A DNA stretch of 64,000 bases, taken from NCBI GenBank assembly GCA_965219085.1, contig OZ244720.1, positions 707,684 to 771,683 of the forward strand, read 5' to 3'. Origin of the DNA: Dehalococcoidia bacterium. GTDB lineage: Bacteria > Chloroflexota > Dehalococcoidia > UBA2979. Each line of letters starts with the position of its first letter. Position 1 is the stretch's first letter. Of this stretch, positions 1 through 64,000 are shown one piece after another. Made by a program: the position numbers and the translations under genes. The notes beneath the pieces were generated by a model that worked only from the letters and a program-made list of their open reading frames with translations, was not told the origin of the DNA and did no database searches.

Positions 1-1
1 C

Positions 2-3000
2 ACCGGCACCACCTTCACCGACGCCGACACTGGCGTGCCCATCTACTGGCTGAACGGCAGCAAGGCAGCCGACCACTACCGGGACTTCTATAACGGCAAT
101 TGGGACCAAGAGGCGTCCATGCGGGACGAAGCGGGAACCATCGTTTTCACTTTTCACCCCTGGACGGGCAGCAAACACGACGGCACCGAGGCGTTCAGCA
201 GTGGCGACAGCCGCGCCCTGGGCGCAGCTTCCGTGAGGCGGGGTCAGCCAAACTCGACCGTAGCGGGGAGCGGCCCCCTGTCCAGCAATTCCGACGCGTC
301 AGCCAGCGAGGTTGGGAAATTCTACGCCCTCTCGGACGTGTTCGAGGTATTCACGAACAGCCGGCCCACGGCCGGGCCCACGATCAGCGGCTTCCCCCAG
401 CTGGGGATGACGCTCACCGCCGACGCCTCGACCATCGTCGACCCCGACGGCACGAGCGGCGCCAGCTTCAGCTACCAGTGGGTGCGCAGCGAGGCGGGGA
501 CCGACAGCGAGATCAGCGGCGCGACCGCGACCAGCTACACCCTGGTGGAAGCCGACGTGGGCACGTTGATCAAGGTGACCGTGAGCTACAGCGACGGTGA
601 AGACATGGCCGAGACGGCGACCAGCGAGCCGCTGGGTCCGGTGGGGCGCGTGGTGATCGACTCGGCCGGCAACGTCGACGCCAGGGGCGTCTGGCTCGAG
701 AGCGCCGCCGCAGGAGGCTTCATCATCCGCTTGAGCGATGACGAGGACGACCGGGTCTACGGCTACACCACCGGCCCCCTGACGCACAGTCCCGCCCATG
801 GCTTCGACCTGCACGCGGACAACGGCGACGCCACAGGCATCGCCGCCGCGGACGGCGTGCTGTGGGTGGCCGACCGCGGCGATGACCAGCTCTTCGCCTA
901 CAACGTGGGCGCCAGCGGCACGTTCGGCGCGCGGCTGACGGCCAAGGAGTTCGACCTGCACGCGGACAACCAGCGGCCCGCCGGCGTCTGGACGGACGGC
1001 GAGACCCTCTACGTCGCCGACCCGGACGAAGCCAAGCTCTTCGCCTACCGCGTGGGCGCCGGCGGCACGTTCGGAGAGTCGCTGGCGGACCAGGACGTGG
1101 CGCTGCACGCGGACAACGACGCCCCCTGGGGCGTCTGGTCGACCGGCACGGTGATCTGGGTGGCGGACCGGTCCGACGACTTCATCTACGCCTACAGCCT
1201 CAGCGCCGGCGGCGCGCGGCTCGACGCCGTCGCCCTGCGCTGGGAGTGGCCTCTCGACACGGCCGACGGCAACACCGACCCCTGGGGCATGTGGTCCGAC
1301 GACGACAGGCTGTGGGTGCTTGACGATGGCCGATCGAAGCTCTTCGCGTACTACCTGCCGCTGCCCTCGGCGCCGGACCCGCCGGCTGCAGTCGCGATCA
1401 GCGGCGATGGGGTCGGCGAGCTGACCGTGGAGTGGGAGGCGCCCGGCGACGACGGCGGCAGCGCCATCAGCGGCTACACGGTGCAGTGGAAATCGGGCGC
1501 CGAGAGCTTCGATTCGTCGCGCGAAGGGACGGCCGCCGCGACGGCCCGGTCGCAGACCATCCCGAACCTGACCAACGACACCGAGTACACGCTGCGGGTG
1601 CAGGCGACCAACGCGAACGGCGGCAGCGACTGGGCCGAGACCACGGGCACGCCGCGCGCGGCGGCGGTCTCGATCACGGGGGATACGGAGTTCGTGCGGG
1701 AAGGCACGGCGGCGGCCTTCACGCTGTCGCGCACGGGCCCGGCCGCGGCGGCGCTGACGGTGAGCGTGCTGGTGACGCAGGAGGGCAGCTTCATCGACGG
1801 CACGCTGCCGACGTCGGTGACCATCGCGGCGGGCGATGCCGAGGCGCCGCTGCGCATCGCCACCGAGGACGACGACCTGGGCGAGGACGACGGGTCGATC
1901 AAGGTGACCATCACGGGCGTCTCGTCCGCCATCGCGATCAGCCAGACGGCGGGCTCGGCCACGGTGGCGGTGCGTGATGACTCGGACCTCAAGGCGAAGG
2001 TGTCGGTGGACGTGGAGTCGCTGACCTTCGCGGAGAGCGTCGGCACGGTGACGCTGAAGTACGCCGCGCGCATGGAGCCGAACGTGTCGCCGTTCGCGTT
2101 CGCGGTGTCCGTCCTGACCGACCGCGGCACGGCGAGGACCCTCGACGGTGACTTCGAGGGCTTTTCCGAACACGTCACGGTCGCCGCGACCGATTTCCAG
2201 ATCGAGAACGGGCAGCAGGTGGCGCACAAGACGGTCGACATCACGATCAACAACAACCATGCCGGGCGCTGGGAGGGCGACGAGACGTTCGACTTCCTGG
2301 TGCAGCGCGCTCCCGGCACTCCCGGGTCCGTCCTGGTCGTCGACGGCGACGGGAACAACGCCGTGGGCGGCGCGACCACGACGATCACGATCGCCGACAA
2401 CGATGCGGCGCCGTCGCTGGATATGTCAGTCAGCCCGTCGCTCGTCGAGGAGGGCGACAGCGCGACGCTGACGGTGACGATCGCCGACGGGTCGGCGTTC
2501 GCGGCGGACCAGACCATCGCCCTGACCTTCTCGGGGACCGCGACGCGGGACGTGGATTACACCGCCGACCTCGCTACCGCCGACGTCGATGCGCTGACCC
2601 TCGCGGCGGGCCTGACCGAGGTCGCCGCAACCGTCACCGTTCTCGACGACGCCATCGACGACGATACGGGCGAGACGATCGTGATCGAGGCCGCGCACGC
2701 CGGCACGTCGTTCTCCGAGACCTACACGCTGACGATCGGCGTCGCGTCGCTCGCCAGCGACACGGCGCTGAGCGCTCTGGTGCTGAACGACGGCACGGAC
2801 GACCTGACGCTCACCCCGGCCTTCGCCAGCGGGACGACGAGCTATGCGGCCTCGGTCGGCAACGCCGTCGCGCAGATCACGGTGACGCCGGCGAAGCGCG
2901 ACACGGACGCCTCGCTTGAGTATCTCGACGCGGACGACGCGACCATCAGCGACGCCGATGGCATGACCGCCGGCCAGCAGGTCGATCTGATCGAGGGCGA

Positions 3001-6000
3001 GAACACGATCAAGGTCAAGGTCACCGCCGAGGACGACGCTACGACCGAGACCTACACGGTCGTCGTGACCCGCGCGCAGCGCTGCGATGGAACCCAGCTG
3101 TGGTGCGAAACGATGACTGTTGGGACCGGCGCCGGGACGATCCTTGGTTGGTCTGCATCTGGGATAGTAATTGCCGGAGGTTCCCTCGGCGGCGGCGACC
3201 AGGATTTCGACTACGGCACGCATACGTACAGTTTCGCAATCATTTTCTTGAGCGGCACAACGTTGGGTATCGAATTCGGCGCAGGCGCGGCAGGCGACCT
3301 CGCGAGCACGAGGACCCGGGACAAACTGGTGTTCACCGTGGACGGCCAGGCGTTCGGGCTGGGGGCGGGAAACCTTGCTGCCAATGGCAGAGGCGTGAAC
3401 TGGACCTCGACCGGCCTGACCTGGATGGCCGGCGGCACGGTGGATCTCGAAGTCGTCGAGGCCGCCGTGTCCACCGACGCAGCGCTCAGCGACCTGAGCC
3501 TGAGCGACGGCACGCTCGCCCCCGCGTTCGCGAGCGATACGAACACCTACACCGTTGGAGTCGCGAACAGCGTCGAGACGATCACGCTGACGCCGGCGGC
3601 GAGCCACTCGTGGGCCTCGGTCGAGTATCTCGACGCGAGCGACCTGCCGATCACCGACGCCGACGGAATGACCGATGGCCAGCAGGTGGCGCTCGTGGTG
3701 GGTGCGAACACGATCAAGGTCAAGGTCACGGCCGAGGACGACGCCACGACCCAGACCTACACGCTGACGGTCACCCGAGCGGTGGCGGGGGCTGCCACCG
3801 AGGCGACGCTGAGCGATCTGGTGCTGGACGACGGCACGAGCGAACTGGCGCTCACGCCGGCCTTCGCCAGCGGGACGACGAGCTACACGCGCTGGGTCGG
3901 CAACGGCATCGATCAGATCACGGTGACGCCGGAGACGAGCGATGCGAATGCATCGGTCGAGTATCTCGACGCGGGCGACGCGACCATCAGCGACGCCGAC
4001 ACCATGACCACCGGCCAGCAGATCGATCTCATCGAGGGCGAGAACACGATCAAGGTCAAGGTCACCGCCGAGGACGACGCCACGACCGAGACCTACACGG
4101 TCGTCGTGACCCGCGCGGCCCCTGCCGCCTCGACCGACGCAACACTGAGCGGCCTGGTGCTGAACGACGGCGCCAACGACCTGACGCTCACCCCGGCCTT
4201 CGCCTCGGGGACGACGAGCTACGCGGCTTCGGTCGGCAACGCCGTCTCGCAGATCACGGTGACGCCCACAAAGAGCGACACGGACGCCTCGGTCGAATAT
4301 CTGGACGCGAGCGACGGGGCCATCACCGACGCCGATGGCATGACCGCCGGCCAGCAGGTGGCGCTCGTCGAGGGCGCGAACACGATCAAGGTGAAGGTCA
4401 CCGCGGAGGACGTGATCACGACCGAGACCTACACGGTCGTCGTGACCCGCGCGGCCCCCGCCGCCTCGACCGACGCGACCTTGGTCTCGAACGAAGACGC
4501 AACGGCTGGGACGGGTAACTCAAGCGTCATTCATGCGCAGAGCTTCGTCACCGGAACCAATGCCGGCGGATACACGCTCTCCGAAATCCAGATCCGGCTA
4601 GGAGATTCCAGTGCGGTGCCAGGCGTTACCGGCGTCATCGCGGCCGTCAAGGCCGATGACTCCGGCGCACCGGGCGCCCTCGTCGCCAATCTCGTCAATC
4701 CCGGCAGTCTGACCGCGGACGCATTCAATGCGTTCACCGCGCCGGCCGGCACGACGCTCTCCGCGAACACGACGTACTGGGTGGTGATAAACGAGGAGCG
4801 GAGCAGCAACTCCGACCGGGTGAGGTTGTTCTCTACCGCAGACGATGACGAGGACATAGCCCTGACGGGGTGGAGCATCGGGGACGGCCGCCTGTGGAAG
4901 TCCAACGCATCAGACGCCAGTTGGAACACCTCCGCTGACTCGAATCTGATCATCGTCAAGGGCACCGTGAAGGGGGGCGCCACCAACAACGCGCCGGTCT
5001 TCGCCGACGCCACGACGACGCGCAGCGTGCCCGAGAACAGCGCCGTGGGCACGAACGTCGGGAGCGCGGTCACCGCCACCGACGCCGACAGCGACACGCT
5101 GGAGTACACCCTGGAGGGGACGGATGCCGCGTCCTTCACCATCGTCTCGACTTCCGGCCAGATCCAGACCAAGACGGGGGTGACCTACAACCACGAGGGC
5201 ACGTCCAGCTATTCGGTGACGGTCAAAGCCGACGACGGCAACGGCGGGACCGACACGATCGGGGTGACGGTCACGGTCAGCGACGTGAACGAGGTGCCGT
5301 CGGCGCCGGAAGCGCCGGACGTTACGGCGGCCTCGGGGACGACGGACAGCCTGGTCGTGGACTGGAAGGAGCCGGCCAACACCGGACCGGCGATCACCGA
5401 CTACGACGTGCAGTACCGAAAAGGCAACAGCGGCGCCTTCACCGCCTGGAGCCACACGGACGCCACCACGTCCGCGACGATCACGGGGCTGGAGGCGAGC
5501 ACGTCCTACCAGGTGCAGGTGAAGGCCCGCAACGACGAGGGAGCGAGCGCCTGGTCGGCCAGCGGCACGGGGAGCACCGGGTCGCCAGCCAGCGACGCGG
5601 CGCTGACCGCTCTGGTGCTGAACGACGGCGCCAACGACCTGACGCTGACGCCGACCTTCGCCAGCGGGACGACGAGCTACGCGGCCTCGGTCGGCAACGG
5701 CATCGATCAGATCACGGTGACGCCGGAGAAGAGCGACACTGACGCCTCGGTGGAGTACCTCGACGCGAGCGACGGGGCCATCAGCGATGCCGACGGGTCG
5801 GCCAGCGGCCAGCAGGTGGCGCTCGATGTGGGCGCGAACACGATCAAGGTCAAGGTCACCGCCGAGGACGCGACGACGACCCAGACCTACACGGTCGTCG
5901 TGACCCGCGCGGCCCCCGCCGCCTCGACCGACGCGGCGCTGAGCGGTCTGGTGCTGAACGACGGCGCCAACGACCTGACGCTCACCCCGGCCTTCGCCTC

Positions 6001-9000
6001 GGGGACGACGAGCTACGCGGCTTCGGTCGGCAACGGCATCGATCAGATCACGGTGACGCCAACCAAGAGCGACACGAACGCCTCGCTCGAGTATCTCGAC
6101 GCGAACGGCGCGATCATCAGCGACGCCGACGGGTCGGCCAGCGGCCAGCAGGTGGCGCTCGATGTGGGCGCGAACACGATCAAGGTCAAGGTCACCGCCG
6201 AGGACGCGACGACGACCCAGACCTACACGGTCGTCGTGACCCGCGCGGCCCCCGCCGCCTCGACCGACGCGGCGCTGAGCGGTCTGGTGCTGAACGACGG
6301 CGCCAACGACCTGACGCTCACCCCGGCCTTCGCCTCGGGGACGACGAGCTACGCGGCTTCGGTCGGCAACGGCATCGATCAGATCACGGTGACGCCAACC
6401 AAGAGCGACACGAACGCCTCGCTCGAGTATCTCGACGCGAACGGCGCGATCATCAGCGACGCCGACGGGTCGGCCAGCGGCCAGCAGGTGGCGCTGGAGG
6501 TGGGCGCGAACACGATCAAGGTGAAGGTCACCGCCGAGGACGCGACGACGACCGAGACCTATACGGTCGTCGTGACCCGCGCGGCCCCCGCCGCCTCGAC
6601 CGACGCGGCGCTGAGCGGTCTGGTGCTGAACGGCGGCGCCAACGACCTGACGCTCACGCCGGCCTTCGCCAGCGGGACGACGAGCTACGCGGCCTCGGTC
6701 GGCAACGGCATCGATCAGATCACGGTGACGCCAACCAAGAGCGACACGAACGCCTCGCTCGAGTATCTCGACGCGAACGGCGCGATCATCAGCGACGCCG
6801 ACGGGTCGGCCAGCGGCCAGCAGGTGGCGCTGGAGGTGGGCGCGAACACGATCAAGGTGAAGGTCACCGCCGAGGACGCGACGACGACCGGGACCTACAC
6901 GGTCGTCGTGACGCGCGCGGCCCCCGCCGCCTCGACTGACGCGGCGCTGAGCGGTCTGGTGCTGAACGACGGGACGAACGACCTGACGCTCACCCCGGCC
7001 TTCGCCTCGGGGACGACGAGCTACGCGGCCTCGGTCGGCAACGGCATCGATCAGATCACGGTGACGCCGGAGAAGAGCGACACGGACGCCTCGGTCGAGT
7101 ATCTGGACGGTAACGACGCGGCGATCAGCGACGCCGACGGGTCGGCCGCCGGCCAGCAGGTGGCGCTCGATGTGGGCGCGAACACGATCAAGGTCATGGT
7201 CACCGCCGAGGACGCGACGACGACCGAGACCTACACGGTCGTCGTGACCCGCGCCATGGCGGGTCCGGTGGCGCCGCTGCCGCGGCCAGACACGCTGGTC
7301 AGCAATATCGGTAAAGCTAACACCGGCATCGCCCCCCTGGACGCATATGATTTTACCCAGGAGTTTACGACCGGCGACAACAGCGACGGCTATACGCTAA
7401 CCAGCGTCGACATCGAGTTTGGCCAAGTTGAGGAAGCCAGGATCACCTACGCGGTCAGCATCCGGGAAGACAAGACCGGCGAGCCGGGAAGGAAAATCGA
7501 AAGGCTCACCGACCCGGCCAGGCTCTCGGCCAACGCCCTCAATACGTACACGACATCCGGCATCGCTCTGGCGGCGAACACGACCTACTTCGTACTGGTG
7601 AACAGTAGCACTACCCACACTACCTATCTGCGGTACACCAGTTCGGATGCGGAGGATTCCGGGGCTGCGAGCGATTGGACGATTGGCGACGCCAGCCTCT
7701 TACGGTTCCAGCACGGAGGCACCTGGGGCACTTCTTCCGAGACCATCAAAATCCGCATCAACGGCACGGTGACGGGGGCCGACGCGACGCTGAGCGGTCT
7801 GGCGCTGCACGACGGCGCCAACGAGCTGACGCTCACGCCGACGTTCTCCTCGGGGACGACGAGCTACGCGGCCTCGGTCGGCGACGCCGTCTCGCAGATC
7901 ACGGTGACGCCCACGAAGAGCGACGCGGACGCCTCGGTGGAGTACCTCGACGCGAGCGACGGGGCCATCAGCGACGCCGACGGGATGGCCAGCGGCCAGC
8001 AGGTGGCGCTCGTCTTGGGCGCGAACACGATCAAGCTCAGGGTCACCGCCGCGGACGCGATGACGACCGTGACCTACACGGTCGTCGTCACCCGCGCGGC
8101 GACGGCCTCGAGCGACGCAACGCTGAGCGGTCTGCTGCTGAACGACGGCGCCAACGAGCTGACGCTCACCCCAAGCTTCGCCTCCGGAACGACGAGCTAC
8201 GCGGCCTCGGTCGGCAACGCTGTCTCGCGGATCACGGTGACGCCGGAGAAGAGCCACACGGACGCCTCGCTCGAGTATCTCGACGGAAACGATGCGGCGA
8301 TCAGCGACGCCGACGGGGCGGCCAGCGGCCAGCAGGTGGCGCTCGTGGTGGGCGCGAACACGATCAAGGTCGAAGTCACCGCCGCGGACGCGATGACGAC
8401 CGTGACCTACACGATCGTCGTGACCCGCACCACTGGCCCCGGCACGGAGCCCGGCCCGCCCACCAACGTGCAGGCGTCGGGCAACGCCGAGCTCGGCGTC
8501 ACCTGGGACGCCCCCGACGACGGCGGCAGCGCCATCAGCGGCTACACGCTGCAGTGGAAGTCGGGCGCCGAGAGCTACAGCACGACGCGGCAAGCCACTG
8601 TCACGACCACCACCCACACCATCCCGGCGCTGACCAACGGCACGACCTACACGGTGCGGGTCAAGGCGACCAACACCCACGGCGACAGCGGCTGGACCGA
8701 GATCACGGCCACGCCGGGATCCGGCGCCGGCGTGGCGTCGGTGACGGTGGACCAGGCCAGCATCACCCAGACCAGCGCAGACGTCATCGTGACGGTGGAG
8801 AACCTCCAGGGCGTAGGCCACACGGTGTACGTGCGCTACCGGGAGGCGGGCGCTAACTGGCCGGGGAGCGCGAACCTGCTCCTGGCGACCAGCGGGACTG
8901 CCATCACCGTCACCCTGGCCGGCCTGAGCGGGAACACGGACTACGACGTGGCGGCGTCCCTGGACAGCGGCATCGCCCCGGGAGTCCGGACCGCCAGCTT

Positions 9001-11227
9001 CACGACCTTGCGCACGAAGCCGGGTAAGACCAGGGCGGTGAACGTCACCTTCGAAGGGGACGGCCAGTTCAGCATCGGCTGGACCCAGCCCGAGAACGAC
9101 GGCGGGTCGCCCATCACCGGTTACCAGGTGCAGTGGAAGTCGGGCAGCCAGAGCTTCGGCGGCGATCCGTCGCGGGAGGACACCACCGGGGCTTCGCCGA
9201 GGACCTACGTCGTCACCGGGCTGACCAACGGCACCGCGTACACGGTGCGGGTGATTGCGGTGAACGCCGTCGGCGACGGCCCGCCGTCCGATGAGCAGAC
9301 AGCCACCCCCGTCGTCGGCAAGCCGGACGCGCCCGGCAACGTGCAGGCATTGTCGGGCAACGCCGAGCTGACCGTGACCTGGGACGGCCCCTACGACGGC
9401 GGCAGCGCCATCACCGAGTACACCCTGCAGTGGAAGTCGGGCAACCAGAGCTTCGGGGGCGATCCGTCGCGGGAGGACACCACCGGGGCTTCGCCGAGGA
9501 CCTACGTCGTCACCGGGCTGGCCAACGGCACCCAGTACGCGGTGCGGGTCAAGGCGACCAACACCAACGGCGACAGCGGCTGGTCCGTCGAGGCGACGGG
9601 CACTCCCCGTTCCAGCATCACCACCGGCGGCGGAGGCGGCGGTGGTGGTGGTGGCCCGTCGGGGCCCTCGCCGAGCGAGCTGGACTTCGAGTGGAACGTG
9701 AAGCGCGACCTCGAAGCGCTGGACGGCGGCCACGACACGCCGACCGGCTCCTGGTCCGACGGCACGGTCCTCTGGATCGCCGAGAACGGCCCGGGCGCCG
9801 GCGACGCCGTCTACGCCTACGACCTCCAGACCGGCGAACGGGTGGAGGAGCGCGAGTTCGAACTCGACGAGCGCAACCGCGCGCCGCGCGGCGTCTGGTC
9901 CGACGGCGAGACGGTGTGGGTCTCCGACAGCGGCCAGGACCGCCTCTTCGGCCATGACCTCGAGACGGGCGAGCGGCTGCCGGAGCGCGACCTCGAGCTC
10001 GACGAGGACAACGGCGCCGCCCGCGGCATCTGGTCGGATGGCGAGAGGATGTGGGTGCTCGACGGCGGCAAGGACAGCCTCTTCGCCTACGACCTCGGGA
10101 GCGGCGCGCTGGTGGCCGAGTACGCCCTCGACGACGCCAACGGCGACCCCCACGGCATCTGGTCGGACGGCGTCACGATCTGGGTCTCGGACCACGGCGC
10201 GAAGCGGCTCTTCGCCTACCGCCTCGATGATGGGGCGCTCGTACGCAACAGCGAGGAGGAGTTCACGGAGCTGAGCAAGGCCTCCAACAACAGCCCGCGC
10301 GGCATCTGGTCGGACGGCGAGGTGATCTACGTGGCCGACGAGAGCGACGACAAGGTCTACAGCTACAACATGCCCGACGCGATCGACGCGCGCCTCGCCT
10401 CGCTGACGCTGAGCGGCATCGAGATCGGGGAGTTCTCGGGGGACCGCACGGAGTACGACGGCGTCGCCGCCGAGGGCGTGACGGAGACGACGGTCGAGGC
10501 GGAGGCGCTGCAGCGCCGCACGACCGTCCTCATCGAGCCGGCCGACGCCGGCGGCGACGACACGAACGGCCACCAGCTGGCGCTGGAGGGCATCGACGCG
10601 ATCACGGTCACCGTGACCTCGGCCGACGGCAGCCGCACGCGCGTCTATCGCGTGCGGCTTGAGGGCGGCGCGGCGCAGGAAGCGCCCTGGACGCACTGCT
10701 TGCGCGGCGACATCGCTGAGGGCTTCAGCCTCGTCGTCTATGAGGGCGGCGGCGTCGAGGAACTGGTCACCTGCGCGGAGAGCCGCGATGTCGTGGCCCT
10801 CTACGCGCTGCACGGCGGCGAGTTCGTCTCGTACATCCTTGGAGCGCCGGAGTTCGTGAACCAACCGTTCGTCGAGCTGTTCGCCGATGGCGTCCCCCCG
10901 GTCACGCCGCTGGTCGCTGGGAGCAGCGGACCGCCATCAACGGACCCGAACCTCGGCGACGGCGCCCTGTTGCCCTGGCCGGAGTGCCTGCGCGGCGAGA
11001 TCGCCGCGGGCTTCAGCCTCGTCATCTATGAGGGCGGTAGCGTCGATGATCTCGTGGCCTGCGCGCAGAGCCTGGCCGTCACGGCCCTCTACGCGCTCCA
11101 CGACGGCGAGTTCGTTCCCTACATCCTTGGTGCGCCCGACTTCGTGAACCGCGACTTCAGGGAGTTGTTCGCCGACGGCCTGCCCGCCATCGCAGCACTG
11201 GTCGCCAGGAGCGAGGGGCACCCGTAG
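2..11227 (+). CDS. Giant surface adhesin, 5'-partial, more than 3730 aa. Order: NHL-like propeller repeats (about 700-1370); FN3 (about 1375-1650, 5290-5575, 8440-9600); Calx-beta-like (about 1660-1970, 2390-2700); about 11 cadherin-like beta-sandwich units of about 110 aa (2755-4450, 5581-7260, 7775-8420); one true cadherin domain (about 4985-5290); second NHL-like propeller (about 9690-10380); duplicated C-terminal Cys domain
   Basis: The frame is open from nt 2 (GTG at 35) with no in-frame stop. Repeats of the type LVLNDGxxDLTLTPAFASGTTSYxASVGN...ANTIKVKVTAED match the cadherin-like fold. FN3-like WKSG motifs occur. Repeats of the type D-N-x-x-P-x-G-[VI]-W-[ST]-D-G-x-T-[LI]-W-V-[AS]-D...LF-A-Y match NHL/propeller blades. 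Confidence 0.8.
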   Translation, partial: TGTTFTDADTGVPIYWLNGSKAADHYRDFYNGNWDQEASMRDEAGTIVFTFHPWTGSKHDGTEAFSSGDSRALGAASVRRGQPNSTVAGSGPLSSNSDASASEVGKFYALSDVFEVFTNSRPTAGPTISGFPQLGMTLTADASTIVDPDGTSGASFSYQWVRSEAGTDSEISGATATSYTLVEADVGTLIKVTVSYSDGEDMAETATSEPLGPVGRVVIDSAGNVDARGVWLESAAAGGFIIRLSDDEDDRVYGYTTGPLTHSPAHGFDLHADNGDATGIAAADGVLWVADRGDDQLFAYNVGASGTFGARLTAKEFDLHADNQRPAGVWTDGETLYVADPDEAKLFAYRVGAGGTFGESLADQDVALHADNDAPWGVWSTGTVIWVADRSDDFIYAYSLSAGGARLDAVALRWEWPLDTADGNTDPWGMWSDDDRLWVLDDGRSKLFAYYLPLPSAPDPPAAVAISGDGVGELTVEWEAPGDDGGSAISGYTVQWKSGAESFDSSREGTAAATARSQTIPNLTNDTEYTLRVQATNANGGSDWAETTGTPRAAAVSITGDTEFVREGTAAAFTLSRTGPAAAALTVSVLVTQEGSFIDGTLPTSVTIAAGDAEAPLRIATEDDDLGEDDGSIKVTITGVSSAIAISQTAGSATVAVRDDSDLKAKVSVDVESLTFAESVGTVTLKYAARMEPNVSPFAFAVSVLTDRGTARTLDGDFEGFSEHVTVAATDFQIENGQQVAHKTVDITINNNHAGRWEGDETFDFLVQRAPGTPGSVLVVDGDGNNAVGGATTTITIADNDAAPSLDMSVSPSLVEEGDSATLTVTIADGSAFAADQTIALTFSGTATRDVDYTADLATADVDALTLAAGLTEVAATVTVLDDAIDDDTGETIVIEAAHAGTSFSETYTLTIGVASLASDTALSALVLNDGTDDLTLTPAFASGTTSYAASVGNAVAQITVTPAKRDTDASLEYLDADDATISDADGMTAGQQVDLIEGENTIKVKVTAEDDATTETYTVVVTRAQRCDGTQLWCETMTVGTGAGTILGWSASGIVIAGGSLGGGDQDFDYGTHTYSFAIIFLSGTTLGIEFGAGAAGDLASTRTRDKLVFTVDGQAFGLGAGNLAANGRGVNWTSTGLTWMAGGTVDLEVVEAAVSTDAALSDLSLSDGTLAPAFASDTNTYTVGVANSVETITLTPAASHSWASVEYLDASDLPITDADGMTDGQQVALVVGANTIKVKVTAEDDATTQTYTLTVTRAVAGAATEATLSDLVLDDGTSELALTPAFASGTTSYTRWVGNGIDQITVTPETSDANASVEYLDAGDATISDADTMTTGQQIDLIEGENTIKVKVTAEDDATTETYTVVVTRAAPAASTDATLSGLVLNDGANDLTLTPAFASGTTSYAASVGNAVSQITVTPTKSDTDASVEYLDASDGAITDADGMTAGQQVALVEGANTIKVKVTAEDVITTETYTVVVTRAAPAASTDATLVSNEDATAGTGNSSVIHAQSFVTGTNAGGYTLSEIQIRLGDSSAVPGVTGVIAAVKADDSGAPGALVANLVNPGSLTADAFNAFTAPAGTTLSANTTYWVVINEERSSNSDRVRLFSTADDDEDIALTGWSIGDGRLWKSNASDASWNTSADSNLIIVKGTVKGGATNNAPVFADATTTRSVPENSAVGTNVGSAVTATDADSDTLEYTLEGTDAASFTIVSTSGQIQTKTGVTYNHEGTSSYSVTVKADDGNGGTDTIGVTVTVSDVNEVPSAPEAPDVTAASGTTDSLVVDWKEPANTGPAITDYDVQYRKGNSGAFTAWSHTDATTSATITGLEASTSYQVQVKARNDEGASAWSASGTGSTGSPASDAALTALVLNDGANDLTLTPTFASGTTSYAASVGNGIDQITVTPEKSDTDASVEYLDASDGAISDADGSASGQQVALDVGANTIKVKVTAEDATTTQTYTVVVTRAAPAASTDAALSGLVLNDGANDLTLTPAFASGTTSYAASVGNGIDQITVTPTKSDTNASLEYLDANGAIISDADGSASGQQVALDVGANTIKVKVTAEDATTTQTYTVVVTRAAPAASTDAALSGLVLNDGANDLTLTPAFASGTTSYAASVGNGIDQITVTPTKSDTNASLEYLDANGAIISDADGSASGQQVALEVGANTIKVKVTAEDATTTETYTVVVTRAAPAASTDAALSGLVLNGGANDLTLTPAFASGTTSYAASVGNGIDQITVTPTKSDTNASLEYLDANGAIISDADGSASGQQVALEVGANTIKVKVTAEDATTTGTYTVVVTRAAPAASTDAALSGLVLNDGTNDLTLTPAFASGTTSYAASVGNGIDQITVTPEKSDTDASVEYLDGNDAAISDADGSAAGQQVALDVGANTIKVMVTAEDATTTETYTVVVTRAMAGPVAPLPRPDTLVSNIGKANTGIAPLDAYDFTQEFTTGDNSDGYTLTSVDIEFGQVEEARITYAVSIREDKTGEPGRKIERLTDPARLSANALNTYTTSGIALAANTTYFVLVNSSTTHTTYLRYTSSDAEDSGAASDWTIGDASLLRFQHGGTWGTSSETIKIRINGTVTGADATLSGLALHDGANELTLTPTFSSGTTSYAASVGDAVSQITVTPTKSDADASVEYLDASDGAISDADGMASGQQVALVLGANTIKLRVTAADAMTTVTYTVVVTRAATASSDATLSGLLLNDGANELTLTPSFASGTTSYAASVGNAVSRITVTPEKSHTDASLEYLDGNDAAISDADGAASGQQVALVVGANTIKVEVTAADAMTTVTYTIVVTRTTGPGTEPGPPTNVQASGNAELGVTWDAPDDGGSAISGYTLQWKSGAESYSTTRQATVTTTTHTIPALTNGTTYTVRVKATNTHGDSGWTEITATPGSGAGVASVTVDQASITQTSADVIVTVENLQGVGHTVYVRYREAGANWPGSANLLLATSGTAITVTLAGLSGNTDYDVAASLDSGIAPGVRTASFTTLRTKPGKTRAVNVTFEGDGQFSIGWTQPENDGGSPITGYQVQWKSGSQSFGGDPSREDTTGASPRTYVVTGLTNGTAYTVRVIAVNAVGDGPPSDEQTATPVVGKPDAPGNVQALSGNAELTVTWDGPYDGGSAITEYTLQWKSGNQSFGGDPSREDTTGASPRTYVVTGLANGTQYAVRVKATNTNGDSGWSVEATGTPRSSITTGGGGGGGGGGPSGPSPSELDFEWNVKRDLEALDGGHDTPTGSWSDGTVLWIAENGPGAGDAVYAYDLQTGERVEEREFELDERNRAPRGVWSDGETVWVSDSGQDRLFGHDLETGERLPERDLELDEDNGAARGIWSDGERMWVLDGGKDSLFAYDLGSGALVAEYALDDANGDPHGIWSDGVTIWVSDHGAKRLFAYRLDDGALVRNSEEEFTELSKASNNSPRGIWSDGEVIYVADESDDKVYSYNMPDAIDARLASLTLSGIEIGEFSGDRTEYDGVAAEGVTETTVEAEALQRRTTVLIEPADAGGDDTNGHQLALEGIDAITVTVTSADGSRTRVYRVRLEGGAAQEAPWTHCLRGDIAEGFSLVVYEGGGVEELVTCAESRDVVALYALHGGEFVSYILGAPEFVNQPFVELFADGVPPVTPLVAGSSGPPSTDPNLGDGALLPWPECLRGEIAAGFSLVIYEGGSVDDLVACAQSLAVTALYALHDGEFVPYILGAPDFVNRDFRELFADGLPAIAALVARSEGHP
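5581..7260 (+). repeat. Five tandem, near-identical 336-bp (112-codon) repeats inside the giant adhesin gene
   Basis: Unit starts at 5581, 5917, 6253, 6589 and 6925. Each begins gcggcccccgccgcctcgaccgacgcggcgctgagcggtctggtgctgaacgac and differs by only a few substitutions. Confidence 0.9.
10681..11224 (+). other. Two tandem copies of an unnamed Cys-containing C-terminal domain of about 85 aa
   Basis: Copy 1 is 10681-10920 and copy 2 is 10966-11224. Shared motifs are CLRGEI-AEGFSLV-YEGG-V--LV-CA, ALYALH-GEFV-YILGAP-FVN, and FRELFADG. Confidence 0.6.
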
Positions 11228-11660
11228 GTGGCTCGACGGGGACTACGGGTGATGCGCTGTCCGGGTAGGCGCTCGCACCTGCGCGTATGAGGGCCGTTCT
11301 CCCCGAGGACAACCCGGGATGAGGCCGTCCGTTCGGCCTCACGTTCGCGTACGGGATGGCAGCGCAGACGGTCGCCGAAGGCTCGCGGTGACCGCGGTCG
11401 AGGACAGCGACCGGCCGAACCTGGCCTACGGCGCGCCCGGGCCGGCTCAGGCTCATACGGGGTGCTGGAGTAGGGGCAGCGACCCGGCCTGAGCGGGCCG
11501 GGACCTGCCGCTGTGCGGCGTCCGTGGCTGTCCGGCAGGGTTTCGGGCGACAAAGGAGCCCGCATACATGGACGTGCCCCGTGTCTTGCGGCCTTGCGGC
11601 CTTGCGCCCGCGCCGGCCGGCTCCTTAACGGCGAAACGGCTGCATACATGGACGTGCGGG

Positions 11661-11691
11661 GGAGGCCATCGCTCTGACAGCAATGGCCTCC
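11661..11691 (-). terminator. GC-rich hairpin just 3' of the helicase gene
   Basis: ggaggccatcgc...gcaatggcctcc forms a stem of about 14 bp with one mismatch. No U-tract follows, which is common in high-GC genomes. Confidence 0.35.
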
Positions 11692-11711
11692 CCTCCCTCG
11701 TGCCCCCCGGC

Positions 11712-13994
11712 CTATCCGGGTGTGCCGACCAGGCCCTCCTCGTGTTCCCGCTCCAGCGCCCACTCGAACAGGGAGAGCGTCGGAGCCTCGTCCCGACGCC
11801 GGCGCTTCGGATCGCCGGGCTCCCCGGCCATGAACTCCGCCCACGAGAACAGCGTCTGCTGCCGCTCCGGGGTTTCGTCATCGGCGTTGCCGCCAATGGG
11901 AAGGGCGGTGTGGCCGTTGCCATCGGCCCTGTTGGCGTGGACCTCGACGATCACCGGCTCGGGCGCACGCCAGCCGTCGTCGACCAGCAGCGCCTCGGCC
12001 TCCGCCGCGACCTGCTGCGCCTGGGCGAACACCGACTCGACCGAGCCGGCGTCCTCCTCCCCGGCGACGATCTTCCTCGCGAGCGCGAGCATCAGGTCGT
12101 CACCGTCGTCCCCATAGGCGGCGAGGCCGTCCTCGGGCAGCTCACCCTCAACCGCCAGCGACGATTGGAGCTTCTTCGCCACGAGCTTGAGGGCGTCGGC
12201 CTGCAGGGTGTTCCGGTAGGCCATGAAGACGACCTGCACGGGCTGCGTCTGGCCGATGCGCCAGGACCTGCGGGAGGCCTGGCGCATGGTGTACACGCTG
12301 TAATCCGTTTCGTACCAGCAAATCGTCGGGAACTCCACGAGGTCGAGTCCCGTCTGCACCAGCCGCGGGTGGCAGACGAGCACGTCGACGCCCTCCTCGA
12401 CCCGCTGCGCCACCCACGCCTCGCGGCGCTCGGGCGGCACGGCGTCCGCCTTCATCACCGCGACCCGGAAGCCGTGGCGGCCGAGGAACTCCTCCATGCG
12501 CCCGGTGATGTCGCGCGTGCCCGTGTGGGTCGCGTAGACGAGCACCCTCCGGCCCGCCAGACGCTCGGCGGCGACGAGGTCGACGAGCGCCTGCTCCTTC
12601 GGGTAGAGCTTTTCCGCAGGGAGGGGCGGCACCTGCACGAGCAGCTCCTCGGTCTCCGGGTCGAAGACCGCCTCGCCGCGCGTGCAGCCGTCGGGGTAGG
12701 CGAGCAGCGTCTGCAGGTAGGTGGCCAGCAGCCGCCGCGAGCCCTTCGAGAGCGCGTCCGCGAGCGCCGCCCGCAGCGTCTCGAAGAGCGTGTCGTAGCC
12801 ACTGCGCTGGGAGAGCCCCGTCGCATCGGCTTCCGTGTCCATCGAGGAGAGCAGCACGCGCTCCTCGTAGGGCGGGAGCCCCGAGGCCACGTCCGAGAGC
12901 CGCAGGAACACCGCGTTGCCGATGAGGTGGAAGAGGGCGGCGGGGGCGAGCCCCGGCCGCTCCCTGATCACCTTCCGGTACTTGCGGCGGCGGCTCGTGC
13001 GTCCGTCCTCCTCCGCGATGTCGTCGTCCCTGCCGATCGTGTGCTCGACGAAGCCGTAGCGCTCGATCCAGCGGCCCTCCTCGGAGCGCCCGAACTCCCC
13101 CCGGATCTCCGGGCTGAACCGGTAGAGCAGGTGGAAGAGCGTCGAGGAGTAGCCGCCCATCAGGGTTCCGCTGAGGCTGAGCGACTTGCCGCAGACGTCG
13201 GCGAGGATGCCGGCGGCGATGCCCTGGGCGGAGCCGCGCCCCTTGTACTCGTGCACCTCGTCACCGACCAGCAGGTCGAAGAACCGCTTCAGGCGGAGCT
13301 TCACGTAGTCCGCCAGCGGGTAGCGCTTCGGGCCCGAGCGGTCGGCCTGCCAGAGGCCGGAGCCGCACTCGCCGCAGCGGCGCTTGCGGCGGGCGAGGTC
13401 GCGGGCGAGCAGGGGCACGCCGTCCTTGTCCACGATCTGCGCATGGCAGTCCGGGCAGCACGGCACCTGGAACGGCTCGCCCGTCTCCTCGTGGCGCACC
13501 AGTCCCCGCGCGGTGGTGGCCCAGCGCTGCACGACGGCGGGCTGCCAGCGGTAGGAGAGCTTGGCGCGCTCGCGCGACATGATCGCGAAGAGCGGCCCGG
13601 TGCCGGTCGTGGCGCGCAGCCGCTCCAGGTCGGTGATCGAGGCGACGATCACGGCGCGGGCGCCGGGCACCGTCGCCTCGACCTCGCGCTTCCACTTGCG
13701 CGTGAGGTGCGGCGGGCAGAGCACGAGCACCCGCTCGAAGCCGGCCATATAGGCCGCCGAGGCGGCGATGAAGGTCTTGCCTGTGCCCATCTCCCCGACG
13801 ACGGTCGTGCCGCGCTGCGCCTCGAGCGAGAGCGCCGCGCCGCGGATGGCGTCGGCCTGCGCGCCCAGGGGAGCGCGTAGCAGGGGCGGGAGCGCCCGGT
13901 CCTGCTCGGAGGGCCGATAGCGGGGCGGGTACGACTCCACCACCCGCCGGGCGATGGCGTCGCGGTAGGCGTCGATGAATCCTGCGAGGTCCAT
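11712..13994 (-). CDS. SNF2/DEAD-like superfamily-2 helicase with an internal Cys4 zinc finger
   Basis: ATG at 13994 is preceded by AGGAACGG. Walker A is GEMGTGKT, the DExH box is LLVGDEVHEY, the zinc finger is CCPDCH...CGEC, and motif VI is QASRRSWRIGQ. Confidence 0.8.
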   Translation of the reverse strand: MDLAGFIDAYRDAIARRVVESYPPRYRPSEQDRALPPLLRAPLGAQADAIRGAALSLEAQRGTTVVGEMGTGKTFIAASAAYMAGFERVLVLCPPHLTRKWKREVEATVPGARAVIVASITDLERLRATTGTGPLFAIMSRERAKLSYRWQPAVVQRWATTARGLVRHEETGEPFQVPCCPDCHAQIVDKDGVPLLARDLARRKRRCGECGSGLWQADRSGPKRYPLADYVKLRLKRFFDLLVGDEVHEYKGRGSAQGIAAGILADVCGKSLSLSGTLMGGYSSTLFHLLYRFSPEIRGEFGRSEEGRWIERYGFVEHTIGRDDDIAEEDGRTSRRRKYRKVIRERPGLAPAALFHLIGNAVFLRLSDVASGLPPYEERVLLSSMDTEADATGLSQRSGYDTLFETLRAALADALSKGSRRLLATYLQTLLAYPDGCTRGEAVFDPETEELLVQVPPLPAEKLYPKEQALVDLVAAERLAGRRVLVYATHTGTRDITGRMEEFLGRHGFRVAVMKADAVPPERREAWVAQRVEEGVDVLVCHPRLVQTGLDLVEFPTICWYETDYSVYTMRQASRRSWRIGQTQPVQVVFMAYRNTLQADALKLVAKKLQSSLAVEGELPEDGLAAYGDDGDDLMLALARKIVAGEEDAGSVESVFAQAQQVAAEAEALLVDDGWRAPEPVIVEVHANRADGNGHTALPIGGNADDETPERQQTLFSWAEFMAGEPGDPKRRRRDEAPTLSLFEWALEREHEEGLVGTPG

Positions 13995-14115
13995 GGTTCC
14001 GTTCCTTTCGTCCTGTAGGGTTTGGCGAGCCGCGCGATGCGGCTTGTGACAGAGCGAGGCCCCGTCCCACGCGGGTGGTGGGGCGGGGCCTCGTGGTGCC
14101 GCTCGGAGTGAGCGG

Positions 14116-15152
14116 TCAGGCGGCGATGTCGGTGATCTCGCCGATGTCGAGGTCGAGAGCGACGACGGTGGTGCGCAGCCGCTCCCGGTAGACCTCTTTC
14201 TCAGGCGTGGTTTCCACCAGCACCATCTCCTTTGATGTCTTCCCCTTGACGAGGATGCGACTGCCCTCGGCCTCGAGTTGCAGGTTGTCGAGGAAGCCGG
14301 CCGCCACCAGCATCGCGAGGTGGCCGCGGCGCAGCGGCATGAGTGGCGCGTGCGCCCGTCCTCGGCCGGCCAGAGCGCGTCGGTCACCGTCGCGCTGACC
14401 CAGAGCCCGGAGCGCCGCGACTCCGCAGCCGCGGCCACCGGGTCGATAGTGCGGGTGGCGAAGAGCACCTCGCCGCCGGCGGTCGCCCGGGCGTTGTAGA
14501 CCGGATAGCGCTGGCGGCTCAGCTCCTCGACGTTGCCCTCCATGCACTCCTGCAGCCGCACGGCGCTGTACTGGTCGTACTGCACCTCGGCCTTGCGCGT
14601 GCCCATGACGACGACCTGGTCGAAGGCCTCACGCTCCGGGTCCGGGAAGGCCCAGCAGCGCAGCCGCGCGTAGTGCGAGGCGAGGTAGTTGGCGGAGCCC
14701 GCCAGCCGCCGCCTCGGCACGACGAACACGAGCAGCCCGTGCTCGGCCAGGTAGCGCGTGCAGTGCCTGAGGAACGCGTGCTCGGTGCGCTTCTCCTCGC
14801 CGGCGTCGTCGTCGTACGGGGGATTCAGGTAGAGCAGCCCGAACGCCCCGTTGGCGATCGACGTCTGGAAGAGGTCCGTGCCGAGCACGTGGTCGAGGCG
14901 GTCCTGCGCCTCCTTCGCGCGCTCGGCGTGGAGCTCCACTCCGTAGGTCTCGACGGCGGAGCCGTCGGGACGGTCGATGCGGGCGGCGAGCTGCGCGAGC
15001 GCATCCCCGGCCCCGCAGCAGGGGTCGAGGATGCGCAGCGTGGTCTCGCCGCGGGCAGTGCTGCGAGCCTGCATCAGGCTCGCGATCATCTCGGTGACGC
15101 GTGGCGGCGTCGGGTAGAAACCGCCCTTCGCCTGGGCTGCCAGTCTCATCTC
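14116..15152 (-). CDS. N6-adenine DNA methyltransferase with an apparent frameshift (or genuine disruption) near 14330-14400
   Basis: ATG at 15152 is preceded by GGAAGGAGA. Motif I is ILDPCCGAGDAL and motif IV is LNPPYDDD. From about residue 270 the reading frame turns to Cys/Trp-rich nonsense, while a clean C-terminus (LVAAGFLDNLQLEAEGSRILVKGKTSKEMVLVETTPEKEVY...) continues in another frame to the stop at 14116. Confidence 0.6.
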
Positions 15153-15811
15153 GTGTCTCCTTCCCTGGTCAGGGTTGTCGTGGGCTCCGCGGGCTCCTCC
15201 CGCGGCAGCGTGAGCGTCCCGGCCGCCACGGCGTGCGAGAGGTCCTCGCGCAGCGCCTCGGCATTCGGGGTGCAGCGGTAGGCGGCGATGCCTGCCGACT
15301 GCAGCGGTACGACCTCGGCCTCCGCCAGTCCCCGGTGCCACAGCCAGTCCGCCCAGCTGCGGTGCAGGGGCAGCGGGCTGCGACGATCGAGGAAGCGGTG
15401 GTGCAGGGCGGGTGCCTCCTCCTCGCCCGGGGCGAGCAGCAGGAACGCATCCCGCTCGAAGGCGTACTCGGCCATGCGCGTGTAGACGAGGGCGTGCCAG
15501 CCTCCCGAGACGGGCAGGCGGCCGATCTTCGTCGTCCACGTGCCGAGCGTCTCGTAGGGGACCTCGCAGCGGTGGAATCCGCCCGAGAGCACCGCCCCGT
15601 CCGTGCCGGCGAGCAGGTGCGCGGTCTCCGGCGGGTGCTTGAGGAGGGCGGCCCAGATTGCCTTGAGGGCGCTCTGGGCTCCGACCATCGAGAGGAACCA
15701 GAGTCCCTCCGAGTCGGGGTCGCGCGCGAAGGCGTCGGCCGTGGCCGAGAAGCCGTTCGCGCTGATCGTGTAGAGGTCCTGGGTGTCCGGGGCGGCGTGC
15801 GCCACGAGCAT
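15146..15811 (-). CDS. Hypothetical protein of 221 aa
   Basis: ATG at 15811 is preceded by GGAAGGAGA. Its stop overlaps the methyltransferase start as ATGA. Confidence 0.6.
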   Translation of the reverse strand: MLVAHAAPDTQDLYTISANGFSATADAFARDPDSEGLWFLSMVGAQSALKAIWAALLKHPPETAHLLAGTDGAVLSGGFHRCEVPYETLGTWTTKIGRLPVSGGWHALVYTRMAEYAFERDAFLLLAPGEEEAPALHHRFLDRRSPLPLHRSWADWLWHRGLAEAEVVPLQSAGIAAYRCTPNAEALREDLSHAVAAGTLTLPREEPAEPTTTLTREGDTR

Positions 15812-15873
15812 GGGCTGTCTCCTTCCGTACGTATCTGGTTGGTGGATTGCGCGGGCGAGCGCCCGCGTCTGCG

Positions 15874-16371
15874 TCAGCCGCCGAAGAGCCCGCGCTCCCG
15901 GAGGCTGACGGCTTCGTCGCCGATCACGATGTGGTCGAGCAACTCGATGCCGAGCAGCGTCGCCGCCTCCTCCAGCGCCTTCGTGACGTCGACGTCGTTC
16001 GTGCTCGGCGTCGCGTCTCCGCTGGGGTGGTTGTGGACGACGATCAGGTTCGGGACGGCCTCGACGACCGCCGGGCGCAGCACCTCGGCCAGCCTCACGA
16101 CCGCCGAGTAGCAGTTGCCGAGGTAGATCACCCGCTGGCCGACGACGCGGTTGCGGCGGTCGAGCAACAGCACGCGCAGTTGCTCCTGCGCGAGCGTCCC
16201 CATCTCCGGCCCCAGCAGGCGCTGCACGTCCTCGGGAGAGCCGATGATCGGAGCGTCGGGCTCGCGGTCGGGCCGCGTCTCGACCTCGTAGCGCACCGCC
16301 AGCTCGTTGAGGACATCGAGGTTGCTGCGCAGCGCCGCGAGCAGCGCGTCGGCGTGCCCGGTGGCGGTCAT
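15874..16371 (-). CDS. radC: RadC-like JAB/MPN-domain protein
   Basis: It has the JAMM motif VVHNHPSGDATPS and RadC-like length (165 aa). Its ATG overlaps the upstream stop as ATGA. Confidence 0.75.
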   Translation of the reverse strand: MTATGHADALLAALRSNLDVLNELAVRYEVETRPDREPDAPIIGSPEDVQRLLGPEMGTLAQEQLRVLLLDRRNRVVGQRVIYLGNCYSAVVRLAEVLRPAVVEAVPNLIVVHNHPSGDATPSTNDVDVTKALEEAATLLGIELLDHIVIGDEAVSLRERGLFGG

Positions 16372-16904
16372 GCCGCCACCTCCACGGGCAGCGCCTGCCC
16401 GAGCGGGCAGATGCAGTCCTGGTGGTCGGGAGAAGCGTCGTCGTCGCAGTCGAGGCAGTTGCCGCAGTTGCGGCAGGCCACCCGCTGGTGCGCCGCGTCG
16501 CGGGCGTGACGCCGGGCGACGGTGTCCTCCCAGCAGCAGTTCAGCTCGCAGTTGTCGCCGTGGTCGTCCCCTGCCGCGGCGGCGTCCTGCTCGCAGTCGC
16601 GGCAGTGCGTGCGCCCGCGCACGACGGGGTGGCCGCAGCCGGCGCAGTCCCCGCCGTAGTCGCCTGTGGCCTCGAGCTCGGCCCTCACCGTCCTCTGGAT
16701 GAGGGGGTGGCCGTCGGGGCCTTCGGACTCGGCGACGTAGTGCCAGGCCCACTTCATCCCGAGGTCGGCCCAGTCCGCGGTGCGGTAGGACCAGCGGTCG
16801 CAGGTGCAGTGGCCGTTGAAGTGGTCGGGACCCTCGAGCAGGGTCATGACCAGGTCGTGCCTGCTCACGACCGGCAGCTCGTGGTGATTGGTCGTCCGTG
16901 ACAT
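16368..16904 (-). CDS. Cys-rich hypothetical protein of 178 aa with multiple CxxC-like clusters
   Basis: ATG at 16904 is preceded by AAGGAGAA. It carries more than 20 Cys, for example CAGCGH, CRDCEQD, CRNCGNCLDCDDD. Confidence 0.6.
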   Translation of the reverse strand: MSRTTNHHELPVVSRHDLVMTLLEGPDHFNGHCTCDRWSYRTADWADLGMKWAWHYVAESEGPDGHPLIQRTVRAELEATGDYGGDCAGCGHPVVRGRTHCRDCEQDAAAAGDDHGDNCELNCCWEDTVARRHARDAAHQRVACRNCGNCLDCDDDASPDHQDCICPLGQALPVEVAA

Positions 16905-17023
16905 GGTCGGGTTCTCCTTCGTGGTTGATGGTGTCCGTGATGGATGCGGCGAGGCCGCCCCCTGAGGGAGCGGCCCCGTGTGCGCCCGCGTGTCGGCGGG
17001 CGGCGTCTGTGTGCCGTGGGTGG

Positions 17024-17422
17024 CTAGAAGGGCTGGTCGTCCGCCGTCGCGGCGGCGGCCTCCCGGCTGCCGTTCCCGTTGCCGTTCGTGCGCCCGTTGC
17101 CGTTTGAGTCGAGGAAGATGACCTCCTGCGCGTGCACCTCGCTGCGGTGGCGGCGCTGGCCGTCCTGCGTCTCGTAGCTGTTCTGCGCGAGCGAGCCCGC
17201 GACGAAGATGCGGTTGCCCTTCTTCACGTACTCGGCGACGGCCTCGGCCTGCTTGCCCCAGCAGACGACGCTGTGCCAGTCGGCCTCGGTCTCGCCGTTC
17301 TGACGGCGGCGGTCGGTCGCCAGCCTGAGCTGGCAGATCGCCGTGCCGTTCTGGCTGTACTTGAGCTCGGGCTCCGTGCCCACGCGGCCCAGCAGCTCGA
17401 TGCGGTTGATCGTGCGTGACAT
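17024..17422 (-). CDS. ssb: Single-stranded DNA-binding protein, copy 2
   Basis: MSRTINRIELLGRVGTEPELKY...WH.VVCWGKQAEAV...EV.A.EVIFL forms an OB fold, with the acidic tail DDQPF. ATG at 17422 is preceded by AAGGAGA. Confidence 0.85.
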   Translation of the reverse strand: MSRTINRIELLGRVGTEPELKYSQNGTAICQLRLATDRRRQNGETEADWHSVVCWGKQAEAVAEYVKKGNRIFVAGSLAQNSYETQDGQRRHRSEVHAQEVIFLDSNGNGRTNGNGNGSREAAAATADDQPF

Positions 17423-17568
17423 GTTCAGTCTCCTTCTGGTGATGGTTGTCACCGTGGCGGTGCGGCCTCGCCGCACCTGGTTCGAAACGACGGCGGGGCC
17501 GCCCCCGTCAGGGAGCGGCCCCGTGTGCGCCCGCGCGCGGCGGGCGGCGTCTGTGTGCCGGTGGTTGG

Positions 17569-17961
17569 CTAGAAGGGCTGGTCGTCCGCGACCTCGGCGG
17601 CGGCCTGCTGGCCACCGTTGCCGTTGGAGCGCCCGGTGCCGTTCGAGTCGAGGAAGATGACCTCCTGCGCGTGGACCTCGGTGCGGTAGCGGCGCTGGCC
17701 GTCCTGCGTCTCGTAGCTGTTCTGGGCGAGCGAGCCCGCGACGAAGATGCGATTGCCCTTCTTCACGTACTCGGCCACGGCCTCGGCCTGCTTGCCCCAG
17801 CAGACGACGTTGTGCCAGTCGGCGTCGGTCTCGCCGTTCTGGCGGCGGCGGTCGGTCGCCAGCCTGAGCTGGCAGATCGCGGTGCCGTTCTGGCTGTACT
17901 TCAGCTCGGGGTCGGTCCCGACCCGGCCCAGCAGCTCGATGCGGTTGATCGTCCGTGACAT
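17569..17961 (-). CDS. ssb: Single-stranded DNA-binding protein, copy 1
   Basis: It is about 94% identical to copy 2. ATG at 17961 is preceded by AAGGAGAA, and the tail is DDQPF. Confidence 0.85.
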   Translation of the reverse strand: MSRTINRIELLGRVGTDPELKYSQNGTAICQLRLATDRRRQNGETDADWHNVVCWGKQAEAVAEYVKKGNRIFVAGSLAQNSYETQDGQRRYRTEVHAQEVIFLDSNGTGRSNGNGGQQAAAEVADDQPF

Positions 17962-18154
17962 TTCAGATTCTCCTTTTGGTGTTGGTTGTCACCGTGGTGG
18001 TGCGGCCTCGCCGCACCTGGGTTCGAAACGACGGCGGGGCCGCCCCGAAGGACGGCCCCGTGTGCGCTCCCGGAAGGGAGCGTCTCTGCAGCGCGTGTGC
18101 TCCAGGCACCTGCGATGGGCACCTCCTTCCGTTTGCTTGTTGGCCTTCAGGCGC

Positions 18155-18873
18155 TCAGGCGGCCTTCGGCGTCTCGGTCGCGCCGTCCTCCCGGAGCTTG
18201 CCGGCCGCGGCCTCCACCAGCGGGGTGAGGGCCGCGACCGGGAGCTCGTCGAGATCCTGGCCCGTGCGCTCGCGCACGGCGGACCGCACCTTCGCCTCGT
18301 CGAAGCCGCGGCAGTTGCCGAGGTCGACGAGGGTCTTGCGCAGCGACGGCGCGAGCTCGCCCGTCGCCCCGTCGCCGTAGAGGCTGTTCCCGAACTGGTC
18401 GCCGTAGCTCCGCAGCGCCCGCTTGAGCGCATCCGTGACCGCGCCCTTGTGCGCGGTCTCGTGGCCCTCGACTGTCTCGTCCGCGACGGCCTGGAAGCCG
18501 ACGTCGGTACGCGAGGGCGAGCCGGGAACGGTCACCCGCACGGTCGCGGTGTAGGCGCGCCAGGGCTTGGCCTCGCCCGTCCTCGGGTCGACGCTCTCGC
18601 CCTCCCGTAGTTCGACGGGAGCGACCAGCTCGTAGCCCCAGCCGCCGTGTCCGAAGACGCGGTTGGCCTGGTCGATGACGGTGTACCCCTCGATGTAGGC
18701 GTAGCTGCGGTTGCCGCGCCCCTTGCGCTGCGAGACGAGACCCTCGTCGAGGGGCTCGCCGAGCCGCTGCGTGACGGCGGGTGGGAGGCTGTCCCACACG
18801 AGGTCGCGCTCCGGGACGGGCTCGGGGTGGACGCCGTTGCGGCTGCCGTTGACGGTCGGTGTTGCGTTCGTCA
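18155..18873 (-). CDS. Rad52/Rad22-family single-strand annealing protein
   Basis: ATG at 18873 is preceded by AAGGAGAG. Motifs RSYAYIEGYTVIDQANRVFGHGGW and HKGAVTDALKRALRSYGDQFGN match the Rad52 N-terminal annealing domain. Confidence 0.7.
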
Positions 18874-19076
18874 TGTGTCGCTCTCCTTCGTGCTGTGCAT
18901 GGCTGGATGGACTGGTTGCGGGCCTCCCCAGGGGGAGACCCGTGCGCGGGGCGGAGCCCCGTCGGTCAGCGGTCATCGCGCCTCCTTCCGGTTGGCGGTT
19001 GGCCGGCGGGCACACGGAAGCGGCCCGGCCCCTTCGGGGAGCCGGGCAGTCAATGCCCGTCGGTGGGATGGGTTGG

Positions 19077-20123
19077 TTAGCGGGCGGCGCGAGCCGCCCG
19101 TTCGAGCAGGCGCAGGAAGACTTCCCGCCCCTGCGGCTGGGTCGCAAGTTCGGCCACGTCGGCGATGCCCTGGGGCAGGGCCACGACGGCGGCGCGGCGG
19201 CCAAGCAGGCTGGTGAGCCGCGCCGCCGCCTCGCGTCCGGCGCTGTCTGCATCGAAGGCGATGAAGACGTTGGGGCAGCCCCGCAGGGCGGCGGCCACCC
19301 GCTCCATGCCCTGCGTGCCGAGGGCGGCGCAGGCGGGCAATCCCCACTCGCTCAGGACGAGCCAGTCGAAGACGCCCTCGGTCACGACCGCCCACGGCGA
19401 GGCGTGACCGACCCGTCCCAGCCCGAGCACGGGCTTGGGGCCGGGCAGCGACTGGAAGCGGGGCGAGCGCTCCGGGTCGATGGCGCGTCCCGTGAGCCAG
19501 CGGACGCGACCGCCCGCGACCTCGGGGACGACCACCATGCCGCCGAAGCGCTCGCCGTGCTCCGTGAACAGCCCGCTCTCGCGGATCCGTCCGGAGGTGA
19601 AGCCCGCGGACGCAAGTGCTGTCCGCAGCCCGCGCCCCGGCGCATGGCCGAGGCCGAGCCGCATGGCCGTGTCGAGGTCGATGCCCCGCGAGGCCAGGTA
19701 CGCCCTCGCCTTGGCACTGCGGCGAAGCTGCCCCGCGTAGTACCTCGCCGCCGCCGTCGCGATCGCCGGGTCGGGCGGCGGAACCGCCGTCCGAGCAGCG
19801 GCCCGTCGAGAGGCTCCGAGGTGGGCAGGAGCGGTCGTGGGCGGAGAGGCGTCGAGCCGCCGGATCGCCTCCGGCAGGCTCACGCCCTCGGCGCGCTGGA
19901 TGAAGTCCAGCACGTCGCCGCCCTCGCCGCAGCCGAAGCAGTACCAGCGCTCGGTGTCGGCGTAGACGGTGAAGCTGCCCTCGGCCTCCTCGTGGAAGGG
20001 GCAGATGCCCTGCCGGACGCGGCCCCTGCCGTGCAGGCGAACGCCCGACGCCTCCACCACGTCGCCCAGCGGGTGACGCGCCTTCAGCGCCGCGATGTCG
20101 ACGCGCGCTTGCGCGGCGACCAT
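19077..20123 (-). CDS. DNA primase with a CHC2 zinc finger and a Toprim domain
   Basis: The zinc finger is CPFHEEAEGSFTV...WYCFGCGEGGDVLDF. The Toprim part is VVTEGVFDWL...FIAFDADSAG. The ATG overlaps the upstream stop as TGATG. Confidence 0.8.
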   Translation of the reverse strand: MVAAQARVDIAALKARHPLGDVVEASGVRLHGRGRVRQGICPFHEEAEGSFTVYADTERWYCFGCGEGGDVLDFIQRAEGVSLPEAIRRLDASPPTTAPAHLGASRRAAARTAVPPPDPAIATAAARYYAGQLRRSAKARAYLASRGIDLDTAMRLGLGHAPGRGLRTALASAGFTSGRIRESGLFTEHGERFGGMVVVPEVAGGRVRWLTGRAIDPERSPRFQSLPGPKPVLGLGRVGHASPWAVVTEGVFDWLVLSEWGLPACAALGTQGMERVAAALRGCPNVFIAFDADSAGREAAARLTSLLGRRAAVVALPQGIADVAELATQPQGREVFLRLLERAARAAR

Positions 20124-20587
20124 CACGAGCTGCCCTTCGCCAGGGGCCGCAGTCCCCGCAGGCTGCGCCGCGAGACGACCTTGCCGGAGTGCCAGCGCAT
20201 CCCGAGGACGGCCAGCACCTCCAGTGCCCCGCCGGGCTGCGGGGCGAGCACCGCCGCTCGCCCGGTGGCGGGGCTGTAGACGACCGCCTCGCGCCCCGCG
20301 AAGCGCCGCCGTGTGACATCGAGCCATTCGGCGTACGCCCAGCGCGCCTCCTGCTCCGTGACCCTCTTCAGGTCCGCGCCGGCGAGCACCGCGAGCGCCC
20401 CGTCGAGGTCGCCCTGCCGCCTCAACCGCCGCGCCTCGTGGACGCTGCGGGCGATGCTCGGTTCGGGTTCCGGCGACGCTCCGAGGAGCGCCTCGAAGAC
20501 CCGGTCCACCAGCTCTTCGAGGCTGCGGCCGGGGCGGTCTCCCGCCACCTCCGCAGCCGTGTTCAGCGTTCCCGTTGCCATCGTCAT
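20123..20587 (-). CDS. Hypothetical protein of about 153 aa
   Basis: ATG at 20587 is preceded by AGGAGGA. It is translationally coupled to the primase gene. Confidence 0.5.
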   Translation of the reverse strand: MTMATGTLNTAAEVAGDRPGRSLEELVDRVFEALLGASPEPEPSIARSVHEARRLRRQGDLDGALAVLAGADLKRVTEQEARWAYAEWLDVTRRRFAGREAVVYSPATGRAAVLAPQPGGALEVLAVLGMRWHSGKVVSRRSLRGLRPLAKGSS

Positions 20588-20711
20588 TTCGTGTCCTCCT
20601 GTGGTGTGGTTCCTGGTGCCGGGTCGTGCGCCCTCGCGGGCATGAAGAGGGCCGCCTCCAAAGAGGCGGCCCCATGGCTGGGTGGATACGGTGGGCCGGA
20701 GCCCAGGGTCG

Positions 20712-21215
20712 CTAGCGCCGGACCACCCTCGTGCGGCGGCGGCCGGCAAGCAGCCGTGCGACGAAGATCGCCCCGGCACCGAGCCCGGCCGCGTTGAGCA
20801 CGGCCAGTTCACCGCCGTGGCCGAACAGCAACGGCGCCGCGAGCAGCGCCACCAACCCGACGACCACCGCGGGCTTCCGCCCACGCCTCGTTGGGCGAAC
20901 TGCGGGAGCCTCGGGCATCAGCTCGTAGGCCGTCCAGATGGGCAGCCCGATGACGCCCTCGACCGCGGTGACGGCGTGGGCGCGCGTGCAGCCGCCGGTG
21001 TGGCAGCGCACATCGATGCCGTTGCCGTCGGGCCGCTGCCGGAACGCCAGCCCGTCCGACGCGCCGCCGTGGCAGATGGCGGTAGTCGTCCAGAACCAGC
21101 CCCGCTCGAAGCTCACCCGCTGCGGGATGAGGTTCGCGATGCGGCCGGCGCTCGGTCCTGTGTACTGCTGCGCCGTGGCTCGCATCTCCATGGCGTCCCT
21201 CTGCTCTGTGTTCAT
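20712..21215 (-). CDS. Hypothetical protein with a Cys/His zinc-finger-like N-terminus and a C-terminal transmembrane helix
   Basis: ATG at 21215 is preceded by GAAGGAGG. It has CHGG...CHTGGC and a hydrophobic C-terminal segment. It is the first gene of the minus-strand operon. Confidence 0.55.
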   Translation of the reverse strand: MNTEQRDAMEMRATAQQYTGPSAGRIANLIPQRVSFERGWFWTTTAICHGGASDGLAFRQRPDGNGIDVRCHTGGCTRAHAVTAVEGVIGLPIWTAYELMPEAPAVRPTRRGRKPAVVVGLVALLAAPLLFGHGGELAVLNAAGLGAGAIFVARLLAGRRRTRVVRR

Positions 21216-21790
21216 GTCTCGTGACCTCCTTCGTCACTGCTGCGTTGCTGGTGACCCGTGTCGGCATCCGTGGCTCGGGTAATGGCTGGGTTGTCGCTGC
21301 ACGCACTCCGCCCACGGTCGGATGCCGGACCGGGGAACGGGGTGGCTGGGCCGCGCTCGTGCGAAGCGGCCGGCCTGCGAATCACTCGCGGACGGGCTCG
21401 GTGCAGGGGCGGCGGACGTGAGGAACGGGCCGAGCGCAGGACGCACTCCGCCCAGAGACTCCGGGGCCGAGTGCAGGATGCAACTCGCCCGCGGTCTCCC
21501 GGCGTTCGAGGCAACGTCGGGGGAGCAGCGCTCGACCCTTCTGCTGCCTCCCGCTGCGGGAAGGCGGTTGTCCCTCACTGGATCGCCGTCGGGAGAGCAG
21601 GGCTCTATCCGTCGGGTCGGTCCGGGTCCGGGATGGACCCTCCAGGTTTCTACGGCAGGAAACGCTGGCAAAGCCGGAAACTGCTTGGCAGTGTCGCCTA
21701 GTCCCCGCACCGATGGAAGGGGGTTTGGGCCTCCCGCGCCGAATCACTTGCTGCGATGTAGCTGCGATGTAGCGGGGGCCGACCGGGGCC
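21216..21790 (-). promoter_or_regulatory. 575-bp leader and promoter region of the minus-strand establishment operon, with internal repeats
   Basis: It is noncoding. The 13-mer cgcactccgccca occurs twice (about 21300 and 21440). A tandem ctgcgatgtag x2 sits at 21751-21772. Confidence 0.4.
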
Positions 21791-22756
21791 CTACTTCCGC
21801 CACAACCCGAGGGTCAGCACGCGGCGGACGCAGCGCCAGAACAGCGCCCAGCGGCGCTCCGCCCGCGCGTCTGCCAGCGACTGCTCGCGCCGCCACATCT
21901 CCTTGTCGCGTTCGAGGCGGTCCCAGGGGTAGTAGGCCGGCAGCAGCGTCAGTGCGTGCTCCCGGATGAGGACGAGCTCCAGCTCCCGCATGCGCACCCA
22001 GGCGGTGGCGCGGGCCAGCCTGCTTCTGCCCTGGTCGATGTGCTCGACCCGCACCCGCCGCCACTCCACGATGAGCGGCATCGCCTCGCAGTAGACGAGC
22101 TCCTCGCCGGGCTCCGGCTCCAGCGTGACGATGTCAGGGTACGTTCGCCGGGGCGGGGTGCCCGCCGGTTCCCCGCCGACCGCCGGCCGTGTGTCCGGGT
22201 CGACCGGGGGCAAGGTTGCCAGCCGCCGTTCCCACTGCCTGAGTGTCTGCGCCTGCGCCTCCCGCAGATCCGCGAGGTCGCCGCGGACGGCGTCGAGCCC
22301 GCTTCGCACCGTCTCCTCCAGCGCTCCCGTGCGCTGCTCGAGGGCGCTGAGGCGCTCGCCTTGCCGCACCACCTCGGAGCGCTGATCGGCCAGCAGCCGC
22401 CGCTCCAGTGCCGAAGCCAGGCGCGGCACGAGCCGCCCCGAATTCATGCTCCGCCAGAGCGTCTTGCGGTCGACGCCCAGTTCCTCCGCCGCCTTCACGC
22501 GGCCCACCCGCTTCACGAGGTCGTGCAGCAGCGCCATCAGCCGCAGCTCGCGCACGCTCTCCAAGCTCGGCGTCTCGCCCGTTGCGTCCGGCGCTCCGCC
22601 GTTTGCCGCGCCTCCGTCCATGTTCCCGTTTGCCCCATTTCCCGGCTGTTCTGGAACATCGCCCCGCGCCCGGGGATGTGCCCGATGCCCCATATCCCGG
22701 CGCTCCTGCCCCATGGCGGTGGAATCCGCACTGGAACCGGATTGCTTGCTCGTCAC
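21791..22756 (-). CDS. HTH-containing putative regulator with a coiled-coil region; start codon uncertain
   Basis: The HTH is LMALLHDLVKRVGRVKAAEELGVDRKTLWRSM. Later it has heptad-like Leu/Arg/Glu-rich segments. The gene is divergent from the transfer genes. Confidence 0.5.
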   Translation of the reverse strand: MTSKQSGSSADSTAMGQERRDMGHRAHPRARGDVPEQPGNGANGNMDGGAANGGAPDATGETPSLESVRELRLMALLHDLVKRVGRVKAAEELGVDRKTLWRSMNSGRLVPRLASALERRLLADQRSEVVRQGERLSALEQRTGALEETVRSGLDAVRGDLADLREAQAQTLRQWERRLATLPPVDPDTRPAVGGEPAGTPPRRTYPDIVTLEPEPGEELVYCEAMPLIVEWRRVRVEHIDQGRSRLARATAWVRMRELELVLIREHALTLLPAYYPWDRLERDKEMWRREQSLADARAERRWALFWRCVRRVLTLGLWRK

Positions 22757-22872
22757 GTCCTGTAGGGGCGCTTTCCCCTTGTCCTGCCTGGGTTCTGACC
22801 GCTGGGCCGTTCCGTTACCAACGTCGCTTCTCCTTACACGGCTACCACACCACGACCGGCCCCGTGCCGGCC

Positions 22873-22916
22873 ATGCCTCATAAGGGAGGTCACGCGTGAC
22901 CTCCCTTATGAGGCAT
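22873..22916. promoter_or_regulatory. Perfect 44-bp palindrome (22-bp arms) in the divergent intergenic region
   Basis: atgcctcataagggaggtcacg|cgtgacctcccttatgaggcat is an exact reverse complement. It lies between the HTH gene start (22756) and the first transfer gene (22989). Confidence 0.9.
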
Positions 22917-22988
22917 TACCTCGCGCCGGCTGAGCCGCGACACTCCTCACCCCTGCAAGAACGCTCGTTCTGTAACAAGGAGGCGTCC

Positions 22989-23606
22989 ATGAGGCGGCAA
23001 CCAGGAACAACAGCCGGTAGGGCGAGGCGGCTGAGGACGCTGGCGGCGGCGCTGCTGCTGGCGGCGCTCGCCACCATCCCCTCGAGCGGCGTCGCCCTCG
23101 CCCAGGAGCCGCCCGCGGAGGCCATCGTGCTCGTCAACGAGACCGCCGAGGATCTCGTCGAGCGCAAGGACGACGGACGCTTCATCGCACGCCCCGTCTT
23201 CGACCGCGAGGTCCCGCTCCTCTACTACGGCGTGCGCGACGGCGACACGGGCGATTGGCTCACCGTCGTCTTCCGGGTGCGCGACGACGGCGAGGAGCGG
23301 CGCGACGGCCGCGAGTACTCCTTCGAGTACCCCTTCGAGAACGGCCAGCCCGAACTCGACCCGGAGCGTCCCTACCTGCTGGTGATGCTCGCGGGCGAGC
23401 TGGCGGAGTCGCCGCAGCCCTTCTACGCCGTCATCCCGCCCCACCAGCCCGGCGGTCTCTGGAACAGGGTTCTCGGCGCGCTCGACCCCGAGCGCTGGGG
23501 CAAGGCCGTCGCCCGCTGGGTGATCGAGGGCGCGCACGGGACGCTCTGCGGCGTCGTGGAGCGCGCCTCAGGCGACGACACCGATGTCTGCGAGGTCGCC
23601 CCGTGA
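22989..23606 (+). CDS. Secreted hypothetical protein with a signal peptide (RRLRTLAAALLLAALA)
   Basis: ATG at 22989 is preceded by AAGGAGG. It has a hydrophobic N-terminus, and its stop overlaps the next start as GTGA. Confidence 0.6.
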   Translation: MRRQPGTTAGRARRLRTLAAALLLAALATIPSSGVALAQEPPAEAIVLVNETAEDLVERKDDGRFIARPVFDREVPLLYYGVRDGDTGDWLTVVFRVRDDGEERRDGREYSFEYPFENGQPELDPERPYLLVMLAGELAESPQPFYAVIPPHQPGGLWNRVLGALDPERWGKAVARWVIEGAHGTLCGVVERASGDDTDVCEVAP

Positions 23607-24589
23607 GCGACATCTTCACGGGCACGCCGCCCGGCCTCACCTACGACCACGAGATCGTCCGCCAGGCGTGGACGGCGGTCTGGATCATCACCTCCGGCGC
23701 GCTCGTCGTGATCATCGGCTGGATGGGGCTGAGCCTCATCATCGGCGACCACCTCGGCCGCGCGCAGGCGGGCTGGCGCGAGCTGGTCCCGCGCCTCGGG
23801 CTGGGACTCGTGGCCGCCGCCGCCTCGCTGTGGTGGTGCGCGCTCGTCATCGACGTGGCCGACGCCATCTCCGGCTTCATCGCCGCCGAGCTGGGCGTGA
23901 CCGCCGGCGACATGCTGCGCTCGACGCTGCGCACGCTGCTGACGGCGGTGGCGGCGGGCAGCGTGGGCATGGGCCTGCTGCTGGCCTTGCTCTACCTCGT
24001 CTACGGCTTCTTCGTGCTCTACCTCGTGGTGCAGATGGTGCTGCGCCTCGCGCTGATCGACATCCTGCTGGCGCTCGCGCCGATCGCCCTCGGGCTCTGG
24101 ATCCTCCCGCACACGGCGGGCTGGGGCCGGCACTGGCTGCGCCTCTTCATGACGACCGTCTTCCAGCAGGCGATCCAGCTGATCGCGCTGGCCCTCGGCA
24201 TCGGCTTCCTCAACGAGTACGCCGCGATCGGCGGCGGCGAGCCGATCCAGGACCTCGTCTGGAAGCTGCTGATGTCGCTGGCCTTCATCTACCTGGCGAC
24301 GCGCGTGCCCTCGCTGCTCGGCAACGTCGGGACCTTCGATGCCTGGCTGCACACCCTCCACTTCGGCATGTCCCTGCCCGGCTCGATGGCCCGCTCGGCG
24401 CGCTCCGTGGGGCTGCTGGTGGGCGGCGGCGCGGCGGGCGGCCCGGTGGGTGCGGCGGTTGCCGCCGGGGCCGCGGGCGGAGTGGCCTCGGCGGCGACCT
24501 CGGGCGTGCGCTCGGCGGCCGAGCTGGCGACCCCCTCTTCGGGCGGTGGCGCCGCTGGCGGCGGCGCGCCCAGGAGCAGCAGCGAGTAG
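23603..24589 (+). CDS. TrbL/VirB6-like polytopic membrane protein of a type IV secretion system
   Basis: It has six or more predicted TM helices and a Gly/Ala-rich C-terminal tail, and sits immediately upstream of the pilin and VirB4 genes. Confidence 0.55.
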   Translation: MSDIFTGTPPGLTYDHEIVRQAWTAVWIITSGALVVIIGWMGLSLIIGDHLGRAQAGWRELVPRLGLGLVAAAASLWWCALVIDVADAISGFIAAELGVTAGDMLRSTLRTLLTAVAAGSVGMGLLLALLYLVYGFFVLYLVVQMVLRLALIDILLALAPIALGLWILPHTAGWGRHWLRLFMTTVFQQAIQLIALALGIGFLNEYAAIGGGEPIQDLVWKLLMSLAFIYLATRVPSLLGNVGTFDAWLHTLHFGMSLPGSMARSARSVGLLVGGGAAGGPVGAAVAAGAAGGVASAATSGVRSAAELATPSSGGGAAGGGAPRSSSE

Positions 24590-24734
24590 CGACAACAACA
24601 ACCGCAACCAGGCAGCGCGGCCTCTTCGCGCCGATCGAGACGCAAACGGAGGTGGGAGATGTGCCGGTAGGCGAACGAGCAGCAGCACCGAGAGACGAAC
24701 GAGAACACGCAAACGCGAGAGGAGCGAAACACAA

Positions 24735-25028
24735 GTGGAAGACCTGACTCAGACCATCTCCAACCTGGTGGGCATCCTGCTCGGGGTCGTCGGCGCGATC
24801 GGCGTCGGCTTCTTCATCTACGGGTCCTACCTCTACCTCACCGCCTCGGGCGCACCGCACCAGATGGAGCGCGGCAAGAGCGCGATGATGACCGCTTTGG
24901 CCGGGATCGTCCTGGCGATGGTGGCCTTCGGCGTCGTCGAACTGGTGATGGACGCCGTCGTCAACCCCGTCGTGGATGTCGACGTCCCCGAGCCCACGGG
25001 CGCGACCACGACCACAGAGGGGGGATAG
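24735..25028 (+). CDS. VirB2/TrbC-like pilin (small two-TM protein)
   Basis: GTG at 24735. It is 97 aa with two hydrophobic helices (ILLGVVGAIGVGFFIYG... and MMTALAGIVLAMVAFGVV). Confidence 0.5.
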   Translation: MEDLTQTISNLVGILLGVVGAIGVGFFIYGSYLYLTASGAPHQMERGKSAMMTALAGIVLAMVAFGVVELVMDAVVNPVVDVDVPEPTGATTTTEGG

Positions 25029-25031
25029 GCC

Positions 25032-26789
25032 ATGCGAGAACACGAGGTTCCCACCCACGTGCAGGCCGAGGACCGCGTCCTGCTGTGGTTCACGTTTCCC
25101 CAGATCGTGGCGATGACGGCCGTCTGCGCCCTCGCCTACGGCGTCTACCGCTACGCCCCGTTCGGTCCTTCCGAGGTGCGCATGGCGCTGGCCGTGCTCT
25201 TCGGGCTGGCGGGGCTGGCGGTCGTCGCGGGGCGGATCGGCGGCAGGCGGCTGCCGCTCGTGGCGGCCGACCTGCTGCGGTACGGGCTGGGGGCGCGGCG
25301 CTACGCCGGGCCTCCGGCCGAGCTGGTGCGCAGCGAACAGCCCGCGCCGGCGCAGCCCGCCGAGCGGAATGCCGATCCCGTGCGGCTGCTGGCGCGGCGC
25401 GTGCTGCGCCGGACCCGCCGCGTGAGCCAGCGGCGCAAGGAGGGCGAGCGCCGCAACGGGCGCATGCCCTTCCGCCCCCACCGCCTCTTCGGCAAGCGCC
25501 GCCGCGGCGGCGAGGAGCCCGAGAGCGACAAGCGGGCAGCGACCCGGGAGGACCGGGAGCAGCGGCTCGGCTCGCAGCGGCGAGGCCGGCGCGGCTTCTG
25601 GAAGACCTTCCTGGCGGCGGCCGCGCTGGCGCTGGTCGTCCTCACCGCCCTGCCGCTCGCGGCGGCGCTCGCCCAGGAGCCCGGCGGGGAGGGCTGGAGC
25701 TCGGACGAGATCGAGTTCCAGCCCCCGCCGGAGGTTCCCGGGCGGCGGCTCTTCGTCGAGGAGCTGACCGTCGGCGGCGAGCGGGCCGAGGTCGTCCTGC
25801 GGGCGGCCACCGACCTGGACCTGCGGGTGCGGGCCTACGGCGGAGCCGAGGGGCGCTCGTCCCGCTACTACGCGCTGGCCTCGCTGGAGGCGGGCGAGCG
25901 CGTCCGCTACGACCTGCCCCTGCATGGCCCTTCCCCTTCGCTTGTCTTCTCCTGGCAGGACGAACTGGGGCAGGCCGGGGCCGTCAGCCTCGACGGTGAG
26001 CGGCTCCCCTGGCCGCTGCCCGCCGTCACGGGCGAGCTGTGCGTCCTGCGCGTCGTCTCGCTCGGCTGGACGCCGGGGGCCGTCGAGGGGGCGATCACCT
26101 CGGAGTGCGTGAGCACGACCGAGGAAGCGGTCGTCCTGCAGACGGTCACCGGGCACGCCGACGTGACCACGACGGCCCTGCTGGAAGGCGAGGTCGTTGC
26201 CGTCACCGGGACCATCACGGTCGGCGGAGACGGCTCTGAGACGAGCGTCACGTTTGTCACCGGCGGCAAGACCCGCTTCCGGCTCCCGGTCGCGGCGGGC
26301 GAGGCCGTCCACGCCCTCGCCATCGAGGCGGACCTGGAGGCGTCGCTGCGCATCGCTCTGCCGCCGCTCGTGGAGCTGACGCACTACCCGCGGCGCGTCG
26401 AGCAACTCACGGAGACGGCGGAGGTCAGCATCCCCGCCTTCGGCGACACCGTGACGGAGACGTTCGCGGTGCCCGGCGAGGACGGCGCCTTCACGGAGCA
26501 CAGCGTGACGGCCAGCTGCCACGTCCCCGCCTCGACCGTCCGCCAGGACGTCGTCTTCAGCGTCGTCCACGACGAGCGCGTCGAGGCCGCGGTCACGGAG
26601 CGGGCGCCGCTCGCGCGCAGCCGCGAAGAGGCCCTGGCGCTGGCATCGAGCATCCGGGCAGACGACGCCTACGTGGCGCTGGTCGTGCCGGAGCCCGAGC
26701 CCGAGCCGGACCCGGTCACGCAGACGCCCGCCGGAGACGGCGAGCTGCGGGGTCTCTTCGACCAGCTCGGCTGGGAGTGGGTCTGGTGA
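25032..26789 (+). CDS. Type IV secretion-associated membrane protein (PrgI/VirB3-like N-terminus plus a large extracytoplasmic domain)
   Basis: ATG at 25032. The N-terminus has two TM helices (LLWFTFPQIVAMTAVCALAYGVY). It lies between the pilin and VirB4 genes. Confidence 0.45.
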   Translation: MREHEVPTHVQAEDRVLLWFTFPQIVAMTAVCALAYGVYRYAPFGPSEVRMALAVLFGLAGLAVVAGRIGGRRLPLVAADLLRYGLGARRYAGPPAELVRSEQPAPAQPAERNADPVRLLARRVLRRTRRVSQRRKEGERRNGRMPFRPHRLFGKRRRGGEEPESDKRAATREDREQRLGSQRRGRRGFWKTFLAAAALALVVLTALPLAAALAQEPGGEGWSSDEIEFQPPPEVPGRRLFVEELTVGGERAEVVLRAATDLDLRVRAYGGAEGRSSRYYALASLEAGERVRYDLPLHGPSPSLVFSWQDELGQAGAVSLDGERLPWPLPAVTGELCVLRVVSLGWTPGAVEGAITSECVSTTEEAVVLQTVTGHADVTTTALLEGEVVAVTGTITVGGDGSETSVTFVTGGKTRFRLPVAAGEAVHALAIEADLEASLRIALPPLVELTHYPRRVEQLTETAEVSIPAFGDTVTETFAVPGEDGAFTEHSVTASCHVPASTVRQDVVFSVVHDERVEAAVTERAPLARSREEALALASSIRADDAYVALVVPEPEPEPDPVTQTPAGDGELRGLFDQLGWEWVW

Positions 26790-27103
26790 GGCGGCTCACG
26801 ACCGCCCTGCTCTTCGCCGGGGTCGCGCTGGTCACCACCGGCGCGGCCCCGGCCGAGGAGCTGGCAATGCTCAACGCCTTCGACGAGGCGCTGACGGCGA
26901 TGGCCTACGCCGCCGCCGGGGTCTGCGTCTTCGCCATCGTCTGGGCGGGCTTCCTGCTCATGGCCGACGGCGCCGACGAGCGCGGCGGCGGACGCGCGAA
27001 GAGCGCTGTCTTCCTCGCGGTGTTTGGGCTCGCCCTCGTGCTCTCGGCCAAGGGCGTGGCCGCGCTGCTGCGCCTGGGCGTCGTCCCGATCCCGATCCCC
27101 TAG
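26777..27103 (+). CDS. Small membrane protein of 108 aa
   Basis: GTG at 26777 overlaps the upstream stop. It has two hydrophobic helices. Confidence 0.45.
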   Translation: MGLVRRLTTALLFAGVALVTTGAAPAEELAMLNAFDEALTAMAYAAAGVCVFAIVWAGFLLMADGADERGGGRAKSAVFLAVFGLALVLSAKGVAALLRLGVVPIPIP

Positions 27104-27122
27104 CACCAAGGAGCACACCCCC

Positions 27123-29426
27123 ATGAGACCACTACTCGAACTCGCGAAGCGCGCGGCGGCGATCCTGCCCGGCGGGGCCGCCGCCCAACGGATCGAACCC
27201 GAGGCGGAGACCCCGGTGCCGAAGCCCCCGCCGGGGCTGCCGCTCGCCTTCATGCTCTCGCACCTGGAGGAGGACGGCCCGGTACGCCTCGACGGCGTGA
27301 AGCTCGGCGTCTGCGAGGTGCTGGGCCTCGAGCTGGACGAGCCGAAGCTGGGGGCCTTCGCGGGCGCGCTCAACGCCTGCGACTTCCCGTTGCAGCTGCT
27401 CGTGCGCCAGCACCCACCCGGGCTCGGGAAGCTGCGGGAGGATCTCGCGGAGTCACAGCCCGAGGACCTGCCCCCGCAGACGGAGGCCGCCGCGGACTCG
27501 CTGCGGCGACTGCTGGGCGAGCTGGAGCGCCGCGACGGCATCCTCGACCGCCGCTTCTACGCTGTCTGCGAGCACGAGCGGATAGGCGAGCTGCGGGGCC
27601 TGCTGGCGCGGGCCGGACTCTCCGTCCACCCGCTTGTGGGCCGCCAGTTGCGCATGCTGCTGCTCGCCTCGGCCCTCGGCGGCTCGCCGCGCGAGATCGA
27701 CGAAGACACGCCCACCGAGGTCACGGTCAACCGCCGCGACATCCGCGTCGGGGACCGCCTCGTGCGCTCGCTGCATCTCGGGAAGTGGCCGCGCTCCCTC
27801 TCGCCCGGCTTCCTCCAGAACCTGATGGCGACCGGCGCGCCGATGGACCTCTCCCTCCACCTCGGGCCGATCCCCGCCGCGCAGGCGGCGCGCACGCTGG
27901 AGTGGCAGAAGGTCCGCTTCGAGTCGGCGCAGAGCCTCTCCTTCAAGCGCGGGCGCTCGATGTCCTCGGAGGCGGAGATCGCCCTCGAGGACGTGATGCG
28001 GCTGCGCGACGAGGTGCAGCGCGGGCGCGAACGCCTCTTCCACGCCTCCCTCTCGGTCACGCTCCACGCCGATGACGAGGAGTCCCTGAAGGAGCTGACC
28101 CAGCGGGCCAAGGCCCACTTCGCGGCCTCCCTGGGGAAGCTGGACGCCCTTCCCTTCCGCCAGCGCGAGGGCCTGCTCGCGACGCTGCCGCTGGCGCTCA
28201 ACGCCGTCGCCGTCTGGCGCACGCTCGACACCTCGTCGCTGGCCCGTCTCTACCCCTTCTCCCCGCCCGACCTCGACACCCGTGGCGGCACGCTCTACGG
28301 CATCGACATGCGGGCGTCGTCGCCCGTCGTCTACGACCCCTGGGACGGCACGCACCTCAATGCCAACACCGCCGTGCTCGCGCGCTCGGGAAGCGGGAAA
28401 TCGTTCGCGACCAAGCTGGGCGTGCTGCGCGGGCTCTGCCGGGGCGTCACCGCCTACGTGATCGACCCCGAGGGCGAGTACGCGGACATGGCCCGCGCCG
28501 CGGGCGGACGCGTGCTCTCGCCGGGCGTCGCGGGCGAGGGCATGAACCCCTTCGTCATCGACTCGGGCGATCCCGAGGAGCTGCTGCTGCGCATCGGCAG
28601 CCTCAGGCGGCTGATCGAGGTGATGATCGGGGAGTCGCTCGGCGCCGAGCGGCGAGCCGCCCTCGACCACGCCCTCGCCGCCTACTACGCGCAGCCGCGC
28701 GAACGCACCGGCTTCCGCGACTTCTACGCGTTCCTCAAGGGCGACGAAGCCGATGGCGACCCCGGCCTTGCCAGGCTGCTGCGGCCCTTCGCCACGGGCA
28801 GCCTCCGCCACCTGCTCACCGACGAGGGCGACGACCTGCTCAAGAGCGAAGCGCTGGTGACGGTCTTCGACCTGCGGCTGCTGGAGCCGGAGCTGCGGCC
28901 GGCCGCAGCGATGGTCTGCACCGAGACGGTCTGGGCCGCCGCCGCGCGCGACCCGAAGCCGCGATTGCTGGTCGTCGACGAGGTCTGGTCGATCATGCAG
29001 CACCCCGAGGGCGCGGCCTTCATGGTCTCGCTGGCGAAGCGGGCGCGGAAGCACCGGCTGGGACTGCAGTTCATTACCCAGGACGTGCAGGACCTGCTCT
29101 CCGAGGACCCCTCGCGCGCGATCACCGGCCACTCGGGTCGCGCGCTGCTTCAGAACGCCGCCTTCAAGCTCCTCCTCCAGCAGGACGCCGCCGCCATCTC
29201 GACCGTCGGCGACGCCTTCGACCTCCCCCAGGACCTGCAGCGCTGGCTGCTGTCGTGTCCGCGCGGCGACGGGCTCCTCCTCGCCCGCGGCAACCGCTTC
29301 CCGATCCGCATCGAGGCGACGCCCGAGGAGGCGGAGCTGATCGAGTGGCGGCCCGGCTCGCACCGGCAGGGCAGCGCGACCCCAGCGCCGCAGGAGCCGG
29401 CCGTTCCCGAACCGGGCGACCGATAG
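27123..29426 (+). CDS. VirB4/TrbE-like conjugative ATPase
   Basis: ATG at 27123 is preceded by AAGGAG. Walker A is VLARSGSGKSF and Walker B is RLLVVDEVW. The protein is 767 aa. Confidence 0.8.
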   Translation: MRPLLELAKRAAAILPGGAAAQRIEPEAETPVPKPPPGLPLAFMLSHLEEDGPVRLDGVKLGVCEVLGLELDEPKLGAFAGALNACDFPLQLLVRQHPPGLGKLREDLAESQPEDLPPQTEAAADSLRRLLGELERRDGILDRRFYAVCEHERIGELRGLLARAGLSVHPLVGRQLRMLLLASALGGSPREIDEDTPTEVTVNRRDIRVGDRLVRSLHLGKWPRSLSPGFLQNLMATGAPMDLSLHLGPIPAAQAARTLEWQKVRFESAQSLSFKRGRSMSSEAEIALEDVMRLRDEVQRGRERLFHASLSVTLHADDEESLKELTQRAKAHFAASLGKLDALPFRQREGLLATLPLALNAVAVWRTLDTSSLARLYPFSPPDLDTRGGTLYGIDMRASSPVVYDPWDGTHLNANTAVLARSGSGKSFATKLGVLRGLCRGVTAYVIDPEGEYADMARAAGGRVLSPGVAGEGMNPFVIDSGDPEELLLRIGSLRRLIEVMIGESLGAERRAALDHALAAYYAQPRERTGFRDFYAFLKGDEADGDPGLARLLRPFATGSLRHLLTDEGDDLLKSEALVTVFDLRLLEPELRPAAAMVCTETVWAAAARDPKPRLLVVDEVWSIMQHPEGAAFMVSLAKRARKHRLGLQFITQDVQDLLSEDPSRAITGHSGRALLQNAAFKLLLQQDAAAISTVGDAFDLPQDLQRWLLSCPRGDGLLLARGNRFPIRIEATPEEAELIEWRPGSHRQGSATPAPQEPAVPEPGDR

Positions 29427-29509
29427 GGATGAGCAGGGAGGACGCAGCGATGACCAGCACGGCCCGGCCGTAACGCCAACCCGACCAACACACCGAGAGG
29501 AACACCAAG

Positions 29510-32089
29510 ATGAGACTCAACCCCTTCCGCAGAGCGACGCCCAGGCCGCCTGTCCTGCTGGCGGTGACGCCGCCGCGCTCGGGCGAGCGCACGCTGCTCG
29601 GCGTCGAGAACCTGCTCGCCTCGATCGCCGTCCCTGAACCCTTTGCCCTCGAGCTGGCCGGCGACGAGGACGGCGTCACGCTCATGGCGCGTTGCCTCGA
29701 CGAGCAGGTCGTGCGCGGCCAGATCGCCACCCACTACCCGCAGGCCCGCATCCAAGCGCTGGAGCCGGAACAGGATCCCCTGCGCCTCGCCGAGGGCGAG
29801 CAAGCCTGGGGCACGACCGTGCGCGCGAGCGGCCCCGAGTATGTCTCCCTGCGCGTCTTCCGCGACGACGACCTGCTCGACGCCGGCTCCGACCCGCTCC
29901 TCTCCCTGCTTGGCGCGCTCTCGTCGCTGCGGGAGGGCGAGCGCGTCGTCGCCCGCCTGCTGCTGCGCTCGCTCGGTCCCGACTGGTCCCAGGCCCACCA
30001 GCTCAAGGCCCACCAGCGGCCCGTGCAGGAGCCGCATGACAGCGCCTACACGAGCCAGGTCCGCCAGCACCGCAACGACGGCGTGGCGATGGCCGTCCTC
30101 GGCGCTGGCGCCATCGCCGCCATCAAGGGCTACCAGTGGTGGCAGGCTGGCGAGACCTGGAAGGCGGTCGCCCTCGGCGGCGGCATCGCCCTCACCCTCG
30201 CGGCCGCTGGCTGGGCCTGGGCGCGCTTCCAGCGCGCCCGCAACCGCATCCACGACCCGCTCCTGATCAAGGAGAAGGTCTCGCGCATCGCCTTCGACGC
30301 CGAAATCCAGATCGTCGCGATCCTGCCGGCGAAGAGCGCGAAGGACGGGAGGCGACGGGCGCGGGAGCTGCTCGAGCCGGTGGCGGCCGCCTACCGCCAC
30401 TACGACCACCCCGCGGGCGCCCGCCTGCGGGCCGGGAAGGTGCGGGCCGTGGCGCCCGACCCCGCCCTGCTGCACCCTTCCGGCCCCCGGCTGCTCGGCG
30501 GGCGCAGCGTGCTCGGCGTGCGCGAGGCGGCGGCCCTCTGGCATCCGCCCGGCGCGCGCGACGAGACGCCGCTCGTGGAGCGCTCCGGCGCCAGGGTGCT
30601 GCTGCCCTCCGCCCGGGGCGTCAGGGGCGGCGCGCACGTGGGCGACACCACCGCGGGCAATCCCCGGCCCGTGCACTTCCCCGACGACCTGCTGCGCCGC
30701 CATCACTTCTACGTGGCGCGTACGCGCATGGGCAAGTCGACGCTCATGCACCACCTCGTCGTCCACAAGCTCCGCGAGAAGGCGGCGGGCCGCGACGGTG
30801 ACGCGATCGTCGTCGTCGACCCACACGCCGACCTCGTGGGCGCCCTCCTCGGGCAGGTGCCCGAGTCGCTCGCCGGCCAGGTGCGCCTCGTCGACCTCGC
30901 CGCCCCGGGCGGCTACCCGGGCATCAACCTGCTCGACACGCGGGTTTTCGCCGACCGCGACCGCACCGCCGACTCGGTCGTGCGCGTGGCGAGGGGCCTC
31001 TGGGAGCAGTGGGGCCCGCGCATGCAGTCGATCCTCGAGCAGACCGTGAAGACCCTGCACGAGGCCAACGCCCACCCCGCCACCGCCGCCGACGAGCAGC
31101 ACACGATCCTCGACGGCCTGCCGCTGCTCTCCGACGACGGCTTCCGCGGACACGTCCTGGAGCGGGTCTCCGACCCCTTCCTGCTCGACTGGTGGGCGCG
31201 CGACTTCGGGGGCTGGCGACGCGAGTACCGCGCCGAAGCGCTCGCGCCCGTGCAGACGCGCCTCTCCTACTACGCCTCCTCGAAGCGGGCGCGCGCCATT
31301 CTCGGTCAGCCCCGCTCCACCATCGACCTCAGGCGCACGATCCTCGACGGCGGCATCCTCTTCGTCTCCACCGCGCAGGGCACGGCAGGGCGCGACGTCG
31401 CCGCCCTCGTGGGCGCGTCGATCCTCAACCTCGTCGACGCCGTCATCCGCGAGCAGGGTGACCTGCCGCCGGAACGGCGACGCGGCGCGCTCGTCGTCGT
31501 GGACGAGATGCAGTCGATGCCGGGCGTCGACTACGAGTCGATGCTCTCCGAGCTGGGCAAGTTCGGGGCCTCGTTCGTGCTCGCCACGCAGAGCCTCGAC
31601 AAGCTCGAGGACCTCTCACGCACGATGCGCAACACCCTGCTCGCCAACGTCGGCTGCCTCGCCGTCTTCCAGGTGGCCGGCTCCGACGCGCGCGAGCTCG
31701 TCTGGGAGCTGGACCGCGACCGCATCTCCGAGGAGGACATCGTCTCCCTGCCCGTGCACCACTGCTACGTGCGCGCCACCGTGGGAACGGAGCGCATGCC
31801 GGCCTTCTCGATGCAGGTCCTCAAGCCGGAGGAGGGCGACGCGGATGTCGCCGCGGGCATCCGCGCCGAGGCGTCCTCCTACCTCCTCACCGAGGAGGAG
31901 ATCGCCGCCGGCCAGGCGGAGGGCCGCAGGCGCGTGGAGGAGTACCGCAAGGGCGTCGAGGCGCTCCGCGCCGGCGAGGCTCCCCCGGCAGCGCAGGGCG
32001 ACGGCGCGTCGGTGGACCCCGTGCGCGGGAAGCCGCGCAGCAAGCACTTCCAGCCGCCCGCCGGGGGCTCCGGGGAGGATGAGGCGTGA
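29510..32089 (+). CDS. Type IV coupling protein (VirD4/TraD-like)
   Basis: ATG at 29510. It has an N-terminal TM pair, Walker A YVARTRMGKST and Walker B ALVVVDEMQS. The protein is 859 aa. Confidence 0.75.
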   Translation: MRLNPFRRATPRPPVLLAVTPPRSGERTLLGVENLLASIAVPEPFALELAGDEDGVTLMARCLDEQVVRGQIATHYPQARIQALEPEQDPLRLAEGEQAWGTTVRASGPEYVSLRVFRDDDLLDAGSDPLLSLLGALSSLREGERVVARLLLRSLGPDWSQAHQLKAHQRPVQEPHDSAYTSQVRQHRNDGVAMAVLGAGAIAAIKGYQWWQAGETWKAVALGGGIALTLAAAGWAWARFQRARNRIHDPLLIKEKVSRIAFDAEIQIVAILPAKSAKDGRRRARELLEPVAAAYRHYDHPAGARLRAGKVRAVAPDPALLHPSGPRLLGGRSVLGVREAAALWHPPGARDETPLVERSGARVLLPSARGVRGGAHVGDTTAGNPRPVHFPDDLLRRHHFYVARTRMGKSTLMHHLVVHKLREKAAGRDGDAIVVVDPHADLVGALLGQVPESLAGQVRLVDLAAPGGYPGINLLDTRVFADRDRTADSVVRVARGLWEQWGPRMQSILEQTVKTLHEANAHPATAADEQHTILDGLPLLSDDGFRGHVLERVSDPFLLDWWARDFGGWRREYRAEALAPVQTRLSYYASSKRARAILGQPRSTIDLRRTILDGGILFVSTAQGTAGRDVAALVGASILNLVDAVIREQGDLPPERRRGALVVVDEMQSMPGVDYESMLSELGKFGASFVLATQSLDKLEDLSRTMRNTLLANVGCLAVFQVAGSDARELVWELDRDRISEEDIVSLPVHHCYVRATVGTERMPAFSMQVLKPEEGDADVAAGIRAEASSYLLTEEEIAAGQAEGRRRVEEYRKGVEALRAGEAPPAAQGDGASVDPVRGKPRSKHFQPPAGGSGEDEA

Positions 32090-33759
32090 GGCCCGAGCGC
32101 GACCTGCCGCGGCTGCTCGCGGCCATGCCTTTCCTCGACCGGCTGGAGCTGGTCGCCGTCTCCGGCTGGTCTCGGGGCGCGGTCTACGGGAGCATCCGGG
32201 CGCTGGAGGAGGCGGGGCTCGTGGCCTCCCTCCCCCACGCCTCGGAGCTCGTTGCCCCGACGCGCCGCTACGCCCTCACTGCGGCCGGCCTGCGCCGCCT
32301 CGCCGCCGAGGAGCGCGTGGGCATGCACGAGTTACTGCGCTCGCGGCCCCTCTCGGCGCATGGGCGGCGCATCCTGCTGGAGCGGCTCGACGCCGTCGCC
32401 GTCATCTACCGGCTCGCCTCCGAGATCGCCAACCTCCACTACCCGATCCGCTTCCGCTGGTACCGGGCGATGCCGATGGACGCCGCCATCGCCCTCCCGG
32501 ACGGCCGCACCGTCGCCGTCGTGCGACAGGGGCATACCGCCGATCGCACAGCCTACGCCAAGCGGCTCTGGCGGCTGCGCGAGGGGCCGCGGCCGGGCGC
32601 GTTCCTGCTGCTCGCACCCGATGAGGTGCGCCTCCGGCACACGCGCCGGCTGATGACGGGAGCGCCCGCGCCCGCCTTCCTCGCCCTGGAGCGCGATGCG
32701 ATCTCGTCAGGGCCGGGCGCCCGCATCTGGCGCACGGCGTCCGGCTCGCCCCTCCTTGGGCTCGGCGAGGTCCTGTCCCACGTCGCGGCGCGCGGCGCGT
32801 GGCCCGAGGAACAACCGCCCGCTCTGGCCTCGTTCCCGCGCGACCTGCCTGCCGATCCCCCGGGGTCCCCTGCCGACTGGATGCTCCCCGCGCTGCTCAA
32901 GCCCACCGAGAAGCGCGTCCTCGACTTGCTCTGCGACTGGCCGTGGATCACGCCCGCGCACCTCGGCGTCCTGCTCGGGCTCGGACGGTCGCGGCTCTCC
33001 GCGATCGTGCAGCGGTTGGAGGCGATGGGCCTGCTGGTCGACTCCGCTGTCGCCGGCCGCCGCCGGCTCGGCCTCAGCGACCGCGGGCTGGCGGTGCTCT
33101 CCCGGCGTGACCGCGCGTCTGTGGGCGACGCTAGAAAGCGCTGGAGCATCGCACCCCTCGATCCCGGCGCCGCCGGCTGGCGCAACGTCTCCGGCCGGCG
33201 CAGCCGCCAGCTCCTGCGCAACATCGAGCACACCGCGTCCGTGCACGCCTTCATCTCGGCGCTGGCCGAGCAGGCGCGGGCTTCCAGCTGGGAGGTCGGC
33301 GAGCTCGACCCTCCGCGCCGCGCCTCGCGGTACTTCCCCTACGACGACCGGCTGCACTCCATCCAGCCCGATGCCTTTGGGATGCTGCACCGCGGCGACG
33401 AGATTTGGCCCTTCTTCCTCGAGTGGGAGCGGCGCGCCGTGCACCCGGCCACGATGGCGGCCCGCCTCGCCCCCTACCTGCGCTACTACGCCTCCCACCG
33501 GCCCACCGACGACCACGGCGCCCGGCCGGCTGTCCTCGTCGTCTTCGACGACGAGCTCGCGGCGAACCACTTCCTGCGCGTGGCGCAGGGGGAGCTAGAG
33601 CGCGCGAGGGTCGCGGTGCCGCTGCGAGTCTCGTTCGAGCGGCTCCTGCGGGCAGAGGGGCCGCTGGGACGTGCCTGGCGCGTTCCGGGCGCGCCTCATC
33701 AACAGGCGGGGCCGCTCTCCGGCCACGCCGTCGCCTCCAGTGGGGATTCCGGGCGCTGA
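32086..33759 (+). CDS. Replication-relaxation family protein (putative relaxase or mobilisation protein with a winged-helix N-terminus)
   Basis: GTG at 32086 overlaps the coupling-protein stop (GTGA). The N-terminal winged-helix-like segment is LDRLELVAVSGWSRGAVYGSIRALEEAGLV. The gene sits directly after the coupling-protein gene. Confidence 0.5.
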   Translation: MRPERDLPRLLAAMPFLDRLELVAVSGWSRGAVYGSIRALEEAGLVASLPHASELVAPTRRYALTAAGLRRLAAEERVGMHELLRSRPLSAHGRRILLERLDAVAVIYRLASEIANLHYPIRFRWYRAMPMDAAIALPDGRTVAVVRQGHTADRTAYAKRLWRLREGPRPGAFLLLAPDEVRLRHTRRLMTGAPAPAFLALERDAISSGPGARIWRTASGSPLLGLGEVLSHVAARGAWPEEQPPALASFPRDLPADPPGSPADWMLPALLKPTEKRVLDLLCDWPWITPAHLGVLLGLGRSRLSAIVQRLEAMGLLVDSAVAGRRRLGLSDRGLAVLSRRDRASVGDARKRWSIAPLDPGAAGWRNVSGRRSRQLLRNIEHTASVHAFISALAEQARASSWEVGELDPPRRASRYFPYDDRLHSIQPDAFGMLHRGDEIWPFFLEWERRAVHPATMAARLAPYLRYYASHRPTDDHGARPAVLVVFDDELAANHFLRVAQGELERARVAVPLRVSFERLLRAEGPLGRAWRVPGAPHQQAGPLSGHAVASSGDSGR

Positions 33760-33835
33760 GGGCGGCGCGCCGTACGCTGGCCGCTGTTGGGGTCACCCGG
33801 CAGGCGGCGGGGACAGGCGCTCCCGCAATGGGACG

Positions 33836-34291
33836 CTACGCGACCGCCCGACCCGCCTCCAGGCGCTCTGCGCAGGTGGGACACACGGCGGTACTGGGCT
33901 CCCCGGCCGCCGGCAGCAGGTGATGCAGCAGCCCCAGCTCGAGGGCGAGATTGAACAGCGCGACCAAGTGCCCCTGGTCCGGTCTCGTGCCCGACCGCCA
34001 GCGCCGCACGCAGCGGGCGTTCAGGCGCAGCCGCCGCGCAAGCCCCCGCCACGACAGCCCGGCCGCCTGCAGGAAGCGCTCCAGCCGCTGCGGGAAGTCC
34101 GGCGGGAAGGGCGATGGCTCCACATGGTAGACCCACTGCTGTTGCCGACCCACGTTCACGCCGTCCCACCGCCGGAGCCAGCCGCCTCGGCATCGAGAAC
34201 GGCCAGCGTCAGCCGCATCATGGTGCACATGCCGCCTTCCGTCAGGCCCGGCCGCGGGGCCGCCTCCTCCAGCCGCTCCTCGAACGCGCAC
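33836..34291 (-). CDS. Small HTH protein, paralog of the 34419-34721 gene; start uncertain
   Basis: The HTH is FPQRLERFLQAAGLSWRGLARRLRLNARCVRRWRSG, similar to the neighbouring gene. A true start near 34132 (VYHVEPSPFPP) is possible. Confidence 0.4.
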   Translation of the reverse strand: MRVRGAAGGGGPAAGPDGRRHVHHDAADAGRSRCRGGWLRRWDGVNVGRQQQWVYHVEPSPFPPDFPQRLERFLQAAGLSWRGLARRLRLNARCVRRWRSGTRPDQGHLVALFNLALELGLLHHLLPAAGEPSTAVCPTCAERLEAGRAVA

Positions 34292-34418
34292 AGCTCGATC
34301 GCGAACTCGTCGGGCGAAGCGTCAGCGAGCTCGTCCATTCGCCGCACCCACGCACCAAGTTCCTCCGGGAAGGGCGGCGCGCGGAAGTCCGCGCTCCGAT
34401 CTCGACGTTCCACGGTTC

Positions 34419-34721
34419 CTATCTCCCCCGTCGGTATACGACGGTCACGTCCTCGCCCGTCAGGGCCGCGAGGCCCCCGGGCACGCGCATCGCCAGCCGC
34501 ACCAGCGAGAGCATCGCCCCGCCGTTGGGGGCCGCCCCCTGACGCCAGCGCAGCAGCTGGCGGCTGTCCACCCCCAGCGCCACGGCCAGCCCCTCCCAGG
34601 AGAGCCCTGTCAGCTCCTTCAGCGCCGTCAGCCGCTCGACGAAGTCCTCGGGGACCAGGGCGACGCCCGGCGGAAACGACGCGACGGCCGCGGGACCTCC
34701 GCTAGACATCGGTCCGCTCAA
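34419..34721 (-). CDS. Small HTH protein of 100 aa
   Basis: The HTH is FVERLTALKELTGLSWEGLAVALGVDSRQLLRWRQG. Confidence 0.5.
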   Translation of the reverse strand: MSGPMSSGGPAAVASFPPGVALVPEDFVERLTALKELTGLSWEGLAVALGVDSRQLLRWRQGAAPNGGAMLSLVRLAMRVPGGLAALTGEDVTVVYRRGR

Positions 34722-34944
34722 GGAAGAACAGTTCGTCGAACTCGGCGATCCCGAGCTCCGCCATGAGGCGCGCCCGCACCTTCGCCGAGGGGCTCCGCCT
34801 GCCGCTCATCAGCTGCGACAGGTAGCCAGGGTTGATGCCGACGCGCCGCGCCAACTCGGTCTGGGTCATGTTGTGGCGGGCGAGGTGCTCCCACACGACC
34901 TCGGGCCTGAGCCTCACCCGCAGCGACGGCTGCCTGCGCTTCAT
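34702..34944 (-). CDS. XRE-family HTH transcriptional regulator of 80 aa
   Basis: ATG at 34944. The HTH is MTQTELARRVGINPGYLSQLMSGRRSPS. Confidence 0.65.
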   Translation of the reverse strand: MKRRQPSLRVRLRPEVVWEHLARHNMTQTELARRVGINPGYLSQLMSGRRSPSAKVRARLMAELGIAEFDELFFLERTDV

Positions 34945-35421
34945 GCCGCGTCGTCCCTCCGCGGCGGCTCGCTGCCGGCTCGAGTGTCGCAGCCGGACGT
35001 GGGCGGTTGCCCCGCCGCGCCGTCTCCGTAACCGTCGGGGTGGGCGAGGGCGTGGCGCGCGATGATGCGGGCCAGTGCCCGCAGGCCCTCGAGGCGCATT
35101 CGCTCCTGTTCGTCGGTCAGCCGCTGCTTCGTACTCACGCTTGGGTCCCACTGAACAACTCGCTGCCGGCACCGCGCGGGGTGACAGGCTTGTGAACCAC
35201 GGGTGTACACTCGGATAGTACATCCGTTCGTTTCACGAGAGATTAGCGATTCTCGGGCGCCGAGGCAACAGTTCTGTGACCGATCCGGCCTTTTTGCAAG
35301 GAATTGCTTGCTCCGATGTCACAACGATGTAGCTGGGACGCGGCAGGCGACCTCGATCACGCTAAGGTGAACACGCAGATGAGGAGAAGGAGGCGAGGCT
35401 AACGCATCGCGGGACCCTGGA

Positions 35422-35570
35422 GTGCAGTGCGCGATCTTGGACGGGCTGCCCATGCTCTCAGAGCCCGCGTTCCGGAAGGGGGTGCTGCGCGGCGCGCGCC
35501 TCTTGGACCCGCCAGCAATCAGGCCGACGCCTTGGCACCCGTCCAGACCCGCCTCGCCTATCTCGGGATG
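35422..35570 (+). pseudogene. Decayed remnant of a coupling-protein (VirD4/TraD) gene
   Basis: The translated fragments AILDGLPMLSEPAFRKGVLRGARLLD and ADALAPVQTRLAYL (in a second frame) align to residues TILDGLPLLSDDGFRGHVLERVSDPFLLD...AEALAPVQTRLSYY of the intact coupling protein at 31090-31270. Confidence 0.6.
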
Positions 35571-36497
35571 GGGCGGGCGGCCCCGCGCTCGCCGCGTCAT
35601 GGGGTAAGCCTAGAACCCCGCGCCGCGATTTTCCCTACCCGGCATCCCTCTGACTGAACACGGCGATCTCCAGTTGGCGGGGTTTCGAGTCGGCGGCAGC
35701 CCGAAGCGCTTGGCGCGCCTGAATCTGCCGAACAGGCGCTTGACCGACCCGCAGCCCGGAACACGGGCTGACACCGAAGCACTTGCGGCATGTAGCTGGC
35801 AGCCCCCGACGCCCAGAATTCCCCTTGCGCGGCCTTGCTCCCGCGCGAACGCCCCGCGCTCGAGGTGGGGCGCGGGAGGAGTAGCGGTTGCGGTCGCTAC
35901 AGCTAGCGACACCTGAGTGGCGACTGGCTCGGGTGTCCGGTGCGCTGTGACGGTCGGAGGCTGACGCCTCCTGACTCGGGGCCGAGACTGTGGTCTCGCC
36001 GCCGCAGGCCGTCGCCAGTAACACCAGCGAGCAGGCGAGCCCCGGCAAGAACGATCGGCTCCCCGCATGATGGCCCACCTCCGGGTGCCCGGTCTTAGAG
36101 ACCGGGCGGCACATCGCACTGCGTGTCAAGGACCATACCGTGGACGCGTTGCACCGGGGAGAGAGTTCACCGAAGAAGCACCAGCAATGTCCGCGATGTC
36201 ACACCACGTTCACTTCCAAAATGTATATCGTAACTGGCGGGTAACTCAGTTCGGGCGGCGTGAGTTCGACAGGCCGATCGCCGGGCCGGAGAAGCGGTGT
36301 GGGATCACCGGAATCCAAGAGCGGGTGCGCGGCAGACGGGCTACTCAGAGATGGTCCCGGCCCGGACCACGTCGTGGCGACGCTCGACAAGCGGGATGCC
36401 CTCGACGGGCTGGACGTGCTGCCGGGCTTCTCCTGCGCGGTGAGCGCCGTCGTTGGCGCCCGTTCCGTCCCGGAGCGCTCTGGACACGAGCGAACGC

Positions 36498-37040
36498 ATG
36501 ACCGCGGACGCGACTGATCCGCAACTGGCGAGTCAGGGCCGACGCCTCGCCGGGGCCGTGCTCGACGGCCTGCTGTTCGTCCTCACCCTCGGTATCGGCT
36601 GGGTCATCTGGTACCTGTTCACGGCGCGCGGTGGGCAGAGCCCGGCGAAGCGGCTGCTGGGCATGCGCGTCATCCTCGATGACGGCGCGGTAGCCAGCCG
36701 GAGCTGGATGCTCATCCGCGATCTGGCAGTGCGCGTCATTGCCTTCGGCGCGGTCAACCGGGTGCTGGTCGCGGTGCTCGGTGCGGACGCGGGCGGTGCC
36801 ATCTACGGGCTCGTCTTCGTCGTGGCGGCGCTGTGGTGCGTGTGGGACGCGGACCGCCAGTGCCTCTGGGACAAGATCGTGCGGACGCGCGTCGTGTACG
36901 GCCTGCGCGCCCCCGCCAGCGCCTCAGCGGGCCGCCGCAGGATCCTGCCCGACCTCCGCACTCGCTGGGATCCTCTCGACGCTTCGGCGTACACTTGTTC
37001 TGAGAGCGTACGGAACCTCGCCGATCCTGTAGGCGAGTAG
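36498..37040 (+). CDS. RDD-family membrane protein
   Basis: It has RRLAGAVLDGLLF...GQSPAKRLLGMRV and three TM helices. Confidence 0.6.
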   Translation: MTADATDPQLASQGRRLAGAVLDGLLFVLTLGIGWVIWYLFTARGGQSPAKRLLGMRVILDDGAVASRSWMLIRDLAVRVIAFGAVNRVLVAVLGADAGGAIYGLVFVVAALWCVWDADRQCLWDKIVRTRVVYGLRAPASASAGRRRILPDLRTRWDPLDASAYTCSESVRNLADPVGE

Positions 37041-37088
37041 CGCGGCAGGGCGGTGCCAGTCCGGCCGCGAGCCAGGGAGCACGAACCG

Positions 37089-38702
37089 ATGAACGACCGA
37101 CCCGACCCCACGCCGGCAGCGCTTTATGCCCGCGTCTCCAGCGACCGCCAGGACGTCGACCTCTCCGTCTCAGCCCAACTCCGGGCGCTGCGCGACTACG
37201 CCGAGAAGAACAACTACCTCGTCGTCCGCGAGTACGTCGATGAGGCCGAGAGCGGGCGCGTCGCCGACAGGCCCCAGTTCCAGAAGATGCTCGACGAGGC
37301 CAGCGGCGCGGACGCCCCCTTCCGTGAGATCCTCGTCTGGAAGTTCTCGCGCTTCACCCGCAAGCGCGAGCATGCCGTCGCCTTCAAGTCGATGCTGCGC
37401 CGCCGCGGCGTCCGCGTCGTCTCCATCACCGAGCACGCCGACGACACGCCCACCGGCAAGCTCATGGAGGCGATCATCGAGAGCGTCGACGAGTTCTACA
37501 GCGAGAACCTGGCACAGGAGGTCATGCGCGGCCTGCGCGAGTCGGCCTCTCGCGGATTCTGGGTCGCTCCCCGCGCTCCGTACGGCTACCGCAGGGTGCA
37601 GGTCCAGGACGGCCCGAGGACCCGACCGAAGCTGGAGCTGAATCCGCCCGCTGACGGCATGGTCCGCCGCATCTTCGAGATGGCGCTGCAAGACCGGAGC
37701 GTCCTCGACATCAGCAAGACCCTCAACGCCGAGGGCATCCCGAGTCCCGCAGGCAAGCGCTGGAACAAGACGACCATCCACCAGATGCTCGCCAACGAGA
37801 CCTACACGGGGACCCTGCTCTGGGGCGTCACCGCCAAGGACGGGCTGCCACCCGTGCGCGTGGACGACGCCTTCCCGGCCATCGTTTCCCGGGAGGAGTT
37901 CCGGCAGGTCGCGGCGCTGCTGCGCGCGAGGGCGCCCGCGCAGGTCCACCCCCGGCGCGCCGGTAGCCCCTACCTGCTGAGCGGGCTGGTCAAGTGCCAT
38001 CGGTGCCGCAGGGCGCTCACGGCCGCCGAGGCCAAGAGCGGCAAGTACACCTACTACGTCTGCCAGTCGTTGCTGAAGCGGGGCAGCGGCACGTGCGAGA
38101 CGCCGCGCCTCAACGCGAAGCGCTTCGAGCAGCTGATCATCGACCAGATCCGGGAGCACGTCCTCACCGAGTCCAACATCCGCGACCTCGTGCGGCTCGT
38201 CGATGAGGAGATGGACGGAGTGGCCCGCGAGGAGCGGGCGAAGCTCGAGAGCATCGAGGCGGAGCTGGCCGAGGTGCGCCGCCGGATGGACCGGCTGTGG
38301 CACGCCGTCGAGACCTCCGACCTTGAGGTGAACGACATCCTGCCCCGCATCAGGCAGCACCAGGAGCGCCAGGGACGCCTCGAGGCGGCGGCCCAGGATG
38401 CCCGCACGGCGCTGTCGGAGCGTCGCGTGGTGCTGGACAGCGTGGAGACCATCGCCGCCTTCGCCCGGGAGATGAGCGAGTTCCTGAGGACGAGCGACCT
38501 GACCGAGTCGAAGGCCTTCATCCGCTCCTTCGTGAAGGAGATCGCGGTGAAGCCCGGGACGGCGACGATCCGCTACACGATCCCGACGCCTCCCGACAGC
38601 ACAATCGGCGGTCGAGATGCCGCGGAGGTTGAGTTGCCCGAGGCAGTTCGCAGTACAGTCCAGTATGGCTGGGGACCAGGGATTCGAACCCCGACCTACT
38701 GA
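37089..38702 (+). CDS. Large serine recombinase (integrase)
   Basis: ATG at 37089. The resolvase-type N-terminus is AALYARVSSDRQD with the catalytic Ser. A recombinase domain, the zinc ribbon CHRCRR...YYVC and a coiled coil follow. The last 37 nt overlap tRNA-Gln. Confidence 0.85.
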   Translation: MNDRPDPTPAALYARVSSDRQDVDLSVSAQLRALRDYAEKNNYLVVREYVDEAESGRVADRPQFQKMLDEASGADAPFREILVWKFSRFTRKREHAVAFKSMLRRRGVRVVSITEHADDTPTGKLMEAIIESVDEFYSENLAQEVMRGLRESASRGFWVAPRAPYGYRRVQVQDGPRTRPKLELNPPADGMVRRIFEMALQDRSVLDISKTLNAEGIPSPAGKRWNKTTIHQMLANETYTGTLLWGVTAKDGLPPVRVDDAFPAIVSREEFRQVAALLRARAPAQVHPRRAGSPYLLSGLVKCHRCRRALTAAEAKSGKYTYYVCQSLLKRGSGTCETPRLNAKRFEQLIIDQIREHVLTESNIRDLVRLVDEEMDGVAREERAKLESIEAELAEVRRRMDRLWHAVETSDLEVNDILPRIRQHQERQGRLEAAAQDARTALSERRVVLDSVETIAAFAREMSEFLRTSDLTESKAFIRSFVKEIAVKPGTATIRYTIPTPPDSTIGGRDAAEVELPEAVRSTVQYGWGPGIRTPTY

Positions 38703-38739
38703 TCCAGAGTCAGCTGTCCTACCATTAGACTAGTCCCCA
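38666..38739 (-). tRNA. tRNA-Gln (anticodon CTG)
   Basis: A manual cloverleaf fold gives acceptor UGGGGAC/GUCCCCA, D-arm GUCU/GGAC, anticodon stem GCUGA/UCAGU with loop CUCUGGA, T-arm CGGGG-UUCGAAU-CCCUG, discriminator G, and an encoded CCA. Total length is 74 nt. Confidence 0.8.
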
Positions 38740-38775
38740 GCGGTCGATCCACCCTAACAAACAGCGGCCGACGGG

Positions 38776-40290
38776 TCACGATCCCGCCGCATCATCCTCG
38801 ACGGCCTCGGGCGGGTACGCCTCGACGAGCACGGGCACGGCCGCGCGCATGCGCTCGAGGCAGGGCGTCGCGCCGACGATCTCCATCGTCTCGAACAGCG
38901 GCGGGGTGACGCGCTTCCCGGTCACCGCGACGCGACACAGCATGAACAGGTCGCCGGCGCGCAGGCCGATCTCCTCGGCCGCAGCGCGGAGCGCGGCCTC
39001 CAGCGGCTCGGCGTCCCATGTGTCGGCGAGGGGTTCGAGGGCGGTGATCGCGGCCTCCAGCGCGGGGGCGGCGCGCTCCGGCGTCTTGCGCATGCCGCGC
39101 GCGATGAACTCGCCCGGCTCGGCCACCTCGACCTCCTCGGTGAAGAAGAAGTCGGTCATCGGCGCGACCTCGGAGAGCAGCTTCACGCGCTCCTGGATGA
39201 GCGGCGTGAACGCGTCGACGAGCTCGCCGTCGAGGGGGCGGGCGACCTCGGCGGGCAGGTCGTCGTCGAGGCGCTGCGCGAAGCGGCCGGCGAGGTCGTC
39301 GAGCGACAGCGAGCGCATGTACACGCCGTTCATCCACTCCAGCTTCTCGGTGTCGAACGTCGCCGGCGCCGGGTTGAGGCGGGCGAGGTCGAACGAGGCG
39401 ACGAGCTCGTCGCGCGAGAGGATCTCGGTCGAGTCGTCGAGCGCCCAGCCGGTGATGGCGAGGAAGTTGCACAGCGCCTCGGGCAGGTAGCCGTCGGCGG
39501 CGTAGTCGAGCACGGACTTGGCGCCCTGGCGCTTGGAGAGCTTGCCGCCGCCGGGGCCGAGGATGACCGGCGTGTGCACGAAGATCGGCGGCTCGTAGCC
39601 GAGCGCCTCGAACAGCCGCACGTGGCGCGGCGTCGACGGGATCCACTCGTCGCCGCGCGTGACGTGCGTGATCTCCATCGCATGGTCGTCGACGACGTGC
39701 GCGAGGTGGTACGTGGGGAAGCCGTCCGACTTCAGCATCACGAAGTCGTCGAGGACGCGGTTCTCGTAGGTGATGGCGCCGCGGATCAGGTCCTCGAACG
39801 TCGTCGAGCCCTCGCGCGGCATGCGGAACCGCACGACGTGCGACTCGCCCGCCGCGGCGCGGGCGGCTGTCTCGTCGGGGTCGAGGGCGCGGCAGCGGCC
39901 GGCGTAGCCGGGCGGCTGTCCGCTCGCGCGCTGCTGCTCGCGCAGCGCGCGCAGGTCGTCGGGCGTGCAGAAGCAGCGATAGGCGTTGCCGTCGGCGAGC
40001 AGCCGCTCGATCGCCTCGTGGTAGCGCTCGAGGCGCTGCGACTGGATGTACGGGCCGTACGGCCCGCCCTCCGCCGGCCCCTCGTCCCACTCGATGCCGA
40101 GCCAGCGCAGGGAGTCCTCGATGCGCTGCAGCGAACCCTCGACGGCGCGCGACTGGTCGGTGTCCTCGAGCCGCAGCACGAACGCCCCGCCGAGGCGGCG
40201 CGCGTGCAGCCAGCTCCACAGCGCGGTGCGGATGTTGCCGACGTGTGGGTCGCCGGTCGGGCTGGGCGCGTAGCGTAGTCGCACGGTCAT
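38776..40290 (-). CDS. gltX: Glutamate--tRNA ligase
   Basis: The HIGH motif is PSPTGDPHVGN and the KMSKS-like motif is KLSKR. It is 504 aa and its ATG overlaps the rluD stop (ATGA). Confidence 0.9.
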   Translation of the reverse strand: MTVRLRYAPSPTGDPHVGNIRTALWSWLHARRLGGAFVLRLEDTDQSRAVEGSLQRIEDSLRWLGIEWDEGPAEGGPYGPYIQSQRLERYHEAIERLLADGNAYRCFCTPDDLRALREQQRASGQPPGYAGRCRALDPDETAARAAAGESHVVRFRMPREGSTTFEDLIRGAITYENRVLDDFVMLKSDGFPTYHLAHVVDDHAMEITHVTRGDEWIPSTPRHVRLFEALGYEPPIFVHTPVILGPGGGKLSKRQGAKSVLDYAADGYLPEALCNFLAITGWALDDSTEILSRDELVASFDLARLNPAPATFDTEKLEWMNGVYMRSLSLDDLAGRFAQRLDDDLPAEVARPLDGELVDAFTPLIQERVKLLSEVAPMTDFFFTEEVEVAEPGEFIARGMRKTPERAAPALEAAITALEPLADTWDAEPLEAALRAAAEEIGLRAGDLFMLCRVAVTGKRVTPPLFETMEIVGATPCLERMRAAVPVLVEAYPPEAVEDDAAGS

Positions 40291-41222
40291 GCGGCATCCT
40301 CCTCGGTGTACGCGGCTACCTCGTGGTCAGCGCGGAGCGCCGCGATGGCGTCCTCGACGTCCTCGGGGAGCGGCGCGACGAACTCGCGCCACTCGCCTGT
40401 CGAGGGCAGGCACAGCCCGAGCCGGCGGGCGTGCAGCGCCTGGCGCGTGATGCGCGGCGAGGGGGAGCCGTAGAGGCTGTCACCGATGATCGGGTGGCCG
40501 ATGGCGTCGAGGTGGACACGGATCTGGTGCGTGCGGCCCGTGAGGATGCGCACCTCGACCAGTGCTGCCTCGTCGCCGTACTGCTCCAGCACGCGGTACT
40601 CGCTGAACGCCGGCTCGCCCTTCTCGACGACGGCGCGCCGCGTGGGGTCGGCCGGATCGGGCCCGAGCGGGGCGTCGATGCGGCCGGCGGCCGGCTCGAC
40701 GAAGCCCTCGGCGATGGCGTGGTAGACCTTGAGGATCTCGCGCGCCTTCCACTGCGCGCGCAGCAGGTCGCGGGCCGCCTCGGTCTTCGCGAACGCGATC
40801 GCCCCCGAGGTGTCGCGGTCGAGGCGGTGGACGAGCCCGGAGCGCGCACCGCCGATGGCGGCGACCTCCGGCCGGTGCGCGCGCACGACGTGCACGAGCG
40901 TGACCGCGGGGCGCCCCTGCACCGGGTGGACGAGCAGGCCGGCCGGCTTGTTCACGACCAGCAGCTCGTCGTCCTCGTACAGGACGTCGAAGTCCGCCTC
41001 GGCAGCGAGTGCGTCAAGGTCGGGGGTCGTGGGCAACCGGATCGTGATCTGGGCGCCCGAGCGCACGCGGCGGCCGGGTCGGGTTTGCGGCTTGCCGTCG
41101 ATGTCGGCGTGTCCGGCCTCGATCAGCCGCTGCGCCTGCGAGCGCGAGAGGTGCGTGAGGTGCGCCCCGACGAGCTGGTCGAGGCGCTCCTCGGCGTCCG
41201 CGGTGAACCGCTCGACCTGCAT
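40287..41222 (-). CDS. rluD: RluA-family pseudouridine synthase (RluD-like)
   Basis: It has an S4-like N-terminus and the catalytic motifs LLVVNKPAGLLVHP and HRLDRDTSG. Confidence 0.8.
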   Translation of the reverse strand: MQVERFTADAEERLDQLVGAHLTHLSRSQAQRLIEAGHADIDGKPQTRPGRRVRSGAQITIRLPTTPDLDALAAEADFDVLYEDDELLVVNKPAGLLVHPVQGRPAVTLVHVVRAHRPEVAAIGGARSGLVHRLDRDTSGAIAFAKTEAARDLLRAQWKAREILKVYHAIAEGFVEPAAGRIDAPLGPDPADPTRRAVVEKGEPAFSEYRVLEQYGDEAALVEVRILTGRTHQIRVHLDAIGHPIIGDSLYGSPSPRITRQALHARRLGLCLPSTGEWREFVAPLPEDVEDAIAALRADHEVAAYTEEDAA

Positions 41223-41235
41223 CAGGCGCCTCGCG

Positions 41236-41760
41236 TCACTCGGCCGCTTCGTCCGGCGCGTCGGGCCGTAGCGAGAGCAGGATGAGCGCGATCACGCCGA
41301 CGACGATCGAGGAGTCGGCGAGGTTGAACGCGGGGTAGTGGGTCGGGTCGATGAAGTCGGTGACCTCGCCGCGCAGCAGGCGATCGATGAGATTGCCGAC
41401 CGCCCCGCCCAGCACGAGCGCCAGCGCCACCGTGTAGAGCCGGTCACCGGCGGGCGCGACGTACAGCAGCACGAGCACCACGGCGACCCCGACGAGAGAG
41501 CTGACGACGAGCAGCGGACCTGCGCCCTGCAGGATACCGAAGGCCGCGCCGGTGTTCTCGACGTGGGAGATACGGATCAGCTCGAAGCCGGCCGGCCACG
41601 TCTCGCCCTCGGCGAGCCAGCCGCGGATGAGCGCCTTCGTCGCCTGGTCCAGCACGACCGCGGCGATCGCGATCGTGGCGAAGAGCCGCGCCTGCGGCGC
41701 GTGCGAGGCCGGTGCGGACTCGCGCACGGAGGCGCCGGGGCTGGCTTCGATGCGTTCCAT
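41236..41760 (-). CDS. lspA: Lipoprotein signal peptidase II
   Basis: It has four TM helices and the motifs GNLIDRL and FNLADS. Confidence 0.8.
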   Translation of the reverse strand: MERIEASPGASVRESAPASHAPQARLFATIAIAAVVLDQATKALIRGWLAEGETWPAGFELIRISHVENTGAAFGILQGAGPLLVVSSLVGVAVVLVLLYVAPAGDRLYTVALALVLGGAVGNLIDRLLRGEVTDFIDPTHYPAFNLADSSIVVGVIALILLSLRPDAPDEAAE

Positions 41761-41940
41761 GGGGTCATCGTAGCCGAGCGCGCGGTTCCAGTCCGAGGCG
41801 GGCGCGCGCGGCCGGGGAGCTCGCGAGCCGCCCCACTACGTGGGTAGTAAGCGCGGTTGTGACCCCCTCGCAACGCCCGATACGATGGATCGGCCGCGAG
41901 GATCTCCCGGGCGTGGCCGCCCGAGACGAGAGGGGGAGCC

Positions 41941-42546
41941 GTGACGACCCAACAGGCCGGCAACAAGCCGAGTCGCCCACCCGAAGCCGACCGACTGCCT
42001 CCGGGGCAGCGGCTCACCGACGGCTGGCCAGTGCTCACCTACGGCTCGACGCCTCGTGTCGACCTCGCGACGTGGGAGTTCCGCATCTTCGGCCTGGTCG
42101 AGGGGGAGCAGCGCCTGAGCTGGGATGAGTTCAACGCGCTCCCGCAGATCGATACGACCACGGACATCCACTGCGTCACCACGTGGAGCCGCTACGACAA
42201 CCGCTGGCAGGGCGTCCGCTTCCGCGACCTCCTGGAGCTGGTCACGGTGCTGCCCGAGGCGAACGAGGTGATGTTCCACTCCTACGGCGGCTACACGACG
42301 AACGTGCCGCTCGACGAGCTCATGGGCGACGACGTGCTCCTCGCGCACAGCCACGACGGCCAACCCCTCGGACCCGACCACGGCGGCCCGCTGCGCGGGG
42401 TGATCCCGCAGCTCTACTTCTGGAAGAGCGCGAAGTGGGTGCGCGGCATCGAGTTCCTGCCCGAGGTCCGCCCGGGCTTCTGGGAGATGTACGGCTACCA
42501 CATCCACGGCGACCCGTGGAAAGAGGAGCGCTACGTCGGCGACTAG
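41941..42546 (+). CDS. Molybdopterin-binding oxidoreductase domain protein (sulfite-oxidase/MsrP-like)
   Basis: GTG at 41941. It has the conserved DIHCVTTWSR...WQGV and Mo-cofactor domain features. Confidence 0.6.
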   Translation: MTTQQAGNKPSRPPEADRLPPGQRLTDGWPVLTYGSTPRVDLATWEFRIFGLVEGEQRLSWDEFNALPQIDTTTDIHCVTTWSRYDNRWQGVRFRDLLELVTVLPEANEVMFHSYGGYTTNVPLDELMGDDVLLAHSHDGQPLGPDHGGPLRGVIPQLYFWKSAKWVRGIEFLPEVRPGFWEMYGYHIHGDPWKEERYVGD

Positions 42547-42616
42547 CCTCGTCTGTAGCCGCCTGCCTCGTCTGTCGAGGAGCCCCGAAACTCGGCCCAC
42601 TCCCCCGCATGGCAGA

Positions 42617-42642
42617 GAGAGGCCCGCGTGAGCGGGCCTCTC
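42617..42642. terminator. Bidirectional GC-rich hairpin between convergent genes
   Basis: gagaggcccgc-gtga-gcgggcctctc is a perfect 11-bp stem with a 4-nt loop. Confidence 0.55.
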
Positions 42643-42664
42643 CGTGTGCGACCGCTGCCGTGGT

Positions 42665-43440
42665 TCAGGCGATGCGGCGTCGGGTGTAGACGGCCGCGCC
42701 CGCGACGAGCATGACGGCCGCGGTGAGCGCTGCCCACTGCCACGCGGCGGGCCCGCTGGTAGCGGTCACCAGCCCGGCGTTGCCGGTGTTGGGACGCGGC
42801 ATGGTCTGCTGGACCACCTCGATCGTGGCGGTCGCCTGCGTGCCGCTCACGAGGTCGAGCAGGCGGATCGTCTCGGTGGTGGCGACGCCGTGTCGACGTT
42901 GTCGACGCCGCGCGAGGGGTCGGGCTGGCCGCCGTCGAAGCCCGTGAACAGCCCGGTGTTCTCCTCGGTGCCGGCCTCGTAGGCTCGCAGCTCGATGGTC
43001 TGGCTGAGCGGCGTGTCGCCGTCGAAGAGCGCGACCGACTGCAGCCCGACGAAGCCGTCGTTCGTCGCGACGAGCATCTGCGCCGTGGGGAGCAGGTCAC
43101 CAGGCTCGGCCGTCACCTCGAAGACTACCGTCGCGCCGCTCGCGGGGGCTGCGTCAATCTCGCCCGCGCCGAGCGCGGACACCGCCTCGGCAGGGTTGCC
43201 GATCTCGGCGATACGCTCGATGGCGAGCGACGCCTCGGCGTCGCGGGCCCAGAGCGCGCCGGAATCGGTGTGCACGAGCCAGGCCCCGGGACTGAGGATC
43301 TGCTCCGGGTCGCTCGCGTTGGTGATCGTCACCCGGAACGTCACCGGGCGGGCGGCCTCCGTGGTACTCGCGAGGCCGGACAGCATTGCCGCGGCCAGGG
43401 CGAGCACCAGGATCGCTGTGATGGGGGTACGGAACATGTT
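42665..43440 (-). CDS. Secreted spondin-N-like domain protein with an apparent frameshift before a C-terminal TM anchor
   Basis: ATG at about 43440 with signal peptide MFRTPITAILVLALAAAMLSG. The main frame stops at 42847, but an overlapping frame continues as ...TIEVVQQTMPRPNTGNAGLVTATSGPAAWQWAALTAAVMLVAGAAVYTRRRIA, a sorting-signal-like tail of TM helix plus basic residues. Confidence 0.45.
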
Positions 43441-43571
43441 GCACCCCTCCTTTCTCGCACCTTTCCAATACCTAGTCTCGCACATTTCAAGACCAAGTAT
43501 CACACTGGGGCGAAAAAAAACGCGCCGGCCAAGAGTCGGCGCGTCGGGCGATCGGATCGGAGTTGGCGCTG

Positions 43572-44754
43572 CTAGACCGTATGGAGTGACCGGCTCCGAG
43601 TTCGCAAACTCGCGGGTTACAGACGCGAGGCATGCAGAGCCGCATGCGAAAGGAGCCGGTCAGGAAGATGACTACCACATACGCAGGGATGGATGCACAC
43701 GCGCGGGCGATCCACGTGGCGGTGCTGGCGCCGGGGGCCGAGCGGCCCGAGGAGTGGCAGCTGGCGAACGAGCCGAAGGCGGTGAAGCGGCTCGCGCAGC
43801 GCCTGCGGCGCATGGCGCCGGGGCCGCTCGTGGCCTGCTACGAGGCCGGGCCGGGCGGCTTCGCGCTGCAGCGCCGGCTGGAGGCCGAGGGCGTCGAATG
43901 CCGGGTGATCGCCCCGGCGCTGATCCCCAGGCGACCCGGCGACCGCGTCAAGACCGACCGTCGCGACGCACGGAAGCTCGCCGAGCTGCTGCGCGCGGAC
44001 CTGCTCACGGCGGTGCATCCCCCGACCATCGACCAGGAGGCGGTGCGCGACCTCTGCCGGGCGCGCGAGGACGCCGTGACCGACCGCACGCGGGCGCGCC
44101 ACCGCCTGGCGAAGCTGCTGCTGCGGCGCGGCATCGCCTACGACGGGCGGAACTGGACGCTGCGGCACCGCCGCTGGCTGCTGACGCTGCGCTTCGAACA
44201 CCCGGCCGCGCAGGCCACCTTCGACGACTACCTGCGCGCGCTCGAGGGCGTGGAGGAGCGGCTGCGCACGCTGGAGCAGGAACTGGCCGCGTGTGCCGCC
44301 AGCGACGACTACCGCGAGGCGGTGGGGCTGCTGCGCTGCTTCCGCGGGGTCGACACGGTGACGGCGATGACGGTGCTGGCCGAACTCGGCGACGTCACGC
44401 GCTTCGGCAGCGCCCGGCAGCTGATGTCCTACCTCGGGCTGACGCCGAGCGAGCACAGCAGCGGGGCGCGCCAGCGGCGGGGGCCGATCACGAAGACAGG
44501 GAACAGCCACGTGCGCCGCATCCTGGTGGAGAGCGCCTGGCACTACCGCCACCCGCCGCGGGTCGGCGCAGCCCTGCGCAAGCGGCGGGAGGGCCAGCCG
44601 GGCTGGGCCGTGGTGCTGGCCGACCGGGCGCAGACCCGGCTCTATCGCCGCCACCGGCGGCTGGCCGCTCACGGCAAGCCGTCGGTCGTGGCGAACACCG
44701 CCGTCGCCCGCGAACTTGCGGGCTACCTGTGGGCGGTGCTGCGGCGTATCCCCG
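43572..44754 (+). mobile_element. IS110-family insertion sequence, copy 1 (about 1183 bp)
   Basis: Boundaries are defined by identity to the inverted copy at 49010-50194. It has no obvious terminal inverted repeats. Confidence 0.75.
43668..44754 (+). CDS. IS110-family transposase (DEDD); the ORF reads through the insertion-sequence end into flanking DNA
   Basis: It has MTTTYAGMDAHARAIHVAVL and the C-terminal motif YLGLTPSEHSSG. Confidence 0.75.
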
Positions 44755-44913
44755 CCGGCCTCGACCTCCCGAACCATCTCCAGCCGGGCAGCCGGTGTCA
44801 GACGCGCGTTAGGATGTGCCACGAGAGGCTCCTCTCCTGCTCCTGGTGCGTTCGTGACACACACAGCAGCAGGCGGAGCCCCTCACCTGCAACAACCTAC
44901 GTGGGAACTACAC

Positions 44914-46392
<1,479 letters not shown>

Positions 46393-46618
46393 GTACTGCA
46401 CTCCTGTAGCGCAGTGCGGGGCGGTGGCGCGTAATGTTGCGGCAGGTTTCCGACTGGCGCTAGTACCCCGCGCAGAGTTCGTCTGCGTTGCGGCCAACAC
46501 GTGCTAGAATGCATGCGCTGGCCCCCGGAACGCCGACCGGGAAGCCACTCCCCTCTGGACGCCGAGTCGAATCGAGGCATGCACTCGTGAGAGGGAAGAA
46601 CCACGTGAGATCCTTGAA

Positions 46619-47072
46619 CATGCCGGGCGGTCGCCGCGGAGGCGGCGGTCTGGTCTTCGTGACGGTGGTCGCCGCTGCCGCGGTCGCCGTGTTCCTGTGG
46701 TGGCGACGCCGCCAGGACGCACGGATGCGGGAAGCCGCCGAGACGCCGCAGGCGTGGGCGCCGCCCGCCGCGCCCGCGCCAGCCGCGCAACCCGAGCCCA
46801 TGGCCGCTCCGGCCCAGCCCATGGCGGCTGCTCCAGCCGCGCCCGCGGCGCCGCCGATGGCGCCACCGGCGCCGGCCGCGCCACCGGCGCCGGCCGCCCC
46901 GCCGATGGCTCCTCCGCCAATGGCGGCGCCCATGCAGGCGCCGGCGGCGCAGCAGCCCGTGGCGGCGGCGGTCCCTAACGGGAACGGGCACCCGCCGATG
47001 GCTGCCGCCCCCGACGGCAGTGGCGTGCCGATGTATGCGCAACCGCTCGGAGCGATGCCCGTCGCCCGGTAG
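46619..47072 (+). CDS. Membrane-anchored Pro/Ala-rich low-complexity protein
   Basis: It has one TM helix (LVFVTVVAAAAVAVFLWW) and then APAAPPMAPP-type repeats. Confidence 0.4.
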
Positions 47073-47271
47073 CGGGCAAGCAGACCCTCAGGAACTGGTT
47101 CACGGCCTCGCTCGGCACTCCGGGCGGGGCCGTTTTCTCGTATCGCAGCCCATTCGACGCGCGCCGGACACGACAGCGTGGGTCGCGCCCGACGGTGACC
47201 GGCCCGCCGAGCGCGGTCCGGATGCACGTATGACCGTGGGTGCGGGCGTTGGTATCCTCGGAGAGTCAGCA

Positions 47272-47347
47272 GCCCCCATCGTCTAGGGGACCAGGACGCC
47301 ACCCTTTCAAGGTGGAAACAGCGGTTCGAATCCGCTTGGGGGTACCA
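47272..47347 (+). tRNA. tRNA-Glu (anticodon TTC)
   Basis: A manual fold gives acceptor GCCCCCA/UGGGGGU, anticodon stem CCACC/GGUGG with loop CUUUCAA, T-loop UUCGAAU, and an encoded CCA. Confidence 0.7.
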
Positions 47348-47415
47348 AGGTTTTTAGGGGTTCCTGCAATTTACCGTTCGGTCGATCGCACGAAATGGGG
47401 CCATTTTGGGGCCAT

Positions 47416-47568
47416 CTACTCAAGCATGTCGTCGAGCGCTTCGGCCGCCGCGTCCTGTTGGCCAGGCAGCACATGGGTGTAGACGTCGAGCGTGAACGCT
47501 GCACGAGAGTGCCCGAGCCGCTGCGCAACCGTCTTGGGGTCGACGCCTGCCCGGATCCATTGGCTAGC
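47416..47568 (-). pseudogene. C-terminal fragment of a tyrosine integrase, truncated by the IS481-family insertion
   Basis: It has LGHSRAAFTLDVYTHVLPGQQ, the catalytic Tyr region. It is adjacent to tRNA-Glu. Confidence 0.55.
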
Positions 47569-48638
47569 TGTAGTTCCCACGTAGGTTGTTGACACCTGCA
47601 GGGCGTCTTGAACCCTGCAGGGGTTGCTCGTGAAGGGAGCCTCCGGGAGAAGGTGTGAGTAACAAGCCAGCACCTTGCACCTGGAGGCTCCGATGCATCG
47701 TAACGCCCGACTGACCTTCCTCGCCCGCCGCACGATGGTGGAACGCATCGCCGCGGGCCGCGCGGTCGCGCACGTCGCCGCCGAGATGGGCGTCTCCCGT
47801 CCGACCGCCTACAAGTGGTGGCGACGCTGGCTGGAGGAGGGCGAGGCCGGTCTCGAGGACCGCCCCAGCCGCCCGCGACGCTCCCCGGCGCGTGTCCCGG
47901 CACGGCTGGAGCGCGCGATCGAGCGCCTGCGCCGCCGCGAGAAGCTCGGTCCGGCACGCATCGGCTTCCGCCTCGGGATGCACGCCTCCACCGTCCACCG
48001 CGTGCTGTGCCGCCGCGGCCTCAACCGCCTCGCCTGGCTCGACCGCCCGAGCGGGCAGCGGATCCGCCGCCCCCGGCGCTACGAGCATGCCCGCCCGGGC
48101 GACCTGCTGCACATCGACGTCAAGAAGCTGGGGCGCATGCCCCCGGGCGGCGGCTGGCGCGCCCACGGACGGGGCCAGGCGCCGCGCAGCCGCGCCGGCT
48201 ACGCCTTCATCCACTCCGCCGTGGACGACCACACGCGCCTCGCCTACAGCGAGATCCTCGCGGACGAGCGCGCCGTCAGCGCAGCCGCCTTCCTGCAGCG
48301 GGCGTGGGCCTGGTTCGCCGAGCTCGGCATCGAGGTGCGGGCCGTGCTCACCGATAATGGCGGCGCCTACAAGAGCCGCCTGTTCAGCTCCGCCTGCCGC
48401 CTCAGCGGCGGGCGGGCGAAGCGGACCCGGCCCTACCGCCCGCAAACCAACGGCAAGGTCGAGCGCTTCCACCGCACGCTGCTCGAGGAGTGGGCCTACG
48501 TCCGCGTCTACCGCAGCGAGGCCGAACGCGCAGCCGCCCTCGGACCTTCGCTGCACCGCTACAATCATCACCGTTGCCACACCGCGATCGGAGGTGAACC
48601 CCCGATCAGCCGTGTCAACAACGTCCCGGGACACTACA
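47569..48638 (+). mobile_element. IS481-family insertion sequence (about 1070 bp)
   Basis: Imperfect terminal inverted repeats of about 28 bp are tgtagttcccacgtaggttgttgacac on the left and the reverse complement of gtgtcaacaacgtcccgggacactaca on the right. Confidence 0.7.
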
Positions 48639-48643
48639 CCTGA
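47693..48643 (+). CDS. IS481-family DDE transposase
   Basis: It has an MHRNARLT-type N-terminal HTH and an rve-type DDE core (LLHIDVKKLG...DNGGAY...NGKVERF). Confidence 0.8.
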   Translation: MHRNARLTFLARRTMVERIAAGRAVAHVAAEMGVSRPTAYKWWRRWLEEGEAGLEDRPSRPRRSPARVPARLERAIERLRRREKLGPARIGFRLGMHASTVHRVLCRRGLNRLAWLDRPSGQRIRRPRRYEHARPGDLLHIDVKKLGRMPPGGGWRAHGRGQAPRSRAGYAFIHSAVDDHTRLAYSEILADERAVSAAAFLQRAWAWFAELGIEVRAVLTDNGGAYKSRLFSSACRLSGGRAKRTRPYRPQTNGKVERFHRTLLEEWAYVRVYRSEAERAAALGPSLHRYNHHRCHTAIGGEPPISRVNNVPGHYT

Positions 48644-48960
48644 TATGGAGTGACCGGCTGTCAAGCAGCACCGGCGGTGGTCGTGGCGATCCGGCTCCGG
48701 AACGGGGGGAGATGGACGAACGAGGGCGCTGCTTCGACGACGTGTCACTCTGATATTCGCGGGTTGCCTGTGGCCTTGCCGCATGACCGTGCTTCGCCGG
48801 GAGGGGTCGCCGTCTAGCATCGCGGGTTGACGGCGCCGGGCGCCGCTGCCGCATAGGTGTACCGCGCATCCTCCTGAGCCTGCCCTCGCTCATCCACCCC
48901 CTCCTGCTCCGGAACGGCGTACCGCCGTCTCCGCCCTCGCCGCGGACCGGGCGCGTTGTA

Positions 48961-50097
48961 TCAGGCCGCCGCCTGCTCCCGGGCGCCGGCCTTCGGCTCT
49001 CCCGCGGATGCGGGGATACGCCGCAGCACCGCCCACAGGTAGCCCGCAAGTTCGCGGGCGACGGCGGTGTTCGCCACGACCGACGGCTTGCCGTGAGCGG
49101 CCAGCCGCCGGTGGCGGCGATAGAGCCGGGTCTGCGCCCGGTCGGCCAGCACCACGGCCCAGCCCGGCTGGCCCTCCCGCCGCTTGCGCAGGGCTGCGCC
49201 GACCCGCGGCGGGTGGCGGTAGTGCCAGGCGCTCTCCACCAGGATGCGGCGCACGTGGCTGTTCCCTGTCTTCGTGATCGGCCCCCGCCGCTGGCGCGCC
49301 CCGCTGCTGTGCTCGCTCGGCGTCAGCCCGAGGTAGGACATCAGCTGCCGGGCGCTGCCGAAGCGCGTGACGTCGCCGAGTTCGGCCAGCACCGTCATCG
49401 CCGTCACCGTGTCGACCCCGCGGAAGCAGCGCAGCAGCCCCACCGCCTCGCGGTAGTCGTCGCTGGCGGCACACGCGGCCAGTTCCTGCTCCAGCGTGCG
49501 CAGCCGCTCCTCCACGCCCTCGAGCGCGCGCAGGTAGTCGTCGAAGGTGGCCTGCGCGGCCGGGTGTTCGAAGCGCAGCGTCAGCAGCCAGCGGCGGTGC
49601 CGCAGCGTCCAGTTCCGCCCGTCGTAGGCGATGCCGCGCCGCAGCAGCAGCTTCGCCAGGCGGTGGCGCGCCCGCGTGCGGTCGGTCACGGCGTCCTCGC
49701 GCGCCCGGCAGAGGTCGCGCACCGCCTCCTGGTCGATGGTCGGGGGATGCACCGCCGTGAGCAGGTCCGCGCGCAGCAGCTCGGCGAGCTTCCGTGCGTC
49801 GCGACGGTCGGTCTTGACGCGGTCGCCGGGTCGCCTGGGGATCAGCGCCGGGGCGATCACCCGGCATTCGACGCCCTCGGCCTCCAGCCGGCGCTGCAGC
49901 GCGAAGCCGCCCGGCCCGGCCTCGTAGCAGGCCACGAGCGGCCCCGGCGCCATGCGCCGCAGGCGCTGCGCGAGCCGCTTCACCGCCTTCGGCTCGTTCG
50001 CCAGCTGCCACTCCTCGGGCCGCTCGGCCCCCGGCGCCAGCACCGCCACGTGGATCGCCCGCGCGTGTGCATCCATCCCTGCGTATGTGGTAGTCAT
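48961..50097 (-). CDS. IS110-family transposase, copy 2; its C-terminus is supplied by flanking DNA
   Basis: The protein is identical to copy 1 up to ...YLWAVLRRIP. Confidence 0.75.
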   Translation of the reverse strand: MTTTYAGMDAHARAIHVAVLAPGAERPEEWQLANEPKAVKRLAQRLRRMAPGPLVACYEAGPGGFALQRRLEAEGVECRVIAPALIPRRPGDRVKTDRRDARKLAELLRADLLTAVHPPTIDQEAVRDLCRAREDAVTDRTRARHRLAKLLLRRGIAYDGRNWTLRHRRWLLTLRFEHPAAQATFDDYLRALEGVEERLRTLEQELAACAASDDYREAVGLLRCFRGVDTVTAMTVLAELGDVTRFGSARQLMSYLGLTPSEHSSGARQRRGPITKTGNSHVRRILVESAWHYRHPPRVGAALRKRREGQPGWAVVLADRAQTRLYRRHRRLAAHGKPSVVANTAVARELAGYLWAVLRRIPASAGEPKAGAREQAAA

Positions 50098-50194
50098 CTT
50101 CCTGACCGGCTCCTTTCGCATGCGGCTCTGCATGCCTCGCGTCTGTAACCCGCGAGTTTGCGAACTCGGAGCCGGTCACTCCATACGGTCTAGG
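49010..50194 (-). mobile_element. IS110-family insertion sequence, copy 2, identical to copy 1 and inverted
   Basis: Nucleotide identity to 43572-44754. Its left end directly abuts the IS5 inverted repeat at 50195. Confidence 0.75.
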
Positions 50195-51374
50195 GATGGT
50201 CTGAACAACTCGCCTGAGCGGGTGAGCAGATGCGATCATGGGGCGACCCGGAGAGGGGCGGCCCATGCAGCAGCGTTCGTTCGGCAGCGTCGAGTACGAG
50301 CACAAGAAGGTCAAGACGAGGCGGCAGGCGTTCCTCGAGCGCATGGACGGGCTCGTCCCCTGGGCTGAGCTGGAGCAGCGCATCGCGCCCGTCTACCCGA
50401 AGCGCGGCCGCGGACGCCGCCCCTACGCGCTGCGCGTGATGCTGCGCATCCACTGCCTGCAGCTCTGGTTCAACCTCAGCGACCCCGGCATGGAGCAGGA
50501 ACTCTACGACTCCCGCTCGATGCTCGAGTTCGCCGGTCTCAGCCTCTCCGAGCCGATCCCCGATGAGACGACGATCCTCAACTTCCGCCACCTGCTGGAG
50601 CGCCATCAGCTGGGAACGGCGCTGTTCGCGACGATCAACGCGCACCTGGCACGGCAGGGGCTGCAGGTGTGCGAGGGCACGATCGTGGACTCCACGATCA
50701 TCAGCGCGCCGTCATCGACGAAGAACCGCGAGCGTGCGCGCGACCCCGAGATGCACCAGACCAGCAAGGGCCGGCAGTGGTACTTCGGGATGAAGCTGCA
50801 CGCCGGCACGGATGCGCGGACGGGGCTGGTCCACAGCGTGAGCACGACGGCGGCGAACGTCTCAGACGTGACCGAGGCGCATCGCCTCTTGCACGGCGGC
50901 GAGACGGAGGCGTGGGGCGATGCCGGCTACCAGGGAGTGGAGAAGCGCCCGGAGCACGCGGGGTCGGAGGTGAGCTGGCAGGTGGCGATGCGTCCGGGTC
51001 TCAGGCGGCAGCTGGCGCCGGGGGGCGAGGAGGCGCAGGCGGAGCGGCGCAAGGCCTCGGTGCGCGCCAAGGCTGAGCATCCGTTTCTCTACGTGAAGCG
51101 GCACTTCGGGTACGCGCAGGTCCGCTACCGGGGTCTTGAGAAGAACCGCCAGCGTCTCATGCTGCTGCTCGGTTTCACGAACCTGTTGCGAGCCGAGCCT
51201 CAGCTCGCCTGATCGCGGGAGCGCTGCGTCCGGAATCGCTCCCGCAGGCGAGCCCGCAGCGGAGTGGGAACGGGATCGCCCCCTGAACCGCGGCATCGGC
51301 CCCCGCAGCGCGGCTCGGCACGCCGATCGGCCCGCACCGCGCCCGATACGCCACCTGTTCAGACCTTCCCTAGG
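50195..51374 (+). mobile_element. IS5-family insertion sequence (about 1180 bp)
   Basis: Terminal inverted repeats are GGATGGTCTGAACA on the left and the reverse complement GGAAGGTCTGAACA on the right. Confidence 0.7.
50265..51212 (+). CDS. IS5-family DDE transposase
   Basis: It has the DDE_Tnp_1 motifs DSTIISAPSSTKN and GDAGYQGV...YRGLEKN. Confidence 0.8.
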   Translation: MQQRSFGSVEYEHKKVKTRRQAFLERMDGLVPWAELEQRIAPVYPKRGRGRRPYALRVMLRIHCLQLWFNLSDPGMEQELYDSRSMLEFAGLSLSEPIPDETTILNFRHLLERHQLGTALFATINAHLARQGLQVCEGTIVDSTIISAPSSTKNRERARDPEMHQTSKGRQWYFGMKLHAGTDARTGLVHSVSTTAANVSDVTEAHRLLHGGETEAWGDAGYQGVEKRPEHAGSEVSWQVAMRPGLRRQLAPGGEEAQAERRKASVRAKAEHPFLYVKRHFGYAQVRYRGLEKNRQRLMLLLGFTNLLRAEPQLA

Positions 51375-51516
51375 TCATCGACGGGCTGGACACAGCAGCC
51401 CATGCTGCCATCGCAGCAGCGCCGACATGGCGACGCGGGCGTGCAAAAGGGGTCTTCCCGGTTCTACGTAATGCTCTCGTCCTGAGGCCCCCCGAGCGGG
51501 GGCCAGGGATCAGTCC

Positions 51517-51880
51517 TTGGGGGCTCCCGCAGCCACGCCGGAATGTCTCGCACCGCATGCGCCGCTGGTGGCCCAGAGCAACGGACCGCCCTGGGTGGAC
51601 CCATTCGGGGACGACGACCGCCAGACGTGGGCGGAGTGCCTGCGCGGCGAGGTCGCCGAGGGCTTCAGCCGCGTCGTCTTCGAGGGGGCAGCGTCGACGA
51701 CCTCGTGGCCTGCTCGGAGCGCCTGCAGGTGACGGCCCTCTACGCCCTGCACGACGGCGGGTGGGTCTCCTGCATCCTCGGCGCGCCGGAGTGGGTGAAC
51801 GCCGAGTTCCGGGAGTTGTTCGCCGAGGGCGTTCCCTCGATCACGCCGCTCGTCGTCAGGAGTGAGGGGCCTCCGGAAGC
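51517..51880 (+). pseudogene. Orphan, frameshifted 3' fragment encoding the adhesin C-terminal Cys domain; it begins right at the IS5 right end
   Basis: QTWAECLRGEVAEGFSRVVFEGA, then after a frameshift VDDLVACSERLQVTALYALHDGGWVSCILGAPEWVNAEFRELFAEGVPSITPLV, match the domains at 10681-11224. Confidence 0.6.
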
Positions 51881-51941
51881 CAACTGCCTGAGCTTGGCGG
51901 GTTCGAGCGCTGCAAGAGTTGCTCAAACGCAGCCCGCGTGG

Positions 51942-52598
51942 TCAGTCATCCAACAGACCGTTCCGCACGGCCCAGACCACGATCTCCTGCTTCGTGGCAA
52001 CGCCGAGCTTGTTCTGAATCGTGTAGATGGCGTTCCTGATGGTGACGGGCTTGACTCCCCTGGCCTCCGCAATCGCGCTGTATGACGTGCCCCGGGAGAA
52101 CGCCGCCAGTATCTCCCGCTCCCTCCGCGTCAGCTCGTCGTGCTGCTCGTCAACTTCCGCCCCGCTTCGTATCCGGCCGAATACCCGCCTCACCACCTCG
52201 TTCGGCACATGCATCTCACCGGCAGCCACGACCTTCACCGTGCTCAGGAGCTGGTCCATTCCGGATGTCTTCTGAAGATAGCCGGTCGCACCGGCGGCCA
52301 GCGCCTCGATCACCGCGTCCTCCTCGGTTGAGGCGGTCAGCATGATCACTCGTGTGTCGGGCGCGGAATCCATGATCTCCCGGCACGCCTCCACGCCGTC
52401 CTTCCCGGGCATCATGACGTCCATGACGACCACGTCGGGTGACAGTTCTGAGGCTGCTCGCACCGCCTCCACTCCGTCCCTGGCCTGTCCGACCACCTCG
52501 AACTCCTCAGTCTGCTCGAGCATCGACTGGAGACCTTCCAGCATGATCGAATGGTCGTCGACGAGCAGGACCCTGATGCGGCTAGACTCTGTCGACAC
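51942..52598 (-). CDS. NarL/LuxR-family response regulator
   Basis: The receiver domain has IRVLLVDDH and a conserved Asp. The C-terminus has a LuxR HTH. Confidence 0.85.
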   Translation of the reverse strand: MSTESSRIRVLLVDDHSIMLEGLQSMLEQTEEFEVVGQARDGVEAVRAASELSPDVVVMDVMMPGKDGVEACREIMDSAPDTRVIMLTASTEEDAVIEALAAGATGYLQKTSGMDQLLSTVKVVAAGEMHVPNEVVRRVFGRIRSGAEVDEQHDELTRREREILAAFSRGTSYSAIAEARGVKPVTIRNAIYTIQNKLGVATKQEIVVWAVRNGLLDD

Positions 52599-52599
52599 G

Positions 52600-53856
52600 C
52601 TACGCCTCCTGTACCTCGCGACCCAACGGCATCACGCAGGTGACGCACGCGCCACCATCCGGCCCCCGGGGCTCGACGATGAGGCGTCCGCCCAGGCGCT
52701 CGGCGCCCGCGCGCATGTTTGCGAAGCCGTGGCCGCGCTCCTCGTAGTCGCCGGGAAGTCCCGGCCCGTCGTCCGACACCGAGAGCCTGATCTCACGCCG
52801 TCCGAAGTCGAGCCCGATCAGCACCCTGCTCGCGTCGGCATGGCGGAAGGCGTTGGTGAGGGCGTTGTGGGCGATCGTGAACAGCACACTCCTCGCCTCG
52901 ATCGGAAGAGGCGGCTCCACGCCGTTCTGCGTCAGCTCCGCCGGCACCGAGGTAACGGATGTGAACGTCGCAACGTGGGAGTCCAGGGTCCTGCCCAGCT
53001 CCCTGCCGTCGAATATGCGGCCCATGTCTATCGGGTGTCTCAGCTGCCAGATGGCGGTCTTCGACAGCAGGGAGGTCGCTTCGAGCCTGGCGCTGAGCTC
53101 CTCATTGGAGTCCCCGGCAAGCCGCCTGGCGGCATCGATACCCAGGCCGATCAGGTACGCGGACTGCGCCGTCGTGTCGTGAACGGACTGGGAGAGCTCG
53201 ATCCGCTCGCGTTGAAGTACCTGCTCCCGTTCCGCCGCGGCCCTCCACCTGGTCCGCTCGAAGCCGACGATCAGGTTGACCGATGCAGCCACCGCGTACA
53301 TGACGAAGAGTCTGGCCAGGAGGGGCTTCTCGTCGCGTACCCCTGTGTCGATTCCGTCCCCAACCGAGAGGCTAATCGCAAGATAGAGGAGGGCCACGCT
53401 CGTCACACAGGCCATGGTCAGCCTGAACGACGTGAAGACCACCGCGTACCCGGCCAGCGGGGGGTAGTAGAGCAGGTGCAGGAAGTAGTGGTTGAACCCT
53501 CCCCCGACCACCGTGGCGCCCGAGATCATAGTGAGATCCATCACGGCGAGCGCGACGAGCCAGCGCCAGGTGATGGCCGTGTTCGCGAGCCGGTAGTGCG
53601 TGTATCCGTTGAACGCGACCAGCAGCAGGGCCAGCGGTACATACACGACGTACATCTCCGGCCAACCCACAGGCCGGTAGGCCAGCTGCACGAGCACGAA
53701 CGCGACCACGAACCAGTGCAGCCAGACCAGGACGGTCGCGACGTATCTCAGCCCGTCCGGGTCGAGCCGGATGAGCGCCGAGCCGCTGAGCCGGACGGCG
53801 CTGGAGGGTGTCCCGATCGGGTCCAAGCCCCGGCTCTGGCGGTGCGCCTGAGACAT
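52600..53856 (-). CDS. Sensor histidine kinase (HisKA_3/DesK-NarX type)
   Basis: It has N-terminal TM helices, an H-box (SVHDTTAQSAY) and HATPase_c (DDGPGLP...GHGFANMRAGAERLGG). Confidence 0.8.
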   Translation of the reverse strand: MSQAHRQSRGLDPIGTPSSAVRLSGSALIRLDPDGLRYVATVLVWLHWFVVAFVLVQLAYRPVGWPEMYVVYVPLALLLVAFNGYTHYRLANTAITWRWLVALAVMDLTMISGATVVGGGFNHYFLHLLYYPPLAGYAVVFTSFRLTMACVTSVALLYLAISLSVGDGIDTGVRDEKPLLARLFVMYAVAASVNLIVGFERTRWRAAAEREQVLQRERIELSQSVHDTTAQSAYLIGLGIDAARRLAGDSNEELSARLEATSLLSKTAIWQLRHPIDMGRIFDGRELGRTLDSHVATFTSVTSVPAELTQNGVEPPLPIEARSVLFTIAHNALTNAFRHADASRVLIGLDFGRREIRLSVSDDGPGLPGDYEERGHGFANMRAGAERLGGRLIVEPRGPDGGACVTCVMPLGREVQEA

Positions 53857-54533
53857 GTTCTCCCCGGGATGCACACGAGAGCAGGGAGCATCTAGCTGGT
53901 CCAAGCAGTGCACCCCTGCCTGCAAATCTCGCTGACGCGGGTTGAGTCCACAAGAGCAGGCGTACCTGTCTCAGTCGCAGAAGGGCACTCCCTCAGAGCA
54001 AACAAACTTGCCTCCTCATTGTGTCGCTCGGCACTTACCAGTAGCTCGAGCGATCTTCACGATCGACCGGACACGGAGTGGATCGTTTCGTCCAACCAGC
54101 CGGACCAGGGGTAGGCGCGCGGACACCCCAGACCGTGCGTGGAAGGCATTCAGATGGCGCTCGGCAGACCAGTCGATGCACCTGTAGGCGCGGGCGGAAC
54201 GCCGGCCCCGGCCGTCGTTGCGCCGCTCGGTGTGGCCACCGTGCACGTCGAAGCACTGACCCCCTTTTTATGTCATCTATTCGTCGGCTGTCAATGACGC
54301 CTGCTGCGTCCGATCCCGCCAGGCCGCACCTCGGCACCGCGCCTGCTGGAGTAGTGCGCCATGGCCTCTAGCCGACAGGCCGCCGCTCGCGCCGTCCGGA
54401 ACGTCCCCCTGACGTGGGCCCGTCGCACCGTCCCATCTCGCTGGTGCTGGCTGCGCTCGCCTTCACATGCATGCTGTCGGGCACCCGCACGAGTTCGCTG
54501 ACGGCCTGAGGCTACAGCTGGTAGGTCAGCGGC

Positions 54534-57500
54534 ATGGGTGAGCTGAGCGAGGACACGTTCAGCTGGGGGGACCAGACGATCGAGGTGAAGCCGGTGTTGC
54601 TGCAGTCCGGCCACCTGCTGCTGAGCGTAGCGCCGGAGCCGGCCGACGGGTTCGTGCTCGACATGGACGGAACGGGGTTTGCCTCGGCCGACGCCACGTT
54701 GCGCCGGAATGACACGTTGATTGGGTACCTCTGGACGGCCCCGGACCTGAGCTGGGCGAAGGACGACACGGTCGCGCTGCGCCTGAGCTGGGTGGAGGCG
54801 GAGGAGGACCCCGCGTCGGCGCAGGAAGTGGTGACGGTGGTGAAGGATGCGACGGCGACACCCACACCGACACCCACGCCGACCCCCACACCCACGCCAA
54901 CGCCCACGGCCCCGCCGGCCCGGCCCACGGGACTCTCCGCCACGGCCTCCCCTGGCGCGATCGCGCTGAGCTGGGATGACCCGTCCGACGCGACCATCAC
55001 GCACTACGAGGTGTTCCGGCGGGACACCACGATCCACGCGCTCGGGGAGTTCATCACGCTCGAGGCGAACACGGGCTCGGCGGCCACCACCTACACGGAA
55101 GTGAGCGTGGAGCCAGAGCGCAAGTACGTGTACCGGGTGAAGGCCGTGAACGCCCACAGCGCCAGCCAGTGGTCGAGCTTCGCCAGCGCCACCACCCCGC
55201 CCGCGCCCGTCCCGCCTGCCACCGAGGACCTGGCCGCAGCCGGCCTCACCGCCACGCTTCCCGAAGGCGGCGGCGTGGCCCTGAGCTGGACCGCTCCGGT
55301 GGAGGACGCCGATAGCGTCACCGGCTACGAGGTCCTGCGCGCGGTGGGCAACGGGGAGCTGACCACCCTGGTCTCCGACACCGGGAACACAGCCACCAGC
55401 TACACCGACGCGACCGCGACCGCGACCGCGACCGCGACCGAGGCGGGCGAGACCTATGCCTCCCAGGTGAAGGCGATCCGGGGCGAGGAGCGCAGTCAGC
55501 CATCGGGCGAGGCCCAGGTGCAGGTCCCCCACGCCGCCGCCGACCTCGCCCCCAGCGGGCTGACCGCCACGCTGGTCGAAGGCGGCGGCATGAGCCTGAG
55601 CTGGACCGCGCCGGCGGAGGACGCCGCCAGCGTCAGCGGCTACGAGATCCTGCGCGCCGTGGGCGACGGAGCGCTGACCACGGTGGTGTCCGACACCGGG
55701 AACACGGCCACCGCCTACACGGACGCCACCGCGACCGAGGGGGGCCAGACCTACACCTACGAGGTGAAGGCGATCCGGGGCGAGGAGCGCAGCCAGGCCT
55801 CGGGCGAGGCCCGGGTCCAGGTCCCCCATGACGCCGTTGACCGCGCCCCCAGCGGTCTGACCGCCACGCTTGTCGAAGGCGGCGGCGTGAGCCTGACATG
55901 GGCCGCCCCGGCGGAGGACGCCGACAGCGTCAGCAGCTACGAGATCCTGCGCGCCGTGGGCGACGGCGAGCCGGCCACGCTCGTGGCCGACACCAGTTCC
56001 ACGGCTAGCACGTACGCCGACGCCACGGCGACCGAGGCGGGGGAGACCTACGCCTACCGTGTGAAGGCCATCCGGGACGAGGACCGCAGCGGGGCGTCCG
56101 GCGAGGCCCAGGTCCAGATCCCCCATGCCGCCGTTGACCGCGCCCCCAGCGGCCTCGTCGCCACGCTGGTCGAAGGCGGCGGGGTGAGCCTGAGCTGGAC
56201 GGCCCCGGCGGAGGACGCCGACAGCGTGACCGGCTACGAGATCCTGCGCGCTAAGGGCCAAGGCGGGCTGGCCACGCTGGTCGCCGACACCCAGTCCACG
56301 TGACCACCCATACGGACGCTGCGGTTACGGAGGCCGGCGAGTCCTACACCTACGAGGTCAAGGCCATCCACGGCACCGAGAAGAGCGACGCCTCCAACCA
56401 GGCCGTGGTGGCCGTGCCACAGGCCGCCGAAGATCTGGCTCCCTCCAACCTGACAGCCGCGGTTGCCGAAGGCGGCGGCGTGACTCTGAGCTGGACCGCC
56501 CCTGCGCAGGACGCCGACGGCGTCAGCGGCTACGAGATCCTGCGCGCCGTGGGCGGGGGAGAGCTGACCACCCTCGTGTCCGACACCGAGTCCACCGACG
56601 CGACCTACACCGACGTCACCGCGACCGGGGCGGGCGAGACCTACGCCTACCAGGTGAAGGCCGTCCGCGGCGAGGACCGCAGCGAGCCCTCGGCCGAAGC
56701 TTCGGTCGCCCTGCTCGCGGCCGCCGTCGCGGCGTGCGAGTTCGATGCCGAGGGCGGTGATCTGCCCGCGGACAGGAGCACGGCCTGCACGCTCGAGGTC
56801 GGCGGTTCCGTGCGCGGCGAGCGCGGAGCGGCCAGCGATGTCGACTGGGTCCGGGTCGACCTGCAAGCCCTCGCCACCTACCAGTTCGACATGCGCGGCA
56901 AGTCGACCGGCTCCTGGCAGCTGGTCGACGGCGTGCCCGCCTTCGTCTCCGTGGGCACACTGGAGGATCCAAAGCTGCTGGGCATCTACGACGCCAGCGG
57001 CGCCCTGGTCGCGGGCACGGACTCGGAGGTGGCGGGCACGGGCAAGGACAGCCGCATCGCGTCGTTCAGTCCCGCCGCCGACGGCGTCTATTACATCTCC
57101 GCCTCGGCCGAGGGCGCCTGGACGGGAACCTACGAACTCTCGCTGACGGTGACGGCCGGCACGCACGTGGCGGATCTGGCGTTGCTCGCCCCGACCGGCC
57201 TGACCGCCACCATTGCCGACGGCGGCGGATACACGCTGACGTGGACGGCCCCCGCGGAGGCGGCCGATTCGGTCACCGGCTACGAGATCCTGCGCGCCGT
57301 CGGCGAGGGAGCGCTGAGGACCCTCGTCGCCGACACCCGGTCTACGGCGACCGCCTACACGGACGCGACCGCCAGTCAACCGGGGACGAGCTACGCCTAC
57401 CGCGCGATCGCCCTGCGCGACGGGGTGAAGAGCCAGCAGTCCAACGAGGCATCGGTCGACCTGCCGGTACGCGGCGGCGTGACGCTGACCTGCCCCGCGA

Positions 57501-58345
57501 CCGACACCGATTGCAGCGGGACGGGACCGGCGGACCTGGCGGTCACGAAGACGGCCGCCGGGCTGCGGCTGAGCTGGAACCCGCCGCCGGAACCGACGCT
57601 GACCGGCGCCGAGACGACGGTGCTGCAGTACCAGATCATGCGCTCGCCGGGCGATGACGACTACGGCCTCATGACCCGCGTCGACGCCGATGCGCGCAGC
57701 TACCTCGACACCACGGCGCGGCGCGGCCAGTACCGCTGCCAGGTGCGCGCGATCTATTTCGTGAACGAGGCCTGCGCCTCGCTGCGTGACATCGATGTGG
57801 ACCTGATGATCGGCGGGACCGAGTACGAGCCGGTCGACGGGCTGAGGTCGGACGGCACGACGCTGTGGGCCAGCGACCGTAGCAGGGCCGCCATTCTTGC
57901 GTTCAGGCTGTCAGACGGCGTCCGCGACGGTAGCAGGGACATCATCGCCGAGGACAACTCAGACCCCCGTGGTCTGTGGGGGCGCGAGGGCACGCTCTGG
58001 GCGCTGACCGAGTCCGGGTCCGGGAGCACGAAGATCACGCTGGATGGCTACTCCCTCACCGACGGGACATTCGGTAACCGCACGGCGCGGCTCACGCTGG
58101 GGCCCAAGGCGGACACCACCGGTGCGCCGACATCGGGATACGGACTGTGGGCGGACGAGGACACCTTCTGGATATCGGAGGTGCCGTCCTCGTCCCTCTT
58201 CGCCTACGACTGGGCCGACAGCGGGACGCTGGCCAGGAACCCGGGGAAGGAGCTGAGCCCGAGCATATCGTACGCCAGCCTCTCCACATCGATGTGGGGC
58301 GATGGGACGACGATGTGGATGGCCACCTCGCTCTCCGGGTCTTGA
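54534..58345 (+). CDS. Second giant surface protein (FN3 repeats plus NHL-like propeller). It is frameshifted at about 56295-56303 and 3'-truncated by the IS5 fragment
   Basis: There are eight or more FN3 units (LSWTAPAEDADSVTGYEILRA...YRVKAIRGE). The repeat unit continues across the TGA at 56301 in the +1 frame. Propeller blades run 57800-58345 and the ORF ends inside the IS5-derived sequence. Confidence 0.6.
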
Positions 58346-58578
58346 GAAGAACCGCTAGCGTCTCATGCTGCTGCTCGGCTTCACGAACCTGTTGCGAGCC
58401 GAGCCTCAGCTCGCCTGATCGCGGGAGCGCTGCGTCCGAAATCGCTCCCGCAGGCGAGCCCGCAGCGGAATGGGAACGGGATCGCCCCCTGAACCGCGGC
58501 ATCGGCCCCCGCAGCGCGGCTCGGGACGCCGATCGGCCCGCACCGCGCCCGATACGCCACCTGTTCAGACCTTCCCTA
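58342..58578 (+). mobile_element. Orphan 3'-terminal fragment (about 237 bp) of the IS5-family element
   Basis: It is about 97% identical to 51139-51375 and ends in the same right inverted repeat (cacctgttcagaccttccc). Confidence 0.8.
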
Positions 58579-58579
58579 A

Positions 58580-58900
58580 CGTACGCGGGGGCGAGCGTCG
58601 CCGCGGGGAGCTTCGCCGCCGCAACCGCGCTCGACACGACGTGGACGGCGCCGGCGGCGACCACCGCCGATCAAGAGATCACGCTGACGCTGACAGTGAC
58701 CGACGACAGCAGCCCCACCAACAGCGCGGCGAGCACGGTGGTCGTGATCGTCAGGCCGGATCGGGCGCCGCTGGTGGAGGTCAGTCCAACGGCGGCGATC
58801 GTCGCCGGCGTCGCCCCCGAGGTGAGCCTGGAGGCGACGGTCACGGACCACGAGACCGACAGCGACGACCTGACTTACTTAAGCCCTGATCCACCGAAGA
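58580..58900 (+). pseudogene. Fragment of an Ig-like or cadherin-like surface-protein gene
   Basis: It encodes TWTAPAATTADQEITLTLTVTDDSSPTNSAASTVVVIVRPDRAPLVEVSP... with no start codon. It is flanked by insertion-sequence fragments. Confidence 0.3.
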
Positions 58901-58993
58901 AGAGCGCGCGAGGGGCTGCGGTTGGGTGCTCCGCTGTAGCTGGGACAATGGGTTTTGAGAATTCACGTCACAGCCACAGGGAGCACCCATTCG

Positions 58994-60305
58994 ATGCTAG
59001 CAGCGAGTAACCCCGAGCGGATAGACATCGCCTCAGGCGACGACCGCCTCGTGGACCACGCGGGCCTGCTGCTCCCCGCCACGCTCGCTGGCCGGCTCGG
59101 CCTCCGTGCACTGGCGGACGCCCACCTCGACCTCGGTGACGCAGCGGGGCGCGCGAACGCCGGCGACAAGCTGCTGACCCTGGTCGCCTCGGCGCTCGCG
59201 GGCGGCGACTGCATCGACGACGCCGCTGCGTTGCGCGCCGGCGGGACGGCGAGCGTGCTGGCTTGCACGGTCAAGGCGCCGTCCACCCTGGGCACGTTCT
59301 TGCGCAGCTTCCGCTGGGGCCACGTCCGCCAGCTCGACCGCGTCAGCCGCGCATTGCTCGCCCGCGCATGGGCGGCCGGGGCGGGACCCGGCGCGGCGCC
59401 GTTCACGATCGACCTCGACTCGACGATCTGTGAGACCTACGGCCTGGCGAAGGAGGGCGCCCGCCACCACGGCTACACGGGCGTGCACGGCTACCACCCG
59501 CTGCTCGCCGTTGCGGCCGGGACGGGTGACGTGCTGATGGCGCGACTGCGCGAGGGCCGCGCCAACACCGCCCGCGGCGCCGCCCACTTCCTGCGTGAGA
59601 CGGTGGCGCGGGTCCGCGACGCCGGGGCGAGCGGGCAGCTCACGGTGCGCGCCGACAGCGGCTCCTACAACCACGCGGTCGTCGCCGTCTGCCGCAAGCA
59701 GGATGTCCGCTTCTCGGTCACGATCCGCCAGCAGCCGAGCGTGCGTAGGCTGATCGAGGCGATACCGCAAGCGGACTGGACGCCGATCCCGTACTGGCTG
59801 CCGGGCGGCGCCGATGTCGCCGAGACGACCTACACGCCGTTCCAGCACACGGGGGACGCCAGCGCGGTCCGGCTCATCGTGCGGCGCGTCAAGCCGGCGC
59901 CCGGCTCACAGCTCGTACAGCTACCACGCCTTCATCAGCGACCGCGCGGGGGAGATGATGGAGCTCGAGGCGGACCATCGCCGTCACGCCGAGGTCGAGA
60001 ACGCGATCCGCGACCTCAAGTACGGCGTCGGGCTCAACCATCTCCCCTCGGGCCGCTTCGCCGCGAACGCGGCGTGGCTCGCGGTGCAGGTGATCGCGCA
60101 CAACCTCGCCCGCTGGACGGCACGGCTCGGGCTCGGCGAGGGAATCGTCACCACCAGGACGCTCAGGCGGCGCTATTTCGCCCTCGCCGGACGGCTCACC
60201 CACTCGGCACGGCGCTGGACCCTGCACCTCCCCAGGCGCTGGCCCTGGGCCGGTCAGCTGGCAGCCGCGCTCGCGCGACTACGGGCGATACCGCTCCCGG
60301 CCTGA
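58994..60305 (+). pseudogene. IS1380-family transposase with an internal frameshift or deletion
   Basis: The N-terminal part ends ...VRLIVRRVKPAPGSQL. The C-terminal part (YSYHAFISDRAG...HAEVENAIRDLKYGVGLNHLPSG) continues in a different frame from about 59900. Confidence 0.6.
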
Positions 60306-60387
60306 CGCCCGCTCACAGCGCCGGCCCGGGTCCGAGGCTCGCGCCAGCATGCCCGCGCACGCCTCGCGCTCCCCAGCTCCCGCGCCC

Positions 60388-61200
60388 TCAGCGCCCCCGA
60401 GCTACGCTGAGCGACGGCTCATGGCTCCGGCCGGCGAACACCGACACACCTGCCGAACTCTCCGGCATACCGGCATCCCGCCCCCTCAAGCCTCGATCGG
60501 TGTATTCGGGCTTAGCAGCACAGCTCCAGCAGCGCGCTCGACCGGCGTCGCGAGGCGAGTGGCATCCGCGCACGCGGCGGCCAGCGCCGAGGCGCGGGCG
60601 CCCGCTCCGCGCTCCGGCACGCGCAGCCGGTCGGCCCTGACGACCATCTCCGCGAGGTAGGTCCGCGTGTAGGCCGCGCCCGAGGCCTCGGAGTCGCCCA
60701 TCGTCATCTCGAGGAAACCCCTGAGCGTCGTCCTGAGCGACTGGGGCGCGCCGATGCACCGCAGGTAGTCGCCGAAGGTCTCCTCCCCGTCGAGCTCCGC
60801 GAGGCGGCTCCCGCTGGCGAAACCGAGGGACTGCCGCTCGGCGAACAGCCCCCGGAACAGCCGGGCGGCGGGCCGGGGCGCACGGCGTGAGAGCAGGCCC
60901 AACGCCCGCTGCCGGGAGGTTGCGGAGCAGGTTGGCCGGGGAGAGGCGGGGCGTCATCGTCACCCAGCGGCCGCCGCGGTACCAGCCGAGCCGCATCTTC
61001 GACGGAAGGAGCGGCAGACCGAGTTCGCCGCAGATGCGGAAGGCGACATCGTAGGAGGAGCAGAAGAAGTCGGCGCCGGTGTCGATGGAGAAGCCGTGCA
61101 CCTCGTCGCTGCGGAGGCGCCCGCCCACTCGGTCGCCAGCCTCGAGCAGGAGCACTTCGAGACCGCGCCGCCTGAGGGTGTAGGCGGCGGCCAGCCCACA
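60388..61200 (-). pseudogene. FAD-dependent amine-oxidase-like oxidoreductase, N-terminally truncated and frameshifted
   Basis: The FAD-binding beta-alpha-beta remnant is GLAAAYTLRRRGLEVLLLEAGDRVGGR. The downstream frame changes at about 60900. Confidence 0.5.
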
Positions 61201-61262
61201 TACAGCGAGTGTATCTGCGAGCGGGTATCAATCTATACGACCTCTCGACCGACTGCCCCCTG

Positions 61263-62948
61263 CTATTCCCTATCCTTCAGGAAGTCTGACAGGCCGTCCA
61301 TAGTGATCGTGGCCCGGCCGCCAGTTGCATGATAGAAATTGCTGGCTCCCTGGAGCAACATGTGGTCACGATCACCTGGGTGGCTTTGCCAGGATACGTC
61401 GTAGCTCAAGCGGTCCAATATCGCGGGGGTCGCCGAATAATCCGTACCGACCAGCAAGACTACTGCAGCGCGAAAGTCCTTCTGAGCCTTGGAAGTCTCG
61501 GGAACTCGTGGCCCATGCTCAGCGATGATGTCATCAATCGTATACGCCTCGAACCCACTGGCGGTGAACACACGATACCCATTGTCATCCTCAATGACAT
61601 TGCCTTCCTCGCCCCACAGCCATTCGCCGTTCACCGCAATTCGGAAGTCCGGGACGTCCTCTGGAGGTATGAGGCCCGCCAGATACAACTCTATGGGGCA
61701 GTACACGTAGAGACTTGGGCTGAATTCGTGTGAATACCTCCCGTCACCGAGATCTATCATCGTGGAAATGTTATACCCGTCCAGAATGCAGTGGTCGTTG
61801 ATGAATCCCCAATGTGGATAGGGTGGCACGACGAAGTTCGCCCACCGATGCATTAACTCGTGGAGAAGAACACCATTGACAAAGTCTCCCCCCCAACTGT
61901 AATCGTAAGTATTAATGTAGATCACACCCTGAAGCTCTTTCGCGGACTCCCATCTCTGGCCTTCGGCGAAAATCAGCTGCCCAACTCCCTTTACATCGTT
62001 CTTTACCCCAACGTAGTAGGCACCGTGAGGAACACCCGGCTCAAGCCGGTCACTGGTCAAGTTGGCCACAAATACTAGAAAATCGAACTCATCGTTGAAG
62101 TATTCATAGAAACGTGCTGCGTATTCTGTCAACGGCACATCACGTCCACCATAGGCGAGGTCTTCCTCGACGGGTAGGACGAACACATTGTCGTTGTATA
62201 TCTGCGGGCCTGCAACAGCGATAGACGGAGGGACGGGCGTGGGCGTGGGCGTAGGGACGGGTGTGGGCGTTGCAGCAGGGACGGGCGTGGCCGTGGGCGT
62301 AGGGACGGGTGTGGGCGTTGCAGCAGGGACGGGCGTGGCCGTGGGCGTCAGCGTTGGTTCTGGCGTGGGAGTTGCGGTCGGGCGTGCCGTGGGCGTAGGG
62401 ACGGGTGTAGGCGTTGCAGCAGGGACGGGCGTGGCCGTGGGCGTCAGCGTTGGTTCTGGCGTGGGAGTTGCGGTCGGGCGTGCCGTGGGCGTAGGGACGG
62501 GTGTAGGCGTTGCAGCAGGGACGGGCGTGGCCGTGGAGGTCGGGACAGCGGTGGGCCTTGCAGTAGGTACGGGCGTGGCCGTGGGCGTCAGCGTTGGTTC
62601 TGGCGTGGGAGTTGCGGTCGGAGTGGCGGTCGGCGCGGTCGGTGTCGGGGTCGGCGTGTCGGTCGGGATGGGCGTAGGAGTCGGCGTTGCCGTAGATGCA
62701 GCGGTCGGTGTGTCGATTGGTGAGGGCGTGGGGGTCGCCGTTGCGGTCGGTGTCGGTTCGCGGGTAGTCGCCTCGGTGGGCGTCACAAGGGGGGCTGACG
62801 CTTCCTCCGACTCGGACCTACAGGCGACAGCGACGAGCACGAGCAAGACGCCCACCAGACCAGGGACGGAACGTACCGCTAGAGTTCGTAGCGGCGAACT
62901 CCCCGGGCGGGGGCGTGGCTTCGCCAGTTGTATCTTCGCCCCAAGCAT
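61263..62948 (-). CDS. Secreted lipoprotein: a Pro/Thr-rich linker followed by a putative HExxH zinc-metallopeptidase domain
   Basis: The signal and lipobox are [13 protein letters not shown]. The P/T-rich linker spans about 170 aa. The C-terminal domain has LLHELMHRW. The 3' 900 bp are about 50% GC against about 70% in the flanks. Confidence 0.6.
62190..62700. repeat. Imperfect tandem nucleotide repeats encoding the Pro/Thr-rich linker
   Basis: Units of the form gggacgggcgtggccgtgggcgtagggacgggtgtgggcgttgcagcag repeat. Confidence 0.8.
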
Positions 62949-62968
62949 TCGACGGGCCTGTTGGCTCC

Positions 62969-64000
62969 TCATCCCTCGACCTTTGGATTAGGTGGGTTAG
63001 CTTGGTCATAATTGCTGCTGCCCCAGCATCCGACGGCGCCGTCGGTCCTCACCCCGCAGGTGTGGAGCCACCCGGCGCTGACCGAAGTGAACTCCCCCGG
63101 CGGTGGCGTGGCTTGACCAACAACATTGCCGCCGAAATCATCATTGGAGCCCCAGCATTCGACGGCGCCGTCGGTCCTCACCCCGCAGCTGTGGAGCGCC
63201 CCGGCGCTGACCGAGGCGAACTCCCTCGGCGGTGGAGTGGCCTGGCCAACAACATTGCCGTCCTCATCCTCGTTTAACCCCCAGCATTGGACGGAGCCGT
63301 CGATGCTTACCCCGCAGGTGTGGAACCACCCGGCGCTGACCGAGGCGAACTCCCCGGACGGCGGCGTGGCCTGACCAACTACATTGCCGTCATCATCCTC
63401 GTTGAGTCCCCAGCATTCGACGGCGCCGTCGGTCCTCACGCCGCAGGTGTGGAGCGCCCCGGCGCTGACCGAGGCGAACTCCCCGGACGGCGGCGTGGCC
63501 TGGCCAGCAACATTGCCGTCCGGATCCTCGTTGAATCCCCAGCATTCGACGGAGCCGTCGATGCTTACCCCGCAGGTGTGGAACGCCCCGGCGCTGACCG
63601 AGGCGAAGGAACCTCCGGGCGGCGTGGCTTGACCATCCTCGTTTAACCCCCAGCATTCGACGGCGCCGTCGGTCCTCACCCCGCAGGTGTGGGCGGCCCC
63701 GGCGCTGACCGAGGCGAACTCCCCGGACGGCGGCGTGGCTTGACCATCCTTGTTGAATCCCCAGCACTCGACGGCGCCGTCGATACTTACCCCGCAGGTG
63801 TGGAACACCCCGGCGCTGACCGAGATGAACTCCGCTTGCGCCGCTCTGGCATCTCTTCGCGGAGCCGTCAGCCCGCGGGCCTGTTTACCCCAGCATTCGA
63901 CGGAGCCGTCGGTCCTCACACCGCAGGTGTGTCTGTCCCCCGCGCTGACCGAGGCGAACTCCCCGGACGGCGGCGTGGCATACACGCTGGACCCCCAGCA
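62969..64000 (-). CDS. RCC1-repeat (beta-propeller) protein, 5'-partial; the start lies beyond the window
   Basis: It has six or more repeats of [32 protein letters not shown]. Confidence 0.7.

Follow-up and report, generated by a model that had tools for sequence, protein, structure and literature searches.

In the window analysed here, a 64,000-nucleotide stretch of contig OZ244720.1 from a Dehalococcoidia bacterium, the gene at 54420-58336 (gene 2) is probably the dead remnant of a large FN3-repeat, adhesin-like surface-protein gene, lying in a decaying region dense in insertion sequences (ISs). The terminal-domain relic (tail relic) found further upstream shows no sign of being the missing end of gene 2, and the intact IS5 near that relic is, in the same reading, a separate insertion. 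Gene 2 carries four independent inactivating lesions, namely two nonsense codons, a 1-nt deletion and a 3' truncation at an IS5 sequence. The locus is an ordinary decayed gene.

Gene 2 is a single gene broken by a 1-nt deletion

Gene 2 is represented by two open reading frames on the + strand. ORF A (54534-56303, frame 0) takes in what is left of the first domain and continues through a Pro-Thr linker into FN3 units, seven FN3 stretches being recognised in a profile search (2.6e-52), and it ends at TGA 56301, a stop that is produced by the frameshift. ORF B (frame 2) runs from 56300 to 58345 with its stop codon included, the gene-derived part being 56300-58336, and encodes FN3 units on either side of a pre-peptidase-like domain, and then four W-x-DG-x-x-W blades, the fourth of which is cut. 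Alignment of the five 297-nt FN3 units showed the fourth to be exactly one base short and the lengths to be otherwise equal; the single gap column falls at 56299-56300 (TCCAC-GTG, against TCCACGGC). A GC3 frame plot placed the change of frame at about 56300, with the coding signal undiminished. A preliminary description of this DNA had taken the two ORFs to be one gene with an indel, and both the GC3 plot and the FN3-unit alignment agree with it. The downstream frame, however, is -1/+2 relative to the upstream one, and not +1 as then given.

Two nonsense codons lie inside the first domain

Codon listing revealed two in-frame stops in the first domain of gene 2, TGA 54507-54509 and TAG 54522-54524, both overlooked in the preliminary description. 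The upstream part of the domain (54420-54533, + strand) is severed from ORF A by these stops. In a tblastn search the terminal domain of L001b aligned with 54420-54785, running through both of them (E 8e-12), and a profile made from four intact copies of the domain aligned from 54471 (envelope from 54447; E 9e-12). The domain is conserved in gene 1, L001b and L002a. Because the stops fall within it, ATG 54534 begins in mid-domain and is not the original start. The ORF that begins at this ATG has no signal peptide attached. The stretch HRPISLVLAALAFTCML, which precedes the ATG, was considered as a signal peptide, but the profile alignment suggests that the first strand of this 'TVG...GY' domain accounts for at least part of it.

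Gene 2 ends in mid-blade at an IS5 relic

At its 3' end gene 2 stops within its fourth recognisable blade and is fused there to a relic of an IS5-family element (58337-58575, + strand). When matched to the intact copy found elsewhere in the window, the relic proved to consist of IS positions 938-1176, 239 bp of IS-derived sequence with the right inverted repeat only, followed by CTAA. Positions 58337-58578 are 97.9% identical to 51131-51372 over 242 bp (E 1e-117), and five substitutions account for the differences. The stop codon of gene 2 (58343-58345) is supplied by the relic, whose residual ORF has a CAG-to-TAG change. The relic, which has neither the left inverted repeat nor an intact transposase gene, is, unlike the IS5 type element, incapable of transposition. 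Thus, the earlier observation that gene 2 breaks off at the start of an orphan IS5 right end stands, although the fragment measures 239 bp from 58337 rather than 237 bp from 58342. IS5 termini occur in the window at 50194, 51369 and 58575 only. Because the joint falls at position 938 of the 1176-bp IS, away from either terminus, the junction would be a deletion scar rather than a transposition joint. Moreover, with 5 of 242 positions different, the relic presumably predates any recent exchange with the intact copy.

The relatives of gene 2, including gene 1, P0001, L002a and the cassette-bearing proteins described below, run past the point at which it ends, so that homologous genes do not naturally end there. 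Gene 2 had been said to end inside the last propeller blade. The end does lie in mid-blade, but that this blade is the last is uncertain, since its aligned counterpart is blade 5 in P0001 and blade 4 of 5 in cassette-type propellers. The blades of gene 2 are at most 34% identical to those of any relative (26-34% to cassette blades); they come after an FN3 unit, without a poly-G/DFEW lead-in, and nothing survives past them. Gene 2 thus shows none of the marks of the cassette, that is, the poly-G and DFEW lead-in, five cassette-type blades and a cadherin-like domain.

In its composition gene 2 resembles the giant FN3/cadherin/PKD surface proteins of uncultured bacteria, here L001-L004, from Dehalococcoidia and Acidimicrobiia MAGs, and P0002-P0151. 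Its FN3 units are 55-59% identical to those of the L001-L003 genes, and the pre-peptidase-like domain, the W-x-DG-x-x-W blades and the 'TVG...GY' domain are common to both. The intact giant relatives have a signal or TM segment at the start, 1345-4097 aa and complete propellers, whereas gene 2 is without a usable start, frameshifted and cut in mid-blade. With its frame disrupted in comparison with intact homologues by the 1-nt deletion, by TGA and TAG in a conserved domain and by the mid-blade end, gene 2, which bears no fewer than four lesions, appears to be a pseudogene. In a genome scan the nearest relatives were MAG sequences at 55-80%. Exact-protein look-ups with ORF B, the IS5 transposase and the response regulator gave no match, nor did a metagenome scan, and Rfam and tRNA scans detected nothing in the region of interest.

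The intact IS5 lies in an IS-dense stretch

The intact IS5-family element (50194-51369, + strand, 1176 bp) encodes a transposase that matches Pfam DDE_Tnp_1 (1.8e-27) and DUF772 (9.7e-20), as well as NCBIfam NF033581 (331 bits against a 140-bit cutoff, profile positions 1-284 of 285). Its terminal inverted repeats are GGATGGTCTGAACA at 50194 and GGAAGGTCTGAACA, on the reverse strand, at 51369; the terminal-repeat pattern has three occurrences in the window, where chance alone would give 0.35. The element is flanked by CTAG on the left (50190-50193) and on the right (51370-51373), a 4-bp Py-T-A-Pu target-site duplication, so that a DDE transposase, both terminal inverted repeats and the duplication expected of the family are all present. 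The element is like the IS5 group (type element E. coli IS5) in its single DDE transposase, its length of about 1.2 kb and its 4-bp CTAG duplication. The terminal repeats begin GGAAGGT/GGATGGT and so resemble the ends of E. coli IS5, GGAAGGTGCGAA. The transposase, in contrast, is 55-58% identical to annotated IS5-family transposases, and the element is therefore an unnamed member of the family. The CTAG flanks of the intact copy and the CTAA flank of the relic both fit the Py-T-A-Pu targets listed for IS5 (PMC5493358). As CTAG is the commonest IS5 target, the matching flanks argue only weakly for a simple insertion.

The left end of the intact IS5 adjoins copy B of an IS110-family element (49010-50193, - strand), which is 100% identical over 1184 bp to the inverted copy A (43572-44755). 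The two IS110 copies, an IS481, the IS5, the IS5 relic and a broken IS1380-like element lie together in a stretch of 17 kb, in which several IS families are thus represented.

The tail relic probably derives from another class of gene

To the right of the intact IS5, homology identified a relic of a cassette-type giant protein gene (51536-51875, + strand), in which the end of terminal-domain copy 1 is followed by a linker and by copy 2. The relic shows the CLRG...GFSLVVYEGG...LYAL...YILGAP...F motifs of the terminal domain of about 90 aa, is 77% identical in nucleotide sequence to gene 1 (10882-11224) and 62-68% identical in amino acid sequence to the last domain of P0018, P0008 and P0002, and carries a 1-nt deletion of its own at 51686/51687. 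The domain recurs as a generic module at the C-termini of proteins from at least 600 clusters, with many architectures among them; a structure prediction of the domain, made from a two-sequence alignment, had a pLDDT of 51. The cassette to which it belongs consists of poly-G, five blades, a cadherin-like domain and two unannotated terminal domains, and that of gene 1 is 92% identical to that of P0002, with different passenger regions. The tail relic thus appears to have been the 3' end of a gene from the poly-G/five-blade/cadherin-like/two-terminal-domain class, and to have decayed independently.

A C-terminal fragment beginning right after the IS5, at 51375, had been described before. A terminal-domain relic does exist, but homology begins at 51536, 163 bp past the IS5 flank. 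The 162 bp in between (51374-51535) are unassigned, with no coding signal and no detectable homology. We considered them as a continuation of the IS110 or of terminal-domain copy 1, and dropped the idea as no similarity to either was found.

Sequences downstream of the relic

The IS5 relic is followed by a PKD-like repeat fragment of a giant surface-protein gene (58576-58879, + strand), recognised by 45-53% identity to units in P0073, P0002, P0057 and P0096, by + strand coding in GC3 and by a weak REJ hit. The fragment begins at the IS5 target CTAA (58576-58579), and its right side is cut by the IS1380-like element. We rejected it as kin of gene 2-type proteins because no significant match was found among the relatives of gene 2, whereas the cassette-bearing giants do match. 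Its reading frame nevertheless agrees with that of gene 2 on the other side of the relic, as would happen by chance in one case out of three, and this raises the possibility that IS5 inserted in gene 2 itself. The IS1380-like element (58880-60514, + strand, 1635 bp) is bounded by 18-bp imperfect terminal inverted repeats; its transposase is broken at about 59880, with profile positions 9-266 and 320-433 in different frames. Next to it, homology and frame analysis revealed a truncated, frame-broken relic of an amine-oxidase/FAD oxidoreductase gene (60515-61227, - strand).

A possible history of the locus

We suggest that an IS5 copy first inserted normally at CTAA within a PKD-like repeat of a downstream giant-protein gene or, alternatively, in what may have been the distal part of gene 2 itself. 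A later deletion by illegitimate recombination would then have removed the left 937 bp of the IS, the 3' end of gene 2 and anything in between, and the relic would have acquired its five substitutions afterwards. Both the order of events at the 3' junction and the content of the deletion are inferred. The intact IS5 7 kb upstream would be a separate, simple insertion with CTAG duplications beside an IS110 copy. Because coding-type GC3 is still strong in both halves of gene 2, its decay is probably not ancient.

Adjacent deletions and IS-IS recombination are forms of IS-associated change exemplified by the E. coli long-term evolution experiment (PMC11708052). The locus is like IS-associated deletions in that a gene is truncated beside an IS sequence, in that the flanks of a neighbouring IS, the IS1380-like element, are unrelated truncated genes, and in its crowding of ISs from several families. 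In classical transposase-mediated adjacent deletions, however, the whole IS is kept and the deletion starts at its terminus, whereas the gene 2 breakpoint is internal to the IS, suggesting an ordinary illegitimate deletion that ended in the IS by chance.

Alternative explanations

The preliminary description had proposed that recombination or transposition between the IS5 copies split one gene, leaving the body at 54.5-58.3 kb and moving the tail beside the intact IS5 at 51.4 kb. Both pieces do adjoin IS5 right ends on the same strand, the tail module follows W-x-DG-type blades in other proteins, and some proteins with gene-2-like FN3 units, for example P0047, terminate in that module. We nevertheless find this unlikely. 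Such a rearrangement would be expected to place its joints at the termini of the ISs, or else to leave full-length hybrid ISs whose flanks had been exchanged, whereas the body is joined to an internal IS position, and the intact IS5 has matching flanks and, as its left neighbour, an IS110 end and not gene 2. The IS5 sequences are direct repeats, recombination between which would delete the intervening 7 kb, yet the 7 kb are present; moreover, the two copies have diverged, as noted above. Nor does the tail complement the break. Unrelated sequence separates it from the IS, and it preserves just the end of copy 1 with the linker and copy 2, whereas most of terminal-domain copy 1, the cadherin-like domain and the remaining part of the propeller have no equivalent in it. 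Finally, nothing shows that it matches gene 2. The tail is 62-68% identical to many unrelated proteins whereas the gene 2 blades are divergent and without the cassette lead-in. That the tail relic is the missing tail of gene 2 is thus not supported by the sequence comparisons.

It is also improbable that the frameshift is a consensus indel error, or that the assembly chimerically joined gene 2 to the relic across a repeated IS, or both. The relatives are MAG assemblies, so the window may be likewise, and four frame breaks fall inside 10 kb. Yet the clustering of frame breaks at 51.4-61.2 kb, in the tail relic, gene 2, the IS1380-like transposase and the oxidoreductase relic, speaks for decay. 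Against an artefact, the base missing from gene 2 is not within a homopolymer of three or more, both 5' lesions are substitutions to stop codons rather than indels, and the 11.2-kb, highly repetitive gene 1 is uninterrupted in the same window, as are many other long ORFs, among them those at 25-41 kb. The join does not lie within shared sequence, and the five private differences of the relic from the only other IS5 in the window imply that it was not joined through that copy. Abutting minus-strand ORF pieces at 15-21 kb and 33.8-35 kb were considered as assembly indel noise and rejected, translation showing them to be separate small overlapping genes.

There seems little chance that gene 2, the PKD-like unit and the terminal-domain pair are debris of ongoing module shuffling, in which the cassette is swapped between passengers and ISs give the breakpoints; the 92% identical cassettes of gene 1 and P0002 with different passengers are compatible with it, but exchange, as opposed to simple decay, is not demonstrated. 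Least likely is a functional arrangement in which programmed -1 ribosomal frameshifting or phase variation still yields a truncated protein, for although coding-type GC3 is strong in both halves, the site (CAG TCC ACG TGA) has no slippery X XXY YYZ heptamer, the RNA 3' of it folds no better than shuffles (z 0.48), neither the homopolymer nor the short tandem repeat of a phase-variable contingency gene is there (apart from the 297-nt FN3 array, Tandem Repeats Finder detected nothing but 6-nt linker repeats, which are in frame and lie elsewhere), the upstream nonsense codons remove any secretion signal, and the propeller is severed in mid-blade.

Implications for annotation and for the genome

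The span 54420-58336 should be annotated as a single pseudogene in place of two ORFs, and 58337-58575 should be labelled an IS5 remnant; separate gene relics should be recorded at 51536-51875 and at 58576-58879. The genome seems to carry active ISs of several families, including the identical IS110 copies and the intact IS5, and appears to be losing some large surface-protein genes and keeping others. The widespread, unannotated C-terminal cassette of the giant proteins is a by-product of more interest than gene 2, and a separate topic.

Gene 2, a probable multi-lesion pseudogene

The preliminary description had read the two ORFs of gene 2, an FN3-repeat adhesin-like gene (54534-56303 and 56300-58345), as one gene with an indel, and our analysis bears this out. 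Because the window has a G+C content of about 70%, third-codon-position GC (GC3) reveals the true reading frames, and the GC3 plot showed an unbroken coding signal with a frame change at about 56300. Alignment of five consecutive 297-nt FN3 units, otherwise equal in length, gave a single gap column, in unit 4 (TCCAC-GTG versus TCCACGGC/AACACGGC in the sister units); once repaired, this unit reads ...LVADTQSTVTTHTDAAVTEAGESYTYEVKAI... and has 99 aa, the same as its neighbours. The single gap column and the continuous GC3 signal therefore indicate one gene with a 1-nt deletion. A homopolymer, a short tandem repeat and a slippery heptamer were looked for at the frameshift site and none was found, and the RNA structure 3' of it is ordinary (z 0.48); programmed frameshifting or phase variation is thus left without support.

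The 5' end is also damaged. Over residues 1 to ~84, the ORF is similar to a ~125-aa domain that forms the end of L001b, a gene of a related MAG, and is also internal in L001b, in L002a (a gene of a second MAG) and in gene 1, the intact 11.2-kb giant-protein gene of the window. The closing domain of L001b matched 54420-54785 by tblastn (E 8e-12), and a profile from four intact copies matched from 54471 (envelope 54447) to 54788 (E 9e-12). Both alignments cross an in-frame TGA (54507) and TAG (54522) uninterrupted, and the conserved domain start, 'TVG...GY...G.L...F', is positioned 5' of the ATG. Intact relatives open with a signal/TM segment, and the current ORF of gene 2 has none. Gene 2 thus has four or more independent lesions, of which two are base substitutions. 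Sequencing error seems an unlikely cause, given several lesions, two of them substitutions, and the unbroken state of the other long ORFs of the window, including the repetitive gene 1. Gene 2 is best read as an ordinary multi-lesion pseudogene amid further gene and IS relics; gene decay tied to IS elements is well known (e.g. PMC11708052).

The ~125-aa domain ('TVG...GY...G.L...F...W...W..G..V.l.l'), which had no match in Pfam or NCBIfam, recurs inside or at the end of giant proteins, with copies at window 54447-54788 and 3089-3472, L001 12035-12475 and 13835-14218, and L002 5975-6343. Genes with FN3 and pre-peptidase domains, 55-59% identical to gene 2 and often in tandem pairs, occur in the MAG contigs L001 (OY763410.1), L002 (CBDCPE010000002.1), L003 (OZ240617.1) and L004 (OZ253555.1); the L004 gene reaches 80% identity over a short stretch. 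Since the MAG labels span Dehalococcoidia (Chloroflexota) and Ca. Aldehydirespiratoraceae (Acidimicrobiia), such genes occur in MAGs assigned to two phyla.

Gene 2 ends within a propeller blade at an IS5 relic

As first described, and with coordinates slightly corrected, an orphan IS5 right end caps gene 2 (58337-58578 versus 51131-51372, 97.9% over 242 bp). Of the element, the relic proper (58337-58575) retains just positions 938-1176, including the right inverted repeat; CTAA, which is also among the known IS5 targets, comes next. The relic provides the stop codon at which the adhesin ORF ends (58343-58345) and differs from the intact IS5 at five positions, one of which makes a TAG in the leftover transposase frame.

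Gene 2 is cut mid-blade, after ...MWGDGTTMWMATS. Gene 1 goes on from its five blades to a cadherin-like domain and two terminal domains. The sole relative of the gene 2 blades found among 5.8 billion proteins, P0001 (34% identity), has five blades and another ~120-aa domain, and in L002a, LRR and FN3 domains come after the blades. In all alignments the subject extends beyond the gene 2 stop point, so a natural gene end there is rejected.

The only IS5 termini in the window are at 50194, 51369 and 58575, and gene 2 is joined to the internal IS position 938. A joint made by transposase would sit at an IS terminus and recombination between IS copies would leave a full-length hybrid; neither fits. 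The simplest history has two steps, both of which we infer: a normal IS5 insertion at CTAA inside a PKD-like repeat, and a later deletion that would have taken out the sequence between blade 4 and the interior of the inserted element. The stretch on the right-hand side of the relic (58576-58879) shares 45-53% identity with PKD-like units of cassette-bearing giant proteins ('LTYAW...TWTAPAAT.ADQ.ITLTLTVTDD') and is itself cut by an IS1380-like element. Read across the relic, the fragment shares the frame of gene 2, as would happen by chance in one case out of three; it may once have been part of gene 2 or of a neighbouring gene.

No evidence links the tail fragment to gene 2

The intact IS5 (50194-51369; 1176 bp) has the ends GGATGGTCTGAACA and GGAAGGTCTGAACA and a 324-aa transposase with DDE_Tnp_1 and DUF772 domains (NCBIfam NF033581, 331 bits; cutoff 140 bits). 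It is a typical IS5-family member, with CTAG, the commonest IS5 target duplication (PMC5493358), at both flanks.

A tail fragment does lie beside this element; its start had been overstated, in that homology begins at 51536 and not right after the IS5, and no match was found for the intervening 162 bp. Small coordinate shifts aside, the other sequence facts first reported were largely right. The tail (51536-51875) matches gene 1 at 10882-11224 (about 77% nt identity), has its own 1-nt deletion (51686/51687) and covers no more than the final few residues of terminal-domain copy 1 plus the linker and copy 2. It is 62-68% identical to many proteins bearing the C-terminal cassette described below, and the blades of gene 2 are of a divergent kind and lack the poly-G/DFEW lead-in. 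With its domain so widespread and those blades divergent, no feature of the sequence connects the tail with gene 2. The intact IS5 seems to have inserted as a bystander, because its CTAG flanks match and its left end adjoins an IS110 element. As the two IS5 sequences are direct repeats, their recombination would have removed the tail, the two-component genes and gene 2; every one of these is retained. The proposal that IS5 split the gene body from its tail is therefore unsupported, given the internal joint, the direct repeats, the retained interval and the generic tail.

A conserved C-terminal cassette of giant proteins

A terminal-domain profile found at least 600 cluster representatives, with 154 below 1e-30. 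This ~90-aa domain, for which Pfam and NCBIfam have no model, is almost always present twice at the very C-terminus of proteins of 1-5 kaa, in a conserved cassette of poly-G, DFEW, five W-x-DG-x-x-W blades, a cadherin-like domain and two terminal domains. The cassette ends at least 600 protein clusters (1-5 kaa), attached to very different passengers (cadherin, FN3, PKD-like, S8 peptidase, LRR), and could represent a still uncharacterised module for export or anchoring. It occurs at the C-terminus of gene 1 (9700-11224) and in the database proteins P0002-P0151, and its end is present in the tail relic (51536-51875). Over its last 516 aa, gene 1 is 92% identical to P0002 (4097 aa, 3.3-Mb contig), whereas the N-terminal passengers are many cadherin-like units in gene 1 and LRR, Calx-like and PKD-like arrays in P0002. 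This shared C-terminus with different passengers suggests that conservation or exchange of the cassette does not depend on the passenger.

Mobile elements and other features of the window

Mobile elements are unusually dense around gene 2. Two inverted, 100% identical IS110-family copies (43572-44755, +; 49010-50193, -) enclose 4.25 kb with a malic-enzyme gene, a tRNA-Glu and an IS481-family element (transposase 47675-48640). Their shared 1184 bp include just ~60 nt 5' of the transposase gene, and the copies diverge just past the transposase core, at about residue 374 of 390; the two share scant non-coding sequence that could hold a guide (bridge) RNA, and one of them may lack part of its 3' end. 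The IS1380-like element (58880-60514) carries imperfect terminal repeats of 18 bp, and its transposase is split at ~59880 into two frames. On either side lies an unrelated truncated gene, the two on opposite strands: the PKD-like fragment and, on the right, an amine-oxidase relic (a truncated, frame-broken oxidoreductase gene); it marks a further scar of IS-associated rearrangement.

A mobile-element-like module of small overlapping genes (11712-21233, -), probably an integrated element, encodes a methylase with an SNF2-type helicase, a RadC-like protein, a CHC2/Toprim primase-like gene and tandem-duplicated SSB genes (16947-17530 versus 17491-18067, 91% nt). A gene for an RCC1-repeat protein, in which RCC1_2 matched 8 stretches, adjoins a 569-aa ORF with no Pfam match at 61263-63985 (-); tandem DNA repeats lie within both (62229-62621 and 63020-63979). 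Four small, mutually paralogous genes resembling helix-turn-helix regulators lie in a row at 33836-35232 (-).
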